Below the pieces are notes generated by a model, which was given only the letters and a program-made list of their open reading frames with translations, ran no database searches and had not been told where the DNA came from. Of a DNA stretch of 44,891 bases, positions 1 through 44,891 are shown in pieces. A program made the translations under genes and the position numbers. The DNA comes from a virus. The stretch lies in the UHGV virus genome UHGV-0435695; one strand, 5' to 3'. Positions within the stretch are counted from its first letter, which is position 1; each line of letters opens with the position of its first letter.

Positions 1-110
1 CCGCAGTCCCCGGCTGTTGCTGCTCCGCGGTTCCCGGCTGTTGCTGCTCCGCTGTACCCGGCTGTTGCTGCTCCGCTGTCCCCGGCTGTTGCTGCCTTAG
101 ATTCTATACA
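1..110. repeat. 21-bp tandem repeat, about 5 units of CCGGCTGTTGCTGCTCCGCnGTnCC; it is coding and matches 44835-44891
   Basis: Direct reading of the sequence. The units differ only at the positions that encode the variable heptad residues. Confidence 0.9.
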
Positions 111-434
111 AGTTGTTTCAATCTTTTCCTTGGTATATTTGATTGCTGCATTTACAATTCCAGCAATACTCAACTGCGCACCAATGTGCATCTTTGTTGA
201 TGCAATTTTACTATCATCATGTCTGCTTATATCTCCACTCTGCTCTACCTCGCAATACACAGATTTTGATGGTGGATAATATTTAAAACAATCAAGTGGG
301 TATTCACATGCATGCATACCGCATTCACAAGCCACAGCCTTATCTTCCTCGTAATCCTTTCCCACTTCATATTGTTTATCTTTGCAGGTCATATCCTTGT
401 TAAAACCTTTATACGATTTTATTATTTCTTCCAT
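1..434 (-). CDS. N-terminal part of a Cys-rich protein with tandem GAATAGxS heptad repeats; the ATG is at 434 and the gene continues off the left edge, apparently wrapping to 44891
   Basis: Minus-strand translation from the ATG at 434 gives MEEIIKSYKGFNKDMTCKDKQYEVGKDYEEDKAVACECGMHACEYPLDCF...KAATAGDSGAATAGYSGAATAGNRGAATAGDC. A GGAGG RBS precedes it. The 21-bp tandem DNA repeat at 1-110 encodes the heptads. Confidence 0.6.
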   Translation of the reverse strand, partial: MEEIIKSYKGFNKDMTCKDKQYEVGKDYEEDKAVACECGMHACEYPLDCFKYYPPSKSVYCEVEQSGDISRHDDSKIASTKMHIGAQLSIAGIVNAAIKYTKEKIETTCIESKAATAGDSGAATAGYSGAATAGNRGAATAGDC

Positions 435-447
435 AAAACCTCCTACT

Positions 448-621
448 CTAAGAAATATTATTAGTAGTACGTCTGGAATCCTCAAAAGCTTTTATATCCT
501 CTTCACTTATGCGGTATTCCCTACCAATTTTAATTGCTGATAACTTCTTCTTGCGAATCCAGTCCCATACAGTAATAACCTGTACGGCATAACGAGACGC
601 TACTTCTTCGCACGTAAACAT
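448..621 (-). CDS. xis: Excisionase-type HTH_17 (MerR-like) DNA-binding protein; putative Xis
   Basis: MFTCEEVASRYAVQVITVWDWIRKKKLSAIKIGREYRISEEDIKAFED fits the short Xis/AlpA HTH pattern. An internal ATG at 621 with a GGGTGGGA RBS is preferred over the ORF-track start at 732. The gene is divergent from the immR-int operon, as in ICEBs1. Confidence 0.55.
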   Translation of the reverse strand: MFTCEEVASRYAVQVITVWDWIRKKKLSAIKIGREYRISEEDIKAFEDSRRTTNNIS

Positions 622-849
622 TTTTGGCAAAAAAATCCCACCCTTCTTTAAAATAATACTTGCGTTTACTTCGGTTTGGTGATATACTTTGTTTACCAGA
701 CGAGGTACATCACTAAACCAATACAATGGCATTGTTTTATGTCGTTCTACCGCTGTATATGTATACTATACCACTATACACCGATGTAGTCAATACTTTT
801 TTATTGCGTTTTTTCGATGTATTTTTAAAATACAAAGAAAGGAGTAACA
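622..849. promoter_or_regulatory. Divergent switch region between xis (minus) and immR (plus); contains CTATAC/GTATAC-rich repeats that are candidate operators
   Basis: A 228-bp AT-rich intergenic region with repeated tgtatatgtatactataccactatacacc motifs, sitting between divergently oriented regulatory genes. Confidence 0.4.
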
Positions 850-1272
850 ATGTACGAAGTTTTTGAACTACTTTTGAAGAAATTTGGGATAACAGCTTAC
901 AAATTTTGTAAAGATACTGGTGTGTCTCAATCAACAATTTACACATGGAAGAAAAAGCATTCACTTGTAGGACCGGAAATAGGAAAAATTATTGCGAATT
1001 ACTTTGGAGTTACTATTGACTATCTAATGACTGGGAAGGAGGAATCCCCAGAAGCAAAGAAGCCCACTCTTTCTGGAAATGAAGAGCTTAATGTAATTAA
1101 TGATGTTGACGAGATTATGAAGCGCATAAGGAACAATGAAACAGTTGTCCTAAGATTTAACGGCGAGGATTACTCGGGGGATGAGGATGAAGATAAATTA
1201 TTAAGAGACTCACTGTTATCACTTTGTAGGGCAGCTAAGATTAAGAAAAAGCAGGAAGGCTTTGGAGAGTAG
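850..1272 (+). CDS. XRE-family HTH repressor, ImmR/CI-like
   Basis: The N-terminal HTH_XRE segment is GITAYKFCKDTGVSQSTIYTWKK and the tail is acidic. The RBS is aaaggag and an ImmA gene follows immediately. Confidence 0.75.
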   Translation: MYEVFELLLKKFGITAYKFCKDTGVSQSTIYTWKKKHSLVGPEIGKIIANYFGVTIDYLMTGKEESPEAKKPTLSGNEELNVINDVDEIMKRIRNNETVVLRFNGEDYSGDEDEDKLLRDSLLSLCRAAKIKKKQEGFGE

Positions 1273-1275
1273 CGA

Positions 1276-1701
1276 TTGGATATTAAAGATACTGTTTTGA
1301 ATCTGGTTGAAAAATACGGAACCAGGAATCCTATGGAACTTGCGGACTATTTAGGTTTTATTGTACAAAAGCATGACCTGGGGAAATACTCAGGTTACTA
1401 CATAGAATACGAAGGAGTACCGTGCATATGCATCAATTCCCGCATTGCCGATACAAAATACAGTGATATTGTCTTAGCCCATGAAGTAGGTCATGGGGTG
1501 CTACACCAAGGTACTGAATGTATGTTTTTCGGAGGAACCTTTTTCAGTAAGGTTAAGCCGGAGCAAGAAGCAAATATTTTTGCTGCGGAGTTATTGATAC
1601 CTGACACTACTATATTAGAAAACCCAGGGTTAAACAAAAAGCAACTTTCCTGTTTAACAGGATACAGAGAAAAACTTTTTGACTTTAAAGAATGGAGATA
1701 G
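1276..1701 (+). CDS. ImmA/IrrE-family zinc metallopeptidase (anti-repressor protease)
   Basis: The HEVGH zinc motif (HExxH) and the EQEANIFAAELLIP segment are typical of ImmA/IrrE. It is adjacent to the XRE repressor. Confidence 0.8.
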   Translation: MDIKDTVLNLVEKYGTRNPMELADYLGFIVQKHDLGKYSGYYIEYEGVPCICINSRIADTKYSDIVLAHEVGHGVLHQGTECMFFGGTFFSKVKPEQEANIFAAELLIPDTTILENPGLNKKQLSCLTGYREKLFDFKEWR

Positions 1702-1704
1702 CCT

Positions 1705-2385
1705 ATGCGTCCAAGTCAATACCATTATATAAAGCGCATGTGGGTAAGAAGTTCGTATAAGAGAAAAGAAAAAAGGAAACATATATTATTGCTACCATTT
1801 CGACTGGTTTATAATTTTTATAGTTTTCCTTTTAGGTTAATGGTCTATCCATTTAAAAGTAGTAGAAAAATAAAAACATATAAAAACGATATGTCTACAG
1901 AAACAATAAAAGGTATTTTGGGTGGGGTATCAATTCTACTTATAACATTTTTAATATTATACTGTATTCAGAATTTCTTTTATTTATTTGGCTATGGACC
2001 TTTGATATTGTTTATGATTTTTTTATCTATATTTATATATTGTAAGTGGGCCAAAAAAGAAATTGATGAATTACCAGAAACAATTTTAGAACACATAAAA
2101 TCATTGGCTGAAATCATAAACACCACCAAAGATGAAGATATATTTGAAACTTCATTGAATGAAATTAAAATAGAGTTAAATAAATTGGTACCTTATGAAA
2201 AAAGTGGGTTTCTAGGACCAGAATTTTGTCCATCAAATGACCTAGAAAAAATTATTGCCAACGAACAATCAACCAGAAGAAGATTTGAAGAAAGAAAAAA
2301 GTTTGATGTAGAACAATATGCAAAAATGTGTAATGCCTATATTGAACATCAAGAAGATATGGAACAGTATAAAGATTCTAATTGA
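1705..2385 (+). CDS. Hypothetical membrane protein: basic N-terminus, 2-3 TM helices, acidic coiled-coil C-terminus. It is cargo between immA and int.
   Basis: The hydrophobic stretch is ILGGVSILLITFLILYCIQNFFYLFGYGPLILFMIFLSIFIYCKW, with a GGAGA RBS. No family recognised. Confidence 0.5.
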   Translation: MRPSQYHYIKRMWVRSSYKRKEKRKHILLLPFRLVYNFYSFPFRLMVYPFKSSRKIKTYKNDMSTETIKGILGGVSILLITFLILYCIQNFFYLFGYGPLILFMIFLSIFIYCKWAKKEIDELPETILEHIKSLAEIINTTKDEDIFETSLNEIKIELNKLVPYEKSGFLGPEFCPSNDLEKIIANEQSTRRRFEERKKFDVEQYAKMCNAYIEHQEDMEQYKDSN

Positions 2386-2406
2386 AGCACAGGGCTGGTG
2401 ATATAT

Positions 2407-3000
2407 ATGAGTATAAAAGGTACTACCAAAGAACTATTTATAGGAAAAGAACAAATAAGTGTTATTAATTTTTTTGGTTCTAAAACAACAGTGCAGTACT
2501 CCAATATGAAAAAAATTGAATATTGCTTTGCAGCCAAAACCAGATGTGGTTATATGAATTTTATAAGTCGTACAAATGAAAAAACTACGTTTGAGTTCGC
2601 ATATAAAGTTAATGAACCTGTATTAAGAGCGGTGGATTATATAACAGAGCGGTGCCCTGATTTGCCTATGATTGAATCAGAACAGAAAGAACAGCCTATT
2701 ACTAATCCGTCCAAAGATAATTCAGGTTTGAAGTGTCCTAAGTGTAAAAGCCATAATGTTGACTTATGGTCCAATGATGCAAACTACAAGATAAAGCAAA
2801 AAACATCGGTTAATATAAACCCTCTACACCCACTAACAGTTTTTAACACAAAGGAAGAAAAGAAAGAAAAAACATCTGCTGCTAAAATTGGACTTGGGAT
2901 AGCAACTGCTGGTACATCTTTACTATTCACTGGTACCAAAAAGAAAGCACACAATGAATACTATTGTCGTGATTGCGGAAATAGATGGATTGGAAAATAA
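2407..3000 (+). CDS. Hypothetical protein with a bacterial PH-like N-terminal domain and a split C4 zinc ribbon
   Basis: Cysteine pairs CPKCKS and CRDCGNRW are separated by a Lys-rich and hydrophobic (AAKIGLGIATAGTSLLFTG) segment. The ORF-track GTG start is at 2398; the first ATG is at 2407. Confidence 0.5.
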   Translation: MSIKGTTKELFIGKEQISVINFFGSKTTVQYSNMKKIEYCFAAKTRCGYMNFISRTNEKTTFEFAYKVNEPVLRAVDYITERCPDLPMIESEQKEQPITNPSKDNSGLKCPKCKSHNVDLWSNDANYKIKQKTSVNINPLHPLTVFNTKEEKKEKTSAAKIGLGIATAGTSLLFTGTKKKAHNEYYCRDCGNRWIGK

Positions 3001-3163
3001 AAAACCGGCCCCTGCGCCAACAGGAACCGGCCCACATACCCGAAGATATGCACTATAATTTGCACTTATATTGTACCATCTTCGGGGCGGCTTTGCAAGA
3101 TATTTGCGGAGCTGTATTTTTTATACCTATTTTTAGGAAAATCAATTGAAGGAGGAAAGAAAA

Positions 3164-4234
3164 ATGACTACAAAAGCCCCGAAAAGAAAAAAAGGAGTAC
3201 TGCCGTCTGGAAATGTCCGAGTGCAAGTGTATCTGTATACAGATGATAAAGGAAAACGGCATTACAAAAGCTTTGTTGCTCCATCACGCAAGGAAGCAAA
3301 GGAAATGGCTACTAGATGGAAATTAGACATGAAGGACAAGCCTATAGAGCAATATAGCGTACCGGAAGAGGACGAGGACGAAGATATAACAGTGAGCCAA
3401 GCTATTGAACGTTATTTAAACGTTAAGAAAGGCGTTTTAAGCCCTTCTACTCTTAGAGGGTATATTGGTATGCAAAGGCAGTATTTTGACGGCGTATTTG
3501 GGCGTAAACGGCTCTCAGAGCTATCTAATCCATCCGTGCAGATATGGGTAAGTGATTTGGCAGGAAAACAACTGTCTCCCAAGACAGTTAGAAATGTCTA
3601 TGGACTGTTATCCGCATCCTTGGAAATGTTTGCGCCGGATTTAACCTTAAAGGTCAAACTTCCACAGAAAAAGCGCCCAGATTTGTACTGCCCCAATGAC
3701 AATGATATCAAAAAGCTGTTAGACGCTATCAAAGGTACAGATTTAGAGATAGCCGTGTTACTGGCTGCGTTTGGGCCACTCAGACGTGGAGAGATAAGCG
3801 CTCTTACGGATAAAAATATAGAGGGTCGTATTATCCATGTAAGAGACAATATGGTTAAGGGGCCAGACAATCAATGGTATATCAAACAGCCAAAGACGGA
3901 TGATAGTACACGGGATGTAGAAATGCCAGCCTTTGTAATTGACCGGATATCTAACAAAAAAGGAAGGCTGGTTGATATGAACCCGGATTATATCACACAT
4001 AGATTTGGGCGGGTGCTTAAAAAGATTGATGTACCGCATTTCCGCTTTCACGACCTCCGGCATTATGCTGCATCCATTATGCACGCCATAGGTGTACCAG
4101 ACCAATATATATTGCAGCGGGGAGGATGGGCCAGCGATAATATCATGAAAACTGTATACAGAAATGTGATTGACCTGGAATCTGTCCGGCAAAATAAAAA
4201 AATCAATAAACACTTTGAAAAATTCATTATGTGA
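3164..4234 (+). CDS. int: Tyrosine-type site-specific integrase (phage integrase family)
   Basis: The C-terminal catalytic signature is FHDLRHYAASIMHAIGVPDQYILQRGGWASDNIMKTVY. A SAM-like N-terminal domain is present. The GGAGG RBS is at 3150 and the ATG at 3164. Confidence 0.9.
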   Translation: MTTKAPKRKKGVLPSGNVRVQVYLYTDDKGKRHYKSFVAPSRKEAKEMATRWKLDMKDKPIEQYSVPEEDEDEDITVSQAIERYLNVKKGVLSPSTLRGYIGMQRQYFDGVFGRKRLSELSNPSVQIWVSDLAGKQLSPKTVRNVYGLLSASLEMFAPDLTLKVKLPQKKRPDLYCPNDNDIKKLLDAIKGTDLEIAVLLAAFGPLRRGEISALTDKNIEGRIIHVRDNMVKGPDNQWYIKQPKTDDSTRDVEMPAFVIDRISNKKGRLVDMNPDYITHRFGRVLKKIDVPHFRFHDLRHYAASIMHAIGVPDQYILQRGGWASDNIMKTVYRNVIDLESVRQNKKINKHFEKFIM

Positions 4235-4250
4235 TAGAATAGCATATTTT

Positions 4251-4473
4251 CCGTGTTGCATCGTGTTGCATATATCCTAAATATTATAATTACTTACTCC
4301 GTGACAGACGGAGGAAGTGCTATTCAAGAACATGAAAAAACCTTGCAAATACGTTGTTTTTTACGTATCTACAAGGTTTTAAGAAAAAGCTGCTGACGGG
4401 AATCGGACCCGTAAAATATAACGGTTTTATGCGGTTTATAGGCTCCGTGTTGCATTTCGTGTTGCATATTTCC
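4251..4473. repeat. attP-like region: paired arm-type direct repeats CCGTGTTGCAT-n-CGTGTTGCATAT(A/T)TCC at 4251-4277 and 4445-4473, flanking a 40-bp imperfect palindrome at 4339-4378
   Basis: Read directly. There are four copies of GTGTTGCAT in the int/lysin convergent intergenic region. Confidence 0.5.
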
Positions 4474-4522
4474 GAAGATGGTATAATATTTATAGAAGCG
4501 TCAGTGTAAAAATCTGGCGCTT

Positions 4523-5263
4523 TTATATTGAATTAGAGTCCTCTATGTACCAGATATTCTGCGCCCCATTATCCTGACTATGCCAGCACGCCCCCTCCAA
4601 TGGACCGTTTGGTGTAGGGTCAAAGTAATACCAATCCCCCGAACCATCATCCGGGTCACATACGCTACCATTCCAGCGGTGCCAGCTGGTGCAAGCATAT
4701 CCGTCTTTGTTAAACAGATACCAATGGTGATTTATGACACACCACTTATTAGCCGGGTAAGTTCCATCTGGTCTGCGGTACCACCAGCCGTTATTATCCT
4801 TAATCCAGCCAGTGCGTCCCTCTGTCACCCAGGTTTTCATAAATTCATCCGGGGTGCGATATAGTTTCTTGATTCCAGATGTGCTGCTTCCCCAATCCGG
4901 CAATTGGAAATGTGGCTTGTCCACAGGAGACTTCCAATTTCCACCCCATTCAAGTCCCAAAGATACACCGATAGCACCTACACGGTTAAAAAATCCACCA
5001 ATTTCATTATAGGCCCCAGTTCCATCATTGCGGAATATATCAAAAGCAGTTCCCCACTGATGATAAGAGCTGTAACTGCTGCCGGCAGCATTAGTTACAA
5101 TGTTACCCGGTTTAGTCCTGCCCTGAGCATATAAAGCATCCTGCTCTGCCACAGTCCGCAGTGTCTCTCCTATCTTAATTTTTAATCCTTGTTTATTACA
5201 TTCATCCACCAACTGACCTGCTAAAAGCTGCAAGCGTGGATGACACAATGTGATATCTCTCAT
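4523..5263 (-). CDS. Endolysin: peptidase M15 (VanY-like, zinc D-Ala-D-Ala / L-Ala-D-Glu peptidase) with C-terminal choline-binding-type cell-wall-binding repeats
   Basis: SYHQWGTAFDI matches the SxHxxGxAxD zinc motif, and DKPHF is also present. C-terminal GWWY/WYLF aromatic repeats follow. Start chosen as MRDITL (ATG 5263), 6 nt after the GGAGG RBS; the ORF-track start is 5308. Confidence 0.85.
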   Translation of the reverse strand: MRDITLCHPRLQLLAGQLVDECNKQGLKIKIGETLRTVAEQDALYAQGRTKPGNIVTNAAGSSYSSYHQWGTAFDIFRNDGTGAYNEIGGFFNRVGAIGVSLGLEWGGNWKSPVDKPHFQLPDWGSSTSGIKKLYRTPDEFMKTWVTEGRTGWIKDNNGWWYRRPDGTYPANKWCVINHHWYLFNKDGYACTSWHRWNGSVCDPDDGSGDWYYFDPTPNGPLEGACWHSQDNGAQNIWYIEDSNSI

Positions 5264-5391
5264 AATCATCCTCCAATTATACTGTTTTTCTGCTGCTCTG
5301 TAATCCATCCAAGTAATACAGCCCGGTTAAGCTCATCAACGGTTAATGGTCCTTTTCCATTGTTATATAACCTTTTTAATGTTGTATACAT
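5260..5391 (-). CDS. XkdX-family small phage protein
   Basis: The 43-aa product MYTTLKRLYNNGKGPLTVDELNRAVLLGWITEQQKNSIIGG has the XkdX signature (L..AV..GWIT). It was not in the ORF track because it is under 60 aa. The RBS is GGAGGTG. Confidence 0.65.
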
Positions 5392-5392
5392 A

Positions 5393-5806
5393 TTACACCT
5401 CCAGTTGACTTAAAATCATTGCATCCACTGTATCTTGCAAGGTCTGTACTGTATCTCTAATATCCGGCCTCCGAAGCTTTGCAATCATAATGGTTTCCTT
5501 CACTTCATTGGTTTCGTAATTTGGCTCTTCCTCAGTTCCGGTATTTACTGTTTCAGAGGATATGACATAATTCATTTTCTTATGCATCTCCACCAGCTGA
5601 GTAAATCCGGTTTTTACTTCTATCGGCTGACTGTCCAAACCAAGTATGTAGATTCTTTCTGTGTTTGTCGGATTAAATTCGGATTCTACCGTTTCAAAAC
5701 TATCTAGGACGGGAAGAAACGACAGGGTTAGGTAATCGCCTGATTCTTCCACCCCGTTTGTTATTAAGTCGTATTTTGTGTTGTTTAATAGTTTTAATTG
5801 GTTCAT
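5393..5806 (-). CDS. Hypothetical phage protein
   Basis: ORF with an aaaggag RBS before the MNQLKLLNNT start; the product is acidic and no TM segment is seen. Confidence 0.5.
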   Translation of the reverse strand: MNQLKLLNNTKYDLITNGVEESGDYLTLSFLPVLDSFETVESEFNPTNTERIYILGLDSQPIEVKTGFTQLVEMHKKMNYVISSETVNTGTEEEPNYETNEVKETIMIAKLRRPDIRDTVQTLQDTVDAMILSQLEV

Positions 5807-5835
5807 TTTACTCCTTTCATGGGTATACTTTTTAT

Positions 5836-6186
5836 ATGGCAAATAGCAATTTAGCATCCAAAATAAATATGATACCTTACGCCAAATCCAGTATACCTAT
5901 TGCCGCCGGTGACGATTTTTATGCTTATATACCAGTAAGTATTGATACTTCTGTGTACAAATTGATATGCCCTATACTGTCCGATGTTACAGGCGACAAT
6001 TGCACTAAGATAAATATAAGTACATGCAAATGGAATATCTGCTTACCATTTTGGTTGCATGAATTGATTAATAATGCATATGGCTTTTCTGTTAATCCAG
6101 CCAAAGTTATATCTAAAGGAATATTACAGACTTTCCCGTCAATAAAGCCTGTCTGTATATCAGCGTTTGGTATGAACGAAATTTAA
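5836..6186 (+). CDS. Hypothetical protein (N-terminus MANSNLASK); a plus-strand ORF inside the minus-strand late region
   Basis: The ATG at 5836 overlaps a 16-bp direct repeat. No obvious RBS. It shares NSNLA with the ORF at 6631. Confidence 0.3.
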   Translation: MANSNLASKINMIPYAKSSIPIAAGDDFYAYIPVSIDTSVYKLICPILSDVTGDNCTKINISTCKWNICLPFWLHELINNAYGFSVNPAKVISKGILQTFPSIKPVCISAFGMNEI

Positions 6187-6263
6187 GCCCATTTGTATTG
6201 CTACATTTTAGAAATTGCTAATGTATATTTATGAACAGCTATAATCTAAAAAATAGCAAACCA

Positions 6264-6554
6264 TTAATCTATCAGAATTGGAATTCCATAATCAACGCAA
6301 CACTGGTGTTCTACACGGCAGCCTCTTTTTTCTTTCCATCCTGGAGCAAATACTGCTGCATCTGCCGTGCTCAATGCTTCTATACTCTTTGCCAAGAACA
6401 TAAGAGCATTGCCATCGAAGTTCTGAAAGAAGGTATCTAATACCTGGATTTCTCCACATTTTTCTTTTGCAAGATTAATCATGTTCTCTCTTTCAGACAA
6501 GATTTCTCCATCAGATTTGCCTCCCATGGGCTGTGACAAAAATATTTTCTTCAT
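6264..6554 (-). CDS. DUF4406-like protein (nucleoside 2-deoxyribosyltransferase-like fold)
   Basis: The N-terminus MKKIFLSQPMGG and the segment AAVFAPGWKEKRGCRVEHQCCVDYGIPI match the DUF4406 pattern. The RBS is agaggaa. Confidence 0.6.
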   Translation of the reverse strand: MKKIFLSQPMGGKSDGEILSERENMINLAKEKCGEIQVLDTFFQNFDGNALMFLAKSIEALSTADAAVFAPGWKEKRGCRVEHQCCVDYGIPILID

Positions 6555-6630
6555 AATTCCTCTCTTTCTGCTGTTTTAAGGACAGCTCCTTATTATTCAA
6601 AATAGCAATTTAGCAAAAACCAATGCAAAG

Positions 6631-6822
6631 GTGACTTTAAACGGCGTCAAGAACATTAATGGGTTTACAACCGTATATTCCGACCGGACCGACCGGGCAT
6701 TCCAGCTCTACTATGAAAACGGTGAGATTGCGTCAATCGCATTTAACAACACTGGTATCTGGTATGATTTTTATGACGGTCAAAACTGGAAACAGGTTTG
6801 GAAGTTTTATAAGCCGACATAA
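6631..6822 (+). CDS. Hypothetical small beta-rich protein; its start is uncertain (GTG at 6631, or the frame opens upstream as QNSNLAKT...)
   Basis: The second copy of the 16-bp repeat lies just upstream, in frame. No ATG is available. Confidence 0.3.
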   Translation: MTLNGVKNINGFTTVYSDRTDRAFQLYYENGEIASIAFNNTGIWYDFYDGQNWKQVWKFYKPT

Positions 6823-6826
6823 TTTA

Positions 6827-7456
6827 TTAAAACACAACACTTCCCCTTAATTTAACCGCAGATTCCGGTATTGCTGTCCCTTCCAACGTCAGCAGTTTTA
6901 TTGTCCCATCTGACGATATTAACACCATAAGGAAGCGGTTCCCTGCAAAATCATATACATAGGCGCTGACATCCTGCTTTGGGGCATATTGGCTGGATAT
7001 GGTTCCAATGACGGAATTAGCGATTGCCGATGTATAGACATATACCAAGGCAGAATAAATGCATTGTCCATTACTATATTTCGCCACATTATGATATCCG
7101 CTGGTGATATTTTCCGGTTCCGTTGAAACACCTGTAATATTGGGAATATTATAGGTCCCGATAATATTTTTGTTCGCTAAATTGCTATTTATAGTAGCAA
7201 TATTCTCCGTATTATTTGTGATTGCTTGCTGCATCGAATAGGCCAGAGAGGATGATGGAACTGTGGTTTCCGAATTTGTTTGAACAGTTGAAATCAATGT
7301 TTTCAGTGCATCAATTATCTGATTAGCTTTTTCGACTGTTTCTTCTAGTTTATTTTCTGTTTTATTAAGATGTTCAGCATCAATATCCGGTTCTGAATTA
7401 TTTACATAATTAGTTGGATTATAGTTGTCCATTTTTTCTAAATCATTTATTGCCAT
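6827..7456 (-). CDS. Tail fiber or receptor-binding protein
   Basis: N-terminal coiled-coil, Ser/Thr/Asn-rich middle section, and its position beside other fiber genes. Confidence 0.5.
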   Translation of the reverse strand: MAINDLEKMDNYNPTNYVNNSEPDIDAEHLNKTENKLEETVEKANQIIDALKTLISTVQTNSETTVPSSSLAYSMQQAITNNTENIATINSNLANKNIIGTYNIPNITGVSTEPENITSGYHNVAKYSNGQCIYSALVYVYTSAIANSVIGTISSQYAPKQDVSAYVYDFAGNRFLMVLISSDGTIKLLTLEGTAIPESAVKLRGSVVF

Positions 7457-7465
7457 GCTCTCCTC

Positions 7466-8401
7466 CTATATGCTGCATTTTAATTCCCTTAATGTCATAT
7501 TGACAACTGATGTACTTGCTGTGGTCCGCATAAATAGCGATATATATATAAATCGTGTTCCGGTAATATTGGATACATCAAAACTATTCGTTTTTAAATT
7601 GCCCGATGTATTTGGTATCTCTCTTCTCCAATAATCTCCCAGTCCAGTATTATAATCTTTTCCAGAACCGCTGGAAGCTCGCATATATATGTAATCACTA
7701 ACATATCCAGTAGCCAGAATCATTTCACACCCACCAGATGCGTTGGCGAGGGAATATTTTAACGTTATTCGGTTGATATTATCAAAGTTAAGAGGAACAT
7801 TAAATACAATTGCCGTTGTTACATAATCTGTGCTAAGAGGGTTTTCGATATGGATGTTATCCCGTCCAAAGGTTACGTCCCCTTTATAGTACGGTCCTCC
7901 TTTGCGCCCAAAGGAAGGAAAAGAGCTTATTGATTGTCCAGGAGCAAACACACCATTGTAATATGGCGTATATGGGTCGTCATTTTCATATCCTTCGTAA
8001 GTTCCTACGATAGTTGTGTCTCCTACCCTAATGACTACATTCTTTTTTATATTTGATGCAATAAGATTAGGTAAGCTTTCGACAAAAACATCGCCTGACA
8101 TATATTTACCAGTTGTATCTACTGTTTGTAAATCTGCGCTCGGAACAACGTACTGATTACCTAATGTAGGTATATTTTGTGTTACTGTGCTACCCGATTT
8201 ATAAAACCCTTCTCCTAAAGATAAAGTTTGATTTAATTGTAGTTCATGCTTTTCGGGTTGTATAATCGGCATTGTTCCAATTTGTTCTTCATCACTTCCA
8301 CGACCTAAAAATATTTTTCCTTCTTTTACACTCGATGGAAGGGCAGTTAAATCACTTGTATCTGCATTAGCTCCATTTTTTTTAATTATACAATCAGCCA
8401 T
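7466..8401 (-). CDS. Tail fiber or receptor-binding protein; paralogous N-terminus with the next gene
   Basis: Shares MADCI...GTMP...IPTLGNQYVVP with 8403-8807. Start chosen at MADCIIKK. Confidence 0.5.
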   Translation of the reverse strand: MADCIIKKNGANADTSDLTALPSSVKEGKIFLGRGSDEEQIGTMPIIQPEKHELQLNQTLSLGEGFYKSGSTVTQNIPTLGNQYVVPSADLQTVDTTGKYMSGDVFVESLPNLIASNIKKNVVIRVGDTTIVGTYEGYENDDPYTPYYNGVFAPGQSISSFPSFGRKGGPYYKGDVTFGRDNIHIENPLSTDYVTTAIVFNVPLNFDNINRITLKYSLANASGGCEMILATGYVSDYIYMRASSGSGKDYNTGLGDYWRREIPNTSGNLKTNSFDVSNITGTRFIYISLFMRTTASTSVVNMTLRELKCSI

Positions 8402-8402
8402 T

Positions 8403-8807
8403 TTAATCAACCCATCCCTCAAACGTCCCGGTATACGGACCTATTTTTACTCCTTTTTTTATTACATCATTTGAAATACCTACAATACCACCAATAAAAA
8501 CATTTCCAGTCATATATGTTCCTTTGACTCCAGCTGTTATTCCATTGATGGCAGGGTCAACATATTGTGCTCCCAATGTTGGAATATCTTGTTTTAATGT
8601 TATTGAAACAAAATACCCTTCTGGAATAGAAAACTTCCCGTTAATGGGAAAATCATGTTCTACATTGTAATAAGTAGGCATAGTTCCTTCTTGTGTATTT
8701 TCTGTCCCAGAACCAATAAACGTTTCTCCATACCTAACATCTTCCGGTTTTGCAGTAAGATAGTCATTATTAAACATACCACCATTATAAAGTATACAGT
8801 CCGCCAT
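8403..8807 (-). CDS. Phage tail protein sharing its N-terminal domain with the 7466-8401 fiber
   Basis: Begins MADCILYNGG, with GTMP and IPTLGAQYVDP motifs. Confidence 0.5.
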   Translation of the reverse strand: MADCILYNGGMFNNDYLTAKPEDVRYGETFIGSGTENTQEGTMPTYYNVEHDFPINGKFSIPEGYFVSITLKQDIPTLGAQYVDPAINGITAGVKGTYMTGNVFIGGIVGISNDVIKKGVKIGPYTGTFEGWVD

Positions 8808-9283
8808 TAATCACCTGCTCCTTTCACCAGAATCTGAAAATCGGAAGATGGTTTGGAACCATAACAGTATAATGTAACAATTCCATTTCCACTTTCGGTT
8901 CTATCAATATATCCAAAAGCCTTTTTTCTCTCTCTGGCTACACTTGCAGTTGGGTCATCTCCCAAGTATGGACCGCCAATAATAAGTCCCGTTTCCTCCT
9001 TTGCTCCCGGTACACTGACCGTCTGAGTATACGGAACAGAGGTGCTCCAATTTGCTGAAGGAACCATAATTCTTTTTATACCCTTGATATTTTCGATTTC
9101 AGAGTTGTTTTGCAATACCGCTTTGTTGGTTTCATTAATATCATCCGCAGAAAAAATATCTCCGATTTCTTGATACTCTGTTTTATCTTCAAGCGTTGTT
9201 AGGCCGGTTAATGCATCTGTGGTCATTTTGTATTTACGCAGGCCAGAAAACTTATCATTTTTAAAGTTTGTTTTTAAATTCAT
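8807..9283 (-). CDS. Hypothetical tail/baseplate protein
   Basis: ORF lying in the tail module. Confidence 0.45.
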   Translation of the reverse strand: MNLKTNFKNDKFSGLRKYKMTTDALTGLTTLEDKTEYQEIGDIFSADDINETNKAVLQNNSEIENIKGIKRIMVPSANWSTSVPYTQTVSVPGAKEETGLIIGGPYLGDDPTASVARERKKAFGYIDRTESGNGIVTLYCYGSKPSSDFQILVKGAGD

Positions 9284-9720
9284 AGTTTGATACCTCTGTT
9301 ACCAAGGACTTTGGTTCCTAATTTAAACGACAAATATTGAGGACCCGGATAGGATTTTTCAATCAAATTACCTAAATCATAAATGATTTTTTCGATGGCA
9401 TTGGCTTGATAAATTGATGTGTATGTTATCTTATCGGGAGTAAGTGGAGTGCTGCTGTCTGTATAGTATGCATTTCTTATTTCAACTATATTTTTTCTCA
9501 GACGTTCCATTTCTTTATCCGTTCTATGGTCCTCTGGTTTCCAATTCAGCTTGTTATTTGTTGTATTTCTATATCCATATTGATTAAGAACATAAGATAC
9601 CCATTTAACTGCCTGTTCGATACGGTTGAGGTCTTTGTAATCAATGTAAGCTTTGTCGGTTAATTCTATTATATCTGACTGCGTACGGTCAAAAATAAGG
9701 GATTCTAAATACTTACTCAT
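9280..9720 (-). CDS. Hypothetical tail protein
   Basis: ORF in the tail module with overlapping stop/start. Confidence 0.45.
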   Translation of the reverse strand: MSKYLESLIFDRTQSDIIELTDKAYIDYKDLNRIEQAVKWVSYVLNQYGYRNTTNNKLNWKPEDHRTDKEMERLRKNIVEIRNAYYTDSSTPLTPDKITYTSIYQANAIEKIIYDLGNLIEKSYPGPQYLSFKLGTKVLGNRGIKL

Positions 9721-11506
9721 GTATTTTCACCTCTGCCTTAATTTCGTTGGGAGAAAAGCTATAATTGTAGCTCTCAATGATACCTGTGCGGTATCCATCG
9801 TAATCTGTATCAATCTTGACTTTCTGTCCTAATTTTTTTGTTCCAATAAGAACATCTCCCACCACATTTTCTGCTCGCTGATAATATGCATATACGCGGT
9901 CAAGTACTTGCTGCGCATTACTACTATAAACCAATGTTGCGTCTGTTACTTCACGGATATTTTTATTAAATACAATATCTGGATTTTCTTTAAGGATTGA
10001 TGTGGTGAGATGGTTGTATCTCTTACCAGTCAGTGTTACATTTCCACCAGTTCCAGTTATATAGGCATAGTTATCCCCATGCTGACCAATGATTCCACCA
10101 GCTATGTCCAGACTGTGATAAGGCTCGCTAAAAATAATCTCTGCTGTTCCATTTAAAGTATCATTATATAATTCTTGCGCTTCATCAGATTTTTGATAAG
10201 TATGTACTGTCAGCCGGATTCCAGTAACAATATCAGAATGCTCTAATGTAACACCGGAAAACACTTCATCCGACAAGAATTCACCACTTAAAGCATTCTC
10301 CTGTGGATATATAACAATTCCATCGTAATTGCTTGTATCTGAAATAGCTCCAATAGCAAAGCATATGTATACTAATGCGTTTCTCTTTGTGGTATACGGT
10401 ATGTATCCATAAAGCGGAATATCTGAAAATGATTCATCCAATAAATAATTAAAATCTTCATTCTCGAATATTTTCTCTAATACCTCAGAAACCGGCTGGC
10501 CTGTATATATTCCTCCAGTGAACTCATTACCATCCAATACACCCACTGCATCATGTGCGTCCATATGGTAATCTGTTTTGTTTTTCCTTGCGCCGTTTTT
10601 AAGGTAAAAGTTCCCTATCAATTCTCCATTAAAATACAAAGCAAGTTTCTGCTTTTTTTGTAAATCAAATGGTATATTGGATGTTGTTCTGACGGTAAAA
10701 TTTAAAGTGTTAATACTTATACTTTCTGATATTGCATTGATTTCTTGCAGACAATTTATTTCCAATAATTCGTTGTCTAAGAAATCCCTGTATATCCCGT
10801 AATCTATCCTTGTCACAAATACCGGCCTGATGGGTTTTGATGTCTGTAAAAATGTAATTTCAAGCTTGTTGTATCCTTTCACATAATTATTACAAAAATA
10901 TCGAACTGAATCCGGGTAAAACTCCATATCTGACAACAGGTTATTATCCGCGTACCACTTAATTCTCATTCTAGTGCAATAATCGCCCGACATCATATTG
11001 AAAGTAAAAAGCAACCCTACACTTGTAAATTTCTGATTAAATATCACCGTTAACATGGGCGATTCAATCAACGTTTCAGTTGTTAATTTAGGATATAAAA
11101 ACATTCCTGGATGCAAACCTATTTGGGGCTTAAGCCCTTGGCTTTGCTTAACATATCCGAACAATCCCTGCTCATTTGATACTTCTGGGCTTATATATCC
11201 ATACGGAAGTGGATTATCTGGAAAATTGACATACTTTCCATTTAACAGAGAAAACCTTGGAAAGCATAGAGCATATCCAGGATAAGAAATATCATCTCGC
11301 TTTAATTCCGGAAATTCCTGCTCTGTTATCGTTCTGCGCGGATGTAAACCAGGGCCTGGATGAAGCCCTAATCTCGGTCTTAATCCAGGTCTTGTAATGG
11401 ATGCTGTGCTATTTTCTTTGGCATAAGGGGCCAAGTCGTCATAAACAATCTTTAATCCCTCAGTGTTCTGTTCTGCGTCAGATAATATGGATTGCTTTAA
11501 AAACAC
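9713..11506 (-). CDS. Tail-associated endopeptidase-type protein (Tal-like; prophage endopeptidase tail family)
   Basis: 597 aa, immediately after the Dit-like and TMP genes. Contains GLHPG/GLRPR proline-glycine repeats. Confidence 0.55.
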   Translation of the reverse strand: MFLKQSILSDAEQNTEGLKIVYDDLAPYAKENSTASITRPGLRPRLGLHPGPGLHPRRTITEQEFPELKRDDISYPGYALCFPRFSLLNGKYVNFPDNPLPYGYISPEVSNEQGLFGYVKQSQGLKPQIGLHPGMFLYPKLTTETLIESPMLTVIFNQKFTSVGLLFTFNMMSGDYCTRMRIKWYADNNLLSDMEFYPDSVRYFCNNYVKGYNKLEITFLQTSKPIRPVFVTRIDYGIYRDFLDNELLEINCLQEINAISESISINTLNFTVRTTSNIPFDLQKKQKLALYFNGELIGNFYLKNGARKNKTDYHMDAHDAVGVLDGNEFTGGIYTGQPVSEVLEKIFENEDFNYLLDESFSDIPLYGYIPYTTKRNALVYICFAIGAISDTSNYDGIVIYPQENALSGEFLSDEVFSGVTLEHSDIVTGIRLTVHTYQKSDEAQELYNDTLNGTAEIIFSEPYHSLDIAGGIIGQHGDNYAYITGTGGNVTLTGKRYNHLTTSILKENPDIVFNKNIREVTDATLVYSSNAQQVLDRVYAYYQRAENVVGDVLIGTKKLGQKVKIDTDYDGYRTGIIESYNYSFSPNEIKAEVKIHE

Positions 11507-11507
11507 A

Positions 11508-11918
11508 TCACGGCCTCCTCTGCGGCTCCATAGCGGTAAAGGTAATAGATAACCCGGTCCAATGGTTACGCTGCCCTTCTTTTCCGTTCTTGTTGATTTT
11601 TATTTCATCATCCCCGCTTGTTATGTATGCTTCAAACTCTTTGGTTTCCTGTCCGTAAGGAAATACCATATTGTGAGACTCAACCGGGGCAGATATGATT
11701 TCGTAGAACGTATCATAGTCAGCCGGATTACTTCTTTCCGCATCAATATCAAGCGTATAATTGTAAAATGTACCAATGATATCCCGGTGCATCCGGTAAG
11801 ACTGCAAACGTCCAGAATTTTCACTATCAGCAACTGAAAAATTCCGTTTTAAGGATTTTACCCATAGACGAAGATTAACTCCGTCTATGGTAAATACTCC
11901 GTTTCCATTCTGTGCCAT
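11508..11918 (-). CDS. Distal tail protein-like (Dit) phage tail family protein
   Basis: Lies between the TMP and the Tal-like gene. Confidence 0.45.
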   Translation of the reverse strand: MAQNGNGVFTIDGVNLRLWVKSLKRNFSVADSENSGRLQSYRMHRDIIGTFYNYTLDIDAERSNPADYDTFYEIISAPVESHNMVFPYGQETKEFEAYITSGDDEIKINKNGKEGQRNHWTGLSITFTAMEPQRRP

Positions 11919-14362
11919 TATGCACTCCCTTCTGTTACCATTCTTACACCTACACGATTCTTTTCGTTATTTCCAAATTTAACTACAAGCTGACCGAATC
12001 TTGTACCATCAAGGATTAATTCAGCTTTTGCAATCTGATTTCCACCAGATATATTGCTTTCTGCCAGTGCTTCTTTAAGGGCTTGCTTCATAGTTGATAG
12101 AGGTGATACCACTTCAGTTTCACGGTTGTTGTCTCCCAAAATAGCCGCAAACATTCCGGCCCGTGGTGGCACTACTGTACCAGTTGCAAGCATTGGCATT
12201 TTGTATGGGACCGCTGCATAAGCAGACATTGGGTAGGCATTTCTTCCCCCATATCCGGAAGATGCAGCACGTTTACCAGAATTAATAGCAATGGTAGCAG
12301 CGGCTATTCCTGCGGCCAATGAAGCTGCTACAACACCGGCTCCTACTCCACCAGCCAATGCGCCCAAAGCCACCGCTAAAATTCCTACTGCCGAAGCCGC
12401 TGCAAGTATACTTGCTATGACTTTTTCTGTTGGTGACATGTTATTCCAGTTTTTTGCCAGCACAGCAATCAGCGATATTATACCTGATATAGCAAGGACA
12501 AGTGGATTTATATTTGATACAGTTCTTGCTAAAAGTGAAATAACACGTTCTCCGATTGCCATGAATCCTCCAAGGTTACTTATTAATTGTCCTATCCCAA
12601 ATACAAATTCTGAAAACTTCCATGCTGCAAAAAATGCCAGTACTGCAAGTGTAATATTTTCCACCAATGTCTGGTTTTGACTTATCCAGTCCGAAAATCT
12701 AGTAAGCCATTCCACAATTTTTTCTAATGCAGCTATGATAACTCCCCCGGTCCACTCTCCTAATGGCTGTAAAAATTCTTCCCATAACCATATTCCCAAA
12801 GGCTTAAGTGCATCAATCACACTATGTATTGCTTTTAATGCTGCCGCAATTAAATCAAATACTGCCGGCAATGCTTGTTCTATTCCCCATTTTGCAATTG
12901 GAAGCAATACATTGTTAAGAAACCACAATAATAAATTTCCAACATCTGATACAATGGGTTTTATAGCAATTAAAATCCTATCAAAGCTTTCCAGCAAAGG
13001 AGTAAAATCTAAATCCGCAGACCATTCTTTCAAACTTTCTGATGACTGACGGAAAAATCCTGTTATTTCAAGAATGATATCCCCCAAGTGTCTTAAAATG
13101 TTTGTCCCGGTATCGCCAGATACCCATGCCTTATCAAAGTTGGTGACTAAATTTCCGACTGTATCAACTAGATTTGAAAATGTGATTAGTAAATCATCTG
13201 TAATTGCTTTCCCATATCCCTCTACGTTCCACACCTGCATGAATGATGCGCCCACATCACTTGCAAGTTGCTTGATAGCAGAAAATGTATTTTGCAGTGA
13301 ACTCATTACCTGCGGGCCATTTTCAAACCACGATTCCTTAAGTGGGTCGAACAGTTTTCCCAGAGTATCTTTTATTGCTTCTGCCTGCAACTTAATGTCA
13401 TTTGATACTTCTTCAGTGATAAACATATCTTCCGGTTTAAGTTCGTTCTTATCTTCCTTCTTTTTCTTGCCGGTTGTTATCTGTATCAGCTTATCAAATG
13501 GTGCTAATGCCTTTTCTGTTTCTTTGGCTGCATCTTTGGTTTCATCCTTCGTCTTGTCCAGGCTATCAGCATAATCTTGCTGTACCTTAACCGCCTTAAC
13601 AAATGTATCCTTTCCGGTTAATGCTGCCAATAGTTGCGCCGTCCAGGTGACGGCCTGGGATAGTAAATTGATAAACTGAGTCAGGGCCGGAGCTACATAC
13701 TCAACCAACGGGGAAAAGGCTGTGGCGAAAGAGTTTTTAAGCCGAGTCATACCAGACATCAGTATGGATAACGCCTTATTGGTATCATCCGAATACTGGG
13801 CCAGATTATCAATACCTTCTTTTAATCCGCCTGTTACTGCGGAAATGGCGCGGAATACAGTGCTAAATAAGATAGATGTTGCAAGCATTCGGCCCAATCC
13901 CATTCGTGCACCGCGGGCGGCTTTCTCAGTACCTTTTAAAGATTTATTGAGCTTACTTCCACTTTTGCTTGCTTTCTTTTGTTCATTATCAACACCGAGC
14001 AATTTTTTCTTATAATCCTGCATTGCTTTTTTCGCCCGCTGCAATCCTGCTAATGCTTTGTCGTATGGTGCATCTCCAAGTCCATAACCAGCTTTTTCAG
14101 CGTAATACAATGCATCTTTATACCGGTCCACTTCATCTTGCAAATTGCGTACACTCGGTGTAAGATTTTGTATAGATTTTGAAGCAGATGAAAATGTATG
14201 TTTCATTATACTTGGTATATCTTTAAAGGCCTGGGGCAGAAGCTTTATGTAATCCATCGTTCCAGACAGGGTTCTTTTAATATCTTCGCTCCCCGTTTTT
14301 GCACCATCAGTATTGATTTTTGTATTTATTAATACTGTTCCATCTGGCTGCAAAAACATCAC
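11918..14362 (-). CDS. Tail tape measure protein
   Basis: 814 aa with long helical and hydrophobic Gly/Ala-rich segments, downstream of the chaperone pair. Confidence 0.85.
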   Translation of the reverse strand: MMFLQPDGTVLINTKINTDGAKTGSEDIKRTLSGTMDYIKLLPQAFKDIPSIMKHTFSSASKSIQNLTPSVRNLQDEVDRYKDALYYAEKAGYGLGDAPYDKALAGLQRAKKAMQDYKKKLLGVDNEQKKASKSGSKLNKSLKGTEKAARGARMGLGRMLATSILFSTVFRAISAVTGGLKEGIDNLAQYSDDTNKALSILMSGMTRLKNSFATAFSPLVEYVAPALTQFINLLSQAVTWTAQLLAALTGKDTFVKAVKVQQDYADSLDKTKDETKDAAKETEKALAPFDKLIQITTGKKKKEDKNELKPEDMFITEEVSNDIKLQAEAIKDTLGKLFDPLKESWFENGPQVMSSLQNTFSAIKQLASDVGASFMQVWNVEGYGKAITDDLLITFSNLVDTVGNLVTNFDKAWVSGDTGTNILRHLGDIILEITGFFRQSSESLKEWSADLDFTPLLESFDRILIAIKPIVSDVGNLLLWFLNNVLLPIAKWGIEQALPAVFDLIAAALKAIHSVIDALKPLGIWLWEEFLQPLGEWTGGVIIAALEKIVEWLTRFSDWISQNQTLVENITLAVLAFFAAWKFSEFVFGIGQLISNLGGFMAIGERVISLLARTVSNINPLVLAISGIISLIAVLAKNWNNMSPTEKVIASILAAASAVGILAVALGALAGGVGAGVVAASLAAGIAAATIAINSGKRAASSGYGGRNAYPMSAYAAVPYKMPMLATGTVVPPRAGMFAAILGDNNRETEVVSPLSTMKQALKEALAESNISGGNQIAKAELILDGTRFGQLVVKFGNNEKNRVGVRMVTEGSA

Positions 14363-14363
14363 C

Positions 14364-14921
14364 TCACTTTAGCAACTCAGAAAAATACTCATACTCCTCT
14401 TTTGACTTATCTTTTGTTCCTTCAAGTTCACATAGTTTTTTGTTATTATTCAAAAATTCCTGTTCCCATTTCTCCAGACGTTTTCCTTTTGTTAGCTTCT
14501 GACGGATGGAAAGAACCTGCGAAAACAATCCATCTCCAATTTCCATAAACCATCCATAAAAAGTCCACCAATGGATAATTTGACATCCGCGCGTCTCAAA
14601 TCCTGCAATCCGGTTTACAGCCGGGAAAATGATTCCTGCGTCCTGTTCCCAGTCAATCACACGGGGAGATGGAGTATCTTCATGCGCTACACCACAGTCA
14701 ATAAACCATAATGCTTTTTCTGCCGCTTCTGCTAAGTCCTGAGGAGGCGGTATAACAGGCCAGTATAAGATTTCAATCATTGCCTGTGTTTTCTCTGGGT
14801 CAGATAATTCTTCATCGGCAAACGCTGATAAAATATCCAGTACCGCCCGAAAATCCTCACGGATTTCATAATTTATTCCATTAACAGAGAGAGAATATGG
14901 GAGGGACCATGCCGCACTCAT
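14364..14921 (-). CDS. Phage Gp15-family tail assembly chaperone
   Basis: Sequence resembles the Gp15 family found in Listeria A118-like phages; positioned before the TMP. Confidence 0.55.
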   Translation of the reverse strand: MSAAWSLPYSLSVNGINYEIREDFRAVLDILSAFADEELSDPEKTQAMIEILYWPVIPPPQDLAEAAEKALWFIDCGVAHEDTPSPRVIDWEQDAGIIFPAVNRIAGFETRGCQIIHWWTFYGWFMEIGDGLFSQVLSIRQKLTKGKRLEKWEQEFLNNNKKLCELEGTKDKSKEEYEYFSELLK

Positions 14922-15388
14922 TTTACAGGAAATGGATATTTACCAGGGCCAGCATTATACTGTTGTGTATATTTTCCGGCTTTACTTTCCATTTCCGTGA
15001 AATTTTTACCCGTTTCCTGCTCTATAATTTTTTTAACACTCTCAAGTATCACCAGCGCCCAAGGGTCGCCGTTTTCCATAGGGGTAAATGGACTAGCAAT
15101 TTTGAAGAAGCCAGAAGTGTCTGCGTTAAATAGATAATCAAATTTTTCCTGGAGAGACTTAGCATATTTATTAATTATTTCTAACGACAGTTCTTCCTTC
15201 TTCTTATTATCAAGAGTTGTTTTTAATTCCCTCCACATATCCTCAAATGCTTTATACACATTCTGCTGCCGTTCGAATATGTCAAGGTCTGACGGTACAA
15301 ATTTCAGAGTTGCCAGTATATCTCCATGCTGGTCCGTAAAATCGTAGTATTTAACCGGGCTTTCAATATTTATTGTAATGTTAGGCAT
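14918..15388 (-). CDS. Tail assembly chaperone
   Basis: Acidic, lies between the major tail and Gp15 genes, and overlaps the next gene by 4 bp. Confidence 0.5.
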   Translation of the reverse strand: MPNITINIESPVKYYDFTDQHGDILATLKFVPSDLDIFERQQNVYKAFEDMWRELKTTLDNKKKEELSLEIINKYAKSLQEKFDYLFNADTSGFFKIASPFTPMENGDPWALVILESVKKIIEQETGKNFTEMESKAGKYTQQYNAGPGKYPFPVK

Positions 15389-15399
15389 GATTAATCTCC

Positions 15400-15936
15400 T
15401 TAGTCGGACAACGAAGCAGGACTTGTTCCATCAGCCGTAAAAGTCATTGTTTTTGGGTCTACAGCGCCAAGAGTCCTGTCGCCTACATAGTGTACTGTAT
15501 GAGCTGCGGAAACACCTTTCAGGCCGCCTGCAAAATCTCCCAACTCAACAACACCCTCCTGCACCCATGCACGCATCTTTCCCGTGTCGTCGGTTTTGTA
15601 TCGCTTTACACAGAGATATTTCAATCGCAAATCTGACAGAGTTGCTCTTTCCTCCATGAGCGTATCTATCTTCTGGGCGTATTTACTCTCACCCGATACA
15701 TTGGTTGGGTCAACTGTCATGCTTTCCGAATAGCCGGTGATATCATAATTATTATTTCCAAGCACATCCTGGCTTTCTTCCGTATCTGGATTCATCGAAA
15801 TTGGCATATCCTCAACGCCTTTTCCAATAATCTCAAGTTTATCTTTTGTGATATTTGTGGCGTTTCCATCCGTTATCCAAAAGACCATAAAATCTTTTCT
15901 TTTTGCCTCTCCATCGGCATAAGTCCATGTTGCCAC
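15400..15936 (-). CDS. Major tail protein
   Basis: Start chosen as the GTG at 15936, 7 nt after a GAAAGGAG RBS. Ser/Thr/Gly-rich beta-type protein. Confidence 0.6.
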   Translation of the reverse strand: MATWTYADGEAKRKDFMVFWITDGNATNITKDKLEIIGKGVEDMPISMNPDTEESQDVLGNNNYDITGYSESMTVDPTNVSGESKYAQKIDTLMEERATLSDLRLKYLCVKRYKTDDTGKMRAWVQEGVVELGDFAGGLKGVSAAHTVHYVGDRTLGAVDPKTMTFTADGTSPASLSD

Positions 15937-15950
15937 TGTTTTTCTCCTTT

Positions 15951-15983
15951 CAAATAAAAATAGAGCCATCACACAAGGCTCTG
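15951..15983 (-). terminator. Possible rho-independent terminator on the minus strand
   Basis: Stem agagcc / ggctct with a 9-nt loop, followed in minus sense by TATTTTTATTT. Confidence 0.35.
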
Positions 15984-16000
15984 CGTCTTAGCGTCTGGCT

Positions 16001-16516
16001 CTACCATCTTTCAAAATCATATTTATATTCTATCGATACTGGAAGTATCCAATCCTGCACACCATTTTCTTGAGGTTCCAGGCCATATGAATTATCACGG
16101 GTAATTTTGGTTATCTTTCTTCCCTGGGATAATATAGGATATTCTGATAATCGTTGCTCATTCCCACCAATCACAACCGGCTCACGACACAGCCATTTAC
16201 CAAACGTATCAAGAAATTCTTGTATGCTTATTTTCTGCCGTTCTTTTGTAGAAGATGTGCGGTATACAATATAAAAGGGATACTGGCAGGTCTGGTGAAC
16301 TCCTCCAATCACATCCTCTGTTTCAGAAAATATTAAAGCTCCGTTATCTGCCGAAAATGCAATTCCGCAATCTTTTTCTAGTTCTTCAAATTTAACAGCT
16401 TCATATTCATATAAACCTGGGAATTGATTAAGCAAGGCCTTGACAGCTGTCGTTAATACATCATAACCGCTTGCATCTTTCCCGATTGGTTTTCGTTCAT
16501 CATCCACGTTTTCCAC
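16001..16516 (-). CDS. Hypothetical head-tail joining or tail completion protein
   Basis: ORF in the head-tail module. Confidence 0.45.
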   Translation of the reverse strand: MENVDDERKPIGKDASGYDVLTTAVKALLNQFPGLYEYEAVKFEELEKDCGIAFSADNGALIFSETEDVIGGVHQTCQYPFYIVYRTSSTKERQKISIQEFLDTFGKWLCREPVVIGGNEQRLSEYPILSQGRKITKITRDNSYGLEPQENGVQDWILPVSIEYKYDFERW

Positions 16517-16991
16517 CTCCAGCCGTTTTCTTGACTTGCTTTATCCACTCTTTATCATCTGCTTTTTTTGCTGCATCAAACCATTTAGCCTGTGCCTTAG
16601 GGTGCGCTGTTTTGGTATACTGTAAATCCTCTTTTGCTTTGGTTTTTCCGCTATACTGGCTAACCAGCACTTTCTTTTCGCCTTTTTTTGCCCATGTACT
16701 GCCCGTCACTGGGCTAACCATAGTTTTACCCCAATATAAAAAATGACCAGCAGGTCCATAGGCAGCATATACTTTTCCAATTCCTTGTATTGCAGCGCTT
16801 GCGGCTCTGGTAACATCCACAAAATTGCCTGTAATCATAGGCATAAAAGTGACCATACTATTCATGACATTTCCGTCAAGTTCATACTGCGCACGCTGGA
16901 ATTGTTTATCAAACCGTGACAAATTGAGCTGTACTTTGATGTCAGCATCAATAATGGAAAAGCCTTTAAAATGTGTCGATTTACTTGTCAT
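16500..16991 (-). CDS. Phage minor capsid / head-tail protein
   Basis: ORF; the ATG at 16991 is preferred over the TTG at 17012. Confidence 0.45.
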   Translation of the reverse strand: MTSKSTHFKGFSIIDADIKVQLNLSRFDKQFQRAQYELDGNVMNSMVTFMPMITGNFVDVTRAASAAIQGIGKVYAAYGPAGHFLYWGKTMVSPVTGSTWAKKGEKKVLVSQYSGKTKAKEDLQYTKTAHPKAQAKWFDAAKKADDKEWIKQVKKTAGGGKRG

Positions 16992-16992
16992 A

Positions 16993-17469
16993 CTACTTAC
17001 CCAATATCTCAAAGTGAGGAATCACAGAGTATGGACCTCCAACAGAGGATACCAAATATACGAAGTCATACTGATTATTCATATAGGCATAAAACCCGCC
17101 ACGATAATCTTCATCGTTTACTGAACCACTATCCCATACCCCTTCCCAAAAAAAACAATCATCCGATGCATCAAAGGTAATGGTATCGTCCAACAAATCA
17201 TTTACCTGCCGCCTCCATTTCTTCGGAGGGAGCCACGGCAATTCTTTACCGTCTACATTGCGGATTATCTGTTTACCGTCTTGTAATTCGTAAACTATGT
17301 GTAATTCGGCATTATCCGTGCTGTCTGGCCCATACTTTTTTAGTATTGCGCCTTTGTCAGTATTAAGGTCAACGCCAGATAATATATGGGGATACCAAAT
17401 ACCAACACCTGTTGTGGATGATTCGTAGTAATTAAAAACTGTCACTGTGGCATTGTACATATTCACCAC
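16993..17469 (-). CDS. Hypothetical head-tail protein
   Basis: ORF. Confidence 0.45.
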   Translation of the reverse strand: MVNMYNATVTVFNYYESSTTGVGIWYPHILSGVDLNTDKGAILKKYGPDSTDNAELHIVYELQDGKQIIRNVDGKELPWLPPKKWRRQVNDLLDDTITFDASDDCFFWEGVWDSGSVNDEDYRGGFYAYMNNQYDFVYLVSSVGGPYSVIPHFEILGK

Positions 17470-17472
17470 CTG

Positions 17473-17835
17473 TTATCGTTTCTTTTTTCTTTGTTCAACT
17501 TTTGATGCTTCATCCAATATTCTAGATGAGTCAAATATGTGACGCTTTTCAATAATTTGAGAAGCATTAGATACTTTTAATAATACTTCTTTTAGCTGTT
17601 TACCTATTTCTTGCAAAGATTCAATTTCATTTTGATATTTTTTTTGAGCGCTGGGATACTTCTTTATCCTTTCATTAGCTAAATCAATATTTCTATTGAT
17701 AGTATCAATAGCATTATTTCTGATTTGTTCGGCCCATTTAACTTGTTTTTCTGAACCTTTTAAAGTTGGCAGTCCTTTAAAAGATATTTTCTGGTTTTTG
17801 AAAGATAATCCACTCGTTCCCCCTCTACCACTCAT
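17473..17835 (-). CDS. Hypothetical protein
   Basis: Start MSGRGG, with a GAGGT RBS. Confidence 0.45.
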   Translation of the reverse strand: MSGRGGTSGLSFKNQKISFKGLPTLKGSEKQVKWAEQIRNNAIDTINRNIDLANERIKKYPSAQKKYQNEIESLQEIGKQLKEVLLKVSNASQIIEKRHIFDSSRILDEASKVEQRKKKR

Positions 17836-18466
17836 TGCATAATACCTCATTAAACCTTTCTGTAAACGCCCGCACCCTCACGATATTTCCCATGCACTCG
17901 TCTGGCACGGTGCCGTAGAAGATAATCGTTTCCGGGCTTAACCGCCGCACCATTTCCTCATAGCCCGACAAAAACAGCGCTTTCTTTTCCTTGCTGTTCA
18001 TCACACCCACAGACGATACTGCCACAGCTCCGCCCTCTGGCTCTCCGTCAAAGCACCATGCAAAGCTATCCTGCGTACTCCATGAGATTGTGGGAATGAC
18101 TTGTATTTCCGCTTCTTGCAGATATGCGCCTACCCAGTGTTTGCGGTAGTGGTTGTATATCTGGATGGTTTTGGGAAAGTCGGTGTAGGTTGAGAAGTCA
18201 GGCGACATCACATAACGAAACCTCTGCAACATGGGTATGTATCGGTCAATATTCATCCAAATCCTGTTGAATTGGTAATCATCAAGGAAGAAATGCACGC
18301 CTTTCTTTTCCGGCTCCTTGCACGTCTTAGCAAAGTTGAAACCAATCCAGTCACAGCCGCCCTCATAGGTCACTGGCCCTATCTGCGGTATGCCATATTC
18401 TCCCACGCCGTCAAATATCCGGCGTTCCAGATTTTCATAATTACGGCGATTCCGGTAATTACTCAT
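17825..18466 (-). CDS. DUF4417 domain protein
   Basis: KGVHFFLDDYQFNRIWMNIDRYIPMLQRFRYVMSPDFS matches the DUF4417 core. Confidence 0.55.
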   Translation of the reverse strand: MSNYRNRRNYENLERRIFDGVGEYGIPQIGPVTYEGGCDWIGFNFAKTCKEPEKKGVHFFLDDYQFNRIWMNIDRYIPMLQRFRYVMSPDFSTYTDFPKTIQIYNHYRKHWVGAYLQEAEIQVIPTISWSTQDSFAWCFDGEPEGGAVAVSSVGVMNSKEKKALFLSGYEEMVRRLSPETIIFYGTVPDECMGNIVRVRAFTERFNEVLCNEW

Positions 18467-18726
18467 TTTGTTGCCTGCTTATATATCTGGTTCACACCCG
18501 TAGCCGCCAGTCCAGACACCATCCCCACAGCCACAGCGTTGATATAATCTGCCGCCGGGAAATCCGGCATGATGTTCATTCCCAGCACGCCCAGCATGCC
18601 GCCACATACCGCCATAATGACAGGAATCCACTCATCTGGGATTTTCTGTGCAGCCTTACAGCCTAAGCCGATAACGTAGCAGATAGCCACGATAGCCATG
18701 CATGTTCCTAATGTTGTAATGTCCAT
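18463..18726 (-). CDS. Small 3-TM membrane protein, holin-like
   Basis: 87 aa. TM segments are ITTLGTCMAIVAICYVIGL, WIPVIMAVCGGMLGVLGM and YINAVAVGMVSGLAATGV, followed by a charged C-terminus. Confidence 0.4.
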   Translation of the reverse strand: MDITTLGTCMAIVAICYVIGLGCKAAQKIPDEWIPVIMAVCGGMLGVLGMNIMPDFPAADYINAVAVGMVSGLAATGVNQIYKQATK

Positions 18727-18728
18727 AT

Positions 18729-19226
18729 TTACCCCATTCCGGCGTACAGCAATGGAACGCCACTATTATCTCTTACTCCCATCAGATGCCCCTTTGCTGT
18801 ATCATACAGGAGTTTATTGGTTACTTGCTCATCCCCTGCCGCAGAGTATAGAGCACTCCAGGCTTTAGCGCCATTAGCTATTTCAGACGGGGATGCATAG
18901 CTGATGGATTCGGAACCGGATGACTTTGACGTGATAACGCCTGTGGTTGCGCCTCCGGTCCCGCTGGTTATGCTTCCAGCGGCGGCAGATAGCGCCTGTT
19001 TTTCTGCCAGTTCCAAACCATACAGTTTATCAGCTAAGGCACATACGGCTTTCTTGATTTTGGTCTGCTCTCGTTCATTTTCTGGGAGGCCGTCAACCAA
19101 TCGTTTAAATGTCATCATATCAAGAAAGTCGCTTGCCCGTTCTGCCTGTTTATCAAATGATTGGGAATCAGGTATGGCACTGCCGTAGTATTTTGTTGTG
19201 TAAAATTCATAGTCTGCATATGCCAT
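18729..19226 (-). CDS. Head-tail connector-like protein
   Basis: MAYADYEFYTTKYYG...RASDFLD N-terminus, immediately downstream of the capsid gene. Confidence 0.4.
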   Translation of the reverse strand: MAYADYEFYTTKYYGSAIPDSQSFDKQAERASDFLDMMTFKRLVDGLPENEREQTKIKKAVCALADKLYGLELAEKQALSAAAGSITSGTGGATTGVITSKSSGSESISYASPSEIANGAKAWSALYSAAGDEQVTNKLLYDTAKGHLMGVRDNSGVPLLYAGMG

Positions 19227-19239
19227 ATTGATTCCTCAC

Positions 19240-19443
19240 TCACTCTGCCGCTTGCCTTTTTCTTTTAATGCTACACAGCTTAGTACATTTTGCCATGACT
19301 TCCGCGAGGGTATATTCCCCCATGGAATCCGTCATGGATGACTGTTCCTTGCTGTATGTCACCTTACCATCCTTGATGTCGACCGGGTACAGCCTCCCGT
19401 TTGATACCATGTAAGGCAGCCCGTCAATGATTGTAAACCTCAT
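19240..19443 (-). CDS. Hypothetical small protein downstream of the capsid gene
   Basis: An internal ATG with an AAGGTG RBS gives MRFTIIDGLPYMVSNGRLYPVDIKDGKVTY... Confidence 0.45.
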   Translation of the reverse strand: MRFTIIDGLPYMVSNGRLYPVDIKDGKVTYSKEQSSMTDSMGEYTLAEVMAKCTKLCSIKRKRQAAE

Positions 19444-19453
19444 ACTGTACACC

Positions 19454-20473
19454 TTATCCGTTGGAAATAATCTGACCGATACGGATGTTCTTTGCCTTGT
19501 ATGCAAGCTCCCAGTTAGCCTTGTTTCCAAGTTCTGTCTTGGTCGGGGATTCCCCGGAAATGCTTGCAACCTTGAGATTGAAGCCGTTCGGATGCAGTAC
19601 ACGGCCTTCCTTGGTATACAGTTTCTCGATACCTGCCTTTGTCTCCGCATCATAGTCTGTGTAATACGGCTCGTTGTAATTGGTCTTCTCTGCCGTCAGG
19701 ATGGCACCCTGTCCCACGATTGTGGTGATGTACTTCGGGACATCACCGGATGCATCCACCGTGAACCGGTCAGACACTACCGGGATGAGGCCGTTGATTG
19801 TCGGGAGGTTGACCTCCGATGTCATGGCATTCTGGATGGTGTACTTGTTATAGTTCACAAGCCCCATTGCCTGGTATCTCGCAAATATGAGTGAGTTCAT
19901 GATTGCGATTCCGAAACCGTTCGCCATGTCCCCAAGGGCCTTCTGCTGCGCATAAATCATGGTCGTTTCGTCAATCCTGTTGGCATCCTGTACGCTGCTC
20001 CCATCCGAAAGGGCAATGTTATATACATGGTCCTTCATCGAATCCAGCCCCATGACCGCATTCACGATGTTCATGAGTTCGGCCTCCCATACCTGCCGGT
20101 AATAGTCGGACACGCTGTTTGCGATATGCTGAATCGGGTCCGCCCCGGTAAGCTCCTTCGTGAAGTCCTGCGCTTTCCATGCCATCATCCTCTGAATCAG
20201 CATGGCGGTCTGCTTTCCGCCGCTAATCTCCTTCGGCGTGTTGTTCGTGTTACCATCATTGTTGTACGGCTCATAGTCTGCAATGTCCATTGCCTTATAG
20301 AATGGCAGTGTAGCAACATTACCCTCGGAACCGATGAGGTTCATGATGGTGCTGTCCTGCTGGAGTATGCCGGATGCGATGATTGCATTGCTCCATGTGG
20401 GCTGCTCCGACATATAATCGGAAAATACTTCCGGGTCAAATGCAAACCCTCCAAATGTACCTGTTCTTGGCAT
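19454..20473 (-). CDS. Major capsid protein
   Basis: 339 aa, directly after the scaffold gene; N-terminus MPRTGTFGGFAFDPEVF. Confidence 0.7.
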   Translation of the reverse strand: MPRTGTFGGFAFDPEVFSDYMSEQPTWSNAIIASGILQQDSTIMNLIGSEGNVATLPFYKAMDIADYEPYNNDGNTNNTPKEISGGKQTAMLIQRMMAWKAQDFTKELTGADPIQHIANSVSDYYRQVWEAELMNIVNAVMGLDSMKDHVYNIALSDGSSVQDANRIDETTMIYAQQKALGDMANGFGIAIMNSLIFARYQAMGLVNYNKYTIQNAMTSEVNLPTINGLIPVVSDRFTVDASGDVPKYITTIVGQGAILTAEKTNYNEPYYTDYDAETKAGIEKLYTKEGRVLHPNGFNLKVASISGESPTKTELGNKANWELAYKAKNIRIGQIISNG

Positions 20474-20479
20474 GATTCA

Positions 20480-21100
20480 TTATCCTTTCATACTGTTATA
20501 GAGTTCCGGGTTGCTGTTCTTGAGCGCAATCCTCTCGTCAAGGCTCATTCCCTTCCAATCCGCTTTTGTTAATTTTCCTGCGCTTCCGCTTTTGCCGGCC
20601 GGGACCGTGAACCTCGCCATGTTCTGTTGTGCCTGTTGCTGTGCATCATCAACAAACGCCGAAGCATCTTTTTCTTTCATTTGAGATAAAAGGTCATTCA
20701 GCCCCAGGATTTTACCATCTTTTAGCTTTAAATCGGCCTCTTTTACTTCTGCCATAATTGCACGTTTAGCTGCCTCGCTGGAAAATTTAATGCCTTCAAA
20801 TTCTGTTTTAAGCGCATCCGCAAAATCACGTTCATAAAGCTGTGCCTGGGCGTTTTTTTCGGCTTCTGTAGCTTTCTGTTTCCAATCAGACAGTTCTTTC
20901 TGCATCGTCTCCAGGTCAACCCCTTCAAAGCCTTTCAGCGTTGTTTCTGCTGCTTCTGCTTTTTCTTTCCAAGTATCCCGTTCCGATGTCAGATTGTCGT
21001 TTTCTTTCTGCAACTTTTTGAGGTCTTTCCCATTTTCAGCCATGACAAAAGATATCTGTTCCTCTGTTAATCCCTGTGCTTTTAATTCTTCAGTTTTCAT
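20480..21100 (-). CDS. Scaffolding protein
   Basis: Highly charged coiled-coil, 206 aa, preceding the capsid gene. Confidence 0.7.
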   Translation of the reverse strand: MKTEELKAQGLTEEQISFVMAENGKDLKKLQKENDNLTSERDTWKEKAEAAETTLKGFEGVDLETMQKELSDWKQKATEAEKNAQAQLYERDFADALKTEFEGIKFSSEAAKRAIMAEVKEADLKLKDGKILGLNDLLSQMKEKDASAFVDDAQQQAQQNMARFTVPAGKSGSAGKLTKADWKGMSLDERIALKNSNPELYNSMKG

Positions 21101-21362
21101 TGATGATTCTCCTTTTCCGTTATTAGGTTATTTGTAGGTGTGTAACCGTCCACCAACGGTTTGCCATTTTGTAGGACTTGGCGTGTCCCAAAACGCACAT
21201 GCCGGAAATTGCATCCGCTTTTCAACCTCCAGGCTGTTTACGCTAAGCGTTAGAACCTGTTTCTTTTAAGGACATGTGCTATAGGAAGGAGGTCAAATAT
21301 AAGAAAAAGCCACACAAACTACATTGCTGTAATCTGTATGGCTCTGCGACTGGCGACTGGCT

Positions 21363-21533
21363 CTAATTAATGTTTTGCATTTTTTTTATTTCATTTCCAT
21401 ATATATCCATTACAGTTGTATTCCTGCACTTTGGACAAAACACAGGTAAATTCTTGGCTTCGGTATCTTTTCTTATTTTTGTTCTTGTCTTATTATTACA
21501 TATAGGGCAGTATACCCAACCATCCTTGACCAT
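21363..21533 (-). CDS. Cysteine-rich KTR-family small zinc-ribbon protein
   Basis: Contains CPICNNKTRTKIRKDTEAKNLPVFCPKCRNT. Start MVKDGW, with an AAGGTG RBS. Confidence 0.6.
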   Translation of the reverse strand: MVKDGWVYCPICNNKTRTKIRKDTEAKNLPVFCPKCRNTTVMDIYGNEIKKMQNIN

Positions 21534-21615
21534 GTTTTCACCTTTTCTGTTTATTCCTATTTTCATTTTACCGTATTATCGAAAAAAAATCGTCCCCACA
21601 TTTTAATATTCCCTC

Positions 21616-21644
21616 TTGACTTTCCACGCATTGCGTGGTATGAT
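21616..21644 (+). promoter_or_regulatory. Sigma-70-type promoter: TTGACT, 17-nt spacer, TATGAT, with a perfect 7-bp inverted repeat in the spacer (likely operator)
   Basis: The -35 is at 21616-21621 and the -10 at 21639-21644. The palindrome CCACGCA-T-TGCGTGG (21624-21638) sits in the spacer, about 35 nt upstream of the plus-strand 4-gene operon. Confidence 0.6.
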
Positions 21645-21679
21645 ATATACATAAGATAAATACACAGGGGGATACAAAA

Positions 21680-21991
21680 ATGATGAAGAGAACAGAGAAT
21701 ACAAAGGAAATTAGAAACGAACTAAACGGATATAATATCCTGGTAGACCGGGCTGACTACCATAAAATTATTGCTTTTATGTTTACACAGGAAATGACCG
21801 GAACCGAGAAACAGGCGGCATATGCAAAAGATATTCTGGCCCAGAAGGTTTTTAAGACAGACGAAATGGCCGGAATGATGATATCAACGGGCAAGATGGA
21901 TGCACAGAGTTACACAGCCGGAATGGAAAGCCTTATCAGTCAGTTGAGCCAAATGACTGATGCCAAATATATCATAGAACATGTTAAATAA
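21680..21991 (+). CDS. Hypothetical protein, first gene of the plus-strand accessory operon
   Basis: ORF with a GGGGGA RBS. Confidence 0.5.
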   Translation: MMKRTENTKEIRNELNGYNILVDRADYHKIIAFMFTQEMTGTEKQAAYAKDILAQKVFKTDEMAGMMISTGKMDAQSYTAGMESLISQLSQMTDAKYIIEHVK

Positions 21992-22002
21992 GGAGGACGT
22001 TA

Positions 22003-22418
22003 TGAACAGAATTAAAGAGTACCGTACGAAAACCAATATGACACAATCTGATTTATCTTATTACCTTGGTATACCAAAAAGGACCATAGAGGATTGGGAG
22101 GTCGGGAAACGGAACCCGGCTCCCTGGGTCGAAGAATTAATCATCAGACAATTGGAGGAACTTATTCATCCATGTTTGATGAAAAAACTTTTAAATAGGT
22201 TTTCAGATTTGGCCTATGAAAAACTGCTTCCAGAAAACTATAATGTGTTTTCTGATGACCGCAAATTCTCTCATGATGATTATTTTAAAATCATACATGA
22301 CGAAATGGCAAAAATAGGAGTTGAGGACAGCGATTATGAGTACTGTCCGAAAAGCATTGACCCCAATTACCTAAAGAATGTACGAGCCGGGCGGGAAATA
22401 CATGAAACCATATTATAG
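22003..22418 (+). CDS. XRE-family HTH protein with a C-terminal domain of unknown function
   Basis: HTH segment TNMTQSDLSYYLGIPKRTIEDWEVGKRNP; the RBS is AAGGAGG. Confidence 0.6.
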
Positions 22419-22431
22419 GAGGAATATCAAT

Positions 22432-22722
22432 ATGAAAACTTTTAAAGGATACATAAATTATGGATGTTTGGCTGCTGAGAAAATCCCTTTGTTTACTGCG
22501 GAAAATCCTCACCCAACAGCAATAGTCAGCGAGGCGGTAGAGTATACAGTACCGGAAGGATGGGGCTGCGATGAAACGGAAACTGGCATTGTATTGACAG
22601 CTCCGTGGGGTTGGACTTATACATCGAACGAGCTGCTGCAAGGGAAAGAATCACCCTATCTATGTGTAATCAACAAAGAAGGAAAAGAAATCCATATTAT
22701 GTTAGATTGGAATCATATTTAA
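22432..22722 (+). CDS. Hypothetical protein
   Basis: RBS TAGGAGG, start MKTFKGY. Confidence 0.5.
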   Translation: MKTFKGYINYGCLAAEKIPLFTAENPHPTAIVSEAVEYTVPEGWGCDETETGIVLTAPWGWTYTSNELLQGKESPYLCVINKEGKEIHIMLDWNHI

Positions 22723-22737
22723 AGGAGAGAAAAATAA

Positions 22738-23090
22738 TGAATAAAAATACCGAACTTAGAAGGGAAGCTTTGAAAATCATTGAAGGCAGAAAAGAAAAAG
22801 ATATATATGACGCTGATTTGCTCGATAGCGACTGCCGATATACTACCGTTTTAGTTGATGGAGTAAATTACAGGATTTACATGGTTGGTAATGATGAGTG
22901 TTTTGATTTAGATGAGTTTTATCAATACGGCATTACTGATGATAACCATTTATTAAAATTTTATTTTGATTTACCGGAAGGTTTAGACGATTTAGGAAAT
23001 GTGGATTATGACCACGCATATCGTGTGGTTGATGTCACAAAAGAATGGGAATATACTGATTTAGGAGATTTTTTAGGTGATTTAGAGTAA
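22738..23090 (+). CDS. Hypothetical strongly acidic protein
   Basis: RBS AAAGGAGAG. About 33 Asp/Glu against about 12 Lys/Arg in 117 aa. Confidence 0.5.
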
Positions 23091-23296
23091 ATTGGAGAAA
23101 ATATTATGAAAAAAATATCGCTAACTCATAATGAGAAAACGATATTTTTTGATTTGTAACTAATAACAAATAAGCTAATATTTCAATCCACACCGCTCAA
23201 TTTGGGGAACAGTGACCAGTATCAGCCCCATACACCGATACTTTATGGGATAATAATATATCTTTTGTCCTTATTTGTCAAGATAATATTCGGTTT

Positions 23297-23728
23297 TTAT
23301 ACAATTTCTGCCAGCTTTTTAATTTGCCGTTGGATTTCTTTGCGCTCGTCCACGAAATCAGAATCTATCACCATAGAGGACAGCATATCGTAGACCTCTA
23401 CCATCAATCGCCCGACGGCCTCCATCAGTTTATCTTTATGCGCTTGGTCTCCGTTGGTCTGGTAAACCTGCTTTGCAGACAAATAGGCGTCATAGAGCTT
23501 ATCTACATTGTGGTCATATCTCCCGTTGGAATATTTTTTGATAACGCTCTCAGCGGCCTCTGCCATGACCGGGGCTACAGGCCACGTTTCGTCACGCATA
23601 CATTCCAGATTATGGATTGTGGTCGTCAGTTTGAAAATGGCGTCAAGGTTACTGGCCGTAAGCTTTTCCTTTGCGTTCTTCATTTCAATGTCAAGCTGTT
23701 TCCGCATGACTTCAATCATCTTTTCCAT
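23297..23728 (-). CDS. Hypothetical protein
   Basis: ORF. Confidence 0.45.
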   Translation of the reverse strand: MEKMIEVMRKQLDIEMKNAKEKLTASNLDAIFKLTTTIHNLECMRDETWPVAPVMAEAAESVIKKYSNGRYDHNVDKLYDAYLSAKQVYQTNGDQAHKDKLMEAVGRLMVEVYDMLSSMVIDSDFVDERKEIQRQIKKLAEIV

Positions 23729-24314
23729 GTTCTCCCTCCTTCGCCATATTCTTATATTTGTCGTGGATTTCTTTTTGGCTTTCTACAATGTAAATCATAT
23801 CGTAGCCTGTTGAAATCAGGTCAAGGATAATGCGCTCAACCTTTTTCAGCTCTTTATCCACATCTTTCACTAGACAATCCACAAAGATAGCGTCCGCCTC
23901 ATGCCCGGTTTCCCGCAGTTTGACCGCATATCTTTCATAGACGGTCTTTGTTTCTGCCTCCCAAGCATGATAAGCATTGAAGCCGTCCTCAACTGCTTTC
24001 TGTTTTGTGGCGCGGCCTACACTGATACGGTTTGCAGTCAGCCATGCCGCCGGAATCATTTTTACTTCGCCGGAAAAGCTATCAAACAGTAACTTTCCGT
24101 GATGATTAATATAGTACCGGCTCACACAAAGGTTTTTTTTGCTTTCACAGAGATATTGATACTCATGCATGCGTTTGTATCCACGCAAACCCAGAAAGTC
24201 AAAATAATCTGACATTTGACGGTGGAACATCAGCGCGGCAATCTGCCGAAAATTGATTTCGTTATAAATTTCTTCTACCGTCTGAGCCTCCATATTGCTT
24301 TTAAAATTAATCAT
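23712..24314 (-). CDS. Hypothetical protein
   Basis: ORF overlapping the next one by 17 nt. Confidence 0.45.
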   Translation of the reverse strand: MINFKSNMEAQTVEEIYNEINFRQIAALMFHRQMSDYFDFLGLRGYKRMHEYQYLCESKKNLCVSRYYINHHGKLLFDSFSGEVKMIPAAWLTANRISVGRATKQKAVEDGFNAYHAWEAETKTVYERYAVKLRETGHEADAIFVDCLVKDVDKELKKVERIILDLISTGYDMIYIVESQKEIHDKYKNMAKEGEHGKDD

Positions 24315-24336
24315 CCGAAAGACCTCCTTTCAGTGA

Positions 24337-24753
24337 TTATGCCAGCCGCTTAATGATGATATTTGCATCCTTAACCAACGCGGCAACGGAAGGGGAAACA
24401 TTTCCGACAGTAATCGTTTTAGATGCGCCGCAAGGAACACGGATTAACGTACTTACAGAAACACTCTGGAATGTATTTGCAGTAACAACGGTATAATCCA
24501 TTTCGGTACCTCCAATCGCTTCTCCGTTAGAGCGTATTGCAAGTGCGGTAGCTCCTGCCGCCGTTGCTGAAACATTGGCGTTAAATTCTACTTCATAAAT
24601 ACCCGGCTTTGCAAGCACGAACTGGCCACTTCCAGCATCATGCTGAATAGCTCCACCGCATCCACAAGCGTTTGTTCTTACTCTGTCCGTTGCGAACAAT
24701 ACGTTTTCATTAACTGCTACGGTCTGCTGACCAATCCCTATTGAATTTATCAT
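24337..24753 (-). CDS. BclA C-terminal-domain-like (C1q/TNF-like fold) protein without a collagen stalk
   Basis: Ends ...VGNVSPSVAALVKDANIIIKRLA, resembling the BclA C-terminal-domain ending ...SASIIIEKVA. Beta-rich, 138 aa. Confidence 0.45.
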   Translation of the reverse strand: MINSIGIGQQTVAVNENVLFATDRVRTNACGCGGAIQHDAGSGQFVLAKPGIYEVEFNANVSATAAGATALAIRSNGEAIGGTEMDYTVVTANTFQSVSVSTLIRVPCGASKTITVGNVSPSVAALVKDANIIIKRLA

Positions 24754-24820
24754 AATTTTCTCCTTTCACATTCGGAGAGGGATAGACTTACCACGTCTAC
24801 CCCTCTCCGATATCGCAAGA

Positions 24821-25039
24821 CTACTGTGTAGATATGGATTCTTCCAACATGCGTATGATTTTCTTTTGATTTTCAATGATTTCCTTGAAATACTTTTCCT
24901 CTTGAATTTGTAGTTCCGCCATGATATCTGAATTACTGGCCTGCGATAAATCAGACTGATAATTCATTACTTGGAGAAATATTCCAAACAGATTAAGCAT
25001 ATCAAGGGTGGACAAATTTCTATCCATTAACATCCGCAA
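24821..25039 (-). CDS. Hypothetical small protein
   Basis: ORF. Confidence 0.35.
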   Translation of the reverse strand: MRMLMDRNLSTLDMLNLFGIFLQVMNYQSDLSQASNSDIMAELQIQEEKYFKEIIENQKKIIRMLEESISTQ

Positions 25040-25650
25040 GAATTACCGCATCCGCCATAGTTATAAGCGAAATATGGGCTGCACGTTAAGTACGCCGGTT
25101 TTGGTGTCGGCTGCAATGTGCTGATAATGTTTGCGCTCTGTGCCTGCTGGCTAAGCTGGAAGTTTGCAGTAGACAAATCTCTGTCACGCTCAGCTAAACG
25201 GTCTCTTAAATCCTGAATGGTATTTGCCTGAATTAAACCGCGGGTAGCCTCTCCCTCCGCATGGATAGCGGTTTTCAAATCACAGCAGCAATTTGAAAGC
25301 TGCGCCTGTAAGGTCTGCGCCTGAAGCGCTGCATCATACCGGCTCTGTAAAATCTCTTTCTGAGTTTCGCAGCAACAAAGTTGATTTGTATACCGATTCT
25401 CTAAAACATCACGCTGAGTCTGGCAAGCGGTGTTAGATACATTTTGATTAGTATTGAAGATATCGCGCTTAATGAACTCCTCTGATACAAGCGGGCTTTC
25501 TGCGCCGTAATTACCGCCCCAGTTGCCACGGAACAGAAATGCAAGCAGAATAATCCAAATCCAAGCACCATTGCCAAATCCGTCATAACCATCATTTCTG
25601 GTCACTGCCGCAACATCAGCAGCGGACAGTCCCATTGTTCCTTCTGTCAT
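25027..25650 (-). CDS. Hypothetical membrane-anchored coiled-coil protein with CCC triplets and a Cys/Gly-rich C-terminus
   Basis: N-terminal TM segment GAWIWIILLAFLF, glutamine-rich coiled-coil containing CCCETQ and CCCDLK, and a C-terminus YNYGGCGNSCGC. Confidence 0.45.
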   Translation of the reverse strand: MTEGTMGLSAADVAAVTRNDGYDGFGNGAWIWIILLAFLFRGNWGGNYGAESPLVSEEFIKRDIFNTNQNVSNTACQTQRDVLENRYTNQLCCCETQKEILQSRYDAALQAQTLQAQLSNCCCDLKTAIHAEGEATRGLIQANTIQDLRDRLAERDRDLSTANFQLSQQAQSANIISTLQPTPKPAYLTCSPYFAYNYGGCGNSCGC

Positions 25651-25706
25651 GTTGGTTTTCTCCTTATCATTTATTTATCAAAACCGCCGGCCGGACAGTC
25701 TTAATA

Positions 25707-25958
25707 TCATTTCATCATGCCAAGTATCTGCTGGGGATTTACCCCGTTTGCCTGGCACTGCTCCATAAATACCTGTTGGGGATTCTTCCCCTGGCACATA
25801 TCCATAGCTTTTTTAATCGCTGGGTCTGACTGCGCCATGCTCTGTATCATGGCCGCCGGATTGCCCGAATTTTTCAGCATACCCATCATTTGCGCCAGCC
25901 CGCCCATTGCGTTCATCGGGCCGCCTCCACCCAATATTCCCATTAACGGATTACTCAT
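25707..25958 (-). CDS. Hypothetical small Gly/Met/Gln-rich protein
   Basis: ORF. Confidence 0.4.
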   Translation of the reverse strand: MSNPLMGILGGGGPMNAMGGLAQMMGMLKNSGNPAAMIQSMAQSDPAIKKAMDMCQGKNPQQVFMEQCQANGVNPQQILGMMK

Positions 25959-26388
25959 TAGTGGTTTCTCCTTTCTGTATTGGCTCGCCTAATTTCGCCA
26001 GCAGGGCGTTAAATTCATCACGGGTGACATACTTACCATCCATATTCACAGGAGCCGCCTGCGGGGCTGTGAGTGCGTCTGGGGTCACTTCCTCGAATCG
26101 AAACGCCTTTAATGTCGCCGTCCCCATACCATCTACAGACTTTACATAAAAAAGCGGCGCATTATTATCCATCATCCACGCTGTTCCACCGGGCTGAACA
26201 ATTTGATTTCTGGCCCCCTCAATGTCCGCTACTTGAATCCAGTTTACATTTGGCTGTGCCGGGGCTTGCGGCATCGGTTGAAACTGCTGTTGCATACTCT
26301 GTAACTGCTGAATCCGGTTCTGAATGTCCGCCGGATTGTTCAACCCTGCCGGGAGCATACCGGGAGTATATGGCATATATCCGTTCAT
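25951..26388 (-). CDS. Hypothetical protein with a Pro/Gln-rich N-terminus
   Basis: ORF; conserved-looking core WIQVADIEGARNQIVQPGGTAWMMDNNAPLFYVKSVDGMG. Confidence 0.45.
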   Translation of the reverse strand: MNGYMPYTPGMLPAGLNNPADIQNRIQQLQSMQQQFQPMPQAPAQPNVNWIQVADIEGARNQIVQPGGTAWMMDNNAPLFYVKSVDGMGTATLKAFRFEEVTPDALTAPQAAPVNMDGKYVTRDEFNALLAKLGEPIQKGETTNE

Positions 26389-26504
26389 GGAAACCTCCTA
26401 TGACTAAATTCTAAGACTAATTGTGTCTTTATATAGTTAAATTATGGCATAAAAAATAAGCCTCTGACAGGTCATCAAAGACTTATAAAAGTATCACGCA
26501 AGTA

Positions 26505-26705
26505 TCAGCATACACGTATTATTTTGTTGTTTACTTTTCTGCTCAATCGCTTTGCTGTAGAGACACTGACATTCATTAATTCAGCGCAATGTTCCAAAGG
26601 ATAGTTCTTGGCCCGGTACTCAAACAATGACCGTTCTTCATCTGTGAAGTTACAATATATACGAAAATAATTTAGTTCTGGCACTGTGAAATCGTATACT
26701 TTCAA
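26505..26705 (-). CDS. Small sigma-70 region-4-like HTH protein, a possible late-gene regulator
   Basis: FTDEERSLFEYRAKNYPLEHCAELMNVSVSTAKRLSRKV resembles a region-4 / LuxR-type HTH. Confidence 0.45.
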   Translation of the reverse strand: MKVYDFTVPELNYFRIYCNFTDEERSLFEYRAKNYPLEHCAELMNVSVSTAKRLSRKVNNKIIRVC

Positions 26706-26716
26706 GAAAATTCTCC

Positions 26717-27019
26717 TTACTGCGTCTGCGCAAGGTATGAAATGAGCTTGTCTCTCGTTTTTTTTAACTGCTCCACGTTATTTCCGGAAATCTGGCTGTT
26801 GAGCATAGTAACCAGCGTTTCCATTATAAGGCTGTCCCGCTCCTTAATCTCCTTCATGGCCTCATAATCTCGCCTGTCATGCCGTTCTAGCGTTTCCACC
26901 CGGTCATTCAGTTTTATTGCTGGAGATATCCAATTATGTATGACTGCCACCGCACCACCGATAATGGAAATACCGCCACAGATAGCCAGGATTGTCTGTA
27001 TTATTTCCATTGCGCCCAT
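26717..27019 (-). CDS. Hypothetical N-terminal-TM, C-terminal coiled-coil small protein (BhlA/UviB-like architecture)
   Basis: TM segment MEIIQTILAICGGISIIGGAVAVI followed by a charged helical tail. Confidence 0.4.
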   Translation of the reverse strand: MGAMEIIQTILAICGGISIIGGAVAVIHNWISPAIKLNDRVETLERHDRRDYEAMKEIKERDSLIMETLVTMLNSQISGNNVEQLKKTRDKLISYLAQTQ

Positions 27020-27025
27020 TAAAAT

Positions 27026-28258
27026 TTACTCTCCTTTCGCATTCTGATACCGCCGCGCTGCTCCCCTGGCCCTTGCGGCTTGTTCCCGGTTCCATCTTGC
27101 AATCTGTAACCGTTCCTGCTGGGTGCGCAAGTTGTTCATTTTACAAAATTCGTTGTATGCCTTATTCTGCCGCTGTAGCAGATAAGATTTCCTGTCAAGC
27201 GTTTGTTGTAACTCAAGCCTTGACACATCGTCCTGGCATTTCTTCACAGCCTCTTGTAGCCCCATGACTTCCCGCTTAGTCTTGCGGACACGACGTTCAA
27301 GTGAACGTTGTCGCTGCTCTACTTCATACACTTTCCGGTTTTCTTCTGTGTCTATTGTGTCATATGGATTATTCTCTCCATCCCCCGGTCCAAAACTATG
27401 CCTGCAATTTACTCCACATAATCCAGTAATATCCCCATATCCAGTAGAATAATAGAAATCAGGAAACCTATGTCCGTATTGTGGAAGGCTGTAAAATTGT
27501 CCTTGCCAAAGTTCATGATTCTCTGGTATTCCTCCAATATTTCTTGCGCCTACATGTGCAGACACAAGCACGACTTCCCATTTCATTTCTTCCATGCGCT
27601 TTAATGTTATCTGTGCTGTTGCCTGTGATATACCTGTCCGCACAGCCCGCGCCGTAGCTGTTTCTATCGTGTCATTTCTTATGTCTCCAGTATTTTTACT
27701 TCTATACTGAATAAGAGTAATATCCCCACTGGCCACATTTTCTACAGCCTCTTTAACTGCTTGTGTATAAGATGTTGCTCCATTCATAACTTTGTTATAG
27801 GCCATATCGCACTCGTTAATAAATAATCTTTGAGCAGATTGCGCCGTTGTCCTAGTGTAGTTTTTCCATTCCCCCAGCGTTGCCCGATAATTCCGCTCCA
27901 TCAGCCGGATAAGTGCCGGGGATTGCGTCAGCGGCATGGGAGACAGGCCGGCAGCCTGGTATATCTTATCGTCATATTCAAGTGCTTTTATCCCGGCCTC
28001 CTCCATAGCCGCTTTAATCTCTTTTTCCTGCCGCTTGGTATACTTGGATAACTCTGCTGTTATATCCTCCAGCAGATACCCTGCGTCTTGCAATACCTGT
28101 ATGCGCCAGCGGTCGGATGATGTCAGCATGTAATCATCACCCCGTCCTATGCGTATTATCATACGGTCTACTATCTGCCGAATGACGTACTCGTGTAATT
28201 CAGAAGCTATCTGTTCCGTACCGTCTGCTATTTGTTGGAGGTAATGAGGGTCAAGCAT
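27026..28258 (-). CDS. Phage minor head / head morphogenesis protein (SPP1 gp7-like)
   Basis: 410 aa, directly downstream of the portal gene, with a basic coiled-coil C-terminus. Confidence 0.65.
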   Translation of the reverse strand: MLDPHYLQQIADGTEQIASELHEYVIRQIVDRMIIRIGRGDDYMLTSSDRWRIQVLQDAGYLLEDITAELSKYTKRQEKEIKAAMEEAGIKALEYDDKIYQAAGLSPMPLTQSPALIRLMERNYRATLGEWKNYTRTTAQSAQRLFINECDMAYNKVMNGATSYTQAVKEAVENVASGDITLIQYRSKNTGDIRNDTIETATARAVRTGISQATAQITLKRMEEMKWEVVLVSAHVGARNIGGIPENHELWQGQFYSLPQYGHRFPDFYYSTGYGDITGLCGVNCRHSFGPGDGENNPYDTIDTEENRKVYEVEQRQRSLERRVRKTKREVMGLQEAVKKCQDDVSRLELQQTLDRKSYLLQRQNKAYNEFCKMNNLRTQQERLQIARWNREQAARARGAARRYQNAKGE

Positions 28259-28261
28259 ATT

Positions 28262-29692
28262 TTATTCCTCCTGGAAAAATCCCGGTTCTTCTTTCGGCTG
28301 TGCCTCGTCTACAAGTGCCCTTGCCTCTTCTTCAGTCATTCCCTCGAATTTCATCAGATAATACCAGAACGGTATGCGGTTCTGCACAGCGTAAGCATAC
28401 CATTGTTGCTTATCGGCCTCATGCGAATATGTAATGTCCCCAAAGTTATAGACAATCTCATAGTTTCCAGCCGGAGCTAGTCCGTAGAGGTCTGCATATA
28501 CCGACATGGCATAGATAGCACCGTCCAGACAGCTTTCCAGCTTATCCCGCACATCTTTGATAAACTGGATTGTGCGCTGTTGCTCCGCCTCTACACCCGT
28601 TGCTGTCTGTATTCCGGTAGATTCGTTGAAAACGAAATATCCGTTGCTGAAACCGCATTTATATCCAATCTGGGACAGCAGAGCATTAATCCCGGATAAT
28701 CGGGTATCTGTGTTAAGCTGCGGGTTAATTTCCTGGTAAAAGTCATTCGGGCTACTTCCAAACACATTTTTAACATAATGCGGAAGTTTCACATCTGCTG
28801 GGCCACGCTTGTTCAGGTTCTGCCCGCTGTCAAACATCAGCCTATCATCTGCAAGGATAATCTTTTCGCTGTCGAATATTTCTCCGGCGTTTCGGCTGTA
28901 CGCAATATCAAGGTCTTTCATTTCCTCTATAGCCTCCGCAAATACCGGCAGCCCCAGCGGAGATGATATGTCAACGTTGTTCGCCTGCGGTGTGCGGAAT
29001 ACCCCAAACATAGGCCCGTCAAGGCGCTCGTCCCCGCCCTTGATAATCGGCGGCGTGTCTGCCATGAGGTCAGCCCATTTGGTAGCAGTAAGGGCTACCG
29101 GGTCGCCCAGGGAATCGGAATGACGGGACACATAAGCCCGGTTACTGATGTAGTACGGATAGATAGGGCCGCTCTCGGTTTGCGTTTCCACGAACCTGTG
29201 ATATTCCAGGCGGGTATAATATTTGTCATTGTCGGCATAGCTGTCTTTAAAGACAATCCCCGTAATATTCCCGTTGCTGTCGCACTCCGTCACGAAGAAA
29301 TCAAACGGCGTGAACATATCAAAGCCGCCGTCATTAGGCTTGATGATAACCGTACCATATGCGCAACCGTACTCTACCCAGTGCCGCAGCTTGAAATATA
29401 CCTTGTCAATCTGTTCCTGTAACCACGTCGCCCTTGCACTGCCGCCAATCTGTACCTTAATCGCCAGCGTTGCAAGTCTGGCCGTTTCGGAGCATACAGC
29501 CTTTGCGAAATTGATGGTCTTGATATTATCCTCTGTGCTTACCCACGCCGGGACGCCCAGGTAAATGTCGGCGCACTTTGAAATGACTGCCTCCATCGCC
29601 GGGGAAGTAATATCCTTTACATCAAAATCTTTCTCTGCCCTGTTTTTGAATATCATGCCTATCCACCTTTTTACTGTTGCTATCAGTCCCAT
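28262..29692 (-). CDS. Portal protein
   Basis: 476 aa, immediately after TerL, with an acidic C-terminus. Confidence 0.8.
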   Translation of the reverse strand: MGLIATVKRWIGMIFKNRAEKDFDVKDITSPAMEAVISKCADIYLGVPAWVSTEDNIKTINFAKAVCSETARLATLAIKVQIGGSARATWLQEQIDKVYFKLRHWVEYGCAYGTVIIKPNDGGFDMFTPFDFFVTECDSNGNITGIVFKDSYADNDKYYTRLEYHRFVETQTESGPIYPYYISNRAYVSRHSDSLGDPVALTATKWADLMADTPPIIKGGDERLDGPMFGVFRTPQANNVDISSPLGLPVFAEAIEEMKDLDIAYSRNAGEIFDSEKIILADDRLMFDSGQNLNKRGPADVKLPHYVKNVFGSSPNDFYQEINPQLNTDTRLSGINALLSQIGYKCGFSNGYFVFNESTGIQTATGVEAEQQRTIQFIKDVRDKLESCLDGAIYAMSVYADLYGLAPAGNYEIVYNFGDITYSHEADKQQWYAYAVQNRIPFWYYLMKFEGMTEEEARALVDEAQPKEEPGFFQEE

Positions 29693-29696
29693 TTAA

Positions 29697-29885
29697 TCAC
29701 CCAATCTTATCCGCTATTTTTTCTCCTATCCAAAACGCAATATCAAATGCACAAAAAATTAACAGGAGAAATAATACCAACGGCCATAAAAGCAGCGGAA
29801 GTGCTGAAGGATTTCCATTTACTTGCATAGCCCAAGAAAAAATAGTCCCGATTAGCAAATAAATCAAAATCAATATGTAAATCAT
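29697..29885 (-). CDS. Small 2-TM membrane protein
   Basis: ORF that is hydrophobic throughout. Confidence 0.35.
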   Translation of the reverse strand: MIYILILIYLLIGTIFSWAMQVNGNPSALPLLLWPLVLFLLLIFCAFDIAFWIGEKIADKIG

Positions 29886-31153
29886 GCGCTGTTTCCTCTC
29901 CTCATTGACAGTGGGCTTGTGGCGTACCGCAGGGCGTCTATCCAGTGGTTGTTGTGGTCTGGATAATCTGCAATCACTTCCCCGTTGCTGTCTACTTCAT
30001 GCTCATATTCTATAATTTCCTTGTACGCTCTCGGCGTTCTGGACGGGTCTATAACGATTGTCCGGCACTGTAGCCATTCAAAGGTATATTTCACGCTGCC
30101 CGGCCCAACGTTGGCTTGTCTTGCCGGAAGTCCAGCGTCCCGGAAGTCTACAATGCTTTCCTGTTCATCAGCGCCACAGCGGATTTCATAATCATCATAG
30201 CCCTTTTCCTTTATATCCTCTGCCATTTTGCTGTTGCGGATTTTACAGCCGCCCAGCTCGTCCAGCAGATAGATTGTTTCGGTATTATGGATATACGCCG
30301 CCCGGATAAAGGCTTTCGGGTCGGGATACCAGCCCCAATCTTGTCCTTGATAAATGCGCTCCATGCGGCTGATTTCCTCATCTGTAATCTCACGCACATC
30401 CAGCATGTCAAATATGTTTGTTCCAAGTCCAACCGGCCGGCCGAGATACTCGTGCTCATAGGCTCTCGGATTGGTAGCTTTCAGATGTTCCGCATCATCA
30501 ATAAACTGTTGCCCCAGCCATTCCCCCGGCACGCTTGTATAATCGCTATTGTGCCGGTAGCTGTCCTCTCTCGGCTCATTAACGTACACATTCGCCCAGT
30601 TGCTGCGACTGATGGGCGGGTTGAACGATTTGAAAACCGCAAACTTGCTGCCGCCACGGAGAACAGATTGTTGCACTGTTCGGATTTCTTCAATCCCAGC
30701 GAACTCATCCAATTCCTCAAACCATAGGTACTTAAAATAGCCCCGGCTCGTCTTGATGGACTTTGTTTTCTTTGCCTTATCCAGCCCTCGGAAGATGATT
30801 TTCTGTCCGGTAGGCTTATATACATACTGCATGGGACTTACGCTTGACGCCCACAGGTCATTTGACCCAAGCGCGTCAATCGCCCATGCAATCTGCTCAA
30901 AGACGGATTCCCTTAGGGTGTTTCCGACCTTACGGAACACTACCGCATTGCTGAAAACTCCGTCTTTTGCGTCCTGCATCATACCCAAGACAATTTCTAT
31001 CGATATAAAAGAGGACTTCGTTGACCCTCGCCCGCCGTACAGGTCATAATATGTATGATTACTGTCCAGGATATCCCAGTGAACGGTATAGAAGGATGGG
31101 GCGATTACATCAGTCAGATTTATTGTTGTCTGGTCTTGGTATGTTGTTGACAA
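29882..31153 (-). CDS. terL: Terminase large subunit (PBSX/XtmB-like)
   Basis: Walker A-like GGRGSTKS; 423 aa, following TerS. Confidence 0.85.
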   Translation of the reverse strand: MSTTYQDQTTINLTDVIAPSFYTVHWDILDSNHTYYDLYGGRGSTKSSFISIEIVLGMMQDAKDGVFSNAVVFRKVGNTLRESVFEQIAWAIDALGSNDLWASSVSPMQYVYKPTGQKIIFRGLDKAKKTKSIKTSRGYFKYLWFEELDEFAGIEEIRTVQQSVLRGGSKFAVFKSFNPPISRSNWANVYVNEPREDSYRHNSDYTSVPGEWLGQQFIDDAEHLKATNPRAYEHEYLGRPVGLGTNIFDMLDVREITDEEISRMERIYQGQDWGWYPDPKAFIRAAYIHNTETIYLLDELGGCKIRNSKMAEDIKEKGYDDYEIRCGADEQESIVDFRDAGLPARQANVGPGSVKYTFEWLQCRTIVIDPSRTPRAYKEIIEYEHEVDSNGEVIADYPDHNNHWIDALRYATSPLSMRRGNSA

Positions 31154-31508
31154 TGGTAATCCCGCCGCCCTCCTGCTTCTTGTCTGTATCTATTTTACGC
31201 TTTGCCAGTTCCACCGCCGCTTTGGTCCTCTCTGCCAAAGGAGCATCAAGGCCGAATTGGTCTTTTACTTCTCCTCGCATTACAGACGTAAGGTATTGCA
31301 ATATTTCAGCAGCATCAGCTATGCGGCAATCATCAATCTGTTTCTGTCGCTCAGAGATATATGCAGAAACCGTAGGCTTCCGTAAGTTTTCACGTCCTAT
31401 TGCGTCTGCTGTCCGTAAGCTGTAACCAGCCTTTCTCGCAGCTTCTGCCGCATTTCCACATTCTATGTAATAATCTGCAAACGCTTTCTGCTTTGGTGTA
31501 AGCTCCAC
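31110..31508 (-). CDS. terS: Terminase small subunit (Terminase_2 family)
   Basis: Begins MELTPKQKAFADYYIECGNAAEAARKAGYS. Confidence 0.8.
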   Translation of the reverse strand: MELTPKQKAFADYYIECGNAAEAARKAGYSLRTADAIGRENLRKPTVSAYISERQKQIDDCRIADAAEILQYLTSVMRGEVKDQFGLDAPLAERTKAAVELAKRKIDTDKKQEGGGITIVNNIPRPDNNKSD

Positions 31509-31697
31509 TTATCCACCATCCTTATCATACCTTCTGTTCCATGCATGTATAGCCTTTTTCCAACGGCAATAAAACGCTTGTATATCAAATGCTATACATC
31601 CCGGATTGCTACAGTGTATGCCTTTCAATCCGCCATTTCTTGTTTTTTCTGGACACCCGCCACAAAACGGACAAGGTAACAATTTTATCTTTTCCAT
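31509..31697 (-). CDS. Lar-family restriction alleviation zinc-finger protein
   Basis: MEKIKLLPCPFCGG...HCSNPGC motif; the RBS is GGAGG. Confidence 0.55.
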   Translation of the reverse strand: MEKIKLLPCPFCGGCPEKTRNGGLKGIHCSNPGCIAFDIQAFYCRWKKAIHAWNRRYDKDGG

Positions 31698-31948
31698 CCC
31701 TTCACCGCCTTCCATATCTCCTGCAAGCACTTTACAATCTCAATCCCAGATGCACTCCGCAATATTTCATAATCCCTTGTTTTCCATTCGCCATGTTTAT
31801 CCTGTTGCAGCACAGGAGTGCTTAATATCCATATGGTTATCATGCGCCCCTGTTCCTCGCTGTAGAATTGATTGGTGGATATCTTGATTACAAGTCTGGT
31901 CTGCAATATGGCACGCTGAAGCTTTTTCATAATCGAATTAAGATTCAT
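31685..31948 (-). CDS. Hypothetical protein
   Basis: ORF; start uncertain. Confidence 0.3.
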   Translation of the reverse strand: MNLNSIMKKLQRAILQTRLVIKISTNQFYSEEQGRMITIWILSTPVLQQDKHGEWKTRDYEILRSASGIEIVKCLQEIWKAVKGWKR

Positions 31949-32129
31949 CTTTTCTTTTTGCCTCACGGTATTCTTTACATACTTCCATATGTGAACACCA
32001 TATGGTTGCTGTTGTTTTTCTCGTAATATTAGAATCCATCATGTTTCTATATAATTCAGTTTCATTTTCGGCTTTTGCATTAATATGAACGCAGTTTTCA
32101 CAGCATCGCTTTAATAGATTAATAATCAT
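31938..32129 (-). CDS. Hypothetical small Cys-containing protein
   Basis: ORF. Confidence 0.3.
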   Translation of the reverse strand: MIINLLKRCCENCVHINAKAENETELYRNMMDSNITRKTTATIWCSHMEVCKEYREAKRKDES

Positions 32130-32204
32130 GTTTTTACCCCATGTGGTATAATAGTCCTATATTAATTTTACCATAAGTAGGACAATCAAACCGTCCCTCC
32201 ATTT

Positions 32205-32648
32205 TTACATACTTTTAATTCTAGTAATTGGTATGCCCAAAGCATTTGCTATTTTTTGTAATGATTCTATCTTTGGATTTCTGTCGCCTGATTCATATTT
32301 CTGTAAGGTAAAAACAGAAATTCCTGCTTTTTGCGCCAACTTTTCTTGTGTTAATTTTGCTTTTACTCTTGCTTCTTTTATTTGTTTTCCGGTATTAATA
32401 TTCATTTTGAAGTTTTTATCAACTGTCATAAACTCCATCCGTATCAATTCATCTATCGTCATATTAACTTCTTTACAAAATGAATATATCAAGTTAATGC
32501 TTGGTTCCCTGTATTCATTTTCATAGTTTGAGTAAGAAGAGCAAGATATTCCAAGTCTTATAGCCATTTCTTTTTGCGAAATACCCGTTTTTATTCTTAC
32601 TTGTTTCATTCTCTTACCTATTCTTATGTAATTATTTATTCCTACCAT
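32205..32648 (-). CDS. Tandem-HTH XRE-family transcriptional regulator
   Basis: Two HTH_XRE units: MKQVRIKTGISQKEMAIRLGIS and IKEARVKAKLTQEKLAQKAGIS. Confidence 0.7.
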   Translation of the reverse strand: MVGINNYIRIGKRMKQVRIKTGISQKEMAIRLGISCSSYSNYENEYREPSINLIYSFCKEVNMTIDELIRMEFMTVDKNFKMNINTGKQIKEARVKAKLTQEKLAQKAGISVFTLQKYESGDRNPKIESLQKIANALGIPITRIKSM

Positions 32649-32895
32649 ATTGCATATTCTCCATTCGTGTGAAAAAATCGTTTTCTACTCCTAAAGCAGT
32701 TACAAGTTTTTGCAATTGTTCATCTCTAGGAAGTGAATGGTTATTTTCATATCTGCGAATCTGTACTTCGTGAATGCCACTTTCGCTAGCAAGCTTTTTT
32801 TGCGTCCAACCCTTATTTTTTCTTAGGATACGGATGCTATCACCAATTCTTAATAACTCGCTTGCCTTTATGTGACTAATTGTCATCCTTTCCAC
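32632..32895 (-). CDS. XRE-family HTH regulator
   Basis: HTH segment LRKNKGWTQKKLASESGIHEVQIRRYENN. Confidence 0.7.
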   Translation of the reverse strand: MERMTISHIKASELLRIGDSIRILRKNKGWTQKKLASESGIHEVQIRRYENNHSLPRDEQLQKLVTALGVENDFFTRMENMQYGRNK

Positions 32896-33185
32896 CTCCC
32901 AAACAATGTCATTAACCGCCTGTATTCATCGAGCGTCTTTCTTTGATACCCATAGAAATCATCCCGCTTAATTGGTATGTTCTTCCTCTTACTCAGCTTG
33001 TCATATCCGATATTACCTACAAGGCTCTCATATATCTCAACTTCCAAGCCAGGAGCGGAGGATATGGCGCACTGGAACAATGTAAGCTTATCTTCTACGC
33101 TAGCGGTCTGGCAGTATTCTTTTATGCGCTTGGCTTCATCATCAGTAATACCATAGTCACTATAATTCTTGTCCCTGGTCCTCAT
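32883..33185 (-). CDS. Hypothetical protein
   Basis: ORF. Confidence 0.4.
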   Translation of the reverse strand: MRTRDKNYSDYGITDDEAKRIKEYCQTASVEDKLTLFQCAISSAPGLEVEIYESLVGNIGYDKLSKRKNIPIKRDDFYGYQRKTLDEYRRLMTLFGRWKG

Positions 33186-33426
33186 GGCTTTCCTTTCTAT
33201 ACATACACTTTCTCTTGCCGAACGAATGGTATGTGGCGTAGACTGTGCATAATACCGCTCCGTAACTCCCAGATAAGAAGAGTTGCAATATGTATCCGTT
33301 CTGATTGTCTATGCTGTCTTTCATTTCCATTGGCAGCGTATTGATTCGTTCAATCACTACGTCTACCAAGTTCTTTGTTAGCACTTTCCATCATTTCCAT
33401 TACATCGCTGCTCAGATAGTACGTAA

Positions 33427-33457
33427 AAGCCACTAATCTAATACTGATTAGTGGCTT
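33427..33457 (-). terminator. Perfect 12-bp stem hairpin (aagccactaatc / gattagtggctt, 7-nt loop) followed by a short T run on the minus strand
   Basis: Read directly. Confidence 0.4.
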
Positions 33458-33594
33458 CAATAAATTCTTTCATCATTTTTGATAATTGTTTGGCTTGCGT
33501 TGTTCCTGCCGCTTCACAAGCTTTTGCAAAATCCTCTACAAGCGTTTTATTAAGCTTATAGGACTTGCTAATTAATCCGGCTTTTTTCTGCCAT
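33438..33594 (-). pseudogene. Ribbon-helix-helix (CopG/Arc-like) small gene, apparently frameshifted at an A6 run
   Basis: The ATG at 33594 gives MAEKSRIN*. Removing one A restores MAEKAGLISKSYKLNKTLVEDFAKACEAAGTTQAKQLSKMMKEFIEATNQY. The stop lies in the loop of a perfect 12-bp hairpin. Confidence 0.35.
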
Positions 33595-34451
33595 CTTTCT
33601 TGCGGCGTTCCCCTTCATATTGTTTTCCATTCAAGTGTAATCCTATGATTTTCTTCATCATACCAGCTTAACAAAGCCGCCAGTAGACCCTTGTGAGGTT
33701 GCAATTCCTCACCTTTGTAAAACGTCGGGCAGGGCCGCAAGGCTCTTTTTTATTCCCAAAAGTTTTAAGTTAATGGGGTTACATTCCATATAGCATACTC
33801 ATGCGGGTCATTCTCTGCAATGTCTTCCCCGTCCATCGTTGCCGCTATATCATTAGCTTAACTTTCGTTTTCTACCTCAATCACAATTTATTTCAGTTTT
33901 TCAAAATAAAAACCACCAACCGTTATTGGTCAGTGGTTCTTACAGTCTCACTTTCATTGACTTCTTTTACTGCCTTGGAATATGCTTGCATCATATATAG
34001 CCAAGCATCACCTTGCGTTTTTTCGTAACTGCTTTCGCATTCTTTGTAATGTTTTTCGAGCCGTATCATTAATGAGTCTGCATCAATCAATCTCAAGGTA
34101 TCACCTCCAAAACTTATTATCCACTAACCAATATATTGTTGTCAATGTGCAAACCCAAATTTCACTGTTTTAGATGATAAAAACTTGTTACTTTGACTTT
34201 AAATCTTGTCCATGTCTTCCCATTTCGCTCAAAAATGCTTATCTCCATCTTACGCCTCCATCAAATTCTAATAATGTCAGTTTTGTTTAATTGAAAATGC
34301 AATATTCACGCTCAATTCCTTATCTCTAAAAGTAAAAATCAAATCGACATTATCTGTATTATTTTCTACACAACATTCCAACAAATCTGCTATATCAAGC
34401 ATAAATCCTTTTTAAAAATCTTTATCCATACATACCTCTCAAAATATTAAT

Positions 34452-34682
34452 TTAATCGCAAGAAGCTGCACTTGCATCCAACTCAATACCCTCCATCACT
34501 CCCTTCGGCAGCCGGCGCAGTCCCGGAACCGGGCACAGGCTGGTGTATGCATAGACCGGCATCCTGACGGACCATGTATCCGGCGGCGGCTCCCGGATGG
34601 CTGATTCCGCCAAAGCCGCTACAGCTGATGCCCGTAAAGCTTTGTTGGCCTTAGCCTGCTTACTGTCTGCTTTCTTTCTCAA
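34452..34682 (-). CDS. Hypothetical small Ala/Pro-rich protein in a local GC-rich island; TTG start with a strong GGGAGG RBS
   Basis: ORF-track ORF. The local GC content is clearly above that of its surroundings. Confidence 0.3.
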   Translation of the reverse strand: MRKKADSKQAKANKALRASAVAALAESAIREPPPDTWSVRMPVYAYTSLCPVPGLRRLPKGVMEGIELDASAASCD

Positions 34683-34715
34683 TTAGGTACCTCCCTTCGT
34701 ATCACAAATGTCAGT

Positions 34716-35036
34716 TTAATGTGTCAATGATGACTTACTTACCAACCCAATTTTTCTCATTTTTTTCATAAATAACTTCATTTCGTAATATGTAAGTCCG
34801 GCACAGGTGTTACCAATCTTCTTATTGTCCATCAAATCTTTATCATATGACTGAATAATGTGTTTACCTGATTTTTTATGTAATAAATCAACGCATTGTG
34901 TATACTTATATTTTTTATTGTATCTTTCGTAACAGGCTCCGTATTCATCGTCTGATACCTTTGTAAATCCAATTTCTTTTAACTTGTCATCAATATTTTT
35001 AAATAATTTCATCATGTATTCCTCTTTCTCCGACAC
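34716..35036 (-). CDS. Hypothetical Lys-rich protein
   Basis: ORF. Confidence 0.45.
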   Translation of the reverse strand: MSEKEEYMMKLFKNIDDKLKEIGFTKVSDDEYGACYERYNKKYKYTQCVDLLHKKSGKHIIQSYDKDLMDNKKIGNTCAGLTYYEMKLFMKKMRKIGLVSKSSLTH

Positions 35037-35055
35037 TCAGCAGTCGGCTGCTAAT

Positions 35056-35223
35056 ATTAACTTACAGTTACAGTCTCAGTGCAAGCTGGGCATTTAATAC
35101 GTTTTTCCCATTCATTCCAGTCTACCTGATAAGTTTCCAAATCATTATTGTCAAACTCCAATACTGCTCCACAGTGATTGCATGTTACTCGGCGCTTCTG
35201 GCCATACTTAATTACTTTCACCA
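35056..35223 (-). CDS. Small C4 zinc-ribbon protein
   Basis: The 55-aa product is MVKVIKYGQKRRVTCNHCGAV...KCPACTETVTVS, with a GAGGTG RBS. Below the ORF-track cutoff. Confidence 0.45.
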
Positions 35224-35248
35224 TCTCTTTCACCTCAAAATCTTAATA

Positions 35249-35440
35249 TTACGGAAGTGGATAAGCCACAGGCGCATCAATAACTAATTGTTTTAAAGCT
35301 GTTCTTTCGTTAAGCTGGGCCACATATCGCATATAGCAAGGGCTTGATGATGGAGTATCACGAACCCTGTTTCTGGCTAATTCTTCTAGCCTTACAATTT
35401 CATTGTACAGAGCCTCACGGCTGATTAAATCATTGCTCAT
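35249..35440 (-). CDS. Hypothetical small protein
   Basis: Start MSNDLISREALYNEI; the RBS is GAGGGAG. Confidence 0.45.
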   Translation of the reverse strand: MSNDLISREALYNEIVRLEELARNRVRDTPSSSPCYMRYVAQLNERTALKQLVIDAPVAYPLP

Positions 35441-35457
35441 TTTTTCTCCCTCAAATT

Positions 35458-35643
35458 TTAATTTATTGTATCCATCCACCTGCGAATATCGTCCGCCAGG
35501 GCTACATTATCTGTGGCATCCGCATAGGCCAATAAAGCCGCCTTTGCCGCCGGGTCCCTGTCCGGTCGAAGCACAAAACACTCATCCACGATGCTGTTAT
35601 CCGATACTTTATACACATTGTATTTAACTTTCAATCCGTCCAT
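35458..35643 (-). CDS. Conserved small phage protein
   Basis: Contains the CFVLRPDRDPAAKAALLAYADAT motif. Confidence 0.45.
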   Translation of the reverse strand: MDGLKVKYNVYKVSDNSIVDECFVLRPDRDPAAKAALLAYADATDNVALADDIRRWMDTIN

Positions 35644-35809
35644 AATGTCCTTCCCTCCGGTTCTCCCGGAAAAATCCTAATTGTTTCTGGTATAAAATCG
35701 CTTTCTTTTGTCTTTCTTTCGCCATAAAGGCAACCCATGCATTTTTCTGGCATTGTTAGTACCGTGGTATTTCATAACAGTTCCTTTCTACCGGCTCTCT
35801 GCCGAAATG

Positions 35810-36694
35810 TTAATTGTCAGAAACAAACCCATCCTCAAAAAGGTTCATCTGTCCCTCTATATTCTTGTCCTCCATCCACCAGGAAAATACCTCTTTCCCA
35901 CTCTTCCGTACTATATTTTTCCCTCGTCTTTTTAGTTCTTCGAGCATTTTATCGAACGCTAAAATATATGCCTTTTTATATGTCGGAAAATCAGCAAATT
36001 CTTTCCATCTGTATTTACCTGCCATAGGGCAACCAATGCAACCGACTCGATCATAGCCGCATTCATATAACGCATTGGTGACAATATGTTCCGACTGTAT
36101 GTAATCCCATACGTCTCTGTGAGTCCAGTCAATAATGGGGTTTACAACCATTTTTCCTTTTAGGTCGCACTGCTCAATAAGTTTCCTCTTGGTGTCATTA
36201 TCATTCATCAGCATAATTTCATCCGTTGCGTGGAGTCTTATACTTGGTGCTGATATACTCCCCCATTCTCTTCGCTTTGTGCTTTCATCCCATCGAACAC
36301 CTGTCGAAATGAATCTTTCTTTCCCATATGTTTCTTTCAGGACAGAACAGCAATATCTCACCAGCCTGGTGGGCGGCATGAGCTTTCTTGGAATTAAATT
36401 CCACATCGTGGTCCTGCTTCCATTTGGCTGTATATGATAATCAATGCTGCACTTAATTCCCTGCAATTCCAATTCTGCAAATACCTCTCGTATATGCTTT
36501 ACTGTTGGTGGTGCATCTACAGTAGTGTGGCTATTGGCAATTTCAAATGGTACTCCTGATCGTCTGAATAATCTTAACATTACATCGCTATCTTTACCCC
36601 CGCTGTATGTACATACCAATGGCTTCCCATAATGATGCAGGGACATTTCTGATGCCATCTTAATTCGTTCTATTGCCTTTTTTTCTAAGTCCAT
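35810..36694 (-). CDS. Phosphoadenosine phosphosulfate reductase family protein (phage PAPS-reductase-like ATP pyrophosphatase)
   Basis: PP-loop SGGKDS, plus C-terminal Cys clusters CGYDRVGCIGCPM. Confidence 0.7.
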   Translation of the reverse strand: MDLEKKAIERIKMASEMSLHHYGKPLVCTYSGGKDSDVMLRLFRRSGVPFEIANSHTTVDAPPTVKHIREVFAELELQGIKCSIDYHIQPNGSRTTMWNLIPRKLMPPTRLVRYCCSVLKETYGKERFISTGVRWDESTKRREWGSISAPSIRLHATDEIMLMNDNDTKRKLIEQCDLKGKMVVNPIIDWTHRDVWDYIQSEHIVTNALYECGYDRVGCIGCPMAGKYRWKEFADFPTYKKAYILAFDKMLEELKRRGKNIVRKSGKEVFSWWMEDKNIEGQMNLFEDGFVSDN

Positions 36695-36771
36695 TTTTCA
36701 AAAAGGAGCCAGGATATCCTGTCACGGTGGCCACCGCTCCGGCCTCCCTTCTTAATCACTCAAATTTCGAT

Positions 36772-37170
36772 TTAGATGAATATTGCATTTCCTACCTTTC
36801 CATATACAAAACCAGCATCCAGCATTTCTTTCCATTGTTCTTTACTGACTTTTATATCAGCAAAAACCGTATAGTTACTTTCACACCATTCACAAAGCTC
36901 GTCCAGTGTTTCAAAAACCGGGCTTACTGGACTACCTTCTGTTGTAGTTTCCCAAAGCTGAAAACCATCTCCTTTTGGCGGGCCTGTATACAGTTCAAAA
37001 TCCGGGCAACCATACTCTGTAAAACCAATCCCTTTCAAAGTTGCAAAACGCTTACAATTCTCGCATCCTCCCGCACTATTATCATGGCAATAGCTGCAAT
37101 AATACCCATACCATATTGTATTAAGAGGCCAATCAAAATTTAATGGCACTCGTTTTAATTCTCTTCCCAT
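36772..37170 (-). CDS. Hypothetical Cys-rich protein
   Basis: Start MGRELKRVPLNFDWPL; contains CSYCHDN and CENCKR. Confidence 0.45.
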   Translation of the reverse strand: MGRELKRVPLNFDWPLNTIWYGYYCSYCHDNSAGGCENCKRFATLKGIGFTEYGCPDFELYTGPPKGDGFQLWETTTEGSPVSPVFETLDELCEWCESNYTVFADIKVSKEQWKEMLDAGFVYGKVGNAIFI

Positions 37171-37333
37171 GTTTCTCCTTCCTCTTCCACTATGAGCGGA
37201 CACCATTCCGGCCTTACACGAAACACATTTGGTATGTCTTTGTGTTCTTTGGCCTTACATTGCTTATCAATGGAGCAGCATGGGCAATCATAGCAGCTAT
37301 CTGGCATATTTTCTATTTCTAACATTGCCTTCA
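37154..37333 (-). CDS. Small Cys-rich zinc-binding protein
   Basis: The 59-aa product is MKAMLEIENMPDSCYDCPCCS...RPEWCPL, with a GGAGGAGG RBS. Confidence 0.45.
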
Positions 37334-37534
37334 TCCCTCTGCCTCCTCCGCTAAATTTGTGTTTGCCTTACTAGGCCGTCTACAGCAAATTGGACACGCC
37401 TCCGTCCTATCATAAGCGGGTCTTAAAAATGCTTTTGTCATAGGGGATGGATTACGCTCCATATCCTTGATGGCAGCCATTCTCTGACGCTCTGAGTTTT
37501 CCAAATATTGGCTCTTTATTTTATTGTCCGGCAT
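37331..37534 (-). CDS. Hypothetical small protein
   Basis: ORF. Confidence 0.35.
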   Translation of the reverse strand: MPDNKIKSQYLENSERQRMAAIKDMERNPSPMTKAFLRPAYDRTEACPICCRRPSKANTNLAEEAEG

Positions 37535-37784
37535 TTTGCTTTCCCCTTTCTGTGATGTTATCTTGCGTATCCGTATAATGCATCCCTGGAATTGTTATAG
37601 TTCTAGGGCATTCTTCTGTGTAATTAATCAGGCCAATGTCCCTCATATCACGCAAATACCCCCAAATTGTAGAGCTTGACGTATATCCAACGCCCTCTCC
37701 TATTTCCCTGGTTGTGGGTGGATAATCATGCTCCAGCATATATTGCTTTGCAAACATCAGTATTTTTTTATGTATTTCCTTCAT
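37521..37784 (-). CDS. LexA-like winged-helix DNA-binding domain protein
   Basis: KKILMFAKQYMLEHDYPPTTREIGEGVGYTSSSTIWGYLRDMRDIGLI matches the LexA N-terminal domain pattern. Confidence 0.55.
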   Translation of the reverse strand: MKEIHKKILMFAKQYMLEHDYPPTTREIGEGVGYTSSSTIWGYLRDMRDIGLINYTEECPRTITIPGMHYTDTQDNITERGKQNAGQ

Positions 37785-38427
37785 CCTGTTTCTCCCCTAC
37801 CCAGTCCTGTACCTGTTTTAGCATCAATGCATCATAATCGGTGCCTCGTTGGTCAAAATTGTGAAACTGGTTTTTACTGCCTTTGGCGGTCAATTCCTGC
37901 CGCTGGCTTCTCACCCAGGTTCTTACCGAGGCTTTCCAGTCCTTCATTTTGTTTTTTCCAACCATCCATCCCTTTGATGCATAAAAATCAACAAAACTCT
38001 CTGGGTCAATGCCATATCCATTCAAAGTGCAATAATCGGACACATCCGACACCGAAGGTGGAGTAAATGTTTTTTTATTATTATCCTTTACATTATCCTT
38101 TTCCTTTACATTATCCTTTTCATTAGGTTTTGCTTTGGTTATGGTTTGGTTATCACTTGGTTTATTATAATTGGATTCTAGGTTATTGTTTGGTTCTGTT
38201 TTGGTTACTGGTCTACCACCCTTGGTTCCGTTTTGGTATCTACGATTATTCGCATCAATTTGTGGTTTTGCCATTAAAAACATTGCCGATGAAACACCTG
38301 CTGATTTAGGTTCTATTTCATCAAGTCCATATTCTAAGATTGCTGTAAGAGATTCCAATCTTTCTTTTTCCGGCAGCTGCTTAATGGCTTCCCAGAAGCT
38401 GCGATAAAATACAACACTATCTCTCAT
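37768..38427 (-). CDS. Phage replisome organizer / DnaD-like replication protein, with an internal low-complexity linker
   Basis: Conserved N-terminus FYRSFWEAIKQLPEKERLE, C-terminus DFYASKGWMVGKNKMKDWKASVRTWV, and a KEKDNVKEKDNV repeat in the middle. Confidence 0.55.
   Translation of the reverse strand: MRDSVVFYRSFWEAIKQLPEKERLESLTAILEYGLDEIEPKSAGVSSAMFLMAKPQIDANNRRYQNGTKGGRPVTKTEPNNNLESNYNKPSDNQTITKAKPNEKDNVKEKDNVKDNNKKTFTPPSVSDVSDYCTLNGYGIDPESFVDFYASKGWMVGKNKMKDWKASVRTWVRSQRQELTAKGSKNQFHNFDQRGTDYDALMLKQVQDWVGEKQDEGNT
38085..38120. repeat. Perfect 18-bp tandem duplication (cctttacattatcctttt, 2 copies) inside the replisome organizer gene, followed by TGGTT(A/T) repeats up to about 38230; putative ori iterons
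   Basis: Read directly. Confidence 0.5.
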
Positions 38428-38807
38428 AATCCAGTACCAAACATACTCAGTTGTCCAGGGATTTCGGTATTCTTTCTTTTGTTCTTCTTATTTCGTCCTA
38501 AAAATAGCTGTGCGCCACGTTCTGCCGCCTTTATGCTCTCTATCCGGCTATTCTGGCTTTCCAGCCATTTATAGGCTTCTTGCCGTCCCTGTGCATCGTC
38601 ACGGGGTACATAGTAACCTTTGCCTGTTGGCAAGGCAAGAATCACTTTATTATACCTTAACATCTCTACCGCGGTTCTTACATCTCTGTCCTTTTCTCCT
38701 GTCTTGGATACTAATTCATCCCGGTTCAATGCATTCTCTTTTCCTACAAGGAGCGCATTATATACTCTTGCTTTAACTTCTTCACTAACAGTTCGCTTAT
38801 TCTTCAA
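38424..38807 (-). CDS. Hypothetical protein, possibly replication-associated
   Basis: ORF with a GAAAGGAGGG RBS, preceded by a palindrome. Confidence 0.45.
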   Translation of the reverse strand: MKNKRTVSEEVKARVYNALLVGKENALNRDELVSKTGEKDRDVRTAVEMLRYNKVILALPTGKGYYVPRDDAQGRQEAYKWLESQNSRIESIKAAERGAQLFLGRNKKNKRKNTEIPGQLSMFGTGL

Positions 38808-38951
38808 ATAATCCCTCCTTTCGGGACGGGTAAAGGAGGTTTGATAGGTCCCGTCCCAGGGTCAGAAAGTATGTCGTGACATATTAGCAATCTGACCAGT
38901 AATCATTACCGTTGTATGTATCATCCCGCAAGGGGAATAGATACCAAAATG

Positions 38952-39155
38952 TCAGTTTTGTAGAATAAGTAAGTTAATCTCTGCGATTGTCAGTTCGTTC
39001 CTTGCAATCTGTAATGCCTGCAAATCGGTAAGTCCGTACTTATCCCTAAATGGTATCACCAAGTCACACATTGCCTTTTTAGATAACCGTTTTTCATCAA
39101 TTAAAACCTGATAATTCGTCTGCAAATCTCCAATATCATTTATAACCTTATTCAT
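38952..39155 (-). CDS. Hypothetical small protein
   Basis: ORF. Confidence 0.4.
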   Translation of the reverse strand: MNKVINDIGDLQTNYQVLIDEKRLSKKAMCDLVIPFRDKYGLTDLQALQIARNELTIAEINLLILQN

Positions 39156-39182
39156 TGCTTTTCCTCCAAATTTTAATTCTTC

Positions 39183-39347
39183 TGCTCACGAACTAACCGT
39201 TCGCACTCTTCTGTTGATAATTTACAAGCACATCCCTGACAACTTTTCCTTGTCACTGCACATCTATAAGCTTCGTCATATTCGTTTCCATTGCGAAATG
39301 GAATAACATCGACATAAGGACAATTATAAAAATCCATAGTTTACTCC
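39183..39347 (-). CDS. Small Cys-rich protein
   Basis: The 54-aa product is MDFYNCPYVDVIPF...CQGCACKLSTEECERL, with an AAAAGGAG RBS. Confidence 0.45.
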
Positions 39348-39374
39348 TTTTAAAAATCTTAATATTACTGATTA

Positions 39375-40001
39375 TCAGTTATCAAACTTGATTCCGTACA
39401 CCTTATATCTGTCCTCAAACGCTGTCATACCAATGCTATGCGCTTCTGTATGGTGCTGCCGGCATAAGCATATTTTCCGGTACTCCGAATCATCAACTTT
39501 CATTCGGTCATTGCCCATTCCGATAGTATCTACATGGTGTATCTCCCCATCCCGGCCACATATGGCACACTTCCGTAGCTTTAAACATGCATATAGGTAA
39601 TGTCCTATATCATCGGTACGGTTAAGGGCAAAATCCAGCAGCGGTATCCCCTGTTCCAGCGCATAATCCAGCATGGTATTGATAAATTCCCTGGCCGTAT
39701 CCATAGAGCAATCAGACAGTGAAAAATATCCGCATCCGGTCCGGTTGATATGTAAATACTTAAGCCATTCTTTCTCAACCTCCGGCACGTTCCCAGAATA
39801 GGCAGATATGTCATTGACTGTGGCGTAAATCTTTCGGCGCTGGTCGGAACTGATATGCCTACCATCGTCAAGCCATACGCTGCATCTATTCATGTGCTTA
39901 TCAACGATTGGTTCCATAAGATTTTTTCCAGGAATAAATATCTTTAGATACGTTCCCTCTGGAACAAGCTTGTATGCTATTATGTCTGCTGCCTCATGCA
40001 T
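39375..40001 (-). CDS. HNH-motif phage protein (DUF968 / NinG-like)
   Basis: Contains CAICGRDGEIHHV...CLCRQHHTEAH. Start MHEAADII, with an AAGAGGTAA RBS. Confidence 0.5.
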   Translation of the reverse strand: MHEAADIIAYKLVPEGTYLKIFIPGKNLMEPIVDKHMNRCSVWLDDGRHISSDQRRKIYATVNDISAYSGNVPEVEKEWLKYLHINRTGCGYFSLSDCSMDTAREFINTMLDYALEQGIPLLDFALNRTDDIGHYLYACLKLRKCAICGRDGEIHHVDTIGMGNDRMKVDDSEYRKICLCRQHHTEAHSIGMTAFEDRYKVYGIKFDN

Positions 40002-40005
40002 ATAA

Positions 40006-40809
40006 TTACCTCTTGGGGTCATTCCACGGTAGGCCACCATCCTGTATGTCATCCGGTGGCGTGGTCGCCCTTTCCTTGTCCGGTTTCTTGTTAAAGATTT
40101 CCATAGCATCCCTAAACTGGTCCATTGTCATGTCATGGATATCTGACAGGTTATATGCAGTAAGAATCTGATTCAAACCTATTCCGGTACGCTTGAGTTC
40201 CACAAAAATCGTATTAATGTGTACTTCTGTCACGCAATCCTTTTGTGGTTCCACTGGCTGATTCTCAGACTCGCCCAGTTTATACACCACCTTTTTGCTC
40301 TTGCAACTCTTGATTTCAAGCGCATTAATGTTGCGGTTATCATCATATCCGATATGTGATACATAAAATCGGTCGTAGCAACTATATTTTACCTTGCCGT
40401 TGCGGTCTTTACCGTTCTCATAGATTTTACAGGCATCTTCTCCAATCCATATAAAAGGGGCAGTATATAGCTCACGTCCAATACCCCAGTTAAAACAAGC
40501 TCGCTTGAAGCTGTCAGAGGCAAGCCCTTTCTCCTTTTCTGTATTACTTTCCGCACCGGTATCTTCTTTATCAATCCATTGCTTCTTACCATCATCCCAT
40601 ATGGATACGATGCAGTTTGCGTTATCCCTGCAATGTCTCCGCTGCCATCCCATTGGGCCTACAGTCTCGTCAAGTATATTCTGGTCCACTCTGGCATCCT
40701 TGTACAACAACAGAGATAAGCCATTTTGGGATACCGTTGCAATGCGGCAGTCTATCTCATCCTTTTTAAGCAGCCGAAATTCAAACTTCGCATTCCCCAT
40801 CCATTCCAC
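40006..40809 (-). CDS. Rad52/Rad22-family single-strand annealing protein (Sak-like)
   Basis: Contains WQRRHCRD and SDSFKRACFNWGIGRELY motifs. Confidence 0.55.
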   Translation of the reverse strand: MEWMGNAKFEFRLLKKDEIDCRIATVSQNGLSLLLYKDARVDQNILDETVGPMGWQRRHCRDNANCIVSIWDDGKKQWIDKEDTGAESNTEKEKGLASDSFKRACFNWGIGRELYTAPFIWIGEDACKIYENGKDRNGKVKYSCYDRFYVSHIGYDDNRNINALEIKSCKSKKVVYKLGESENQPVEPQKDCVTEVHINTIFVELKRTGIGLNQILTAYNLSDIHDMTMDQFRDAMEIFNKKPDKERATTPPDDIQDGGLPWNDPKR

Positions 40810-41380
40810 ACTCCTTTTCAGTCACCCGGCTGGCCCACATGTCAGCCATATGTAAAAGCAGGTACAATGGTGTCTCCTTACCCTGTATCTGATATTTAAA
40901 GTTGCCGTACATACCATTGTGCATCAGTATTGCCCAGTTCTCATCCTCTGTCAGATTAATGTGACGGCCTGCAATCTGTATGGAACGTACTTCATGGTCA
41001 ATGTACAGAAGTTCTGGATTTCCGATATAAGGTTTCGTGGGGGACTGATATGGTTCTGCATTCTTACAGCGCCCCTTGAGCATGTTGATAATATAGTTCG
41101 GTTTCCCAAACTGTCCAGCCTTACCAAGGTCATGAAGCAATGCACATATGATGACACTGCTCTTATCTACTTCTGGATGCAGGATGCTGGAAAGCTTGTC
41201 CATCAGTTCATATACATTCAGGCTGTGTTCAGCCAGTCCTCCAGAGTAGGCCAGATGGTACTGTGTGCTGCATGGCGCTGTATAAAATCCCATCTCATCC
41301 ATTTCCACCAGCAGTCCAGCAATGCCCTGTCTGCCAGTTGATAATAATAATTCCTCGGTTCTATTCTTAATGTTCTCCAT
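40781..41380 (-). CDS. HD-domain phosphohydrolase
   Basis: HSLNV and ALLHDLGK are the H...HD signature. Confidence 0.65.
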   Translation of the reverse strand: MENIKNRTEELLLSTGRQGIAGLLVEMDEMGFYTAPCSTQYHLAYSGGLAEHSLNVYELMDKLSSILHPEVDKSSVIICALLHDLGKAGQFGKPNYIINMLKGRCKNAEPYQSPTKPYIGNPELLYIDHEVRSIQIAGRHINLTEDENWAILMHNGMYGNFKYQIQGKETPLYLLLHMADMWASRVTEKECGMDGECEV

Positions 41381-41402
41381 ACAAATATCCTCCCTTTAAA
41401 TT

Positions 41403-41558
41403 TAATTAATATTGAAACCCATTCATTGAGTGGATGGAATCCTGCAAAGACCTCCTACAATCCCTGCGCTCTGTTTCCCGTTTCTGGCACTCATCACATA
41501 TATGCCCTTCTCCTGGGTCAAGATAACAGCCGCAAAAATCACAACGATAATTATTCAT
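41403..41558 (-). CDS. Small C4 zinc-ribbon protein
   Basis: The 51-aa product is MNNYRCDFCGCY...ICDECQKRE, with a GAGGG RBS. Confidence 0.4.
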
Positions 41559-41730
41559 CCTTTTTACCCTCTATATTCTCGTATGTTCTTCCTTCTAAAA
41601 TTGACCTCATCACAGCTATAGATGCATACTGGTCCGCATCTATAAAAATCAACGCTGACTTTACACGCCCTTTAAGCTCTATAAGATTTTTATATTCGCT
41701 AATATTTATTTCAACTGTTCTTTCTTCCAT
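41551..41730 (-). CDS. Hypothetical small protein
   Basis: Start MEERTVEINI, with a GGAGGT RBS. Confidence 0.45.
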   Translation of the reverse strand: MEERTVEINISEYKNLIELKGRVKSALIFIDADQYASIAVMRSILEGRTYENIEGKKDE

Positions 41731-42022
41731 CTTGCAAACCTCCATAATCTCTGATATAATCAGACTGAATTGTTTTTTGTATTCGGTCGTTTAGCTCTGT
41801 CAAGCTGACGACCTTTTTTATTGGCTTACCATATCCAGTGTACCGGCTGGCATTCACCATTGCTCCGGCCCGGTTGGTGCCATTCCGGCGGCGGCTCATA
41901 ATATCACCGCCAGACATATCACCAACAATCCGCTTAAGACCATCACCACAGCGGTTAAGCCACGAATAATCATACGGTCTTTCTGCCGTGGGCTTAAATG
42001 TGTTTTTCCAACAGGTATGTAT

Positions 42023-42268
42023 TCAAGCTGTTTCAACGAATTTCATCTCCTTCCTCGTCAACTCCAAAAGTATCTGTAGCTTTTCTATCGTCAGTTTACA
42101 CGGGTTAGCCTTTCGCTCTCTAAATGAGCTTGTACAAAACCCTAAGTACTGCGCTAATTCATCATCATCAAAGTTATTTCTTATTTTGGCTTCTTCTATC
42201 AGTAACCTAATGCTGTCCTTTTGCCACTCTGACGGCTTCTTAGTTTTCACGACCTCACTTCCTTTCAT
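42023..42268 (-). CDS. Hypothetical protein
   Basis: ORF. Confidence 0.45.
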   Translation of the reverse strand: MKGSEVVKTKKPSEWQKDSIRLLIEEAKIRNNFDDDELAQYLGFCTSSFRERKANPCKLTIEKLQILLELTRKEMKFVETA

Positions 42269-42385
42269 CTATACATTCCAAGATAAATTATCTTCTATTA
42301 TCTCTTTTACGTCCACACCAAGAGCATTTGCCATGCGTCCAGCACACACCGGGGTAACTTCCCGCATGTTTAAAATAATATTCAT
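42269..42385 (-). CDS. Tiny HTH-like protein
   Basis: The 38-aa product is MNIILNMREVTPVCAGRMANALGVDVKEIIEDNLSWNV, with a GGAGG RBS. Confidence 0.35.
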   Translation of the reverse strand: MNIILNMREVTPVCAGRMANALGVDVKEIIEDNLSWNV

Positions 42386-42547
42386 ACGCGACCTTACCTC
42401 CTATTTTTAAAATACTGATAAACCGCAGCTGCTATAACAGCTAACATCTCTCCTAAAATAGTGCAAATAACTCCTGCTAAAAATGGATTAATGTACATCG
42501 TTTATCTCCTCCTCTTCCTCTTGATTCCCCGGCTCTTGCCGTTCTTC

Positions 42548-42814
42548 TTAATCCTGGCTCTCTGTCCCATTCTCTAAATCTCCTTGTGTTCCTGTGTTGA
42601 TGTTGTTCAGCCCAGTGCCATCCTGGGAAACATAATCATATGTGCCGGCAGTATAAAGCCATGCAACATTAGTTCCTATCAGCGCTGCCAGTGTTACCAG
42701 GAATGCTATAAACCAATGCTTTGCATTCCTCTTGCTTTGCTCTATTACCTCTACAGCAAAATACTGTTCCAGCCCTTCCCATGTTGGCTTGTCCTTCTGG
42801 TTTTCAATGTTCAT
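42548..42814 (-). CDS. Hypothetical single-TM membrane protein, first gene of the early leftward operon
   Basis: Start MNIENQ, with an AAAGGTGG RBS. TM segment WFIAFLVTLAALIGTNVAWLY. Confidence 0.45.
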   Translation of the reverse strand: MNIENQKDKPTWEGLEQYFAVEVIEQSKRNAKHWFIAFLVTLAALIGTNVAWLYTAGTYDYVSQDGTGLNNINTGTQGDLENGTESQD

Positions 42815-42959
42815 AAATATAAACCACCTTTCTGCGAAAGGCACCGATGGGGTTATGAAACCCTGTCACTACTTTTCGCTTTTCAATTCTATTCCCCTTC
42901 TGATAAAATTTCTTTTATAAAACCGACACACTACAGAACACGTGGAGGTGAGTGGCGGG

Positions 42960-44530
42960 GCTGTATAGCGGCAACCTCGCATAAATATATGTCGTCGGTC
43001 ATCCGTTAAGGCATCAATGAATGGCGCATTCCGTAGCCCGTAAACTTATCTCTTCCAAAGTCGACTCGATTTTGCCGGATGACCAGTCCCTGTCGGTTTT
43101 ATCTCAATAAAATTCAGGAGGTTATTTTATTGTCTTTCAAAATTTTTCGTTTTAACTGCTGTGGACTTGATGTCCACAAAACCTGGATCTACGCTTGCAT
43201 TGGCATCACCGATTCAAACGGCAGAACCGATTACAAACAAGCTCGTTTCTCTTCCTTTTCCAAAGGATTGAAGGAACTGTGTGATTGGCTTGCAAAGTAT
43301 AACTGTTCTGAAGTCTGTATGGAATCTACCGGCAAGTATTGGATCCCTGTATTTAATGTTTTGGAAAAGGCAAATAATTCTGTGATTCTTGCTCATCCAA
43401 AATATACAAAACCTCAAAAAGGAAATAAGACCGACCGAAAGGATGCGAAATGGATTTGCGACTTGTTCATGTGTGAAATGATCAAACCTTCCTTTATTCC
43501 ACCCGCTGACATTCGTCATTTAAGGGATTTAGTAAGATACCGGTTCAAACTCACCTGTATGATTACCGGCGAAAAGAACCGTGCGCAAAACTGTCTTACT
43601 GTTTCTAATCTTAAATTAGATGATGTATTCAGTGACGTGTTTGGGAAATCTTCTCGTTCCATCACAGAATATATGCTCGCTCATCCAGGGGAAATATTTG
43701 ATGTGGCACCTTTTGTAGACAGTCGATGTAAAACACCTATGGAAGAAATCCAAGCCGCTGTTGACGGAGCTATTTCTCCTGAGCAGGCCATTAAACTTCG
43801 TCAGTGCCTCAATCATATCGACGAATTAGAAAAGCATCTGGAAGAAATAGAACGGGAAATCCTTCGTCTCTCTGATAAATACCAGGCCGCTCTTGATCTA
43901 ATTCGTACAGTTCCCGGATTTGATAAAAATCCAATGACTGCCATTCAAATCCTTTCTGAAATCGGAGGTGACATGTCTGTTTTCCCCTCAGCTAAGCACC
44001 TCGTTTCATGGGCAGGATGTTGTCCGCGCAATGACCAAAGCAACAAAAGAATCAAATCAACTCGAATTTCCCGTGCTGGTAATTATATTAAACCCATTCT
44101 GGTACAAGTTGCAAATGGTTTATTGCGTTCTAAGAAACATCCTGAAATAACCGGCCGCTATAAGCGTATTAAATCGCACCGTGGTCACAAGAAAGCCATT
44201 ATCGCAATCTGCCGTATGCTCCTGACCGCTATCTGGCACATACTTTCAGATTTAAAACCATATACAGCAGAAGGTTTTCTTGAATCACGTCCTGTGAATA
44301 AAGCAAAAGTGTTGACTACTTCACAGGCACTTAATCTACTAAAGCAGCGTGGATACACCATTAAAGATGATATCGTTCCTGCCATGAATTAGGTGTTGTG
44401 TCTATATTTTCTTTTTGAAGCCACCGTAAGATGGCTTGTTTGCCATACAATTTACTTTTTTCTAACCAATATTTCTTTGTTTCAAACTTTTTCCTCCTGT
44501 GCTTGCGTAATACAGGAGAAAATGGTAAAA
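42960..44530 (+). mobile_element. IS110-family insertion sequence; boundaries approximate because this family lacks clear terminal inverted repeats
   Basis: The transposase gene is flanked by 285 bp and 219 bp of non-coding sequence between a phage early gene and the heptad-repeat gene. Hairpins at 44421-44442 and 44492-44516. Confidence 0.45.
43130..44392 (+). CDS. IS110-family (DEDD) transposase
   Basis: N-terminal GLDVHKTWIYACI...MESTGKYWIPVFN motif and a C-terminal Transposase_20-like region. TTG start 8 nt after AGGAGG; the ORF-track start is 43079. Confidence 0.8.
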   Translation: MSFKIFRFNCCGLDVHKTWIYACIGITDSNGRTDYKQARFSSFSKGLKELCDWLAKYNCSEVCMESTGKYWIPVFNVLEKANNSVILAHPKYTKPQKGNKTDRKDAKWICDLFMCEMIKPSFIPPADIRHLRDLVRYRFKLTCMITGEKNRAQNCLTVSNLKLDDVFSDVFGKSSRSITEYMLAHPGEIFDVAPFVDSRCKTPMEEIQAAVDGAISPEQAIKLRQCLNHIDELEKHLEEIEREILRLSDKYQAALDLIRTVPGFDKNPMTAIQILSEIGGDMSVFPSAKHLVSWAGCCPRNDQSNKRIKSTRISRAGNYIKPILVQVANGLLRSKKHPEITGRYKRIKSHRGHKKAIIAICRMLLTAIWHILSDLKPYTAEGFLESRPVNKAKVLTTSQALNLLKQRGYTIKDDIVPAMN

Positions 44531-44611
44531 TATTCCTGTATCCGCATTATCGTGGTTAATGTGGTTACGGCTCCGGTTGGTGTTCCTGCACCGCCGGGGC
44601 ATTTTATGAAT

Positions 44612-44891
44612 CTAATCTTCCGTTTCTACAAGTTCTCCATTTTTAAGCGTGTACCATGTATCTGCTTTGATGTTTACTCCATCAACAACTACCGCTTTCC
44701 AGCTGGAAATTTTATAGCTATTTTGTTCTTCTTCTGCAATAACCAAAATTGAACCTAGCCCTCCTTTTGTTTTTACCCTTTTTCCTCTTGCAACAGATAA
44801 TCCATTTTCGCCTGTTGATGATTTTCCCCGACTTGTTGCTGCTCCGCAGTCCCCGGCTGTTGCTGCTCCGCGGTTCCCGGCTGTTGCTGCT
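44612..44891 (-). CDS. C-terminal part of the same heptad-repeat protein; stop codon is at 44612-44614
   Basis: The minus-strand frame continues AATAGNRGAATAGDCGAATSRGKSSTGENGLSVARGKRVKTKGGLGSILVIAEEEQNSYKISSWKAVVVDGVNIKADTWYTLKNGELVETED*. The 48-nt overlap with the window start joins this to 1-434. Confidence 0.55.
   Translation of the reverse strand, partial: AATAGNRGAATAGDCGAATSRGKSSTGENGLSVARGKRVKTKGGLGSILVIAEEEQNSYKISSWKAVVVDGVNIKADTWYTLKNGELVETED

What the first reader, a model, noticed from the sequence alone, without database searches (positions are those of the whole stretch)
21101..27020. A ~6 kb accessory-gene island inserted between the minor-head and scaffold genes of the head module
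In SPP1/A118-like siphoviruses the minor head protein and scaffold genes are nearly adjacent. Here they are separated by about 15 small genes in both orientations, and I recognise no virion function among them. The island contains a KTR zinc-ribbon protein, a plus-strand 4-gene operon with its own promoter and operator, two overlapping unknown proteins, a BclA-C-like protein, a CCC-motif membrane coiled-coil protein, Gly/Met- and Pro/Gln-rich proteins, a region-4-like mini-regulator and a BhlA-like TM protein. This is the best candidate location for an undescribed phage-carried system, for example superinfection exclusion, counter-defence or host-surface remodelling.
Basis: partly seen in the sequence, partly recalled or inferred. 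Interest (0 to 1): 0.7.

Follow-up and report, generated by a model that had tools for sequence, protein, structure and literature searches.

The report
Portable unknown-function phage gene cassette
The 6 kb gap between two head genes of this gut-bacterium prophage is not random cargo: its core is a self-contained cassette of seven genes with no enzyme and no known function, shared by thousands of gut phages, and next to it sits a small, truly variable add-on operon.

Summary
A Phage_min_cap2 gene (27026-28258) and a Phage_scaffold gene (20480-21100) are 5.9 kb apart, with 14 small genes between them. In Listeria phage A118 the same two genes are 79 bp apart.

The region has three layers, not one island.
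1. g100TM and g66r4 end the packaging operon.
2. A seven-gene cassette runs from 26388 to 23297: PQ-rich, Met-rich, CCC coiled-coil, g72, BclA_C-like, ferritin-like and g143. It has its own covarying terminator hairpin, promoter-like element and downstream terminator-like repeat.
3. A low-GC, variable part holds a plus-strand XRE operon and a KTR zinc ribbon.

The cassette is present, in order, in every one of about 115 related Lachnospiraceae phages and prophages whose sequence reaches that far. It is replaced as a unit independently of the capsid gene. It also occurs at other genome positions in Clostridium perfringens, Butyrivibrio and lemur and rodent gut phages, and its CCC gene occurs in a crAss-like phage. 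Five isolated C. perfringens phages carry a clean deletion of it, so it is dispensable there.

No Pfam, PHROG, PADLOC or PDB match assigns a function. My best guess, at low confidence, is a moron-type accessory unit that builds a non-enzymatic protein assembly acting in the cell. The main rival is a non-essential virion accessory.

The parts
27026..28258 (-). Left flank: minor head protein (SPP1 gp7 / Phage_min_cap2 type)
   Evidence: Pfam PF06152, E 2.4e-71. It is 88-95% identical in the closest relatives.
26717..27019 (-). g100TM: 100-aa protein with an N-terminal transmembrane helix and a coiled coil carrying a conserved ISGNNxExLKKTR motif. It belongs to the upstream packaging operon and partners the cassette in this lineage only.
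   Evidence: It is the only protein of the region that passes the hydropathy scan. Homologues sit at the same place in about 100 loci. No Pfam, PHROG, NCBIfam or PADLOC family was found. It is replaced by a 35-37% identical allele in L002-L010.
26505..26705 (-). g66r4: 66-aa helix-turn-helix protein resembling sigma-70 region 4. It is the last gene before the cassette terminator and is a candidate regulator of the cassette promoter (inferred).
   Evidence: Sigma70_r4_2 E 0.011, below cut-off; phrog_1190 sigma factor 2e-6. It stays 92-94% identical in phages whose cassette is only 26-41% identical. At nucleotide level it is conserved at 88%, together with the element downstream of it.
26441..26507 (-). 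Cassette control element. It holds the direct repeats TGATACTT/TGATACTTTT (26487-26507), a hairpin (26456-26486), a T run, a -35-like CTGTCA (26465-26470) inside the 3' arm of the hairpin, and an extended -10-like TGcCATAAT (26441-26449).
   Evidence: Terminator-like and promoter-like sites were found. The element lies directly upstream of the PQ gene in nearly all loci, even where extra genes sit between g66r4 and PQ. RNAalifold on 16 distinct sequences gives 10 pairs, 6 of them with compensatory changes. The repeat occurs once in the window against 0.04 expected.
25951..26388 (-). g145PQ: a Pro/Gln-rich N-terminus with a helix, a small conserved alpha/beta domain (residues 47-100), and a C-terminal helix. 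First gene of the cassette.
25707..25958 (-). g83GM: 83-aa Gly/Met/Gln-rich protein with a conserved KNPQQ helical C-terminus
   Evidence: Homologues lie in the same position in 81 loci. The type-B counterpart belongs to phrog_22984, 3e-22. No Pfam family.
25027..25650 (-). g207CCC: the signature protein. It has a conserved N-terminus (LSAADVAAVTRN), a Gly/Trp-flanked hydrophobic stretch of 12-13 aa, long helices with two CCC triplets (one invariant in all ten distant homologues, both invariant in closer ones), RPxPxPAY...SPY, and a Gly/Cys tail.
   Evidence: Alignments are. phrog_9288 and phrog_16490, unknown function. 3268 homologues from the single-sequence search and more than 7997 from the profile search, all 'hypothetical'. 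The AF2 model has long helices at pLDDT 44. A crAss-like homologue matches phrog_16490 at 4e-46.
24821..25039 (-). g72: small protein with a hydrophobic N-terminal helix, a conserved NY..DLSQxSN.DIM.EL motif and a helical C-terminus. The true start is probably an internal ATG.
   Evidence: Homologues occur in 52 loci and in C. perfringens phages at 43% identity, E 1e-10. No family hit.
24337..24753 (-). g138Bcl: stand-alone BclA_C (C1q/TNF-like) beta-sandwich protein with conserved Cys near both ends and no collagen repeats
   Evidence: PF18573, 6.7e-11, above the gathering score. phrog_20016, 8.6e-17. In some other lineages an unrelated Cys-rich beta protein replaces it.
23712..24314 (-). g200: ferritin-like helical protein whose ferroxidase ligands appear lost. 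Present only in type-A cassettes and in the C. perfringens and Dulem 36 versions.
   Evidence: A profile against PDB matches ferritins at E 1.2e-5, over query residues 13-77. The homologue in phiCP39-O is annotated 'contains ferritin domain'. Pfam itself gives no hit.
23297..23728 (-). g143: helical protein of phrog_28802. Other cassette types carry an Arg/Tyr/Gly/Asp-rich disordered insert in the middle. Last gene of the cassette.
   Evidence: phrog_28802, 1.7e-9; the type-B homologue gives 1.3e-70. Alignment. No PDB match and no relation to g200.
23110..23150 (.). A-run, 20-nt inverted repeat, T-run, lying between the convergent cassette and plus-strand operon. It looks like a bidirectional terminator.
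   Evidence: the repeat finder pair I1, 85% complementary. The role is inferred from the sequence only.
21680..23090 (+). Variable four-gene plus-strand operon: p103 (21680-21991), p145 XRE-type HTH (21981-22418), p114 (22378-22722) and a protein of about 117 aa (22737-23090).
   Evidence: HTH_3, 4e-7. The other three have no family. GC is 0.33-0.41 against 0.42-0.51 for the cassette. The operon is present, partial or absent among close relatives.
21616..21644 (+). Promoter-like site of the plus-strand operon (TTGACT-17-TATGAT, TG-extended) with the palindrome CCACGCA-T-TGCGTGG (21624-21638) in the spacer. It looks like an operator.
   Evidence: The palindrome was read directly from the sequence.
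21363..21566 (-). KTR zinc-ribbon protein, usually the last gene before the scaffold gene in this lineage
   Evidence: PF14205, 1.7e-19. The same position is seen. GC 0.30.
21306..21345 (-). Terminator-like hairpin after the KTR gene
   Evidence: 18-pair stem followed by a T-rich tail.
20480..21100 (-). Right flank: scaffolding protein, followed by the major capsid protein (19454-20473)
   Evidence: PF06810, 5e-28; Gp13-like, 1.4e-5.

Best explanation
**Shown.** The region is a layered junction between head genes.
1. g100TM and g66r4 end the terminase-portal-minor-head operon.
2. A conserved hairpin plus T-run follows. Overlapping it is an extended -10 promoter-like site preceded by GATAC repeats.
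3. From there run seven co-directional genes: PQ, GM, CCC, g72, BclA_C-like, ferritin-like and g143. They end at a bidirectional terminator-like repeat.
4. The variable XRE operon and the KTR gene come next, then the scaffold gene.

The seven genes behave as one portable unit. They keep their order across phage lineages. They are swapped as a block between otherwise near-identical phages. They sit at different genome positions in other lineages. They are deleted in viable C. perfringens phages.

**Inferred.**
- The cassette is a moron-type accessory transcription unit that can be expressed independently of the late head operon. g66r4 may bind the GATAC repeats to control it.
- Its products, none of them an enzyme, assemble into one multi-protein structure built around the CCC protein, a long Cys-rich coiled coil with a short hydrophobic, probably membrane-interacting, segment.
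- The Met-rich GM and Gln-rich PQ proteins would act as assembly partners or holdases.
- The trimeric C1q/TNF-like protein would bind the Pro/Cys-rich tail of the CCC protein.
- The helical proteins would act as adaptors.
- I take the structure to act in or on the infected or lysogenic cell, as a protective, exclusion or envelope-associated function, rather than as a required part of the capsid.
For: **Conserved order and place.** Seen in all of the roughly 100 IMG/VR relatives whose sequence reaches the region. Also seen in 13 of 13 GTDB genome hits, all Lachnospiraceae prophages apart from one bin labelled Odoribacter splanchnicus, and in the C. symbiosum-type contigs.

**Own control element.** It carries covariation and always lies directly upstream of PQ. 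Terminator-like repeats lie downstream. A similar hairpin plus TGTGCAAAAAT element, or a terminator hairpin, precedes the cassette in Dulem virus 39 and in C. perfringens phages.

**Block replacement.** Nucleotide similarity to L002, L004, L005 and L009 stops at 26426 and resumes at 22733 or about 21600-21660. Meanwhile mincap2, g66r4 and the scaffold stay conserved, and the capsid gene too where the same type is kept (for example 99% in L004). Cassette proteins fall to 26-41%.

**Other genome positions.**
- Early region of C. perfringens phages.
- After the tail or lysis genes in Dulem 36 and Butyrivibrio phage Ceridwen.
- Next to the integrase in Dulem 39.
- Between the portal side and the capsid gene in Bajarodcaudo virus 2.
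- Next to lysis genes in crAss-like cr53_1.

**Dispensable.** phiCP39-O, 26F, 13O, 34O and 9O match the 17DYC flanks at about 96%. CCC is undetectable in them by tblastn. In phiCP39-O, the one aligned base by base, a deletion of about 2.1 kb runs from the cassette's upstream terminator into the g143-like gene. These are isolated virulent phages (PMC3118219).

**No enzyme or known family.**

**A holin and an endolysin lie elsewhere.**
Against: - No experiment or expression data exist. The promoter and terminators are pattern matches, although conserved ones.
- A seven-protein, non-secreted set is unlike known single-protein exclusion morons.
- Most products lack signal peptides. Only g100TM, which lies outside the portable core, has a clear transmembrane helix.
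- The cassette is never absent in the Lachnospiraceae lineage. Its GC matches that of the head genes. In three lineages it sits inside the head block. All of this fits a particle-related role at least as well.
- It also occurs in apparently virulent phages and in a phage of Bacteroidota. That argues against a purely lysogenic-conversion role or one specific to a single envelope type.
- PADLOC gives no hit.
Confidence: 0.4

Rival explanations
1. The cassette encodes a non-essential virion accessory. This would be a capsid decoration, a fibre, or a set of internal or ejected proteins, comparable in status to T4 Hoc/Soc or the T4 internal proteins. It would be made in bulk from its own promoter. 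Cysteines would cross-link or bind metal once particles leave the anaerobic cell.
For: - It sits between the portal/minor-head genes and the scaffold/capsid genes, on the same strand, in the Lachnospiraceae lineage and in Bajarodcaudo virus 2. In cr53_1 it lies next to genes annotated as virion proteins.
- All products are non-enzymatic and prone to oligomerise: a coiled coil, a C1q/TNF-like trimer fold, and a ferritin-like bundle.
- The genes have strong ribosome-binding sites and a GC like that of the head genes.
- It is universal in the lineage.
- It occurs in both virulent-type and temperate phages and across two host phyla, which suits a role independent of the host envelope.
- Being dispensable is compatible with a decoration role.
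Against: - The cassette type does not co-vary with the capsid or scaffold type.
- In C. perfringens phages and Dulem 39 it lies in early or lysogeny regions far from the structural genes.
- An insulating terminator plus a sigma-70-like promoter is not needed for a gene set that is simply late.
- There is no similarity to any PHROG 'head and packaging' family.
Confidence: 0.3
2. The cassette is a lysis or release accessory. This would be a spanin-like or lysis-timing complex that works together with the holin.
For: - The CCC protein has an N-terminal hydrophobic segment, a coiled coil with Cys residues, and a Pro-rich end, which recalls spanins.
- In cr53_1 the CCC gene lies two genes downstream of a holin and a weak Rz-like hit (phrog_89, E 0.0045).
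- In Ceridwen the cassette follows the endolysin.
- In many relatives the Phage_holin_5_2 gene lies between the portal and the minor head gene, close to the cassette.
Against: - The main hosts are monoderm, so there is no outer membrane to fuse.
- The window has a holin (18463-18726, PF16079, 1.3e-24) and an M15 endolysin (4523-5308) elsewhere.
- Phages lacking the cassette still lyse their hosts.
- The neighbourhood with lysis genes is not constant.
Confidence: 0.1
3. The cassette encodes spore-coat or exosporium-like proteins that change the spores of the lysogen or let the phage travel with spores.
For: - It includes a BclA_C domain.
- It includes Cys-rich, Tyr/Arg/Gly-rich, Gln-rich and ferritin-like proteins. 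From general knowledge, this mix recalls the composition of spore coat and exosporium.
- Many hosts are Clostridia.
Against: - Full CCC homologues with neighbouring cassette-like genes occur in a crAss-like phage, family Suoliviridae. Cassettes also occur in phages of Butyrivibrio fibrisolvens. By general knowledge these hosts do not form spores.
- There are no collagen repeats and no exosporium-targeting N-terminus.
- No Pfam or NCBIfam sporulation family matches.
Confidence: 0.05
4. The region is just a heap of unrelated morons that piled up at a permissive junction.
For: - The junction does collect unrelated genes in relatives: N6 methyltransferase, HNH-like and Lar-like genes, and the XRE operon.
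- It grows to 11 kb in some prophages.
Against: - Seven genes keep the same order in many distant phages.
- They share one control element.
- They are replaced or deleted together.
Confidence: 0.05

Closest known systems
Phage morons embedded in late operons (lambda bor/lom, HK97 gp15 exclusion protein), from general knowledge
   Same: It has its own promoter-like site and flanking terminators inside a structural operon. It sits at a module junction. It is dispensable and is exchanged horizontally. It moves between genome positions in different phages.
   Different: It has seven co-evolving genes instead of one or two. It is never missing in a large lineage. It has no homology to any described moron product. 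Expression from the prophage has not been shown.
Hyperplastic internal-protein and decoration loci of T4-type phages (ipI-III, hoc, soc), from general knowledge
   Same: Its products are non-essential and non-enzymatic, and it lies among head genes. Alleles are replaced as cassettes while neighbouring core genes stay conserved.
   Different: There is no sequence relation. There is no evidence for capsid targeting or for presence in virions. In some lineages the cassette lies in early regions.
BclA C-terminal domain / C1q-TNF-like trimeric beta-sandwich (Pfam PF18573)
   Same: g138Bcl passes the Pfam gathering score over most of the domain.
   Different: It is a stand-alone 138-aa protein without collagen-like repeats or an exosporium-targeting N-terminus. 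It is phage-encoded. In other cassette versions an unrelated Cys-rich beta protein takes its place.
Ferritins (for example PDB 5ls9, 3kx9)
   Same: A profile of g200 homologues matches the first two helices of ferritins at E 1e-5. The phiCP39-O homologue is annotated as containing a ferritin domain.
   Different: Only the N-terminal 65 residues align. In that alignment, the positions I take from memory to be the ferroxidase Glu/His ligands are occupied by Arg, Ser, Lys or Asn. Pfam's own ferritin models do not match.
Spanins (Rz/Rz1-like)
   Same: The CCC protein and g100TM have an N-terminal hydrophobic anchor followed by a coiled coil. The CCC protein also has conserved Cys residues and a Pro-rich end. 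A crAss-like homologue lies near a weak Rz-like hit.
   Different: There is no spanin family hit for the window proteins. The hosts are monoderm. There is no lipoprotein partner. The cassette is dispensable for lysis.

Membership tests
Variable accessory island / moron cargo | Presence/absence polymorphism among close relatives | tested here: not met
   For the cassette 23297-26388 within this lineage, it is present in every relative whose sequence reaches it. The feature is met for 21680-23090, which is present, partial or absent. It is also met for the cassette in C. perfringens phages, through the deletion variants.
Variable accessory island / moron cargo | Own promoter and terminator inside a larger operon | tested here: met
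   Met at the level of sequence patterns only. There is a conserved, covarying hairpin plus an extended -10 upstream and inverted-repeat terminators downstream. No transcript data exist.
Variable accessory island / moron cargo | Base composition unlike the surrounding genes | tested here: not met
   Cassette genes have GC 0.42-0.51 (g72 is 0.34), against 0.43-0.51 for head genes. The KTR gene (0.30) and the plus-strand operon (0.33-0.41) do differ.
BclA_C (PF18573) | Score above the Pfam gathering threshold | tested here: met
   42.6 bits against 38, residues 32-137.
BclA-type exosporium glycoprotein | Collagen-like GXX repeats and an N-terminal exosporium-targeting motif | tested here: not met
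   The 138-aa sequence has no GXX repeat region.
Ferritin | Sequence similarity to the four-helix-bundle family | tested here: inconclusive
   The profile against PDB gives E 1.2e-5, but only for helices A and B. Pfam gives no hit. No structure was predicted for g200.
Ferritin | Conserved di-iron (ferroxidase) ligands | tested here: not met
   In the HMMER alignment, the positions I take from memory to be the ligands (numbering not checked against a reference) are Arg, Ser and Arg/Lys/Asn in g200 homologues. This was read by eye.
BhlA/UviB-type holin-like proteins | Match to the family model | tested here: not met
   There is no Pfam or PHROG hit for g100TM at E of 0.01-0.1 or better. The phage's holin is PF16079 at 18463-18726.
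Sigma-70 region 4 HTH | Match to the family model above cut-off | tested here: inconclusive
   PF08281 gives 15.8 bits against a cut-off of 25.7. PHROG sigma-factor family gives 2e-6. TIGR02937 gives E 0.026.
Known anti-phage defence systems (PADLOC-DB 2.0) | Any component matching a defence-system model | tested here: not met
   Only generic HTH hits for p145 and weak zinc-ribbon hits for KTR were found, and nothing for the five cassette and flanking proteins scanned: CCC, BclA_C-like, g200, g143 and g100TM. PQ, GM, g72 and g66r4 were not scanned.
Phage head decoration / head-and-packaging families (PHROGs) | Match to an annotated structural family | tested here: not met
   The cassette proteins that match any PHROG family match only families of unknown function. 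The sole exception is a weak chance-level hit of g72 to a small terminase family, E 0.0027.
Virion component | Detected in purified particles | not testable with these tools
   This needs proteomics of a cassette-positive phage.

The most novel reading that the evidence does not exclude
The 'CCC cassette' would be a previously undescribed functional module of gut phages that spans host phyla. Its seven non-enzymatic proteins would self-assemble into a cysteine-cross-linked coiled-coil and C1q-like structure. That structure would harden on leaving the reducing, anoxic cell, giving a redox-triggered protective or adhesive coat or fibre. It could sit on particles or on the infected cell. It would be controlled by its own mini-regulator and swapped between phages like an allele.
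Probability: 0.15. Interest if true: 0.85.

Novelty: categorically new. Interest (0 to 1): 0.62.

Why it matters
The signature CCC protein alone has more than 8000 sequence clusters in public genomes and metagenomes. The seven-gene module recurs in Lachnospiraceae prophages, C. perfringens phages and a rumen Butyrivibrio phage, and its CCC gene recurs in a crAss-like phage. Yet every copy is annotated 'hypothetical'.

A module this common, conserved in order and free of enzymes points to a piece of phage biology that has not been described. It may be a structure, an exclusion device or a particle accessory.

It can be tested now. Cultured phages carry it, and natural deletion variants exist in near-identical genomes. 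It also shows that a gap in a head module can hide a conserved functional unit rather than random cargo.

Tried and rejected
**Searches that gave no function**
- Pfam, PHROGs, NCBIfam and PADLOC scans of all ORFs. Besides BclA_C, KTR and HTH_3 there were only unknown-function PHROGs.
- Megablast of the region against INPHARED phages found no close relative.
- The afdb50 fold library was not available.
- The AF2 model of the CCC protein had pLDDT 44, so I ran no fold search on it.
- Profile-against-PDB searches for PQ and g143 gave nothing. hhalign of g143 against g200 showed no relation.
- The genome-collection search with the diverse CCC alignment failed for lack of a conserved stretch. I repeated it with the PQ alignment.
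- Literature searches for BclA/prophage/exosporium and for the C. perfringens phages found no description of the cassette. The virion-proteome paper on phiCP39-O and 26F is not held.

**Ideas rejected**
- A sporulation-specific function, because of homologues in a crAss-like phage and a Butyrivibrio phage.
- The canonical lysis cassette, because a holin and an endolysin were found elsewhere.
- An essential head-assembly role, because natural deletions exist and the cassette does not co-vary with the capsid gene.
- One random island, because gene order is conserved and the genes share one control element.

Full report
**1. The window and the observation**

The window is a complete temperate siphovirus-type prophage.
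- Its morphogenesis genes are on the minus strand: TerS 31110-31508, TerL 29882-31153, portal 28262-29692, Phage_min_cap2 27026-28258, Phage_scaffold 20480-21100 and the capsid gene 19454-20473.
- An M15 endolysin lies at 4523-5308.
- A repressor, an ImmA-like peptidase and an integrase lie at 850-4234 on the plus strand.

The exact CCC protein occurs in an NCBI MAG of Enterocloster clostridioformis. The 13 GTDB genome relatives found are Lachnospiraceae prophages, apart from one bin labelled Odoribacter splanchnicus, which I take to be contamination.

The minor-head and scaffold genes are 5.9 kb apart, with 14 ORFs between them, nearly all with good Shine-Dalgarno sites. In cultured phages with the same minor-head family the gap is much smaller: 79 bp in A118, about 790 bp in FP_Lugh and about 760 bp in phiCD111. 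The observation and its premise are therefore correct.

- KTR, BclA_C, the CCC motifs, the Gly/Met- and Pro/Gln-rich proteins, and the plus-strand promoter with its palindromic operator are confirmed.
- 'Region 4-like' is weakly supported.
- 'BhlA-like' is not supported by any model.

**2. The region is not one island**

I ran tblastn of all window proteins against 106 IMG/VR loci. These were fetched either through the minor head protein or through the CCC protein.
- The nine minus-strand genes are g100TM, g66r4, g145PQ, g83GM, g207CCC, g72, g138Bcl, g200 and g143.
- They occur in the same order, on the same strand and at the same place in essentially every locus that extends far enough.
- g72, g200 and g143 are missing from some cassette types.
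- The same holds for 13 GTDB genome hits and for contigs found by exact-protein look-up.

By contrast, the plus-strand operon (21680-23090) is present, partial or absent among the closest relatives and has low GC (0.33-0.41). The KTR gene also has low GC (0.30), but it is usually retained just before the scaffold gene.

Relatives carry other unrelated inserts at this junction: an N6 methyltransferase, an HNH-like gene and Lar-like zinc ribbons. The junction reaches 11 kb in some prophages. It is therefore a real hot spot for cargo, but a conserved core sits inside it.

**3. The core is a transcription-unit-like cassette**

Directly after g66r4, on the minus strand, the window has these features in order:
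- two TGATACTT repeats (26487-26507);
- a 31-nt hairpin (26456-26486);
- a T run;
- TGcCATAAT (26441-26449);
- a -35-like CTGTCA inside the hairpin.

The same arrangement lies immediately upstream of the PQ gene in almost all loci. This includes loci where extra genes separate g66r4 from PQ.

On 16 distinct sequences RNAalifold finds 10 pairs, 6 of them with compensatory double changes. The repeat motif occurs only here in the window.

Downstream of g143, an A-run/inverted repeat/T-run (23110-23150) faces both the cassette and the convergent plus-strand operon. A further terminator-like hairpin follows the KTR gene.

A hairpin plus TGTGCAAAAAT element precedes the cassette in Dulem virus 39. 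A terminator hairpin precedes it in C. perfringens phages.

All of this is pattern evidence, not transcript evidence.

**4. The cassette moves and is replaced as a block**

In L002-L010 the flanks are close to the window:
- minor head 88-93% identical at protein level;
- g66r4 92-94%;
- scaffold 80-98%;
- capsid up to 99% in L004.

Yet PQ, CCC and the BclA_C-like protein are only 26-41% identical. Here g200 is absent, and g143 is represented by a longer homologue rich in Arg, Tyr and Gly.

At nucleotide level, similarity ends at window position 26426, just past the promoter-like site. It resumes at 22733 or about 21600-21660. The cassette type is thus uncoupled from the capsid and scaffold type.

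Recognisable versions of the module (PQ, GM, CCC, a beta protein, g72, and a ferritin-like and/or g143-like protein) also occur elsewhere:

| Phage | Position of the cassette |
|---|---|
| C. perfringens phages | between antirepressor and recombination genes |
| Dulem virus 36 | after the receptor-binding protein |
| Dulem virus 39 | after the integrase |
| Bajarodcaudo virus 2 | between the portal side and scaffold/capsid |
| Butyrivibrio phage Ceridwen | after the endolysin and a terminator |

A full-length CCC homologue (phrog_16490, 4e-46) lies in the crAss-like phage cr53_1. Next to it are an Arg/Gly/Tyr-rich protein and a beta-rich protein, and the holin and a weak Rz-like hit are close by.

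The family is very large. The CCC search gave 3268 hits with one sequence and more than 7997 with a profile. More than 500 further viral contigs matched a second motif set.

**5. The cassette is dispensable in at least one lineage**

Five phages match the 17DYC flanks at about 96% nucleotide identity but cover only 51% of the query. They are phiCP39-O, phiCP26F, phiCP13O, phiCP34O and phiCP9O.

In phiCP39-O, the one I aligned base by base, the sequence runs from just after the upstream terminator hairpin straight into the middle of the g143-like gene. That leaves a truncated 78-aa ORF and an intact ferritin-like gene annotated 'contains ferritin domain'.

CCC is undetectable in all five by tblastn. 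The truncation shows that this is a deletion, not an insertion in the others.

These phages were obtained by screening for virulent C. perfringens phages (PMC3118219). The cassette is therefore not needed to make infectious particles or to lyse cells in the laboratory.

**6. What the proteins are**
- None matches an enzyme family.
- g138Bcl is a stand-alone BclA_C (C1q/TNF-like) domain.
- g200 resembles the first two helices of ferritins (E 1.2e-5) but appears to have lost the iron ligands.
- g207CCC is predicted as long helices. It has CCC triplets, a Pro-rich RPxPxPAY..SPY motif and a Gly/Cys tail. One triplet is invariant in all ten distant homologues, and both are invariant in closer ones. 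Its hydrophobic stretch is short.
- g145PQ has a confidently modelled small domain with no fold match.
- g83GM is Met/Gly/Gln-rich.
- g143 belongs to a family that often carries an Arg/Tyr/Gly/Asp-rich disordered insert.
- PADLOC finds no defence model.
- The phage's holin (PF16079, 18463-18726) and endolysin lie elsewhere.

**7. Interpretation**

The anatomy is that of a moron. It has its own control element, is insulated on both sides, is portable, is replaceable and is dispensable. What differs is that it has seven co-inherited genes that look like building blocks of one assembly.

I rank the readings as follows.
- **Cell-acting accessory assembly (protective, exclusion or envelope-associated): 0.4.** The insulation and the lack of coupling to the capsid genes favour this.
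- **Non-essential virion accessory: 0.3.** Its universality in the lineage, its head-like composition, its position in three lineages and its occurrence across host phyla favour this.
- **Lysis-related role: 0.1.**
- **Sporulation-related role: 0.05.**
- **A random heap of morons: 0.05.**

The function is inferred, not shown.

**8. Verdict**

It is far more widespread than a local island, and it matches no described system.

Noticed in passing
window 18463-18726 and 17825-18466 (minus strand): The holin (Phage_holin_5_2, E 1.3e-24) sits among the head-tail connector genes, next to a DUF4417 gene. It is about 13 kb from the endolysin (4523-5308). In many relatives the same holin lies between the portal and the minor head gene instead.
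   Followed up: partly
window 26400-26430 (minus strand): Two copies of a TTAGTC(T/A)TAG motif lie between the -10-like site and the ribosome-binding site of the PQ gene. Similar repeats (TTTAGTCATA) occur in the type-C cassettes of relatives. This may be a second operator or a translational control site.
   Followed up: no
window 23253-23281 (minus strand): A near-consensus promoter-like site (TTGACA-17-TATTAT, 11 of 12 matches) lies just downstream of g143. It points into the bidirectional terminator-like repeat and runs antisense to the plus-strand operon. I have no explanation for it.
   Followed up: no
L125 (crAss-like cr53_1, NC_055889.1 38548-44628): Standard-code translation of these genes shows many in-frame stops, which fits stop-codon recoding in this phage. 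Read with the stops replaced, gp66 ('spike protein/glycoprotein') is a full CCC-family protein.
   Followed up: partly
L005 11227-11616, L011 11098-12118, L121 7400-9170, L211 7202-8155: Relatives carry different inserts between the minor head gene and the cassette. These include a conserved protein of about 125-136 aa with the motif 'RVGDCAIRA', an HNH/NUMOD-like gene, and an N6 adenine methyltransferase. The junction is a recurrent insertion site.
   Followed up: no
L003 4356-4670; L005, L006, L008, L010 and L019 (upstream of TerL): Homologues of the plus-strand gene p114 (34-70% identical) also occur upstream of the terminase genes in relatives. This small gene therefore moves on its own.
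   Followed up: no
window 850-4234 (plus strand): The lysogeny module holds a CI-like HTH repressor, an ImmA/IrrE M78 peptidase, two unknown proteins (one with two transmembrane segments) and a tyrosine integrase with a TTG start. GC falls to 0.30 around 1500-3000.
   Followed up: no
L126-L205 (IMG/VR contigs): In many contigs of about 35-60 kb from another lineage, the CCC gene lies within 1-2 kb of a contig end. In that lineage the cassette may sit next to the genome terminus or the prophage boundary.
   Followed up: no
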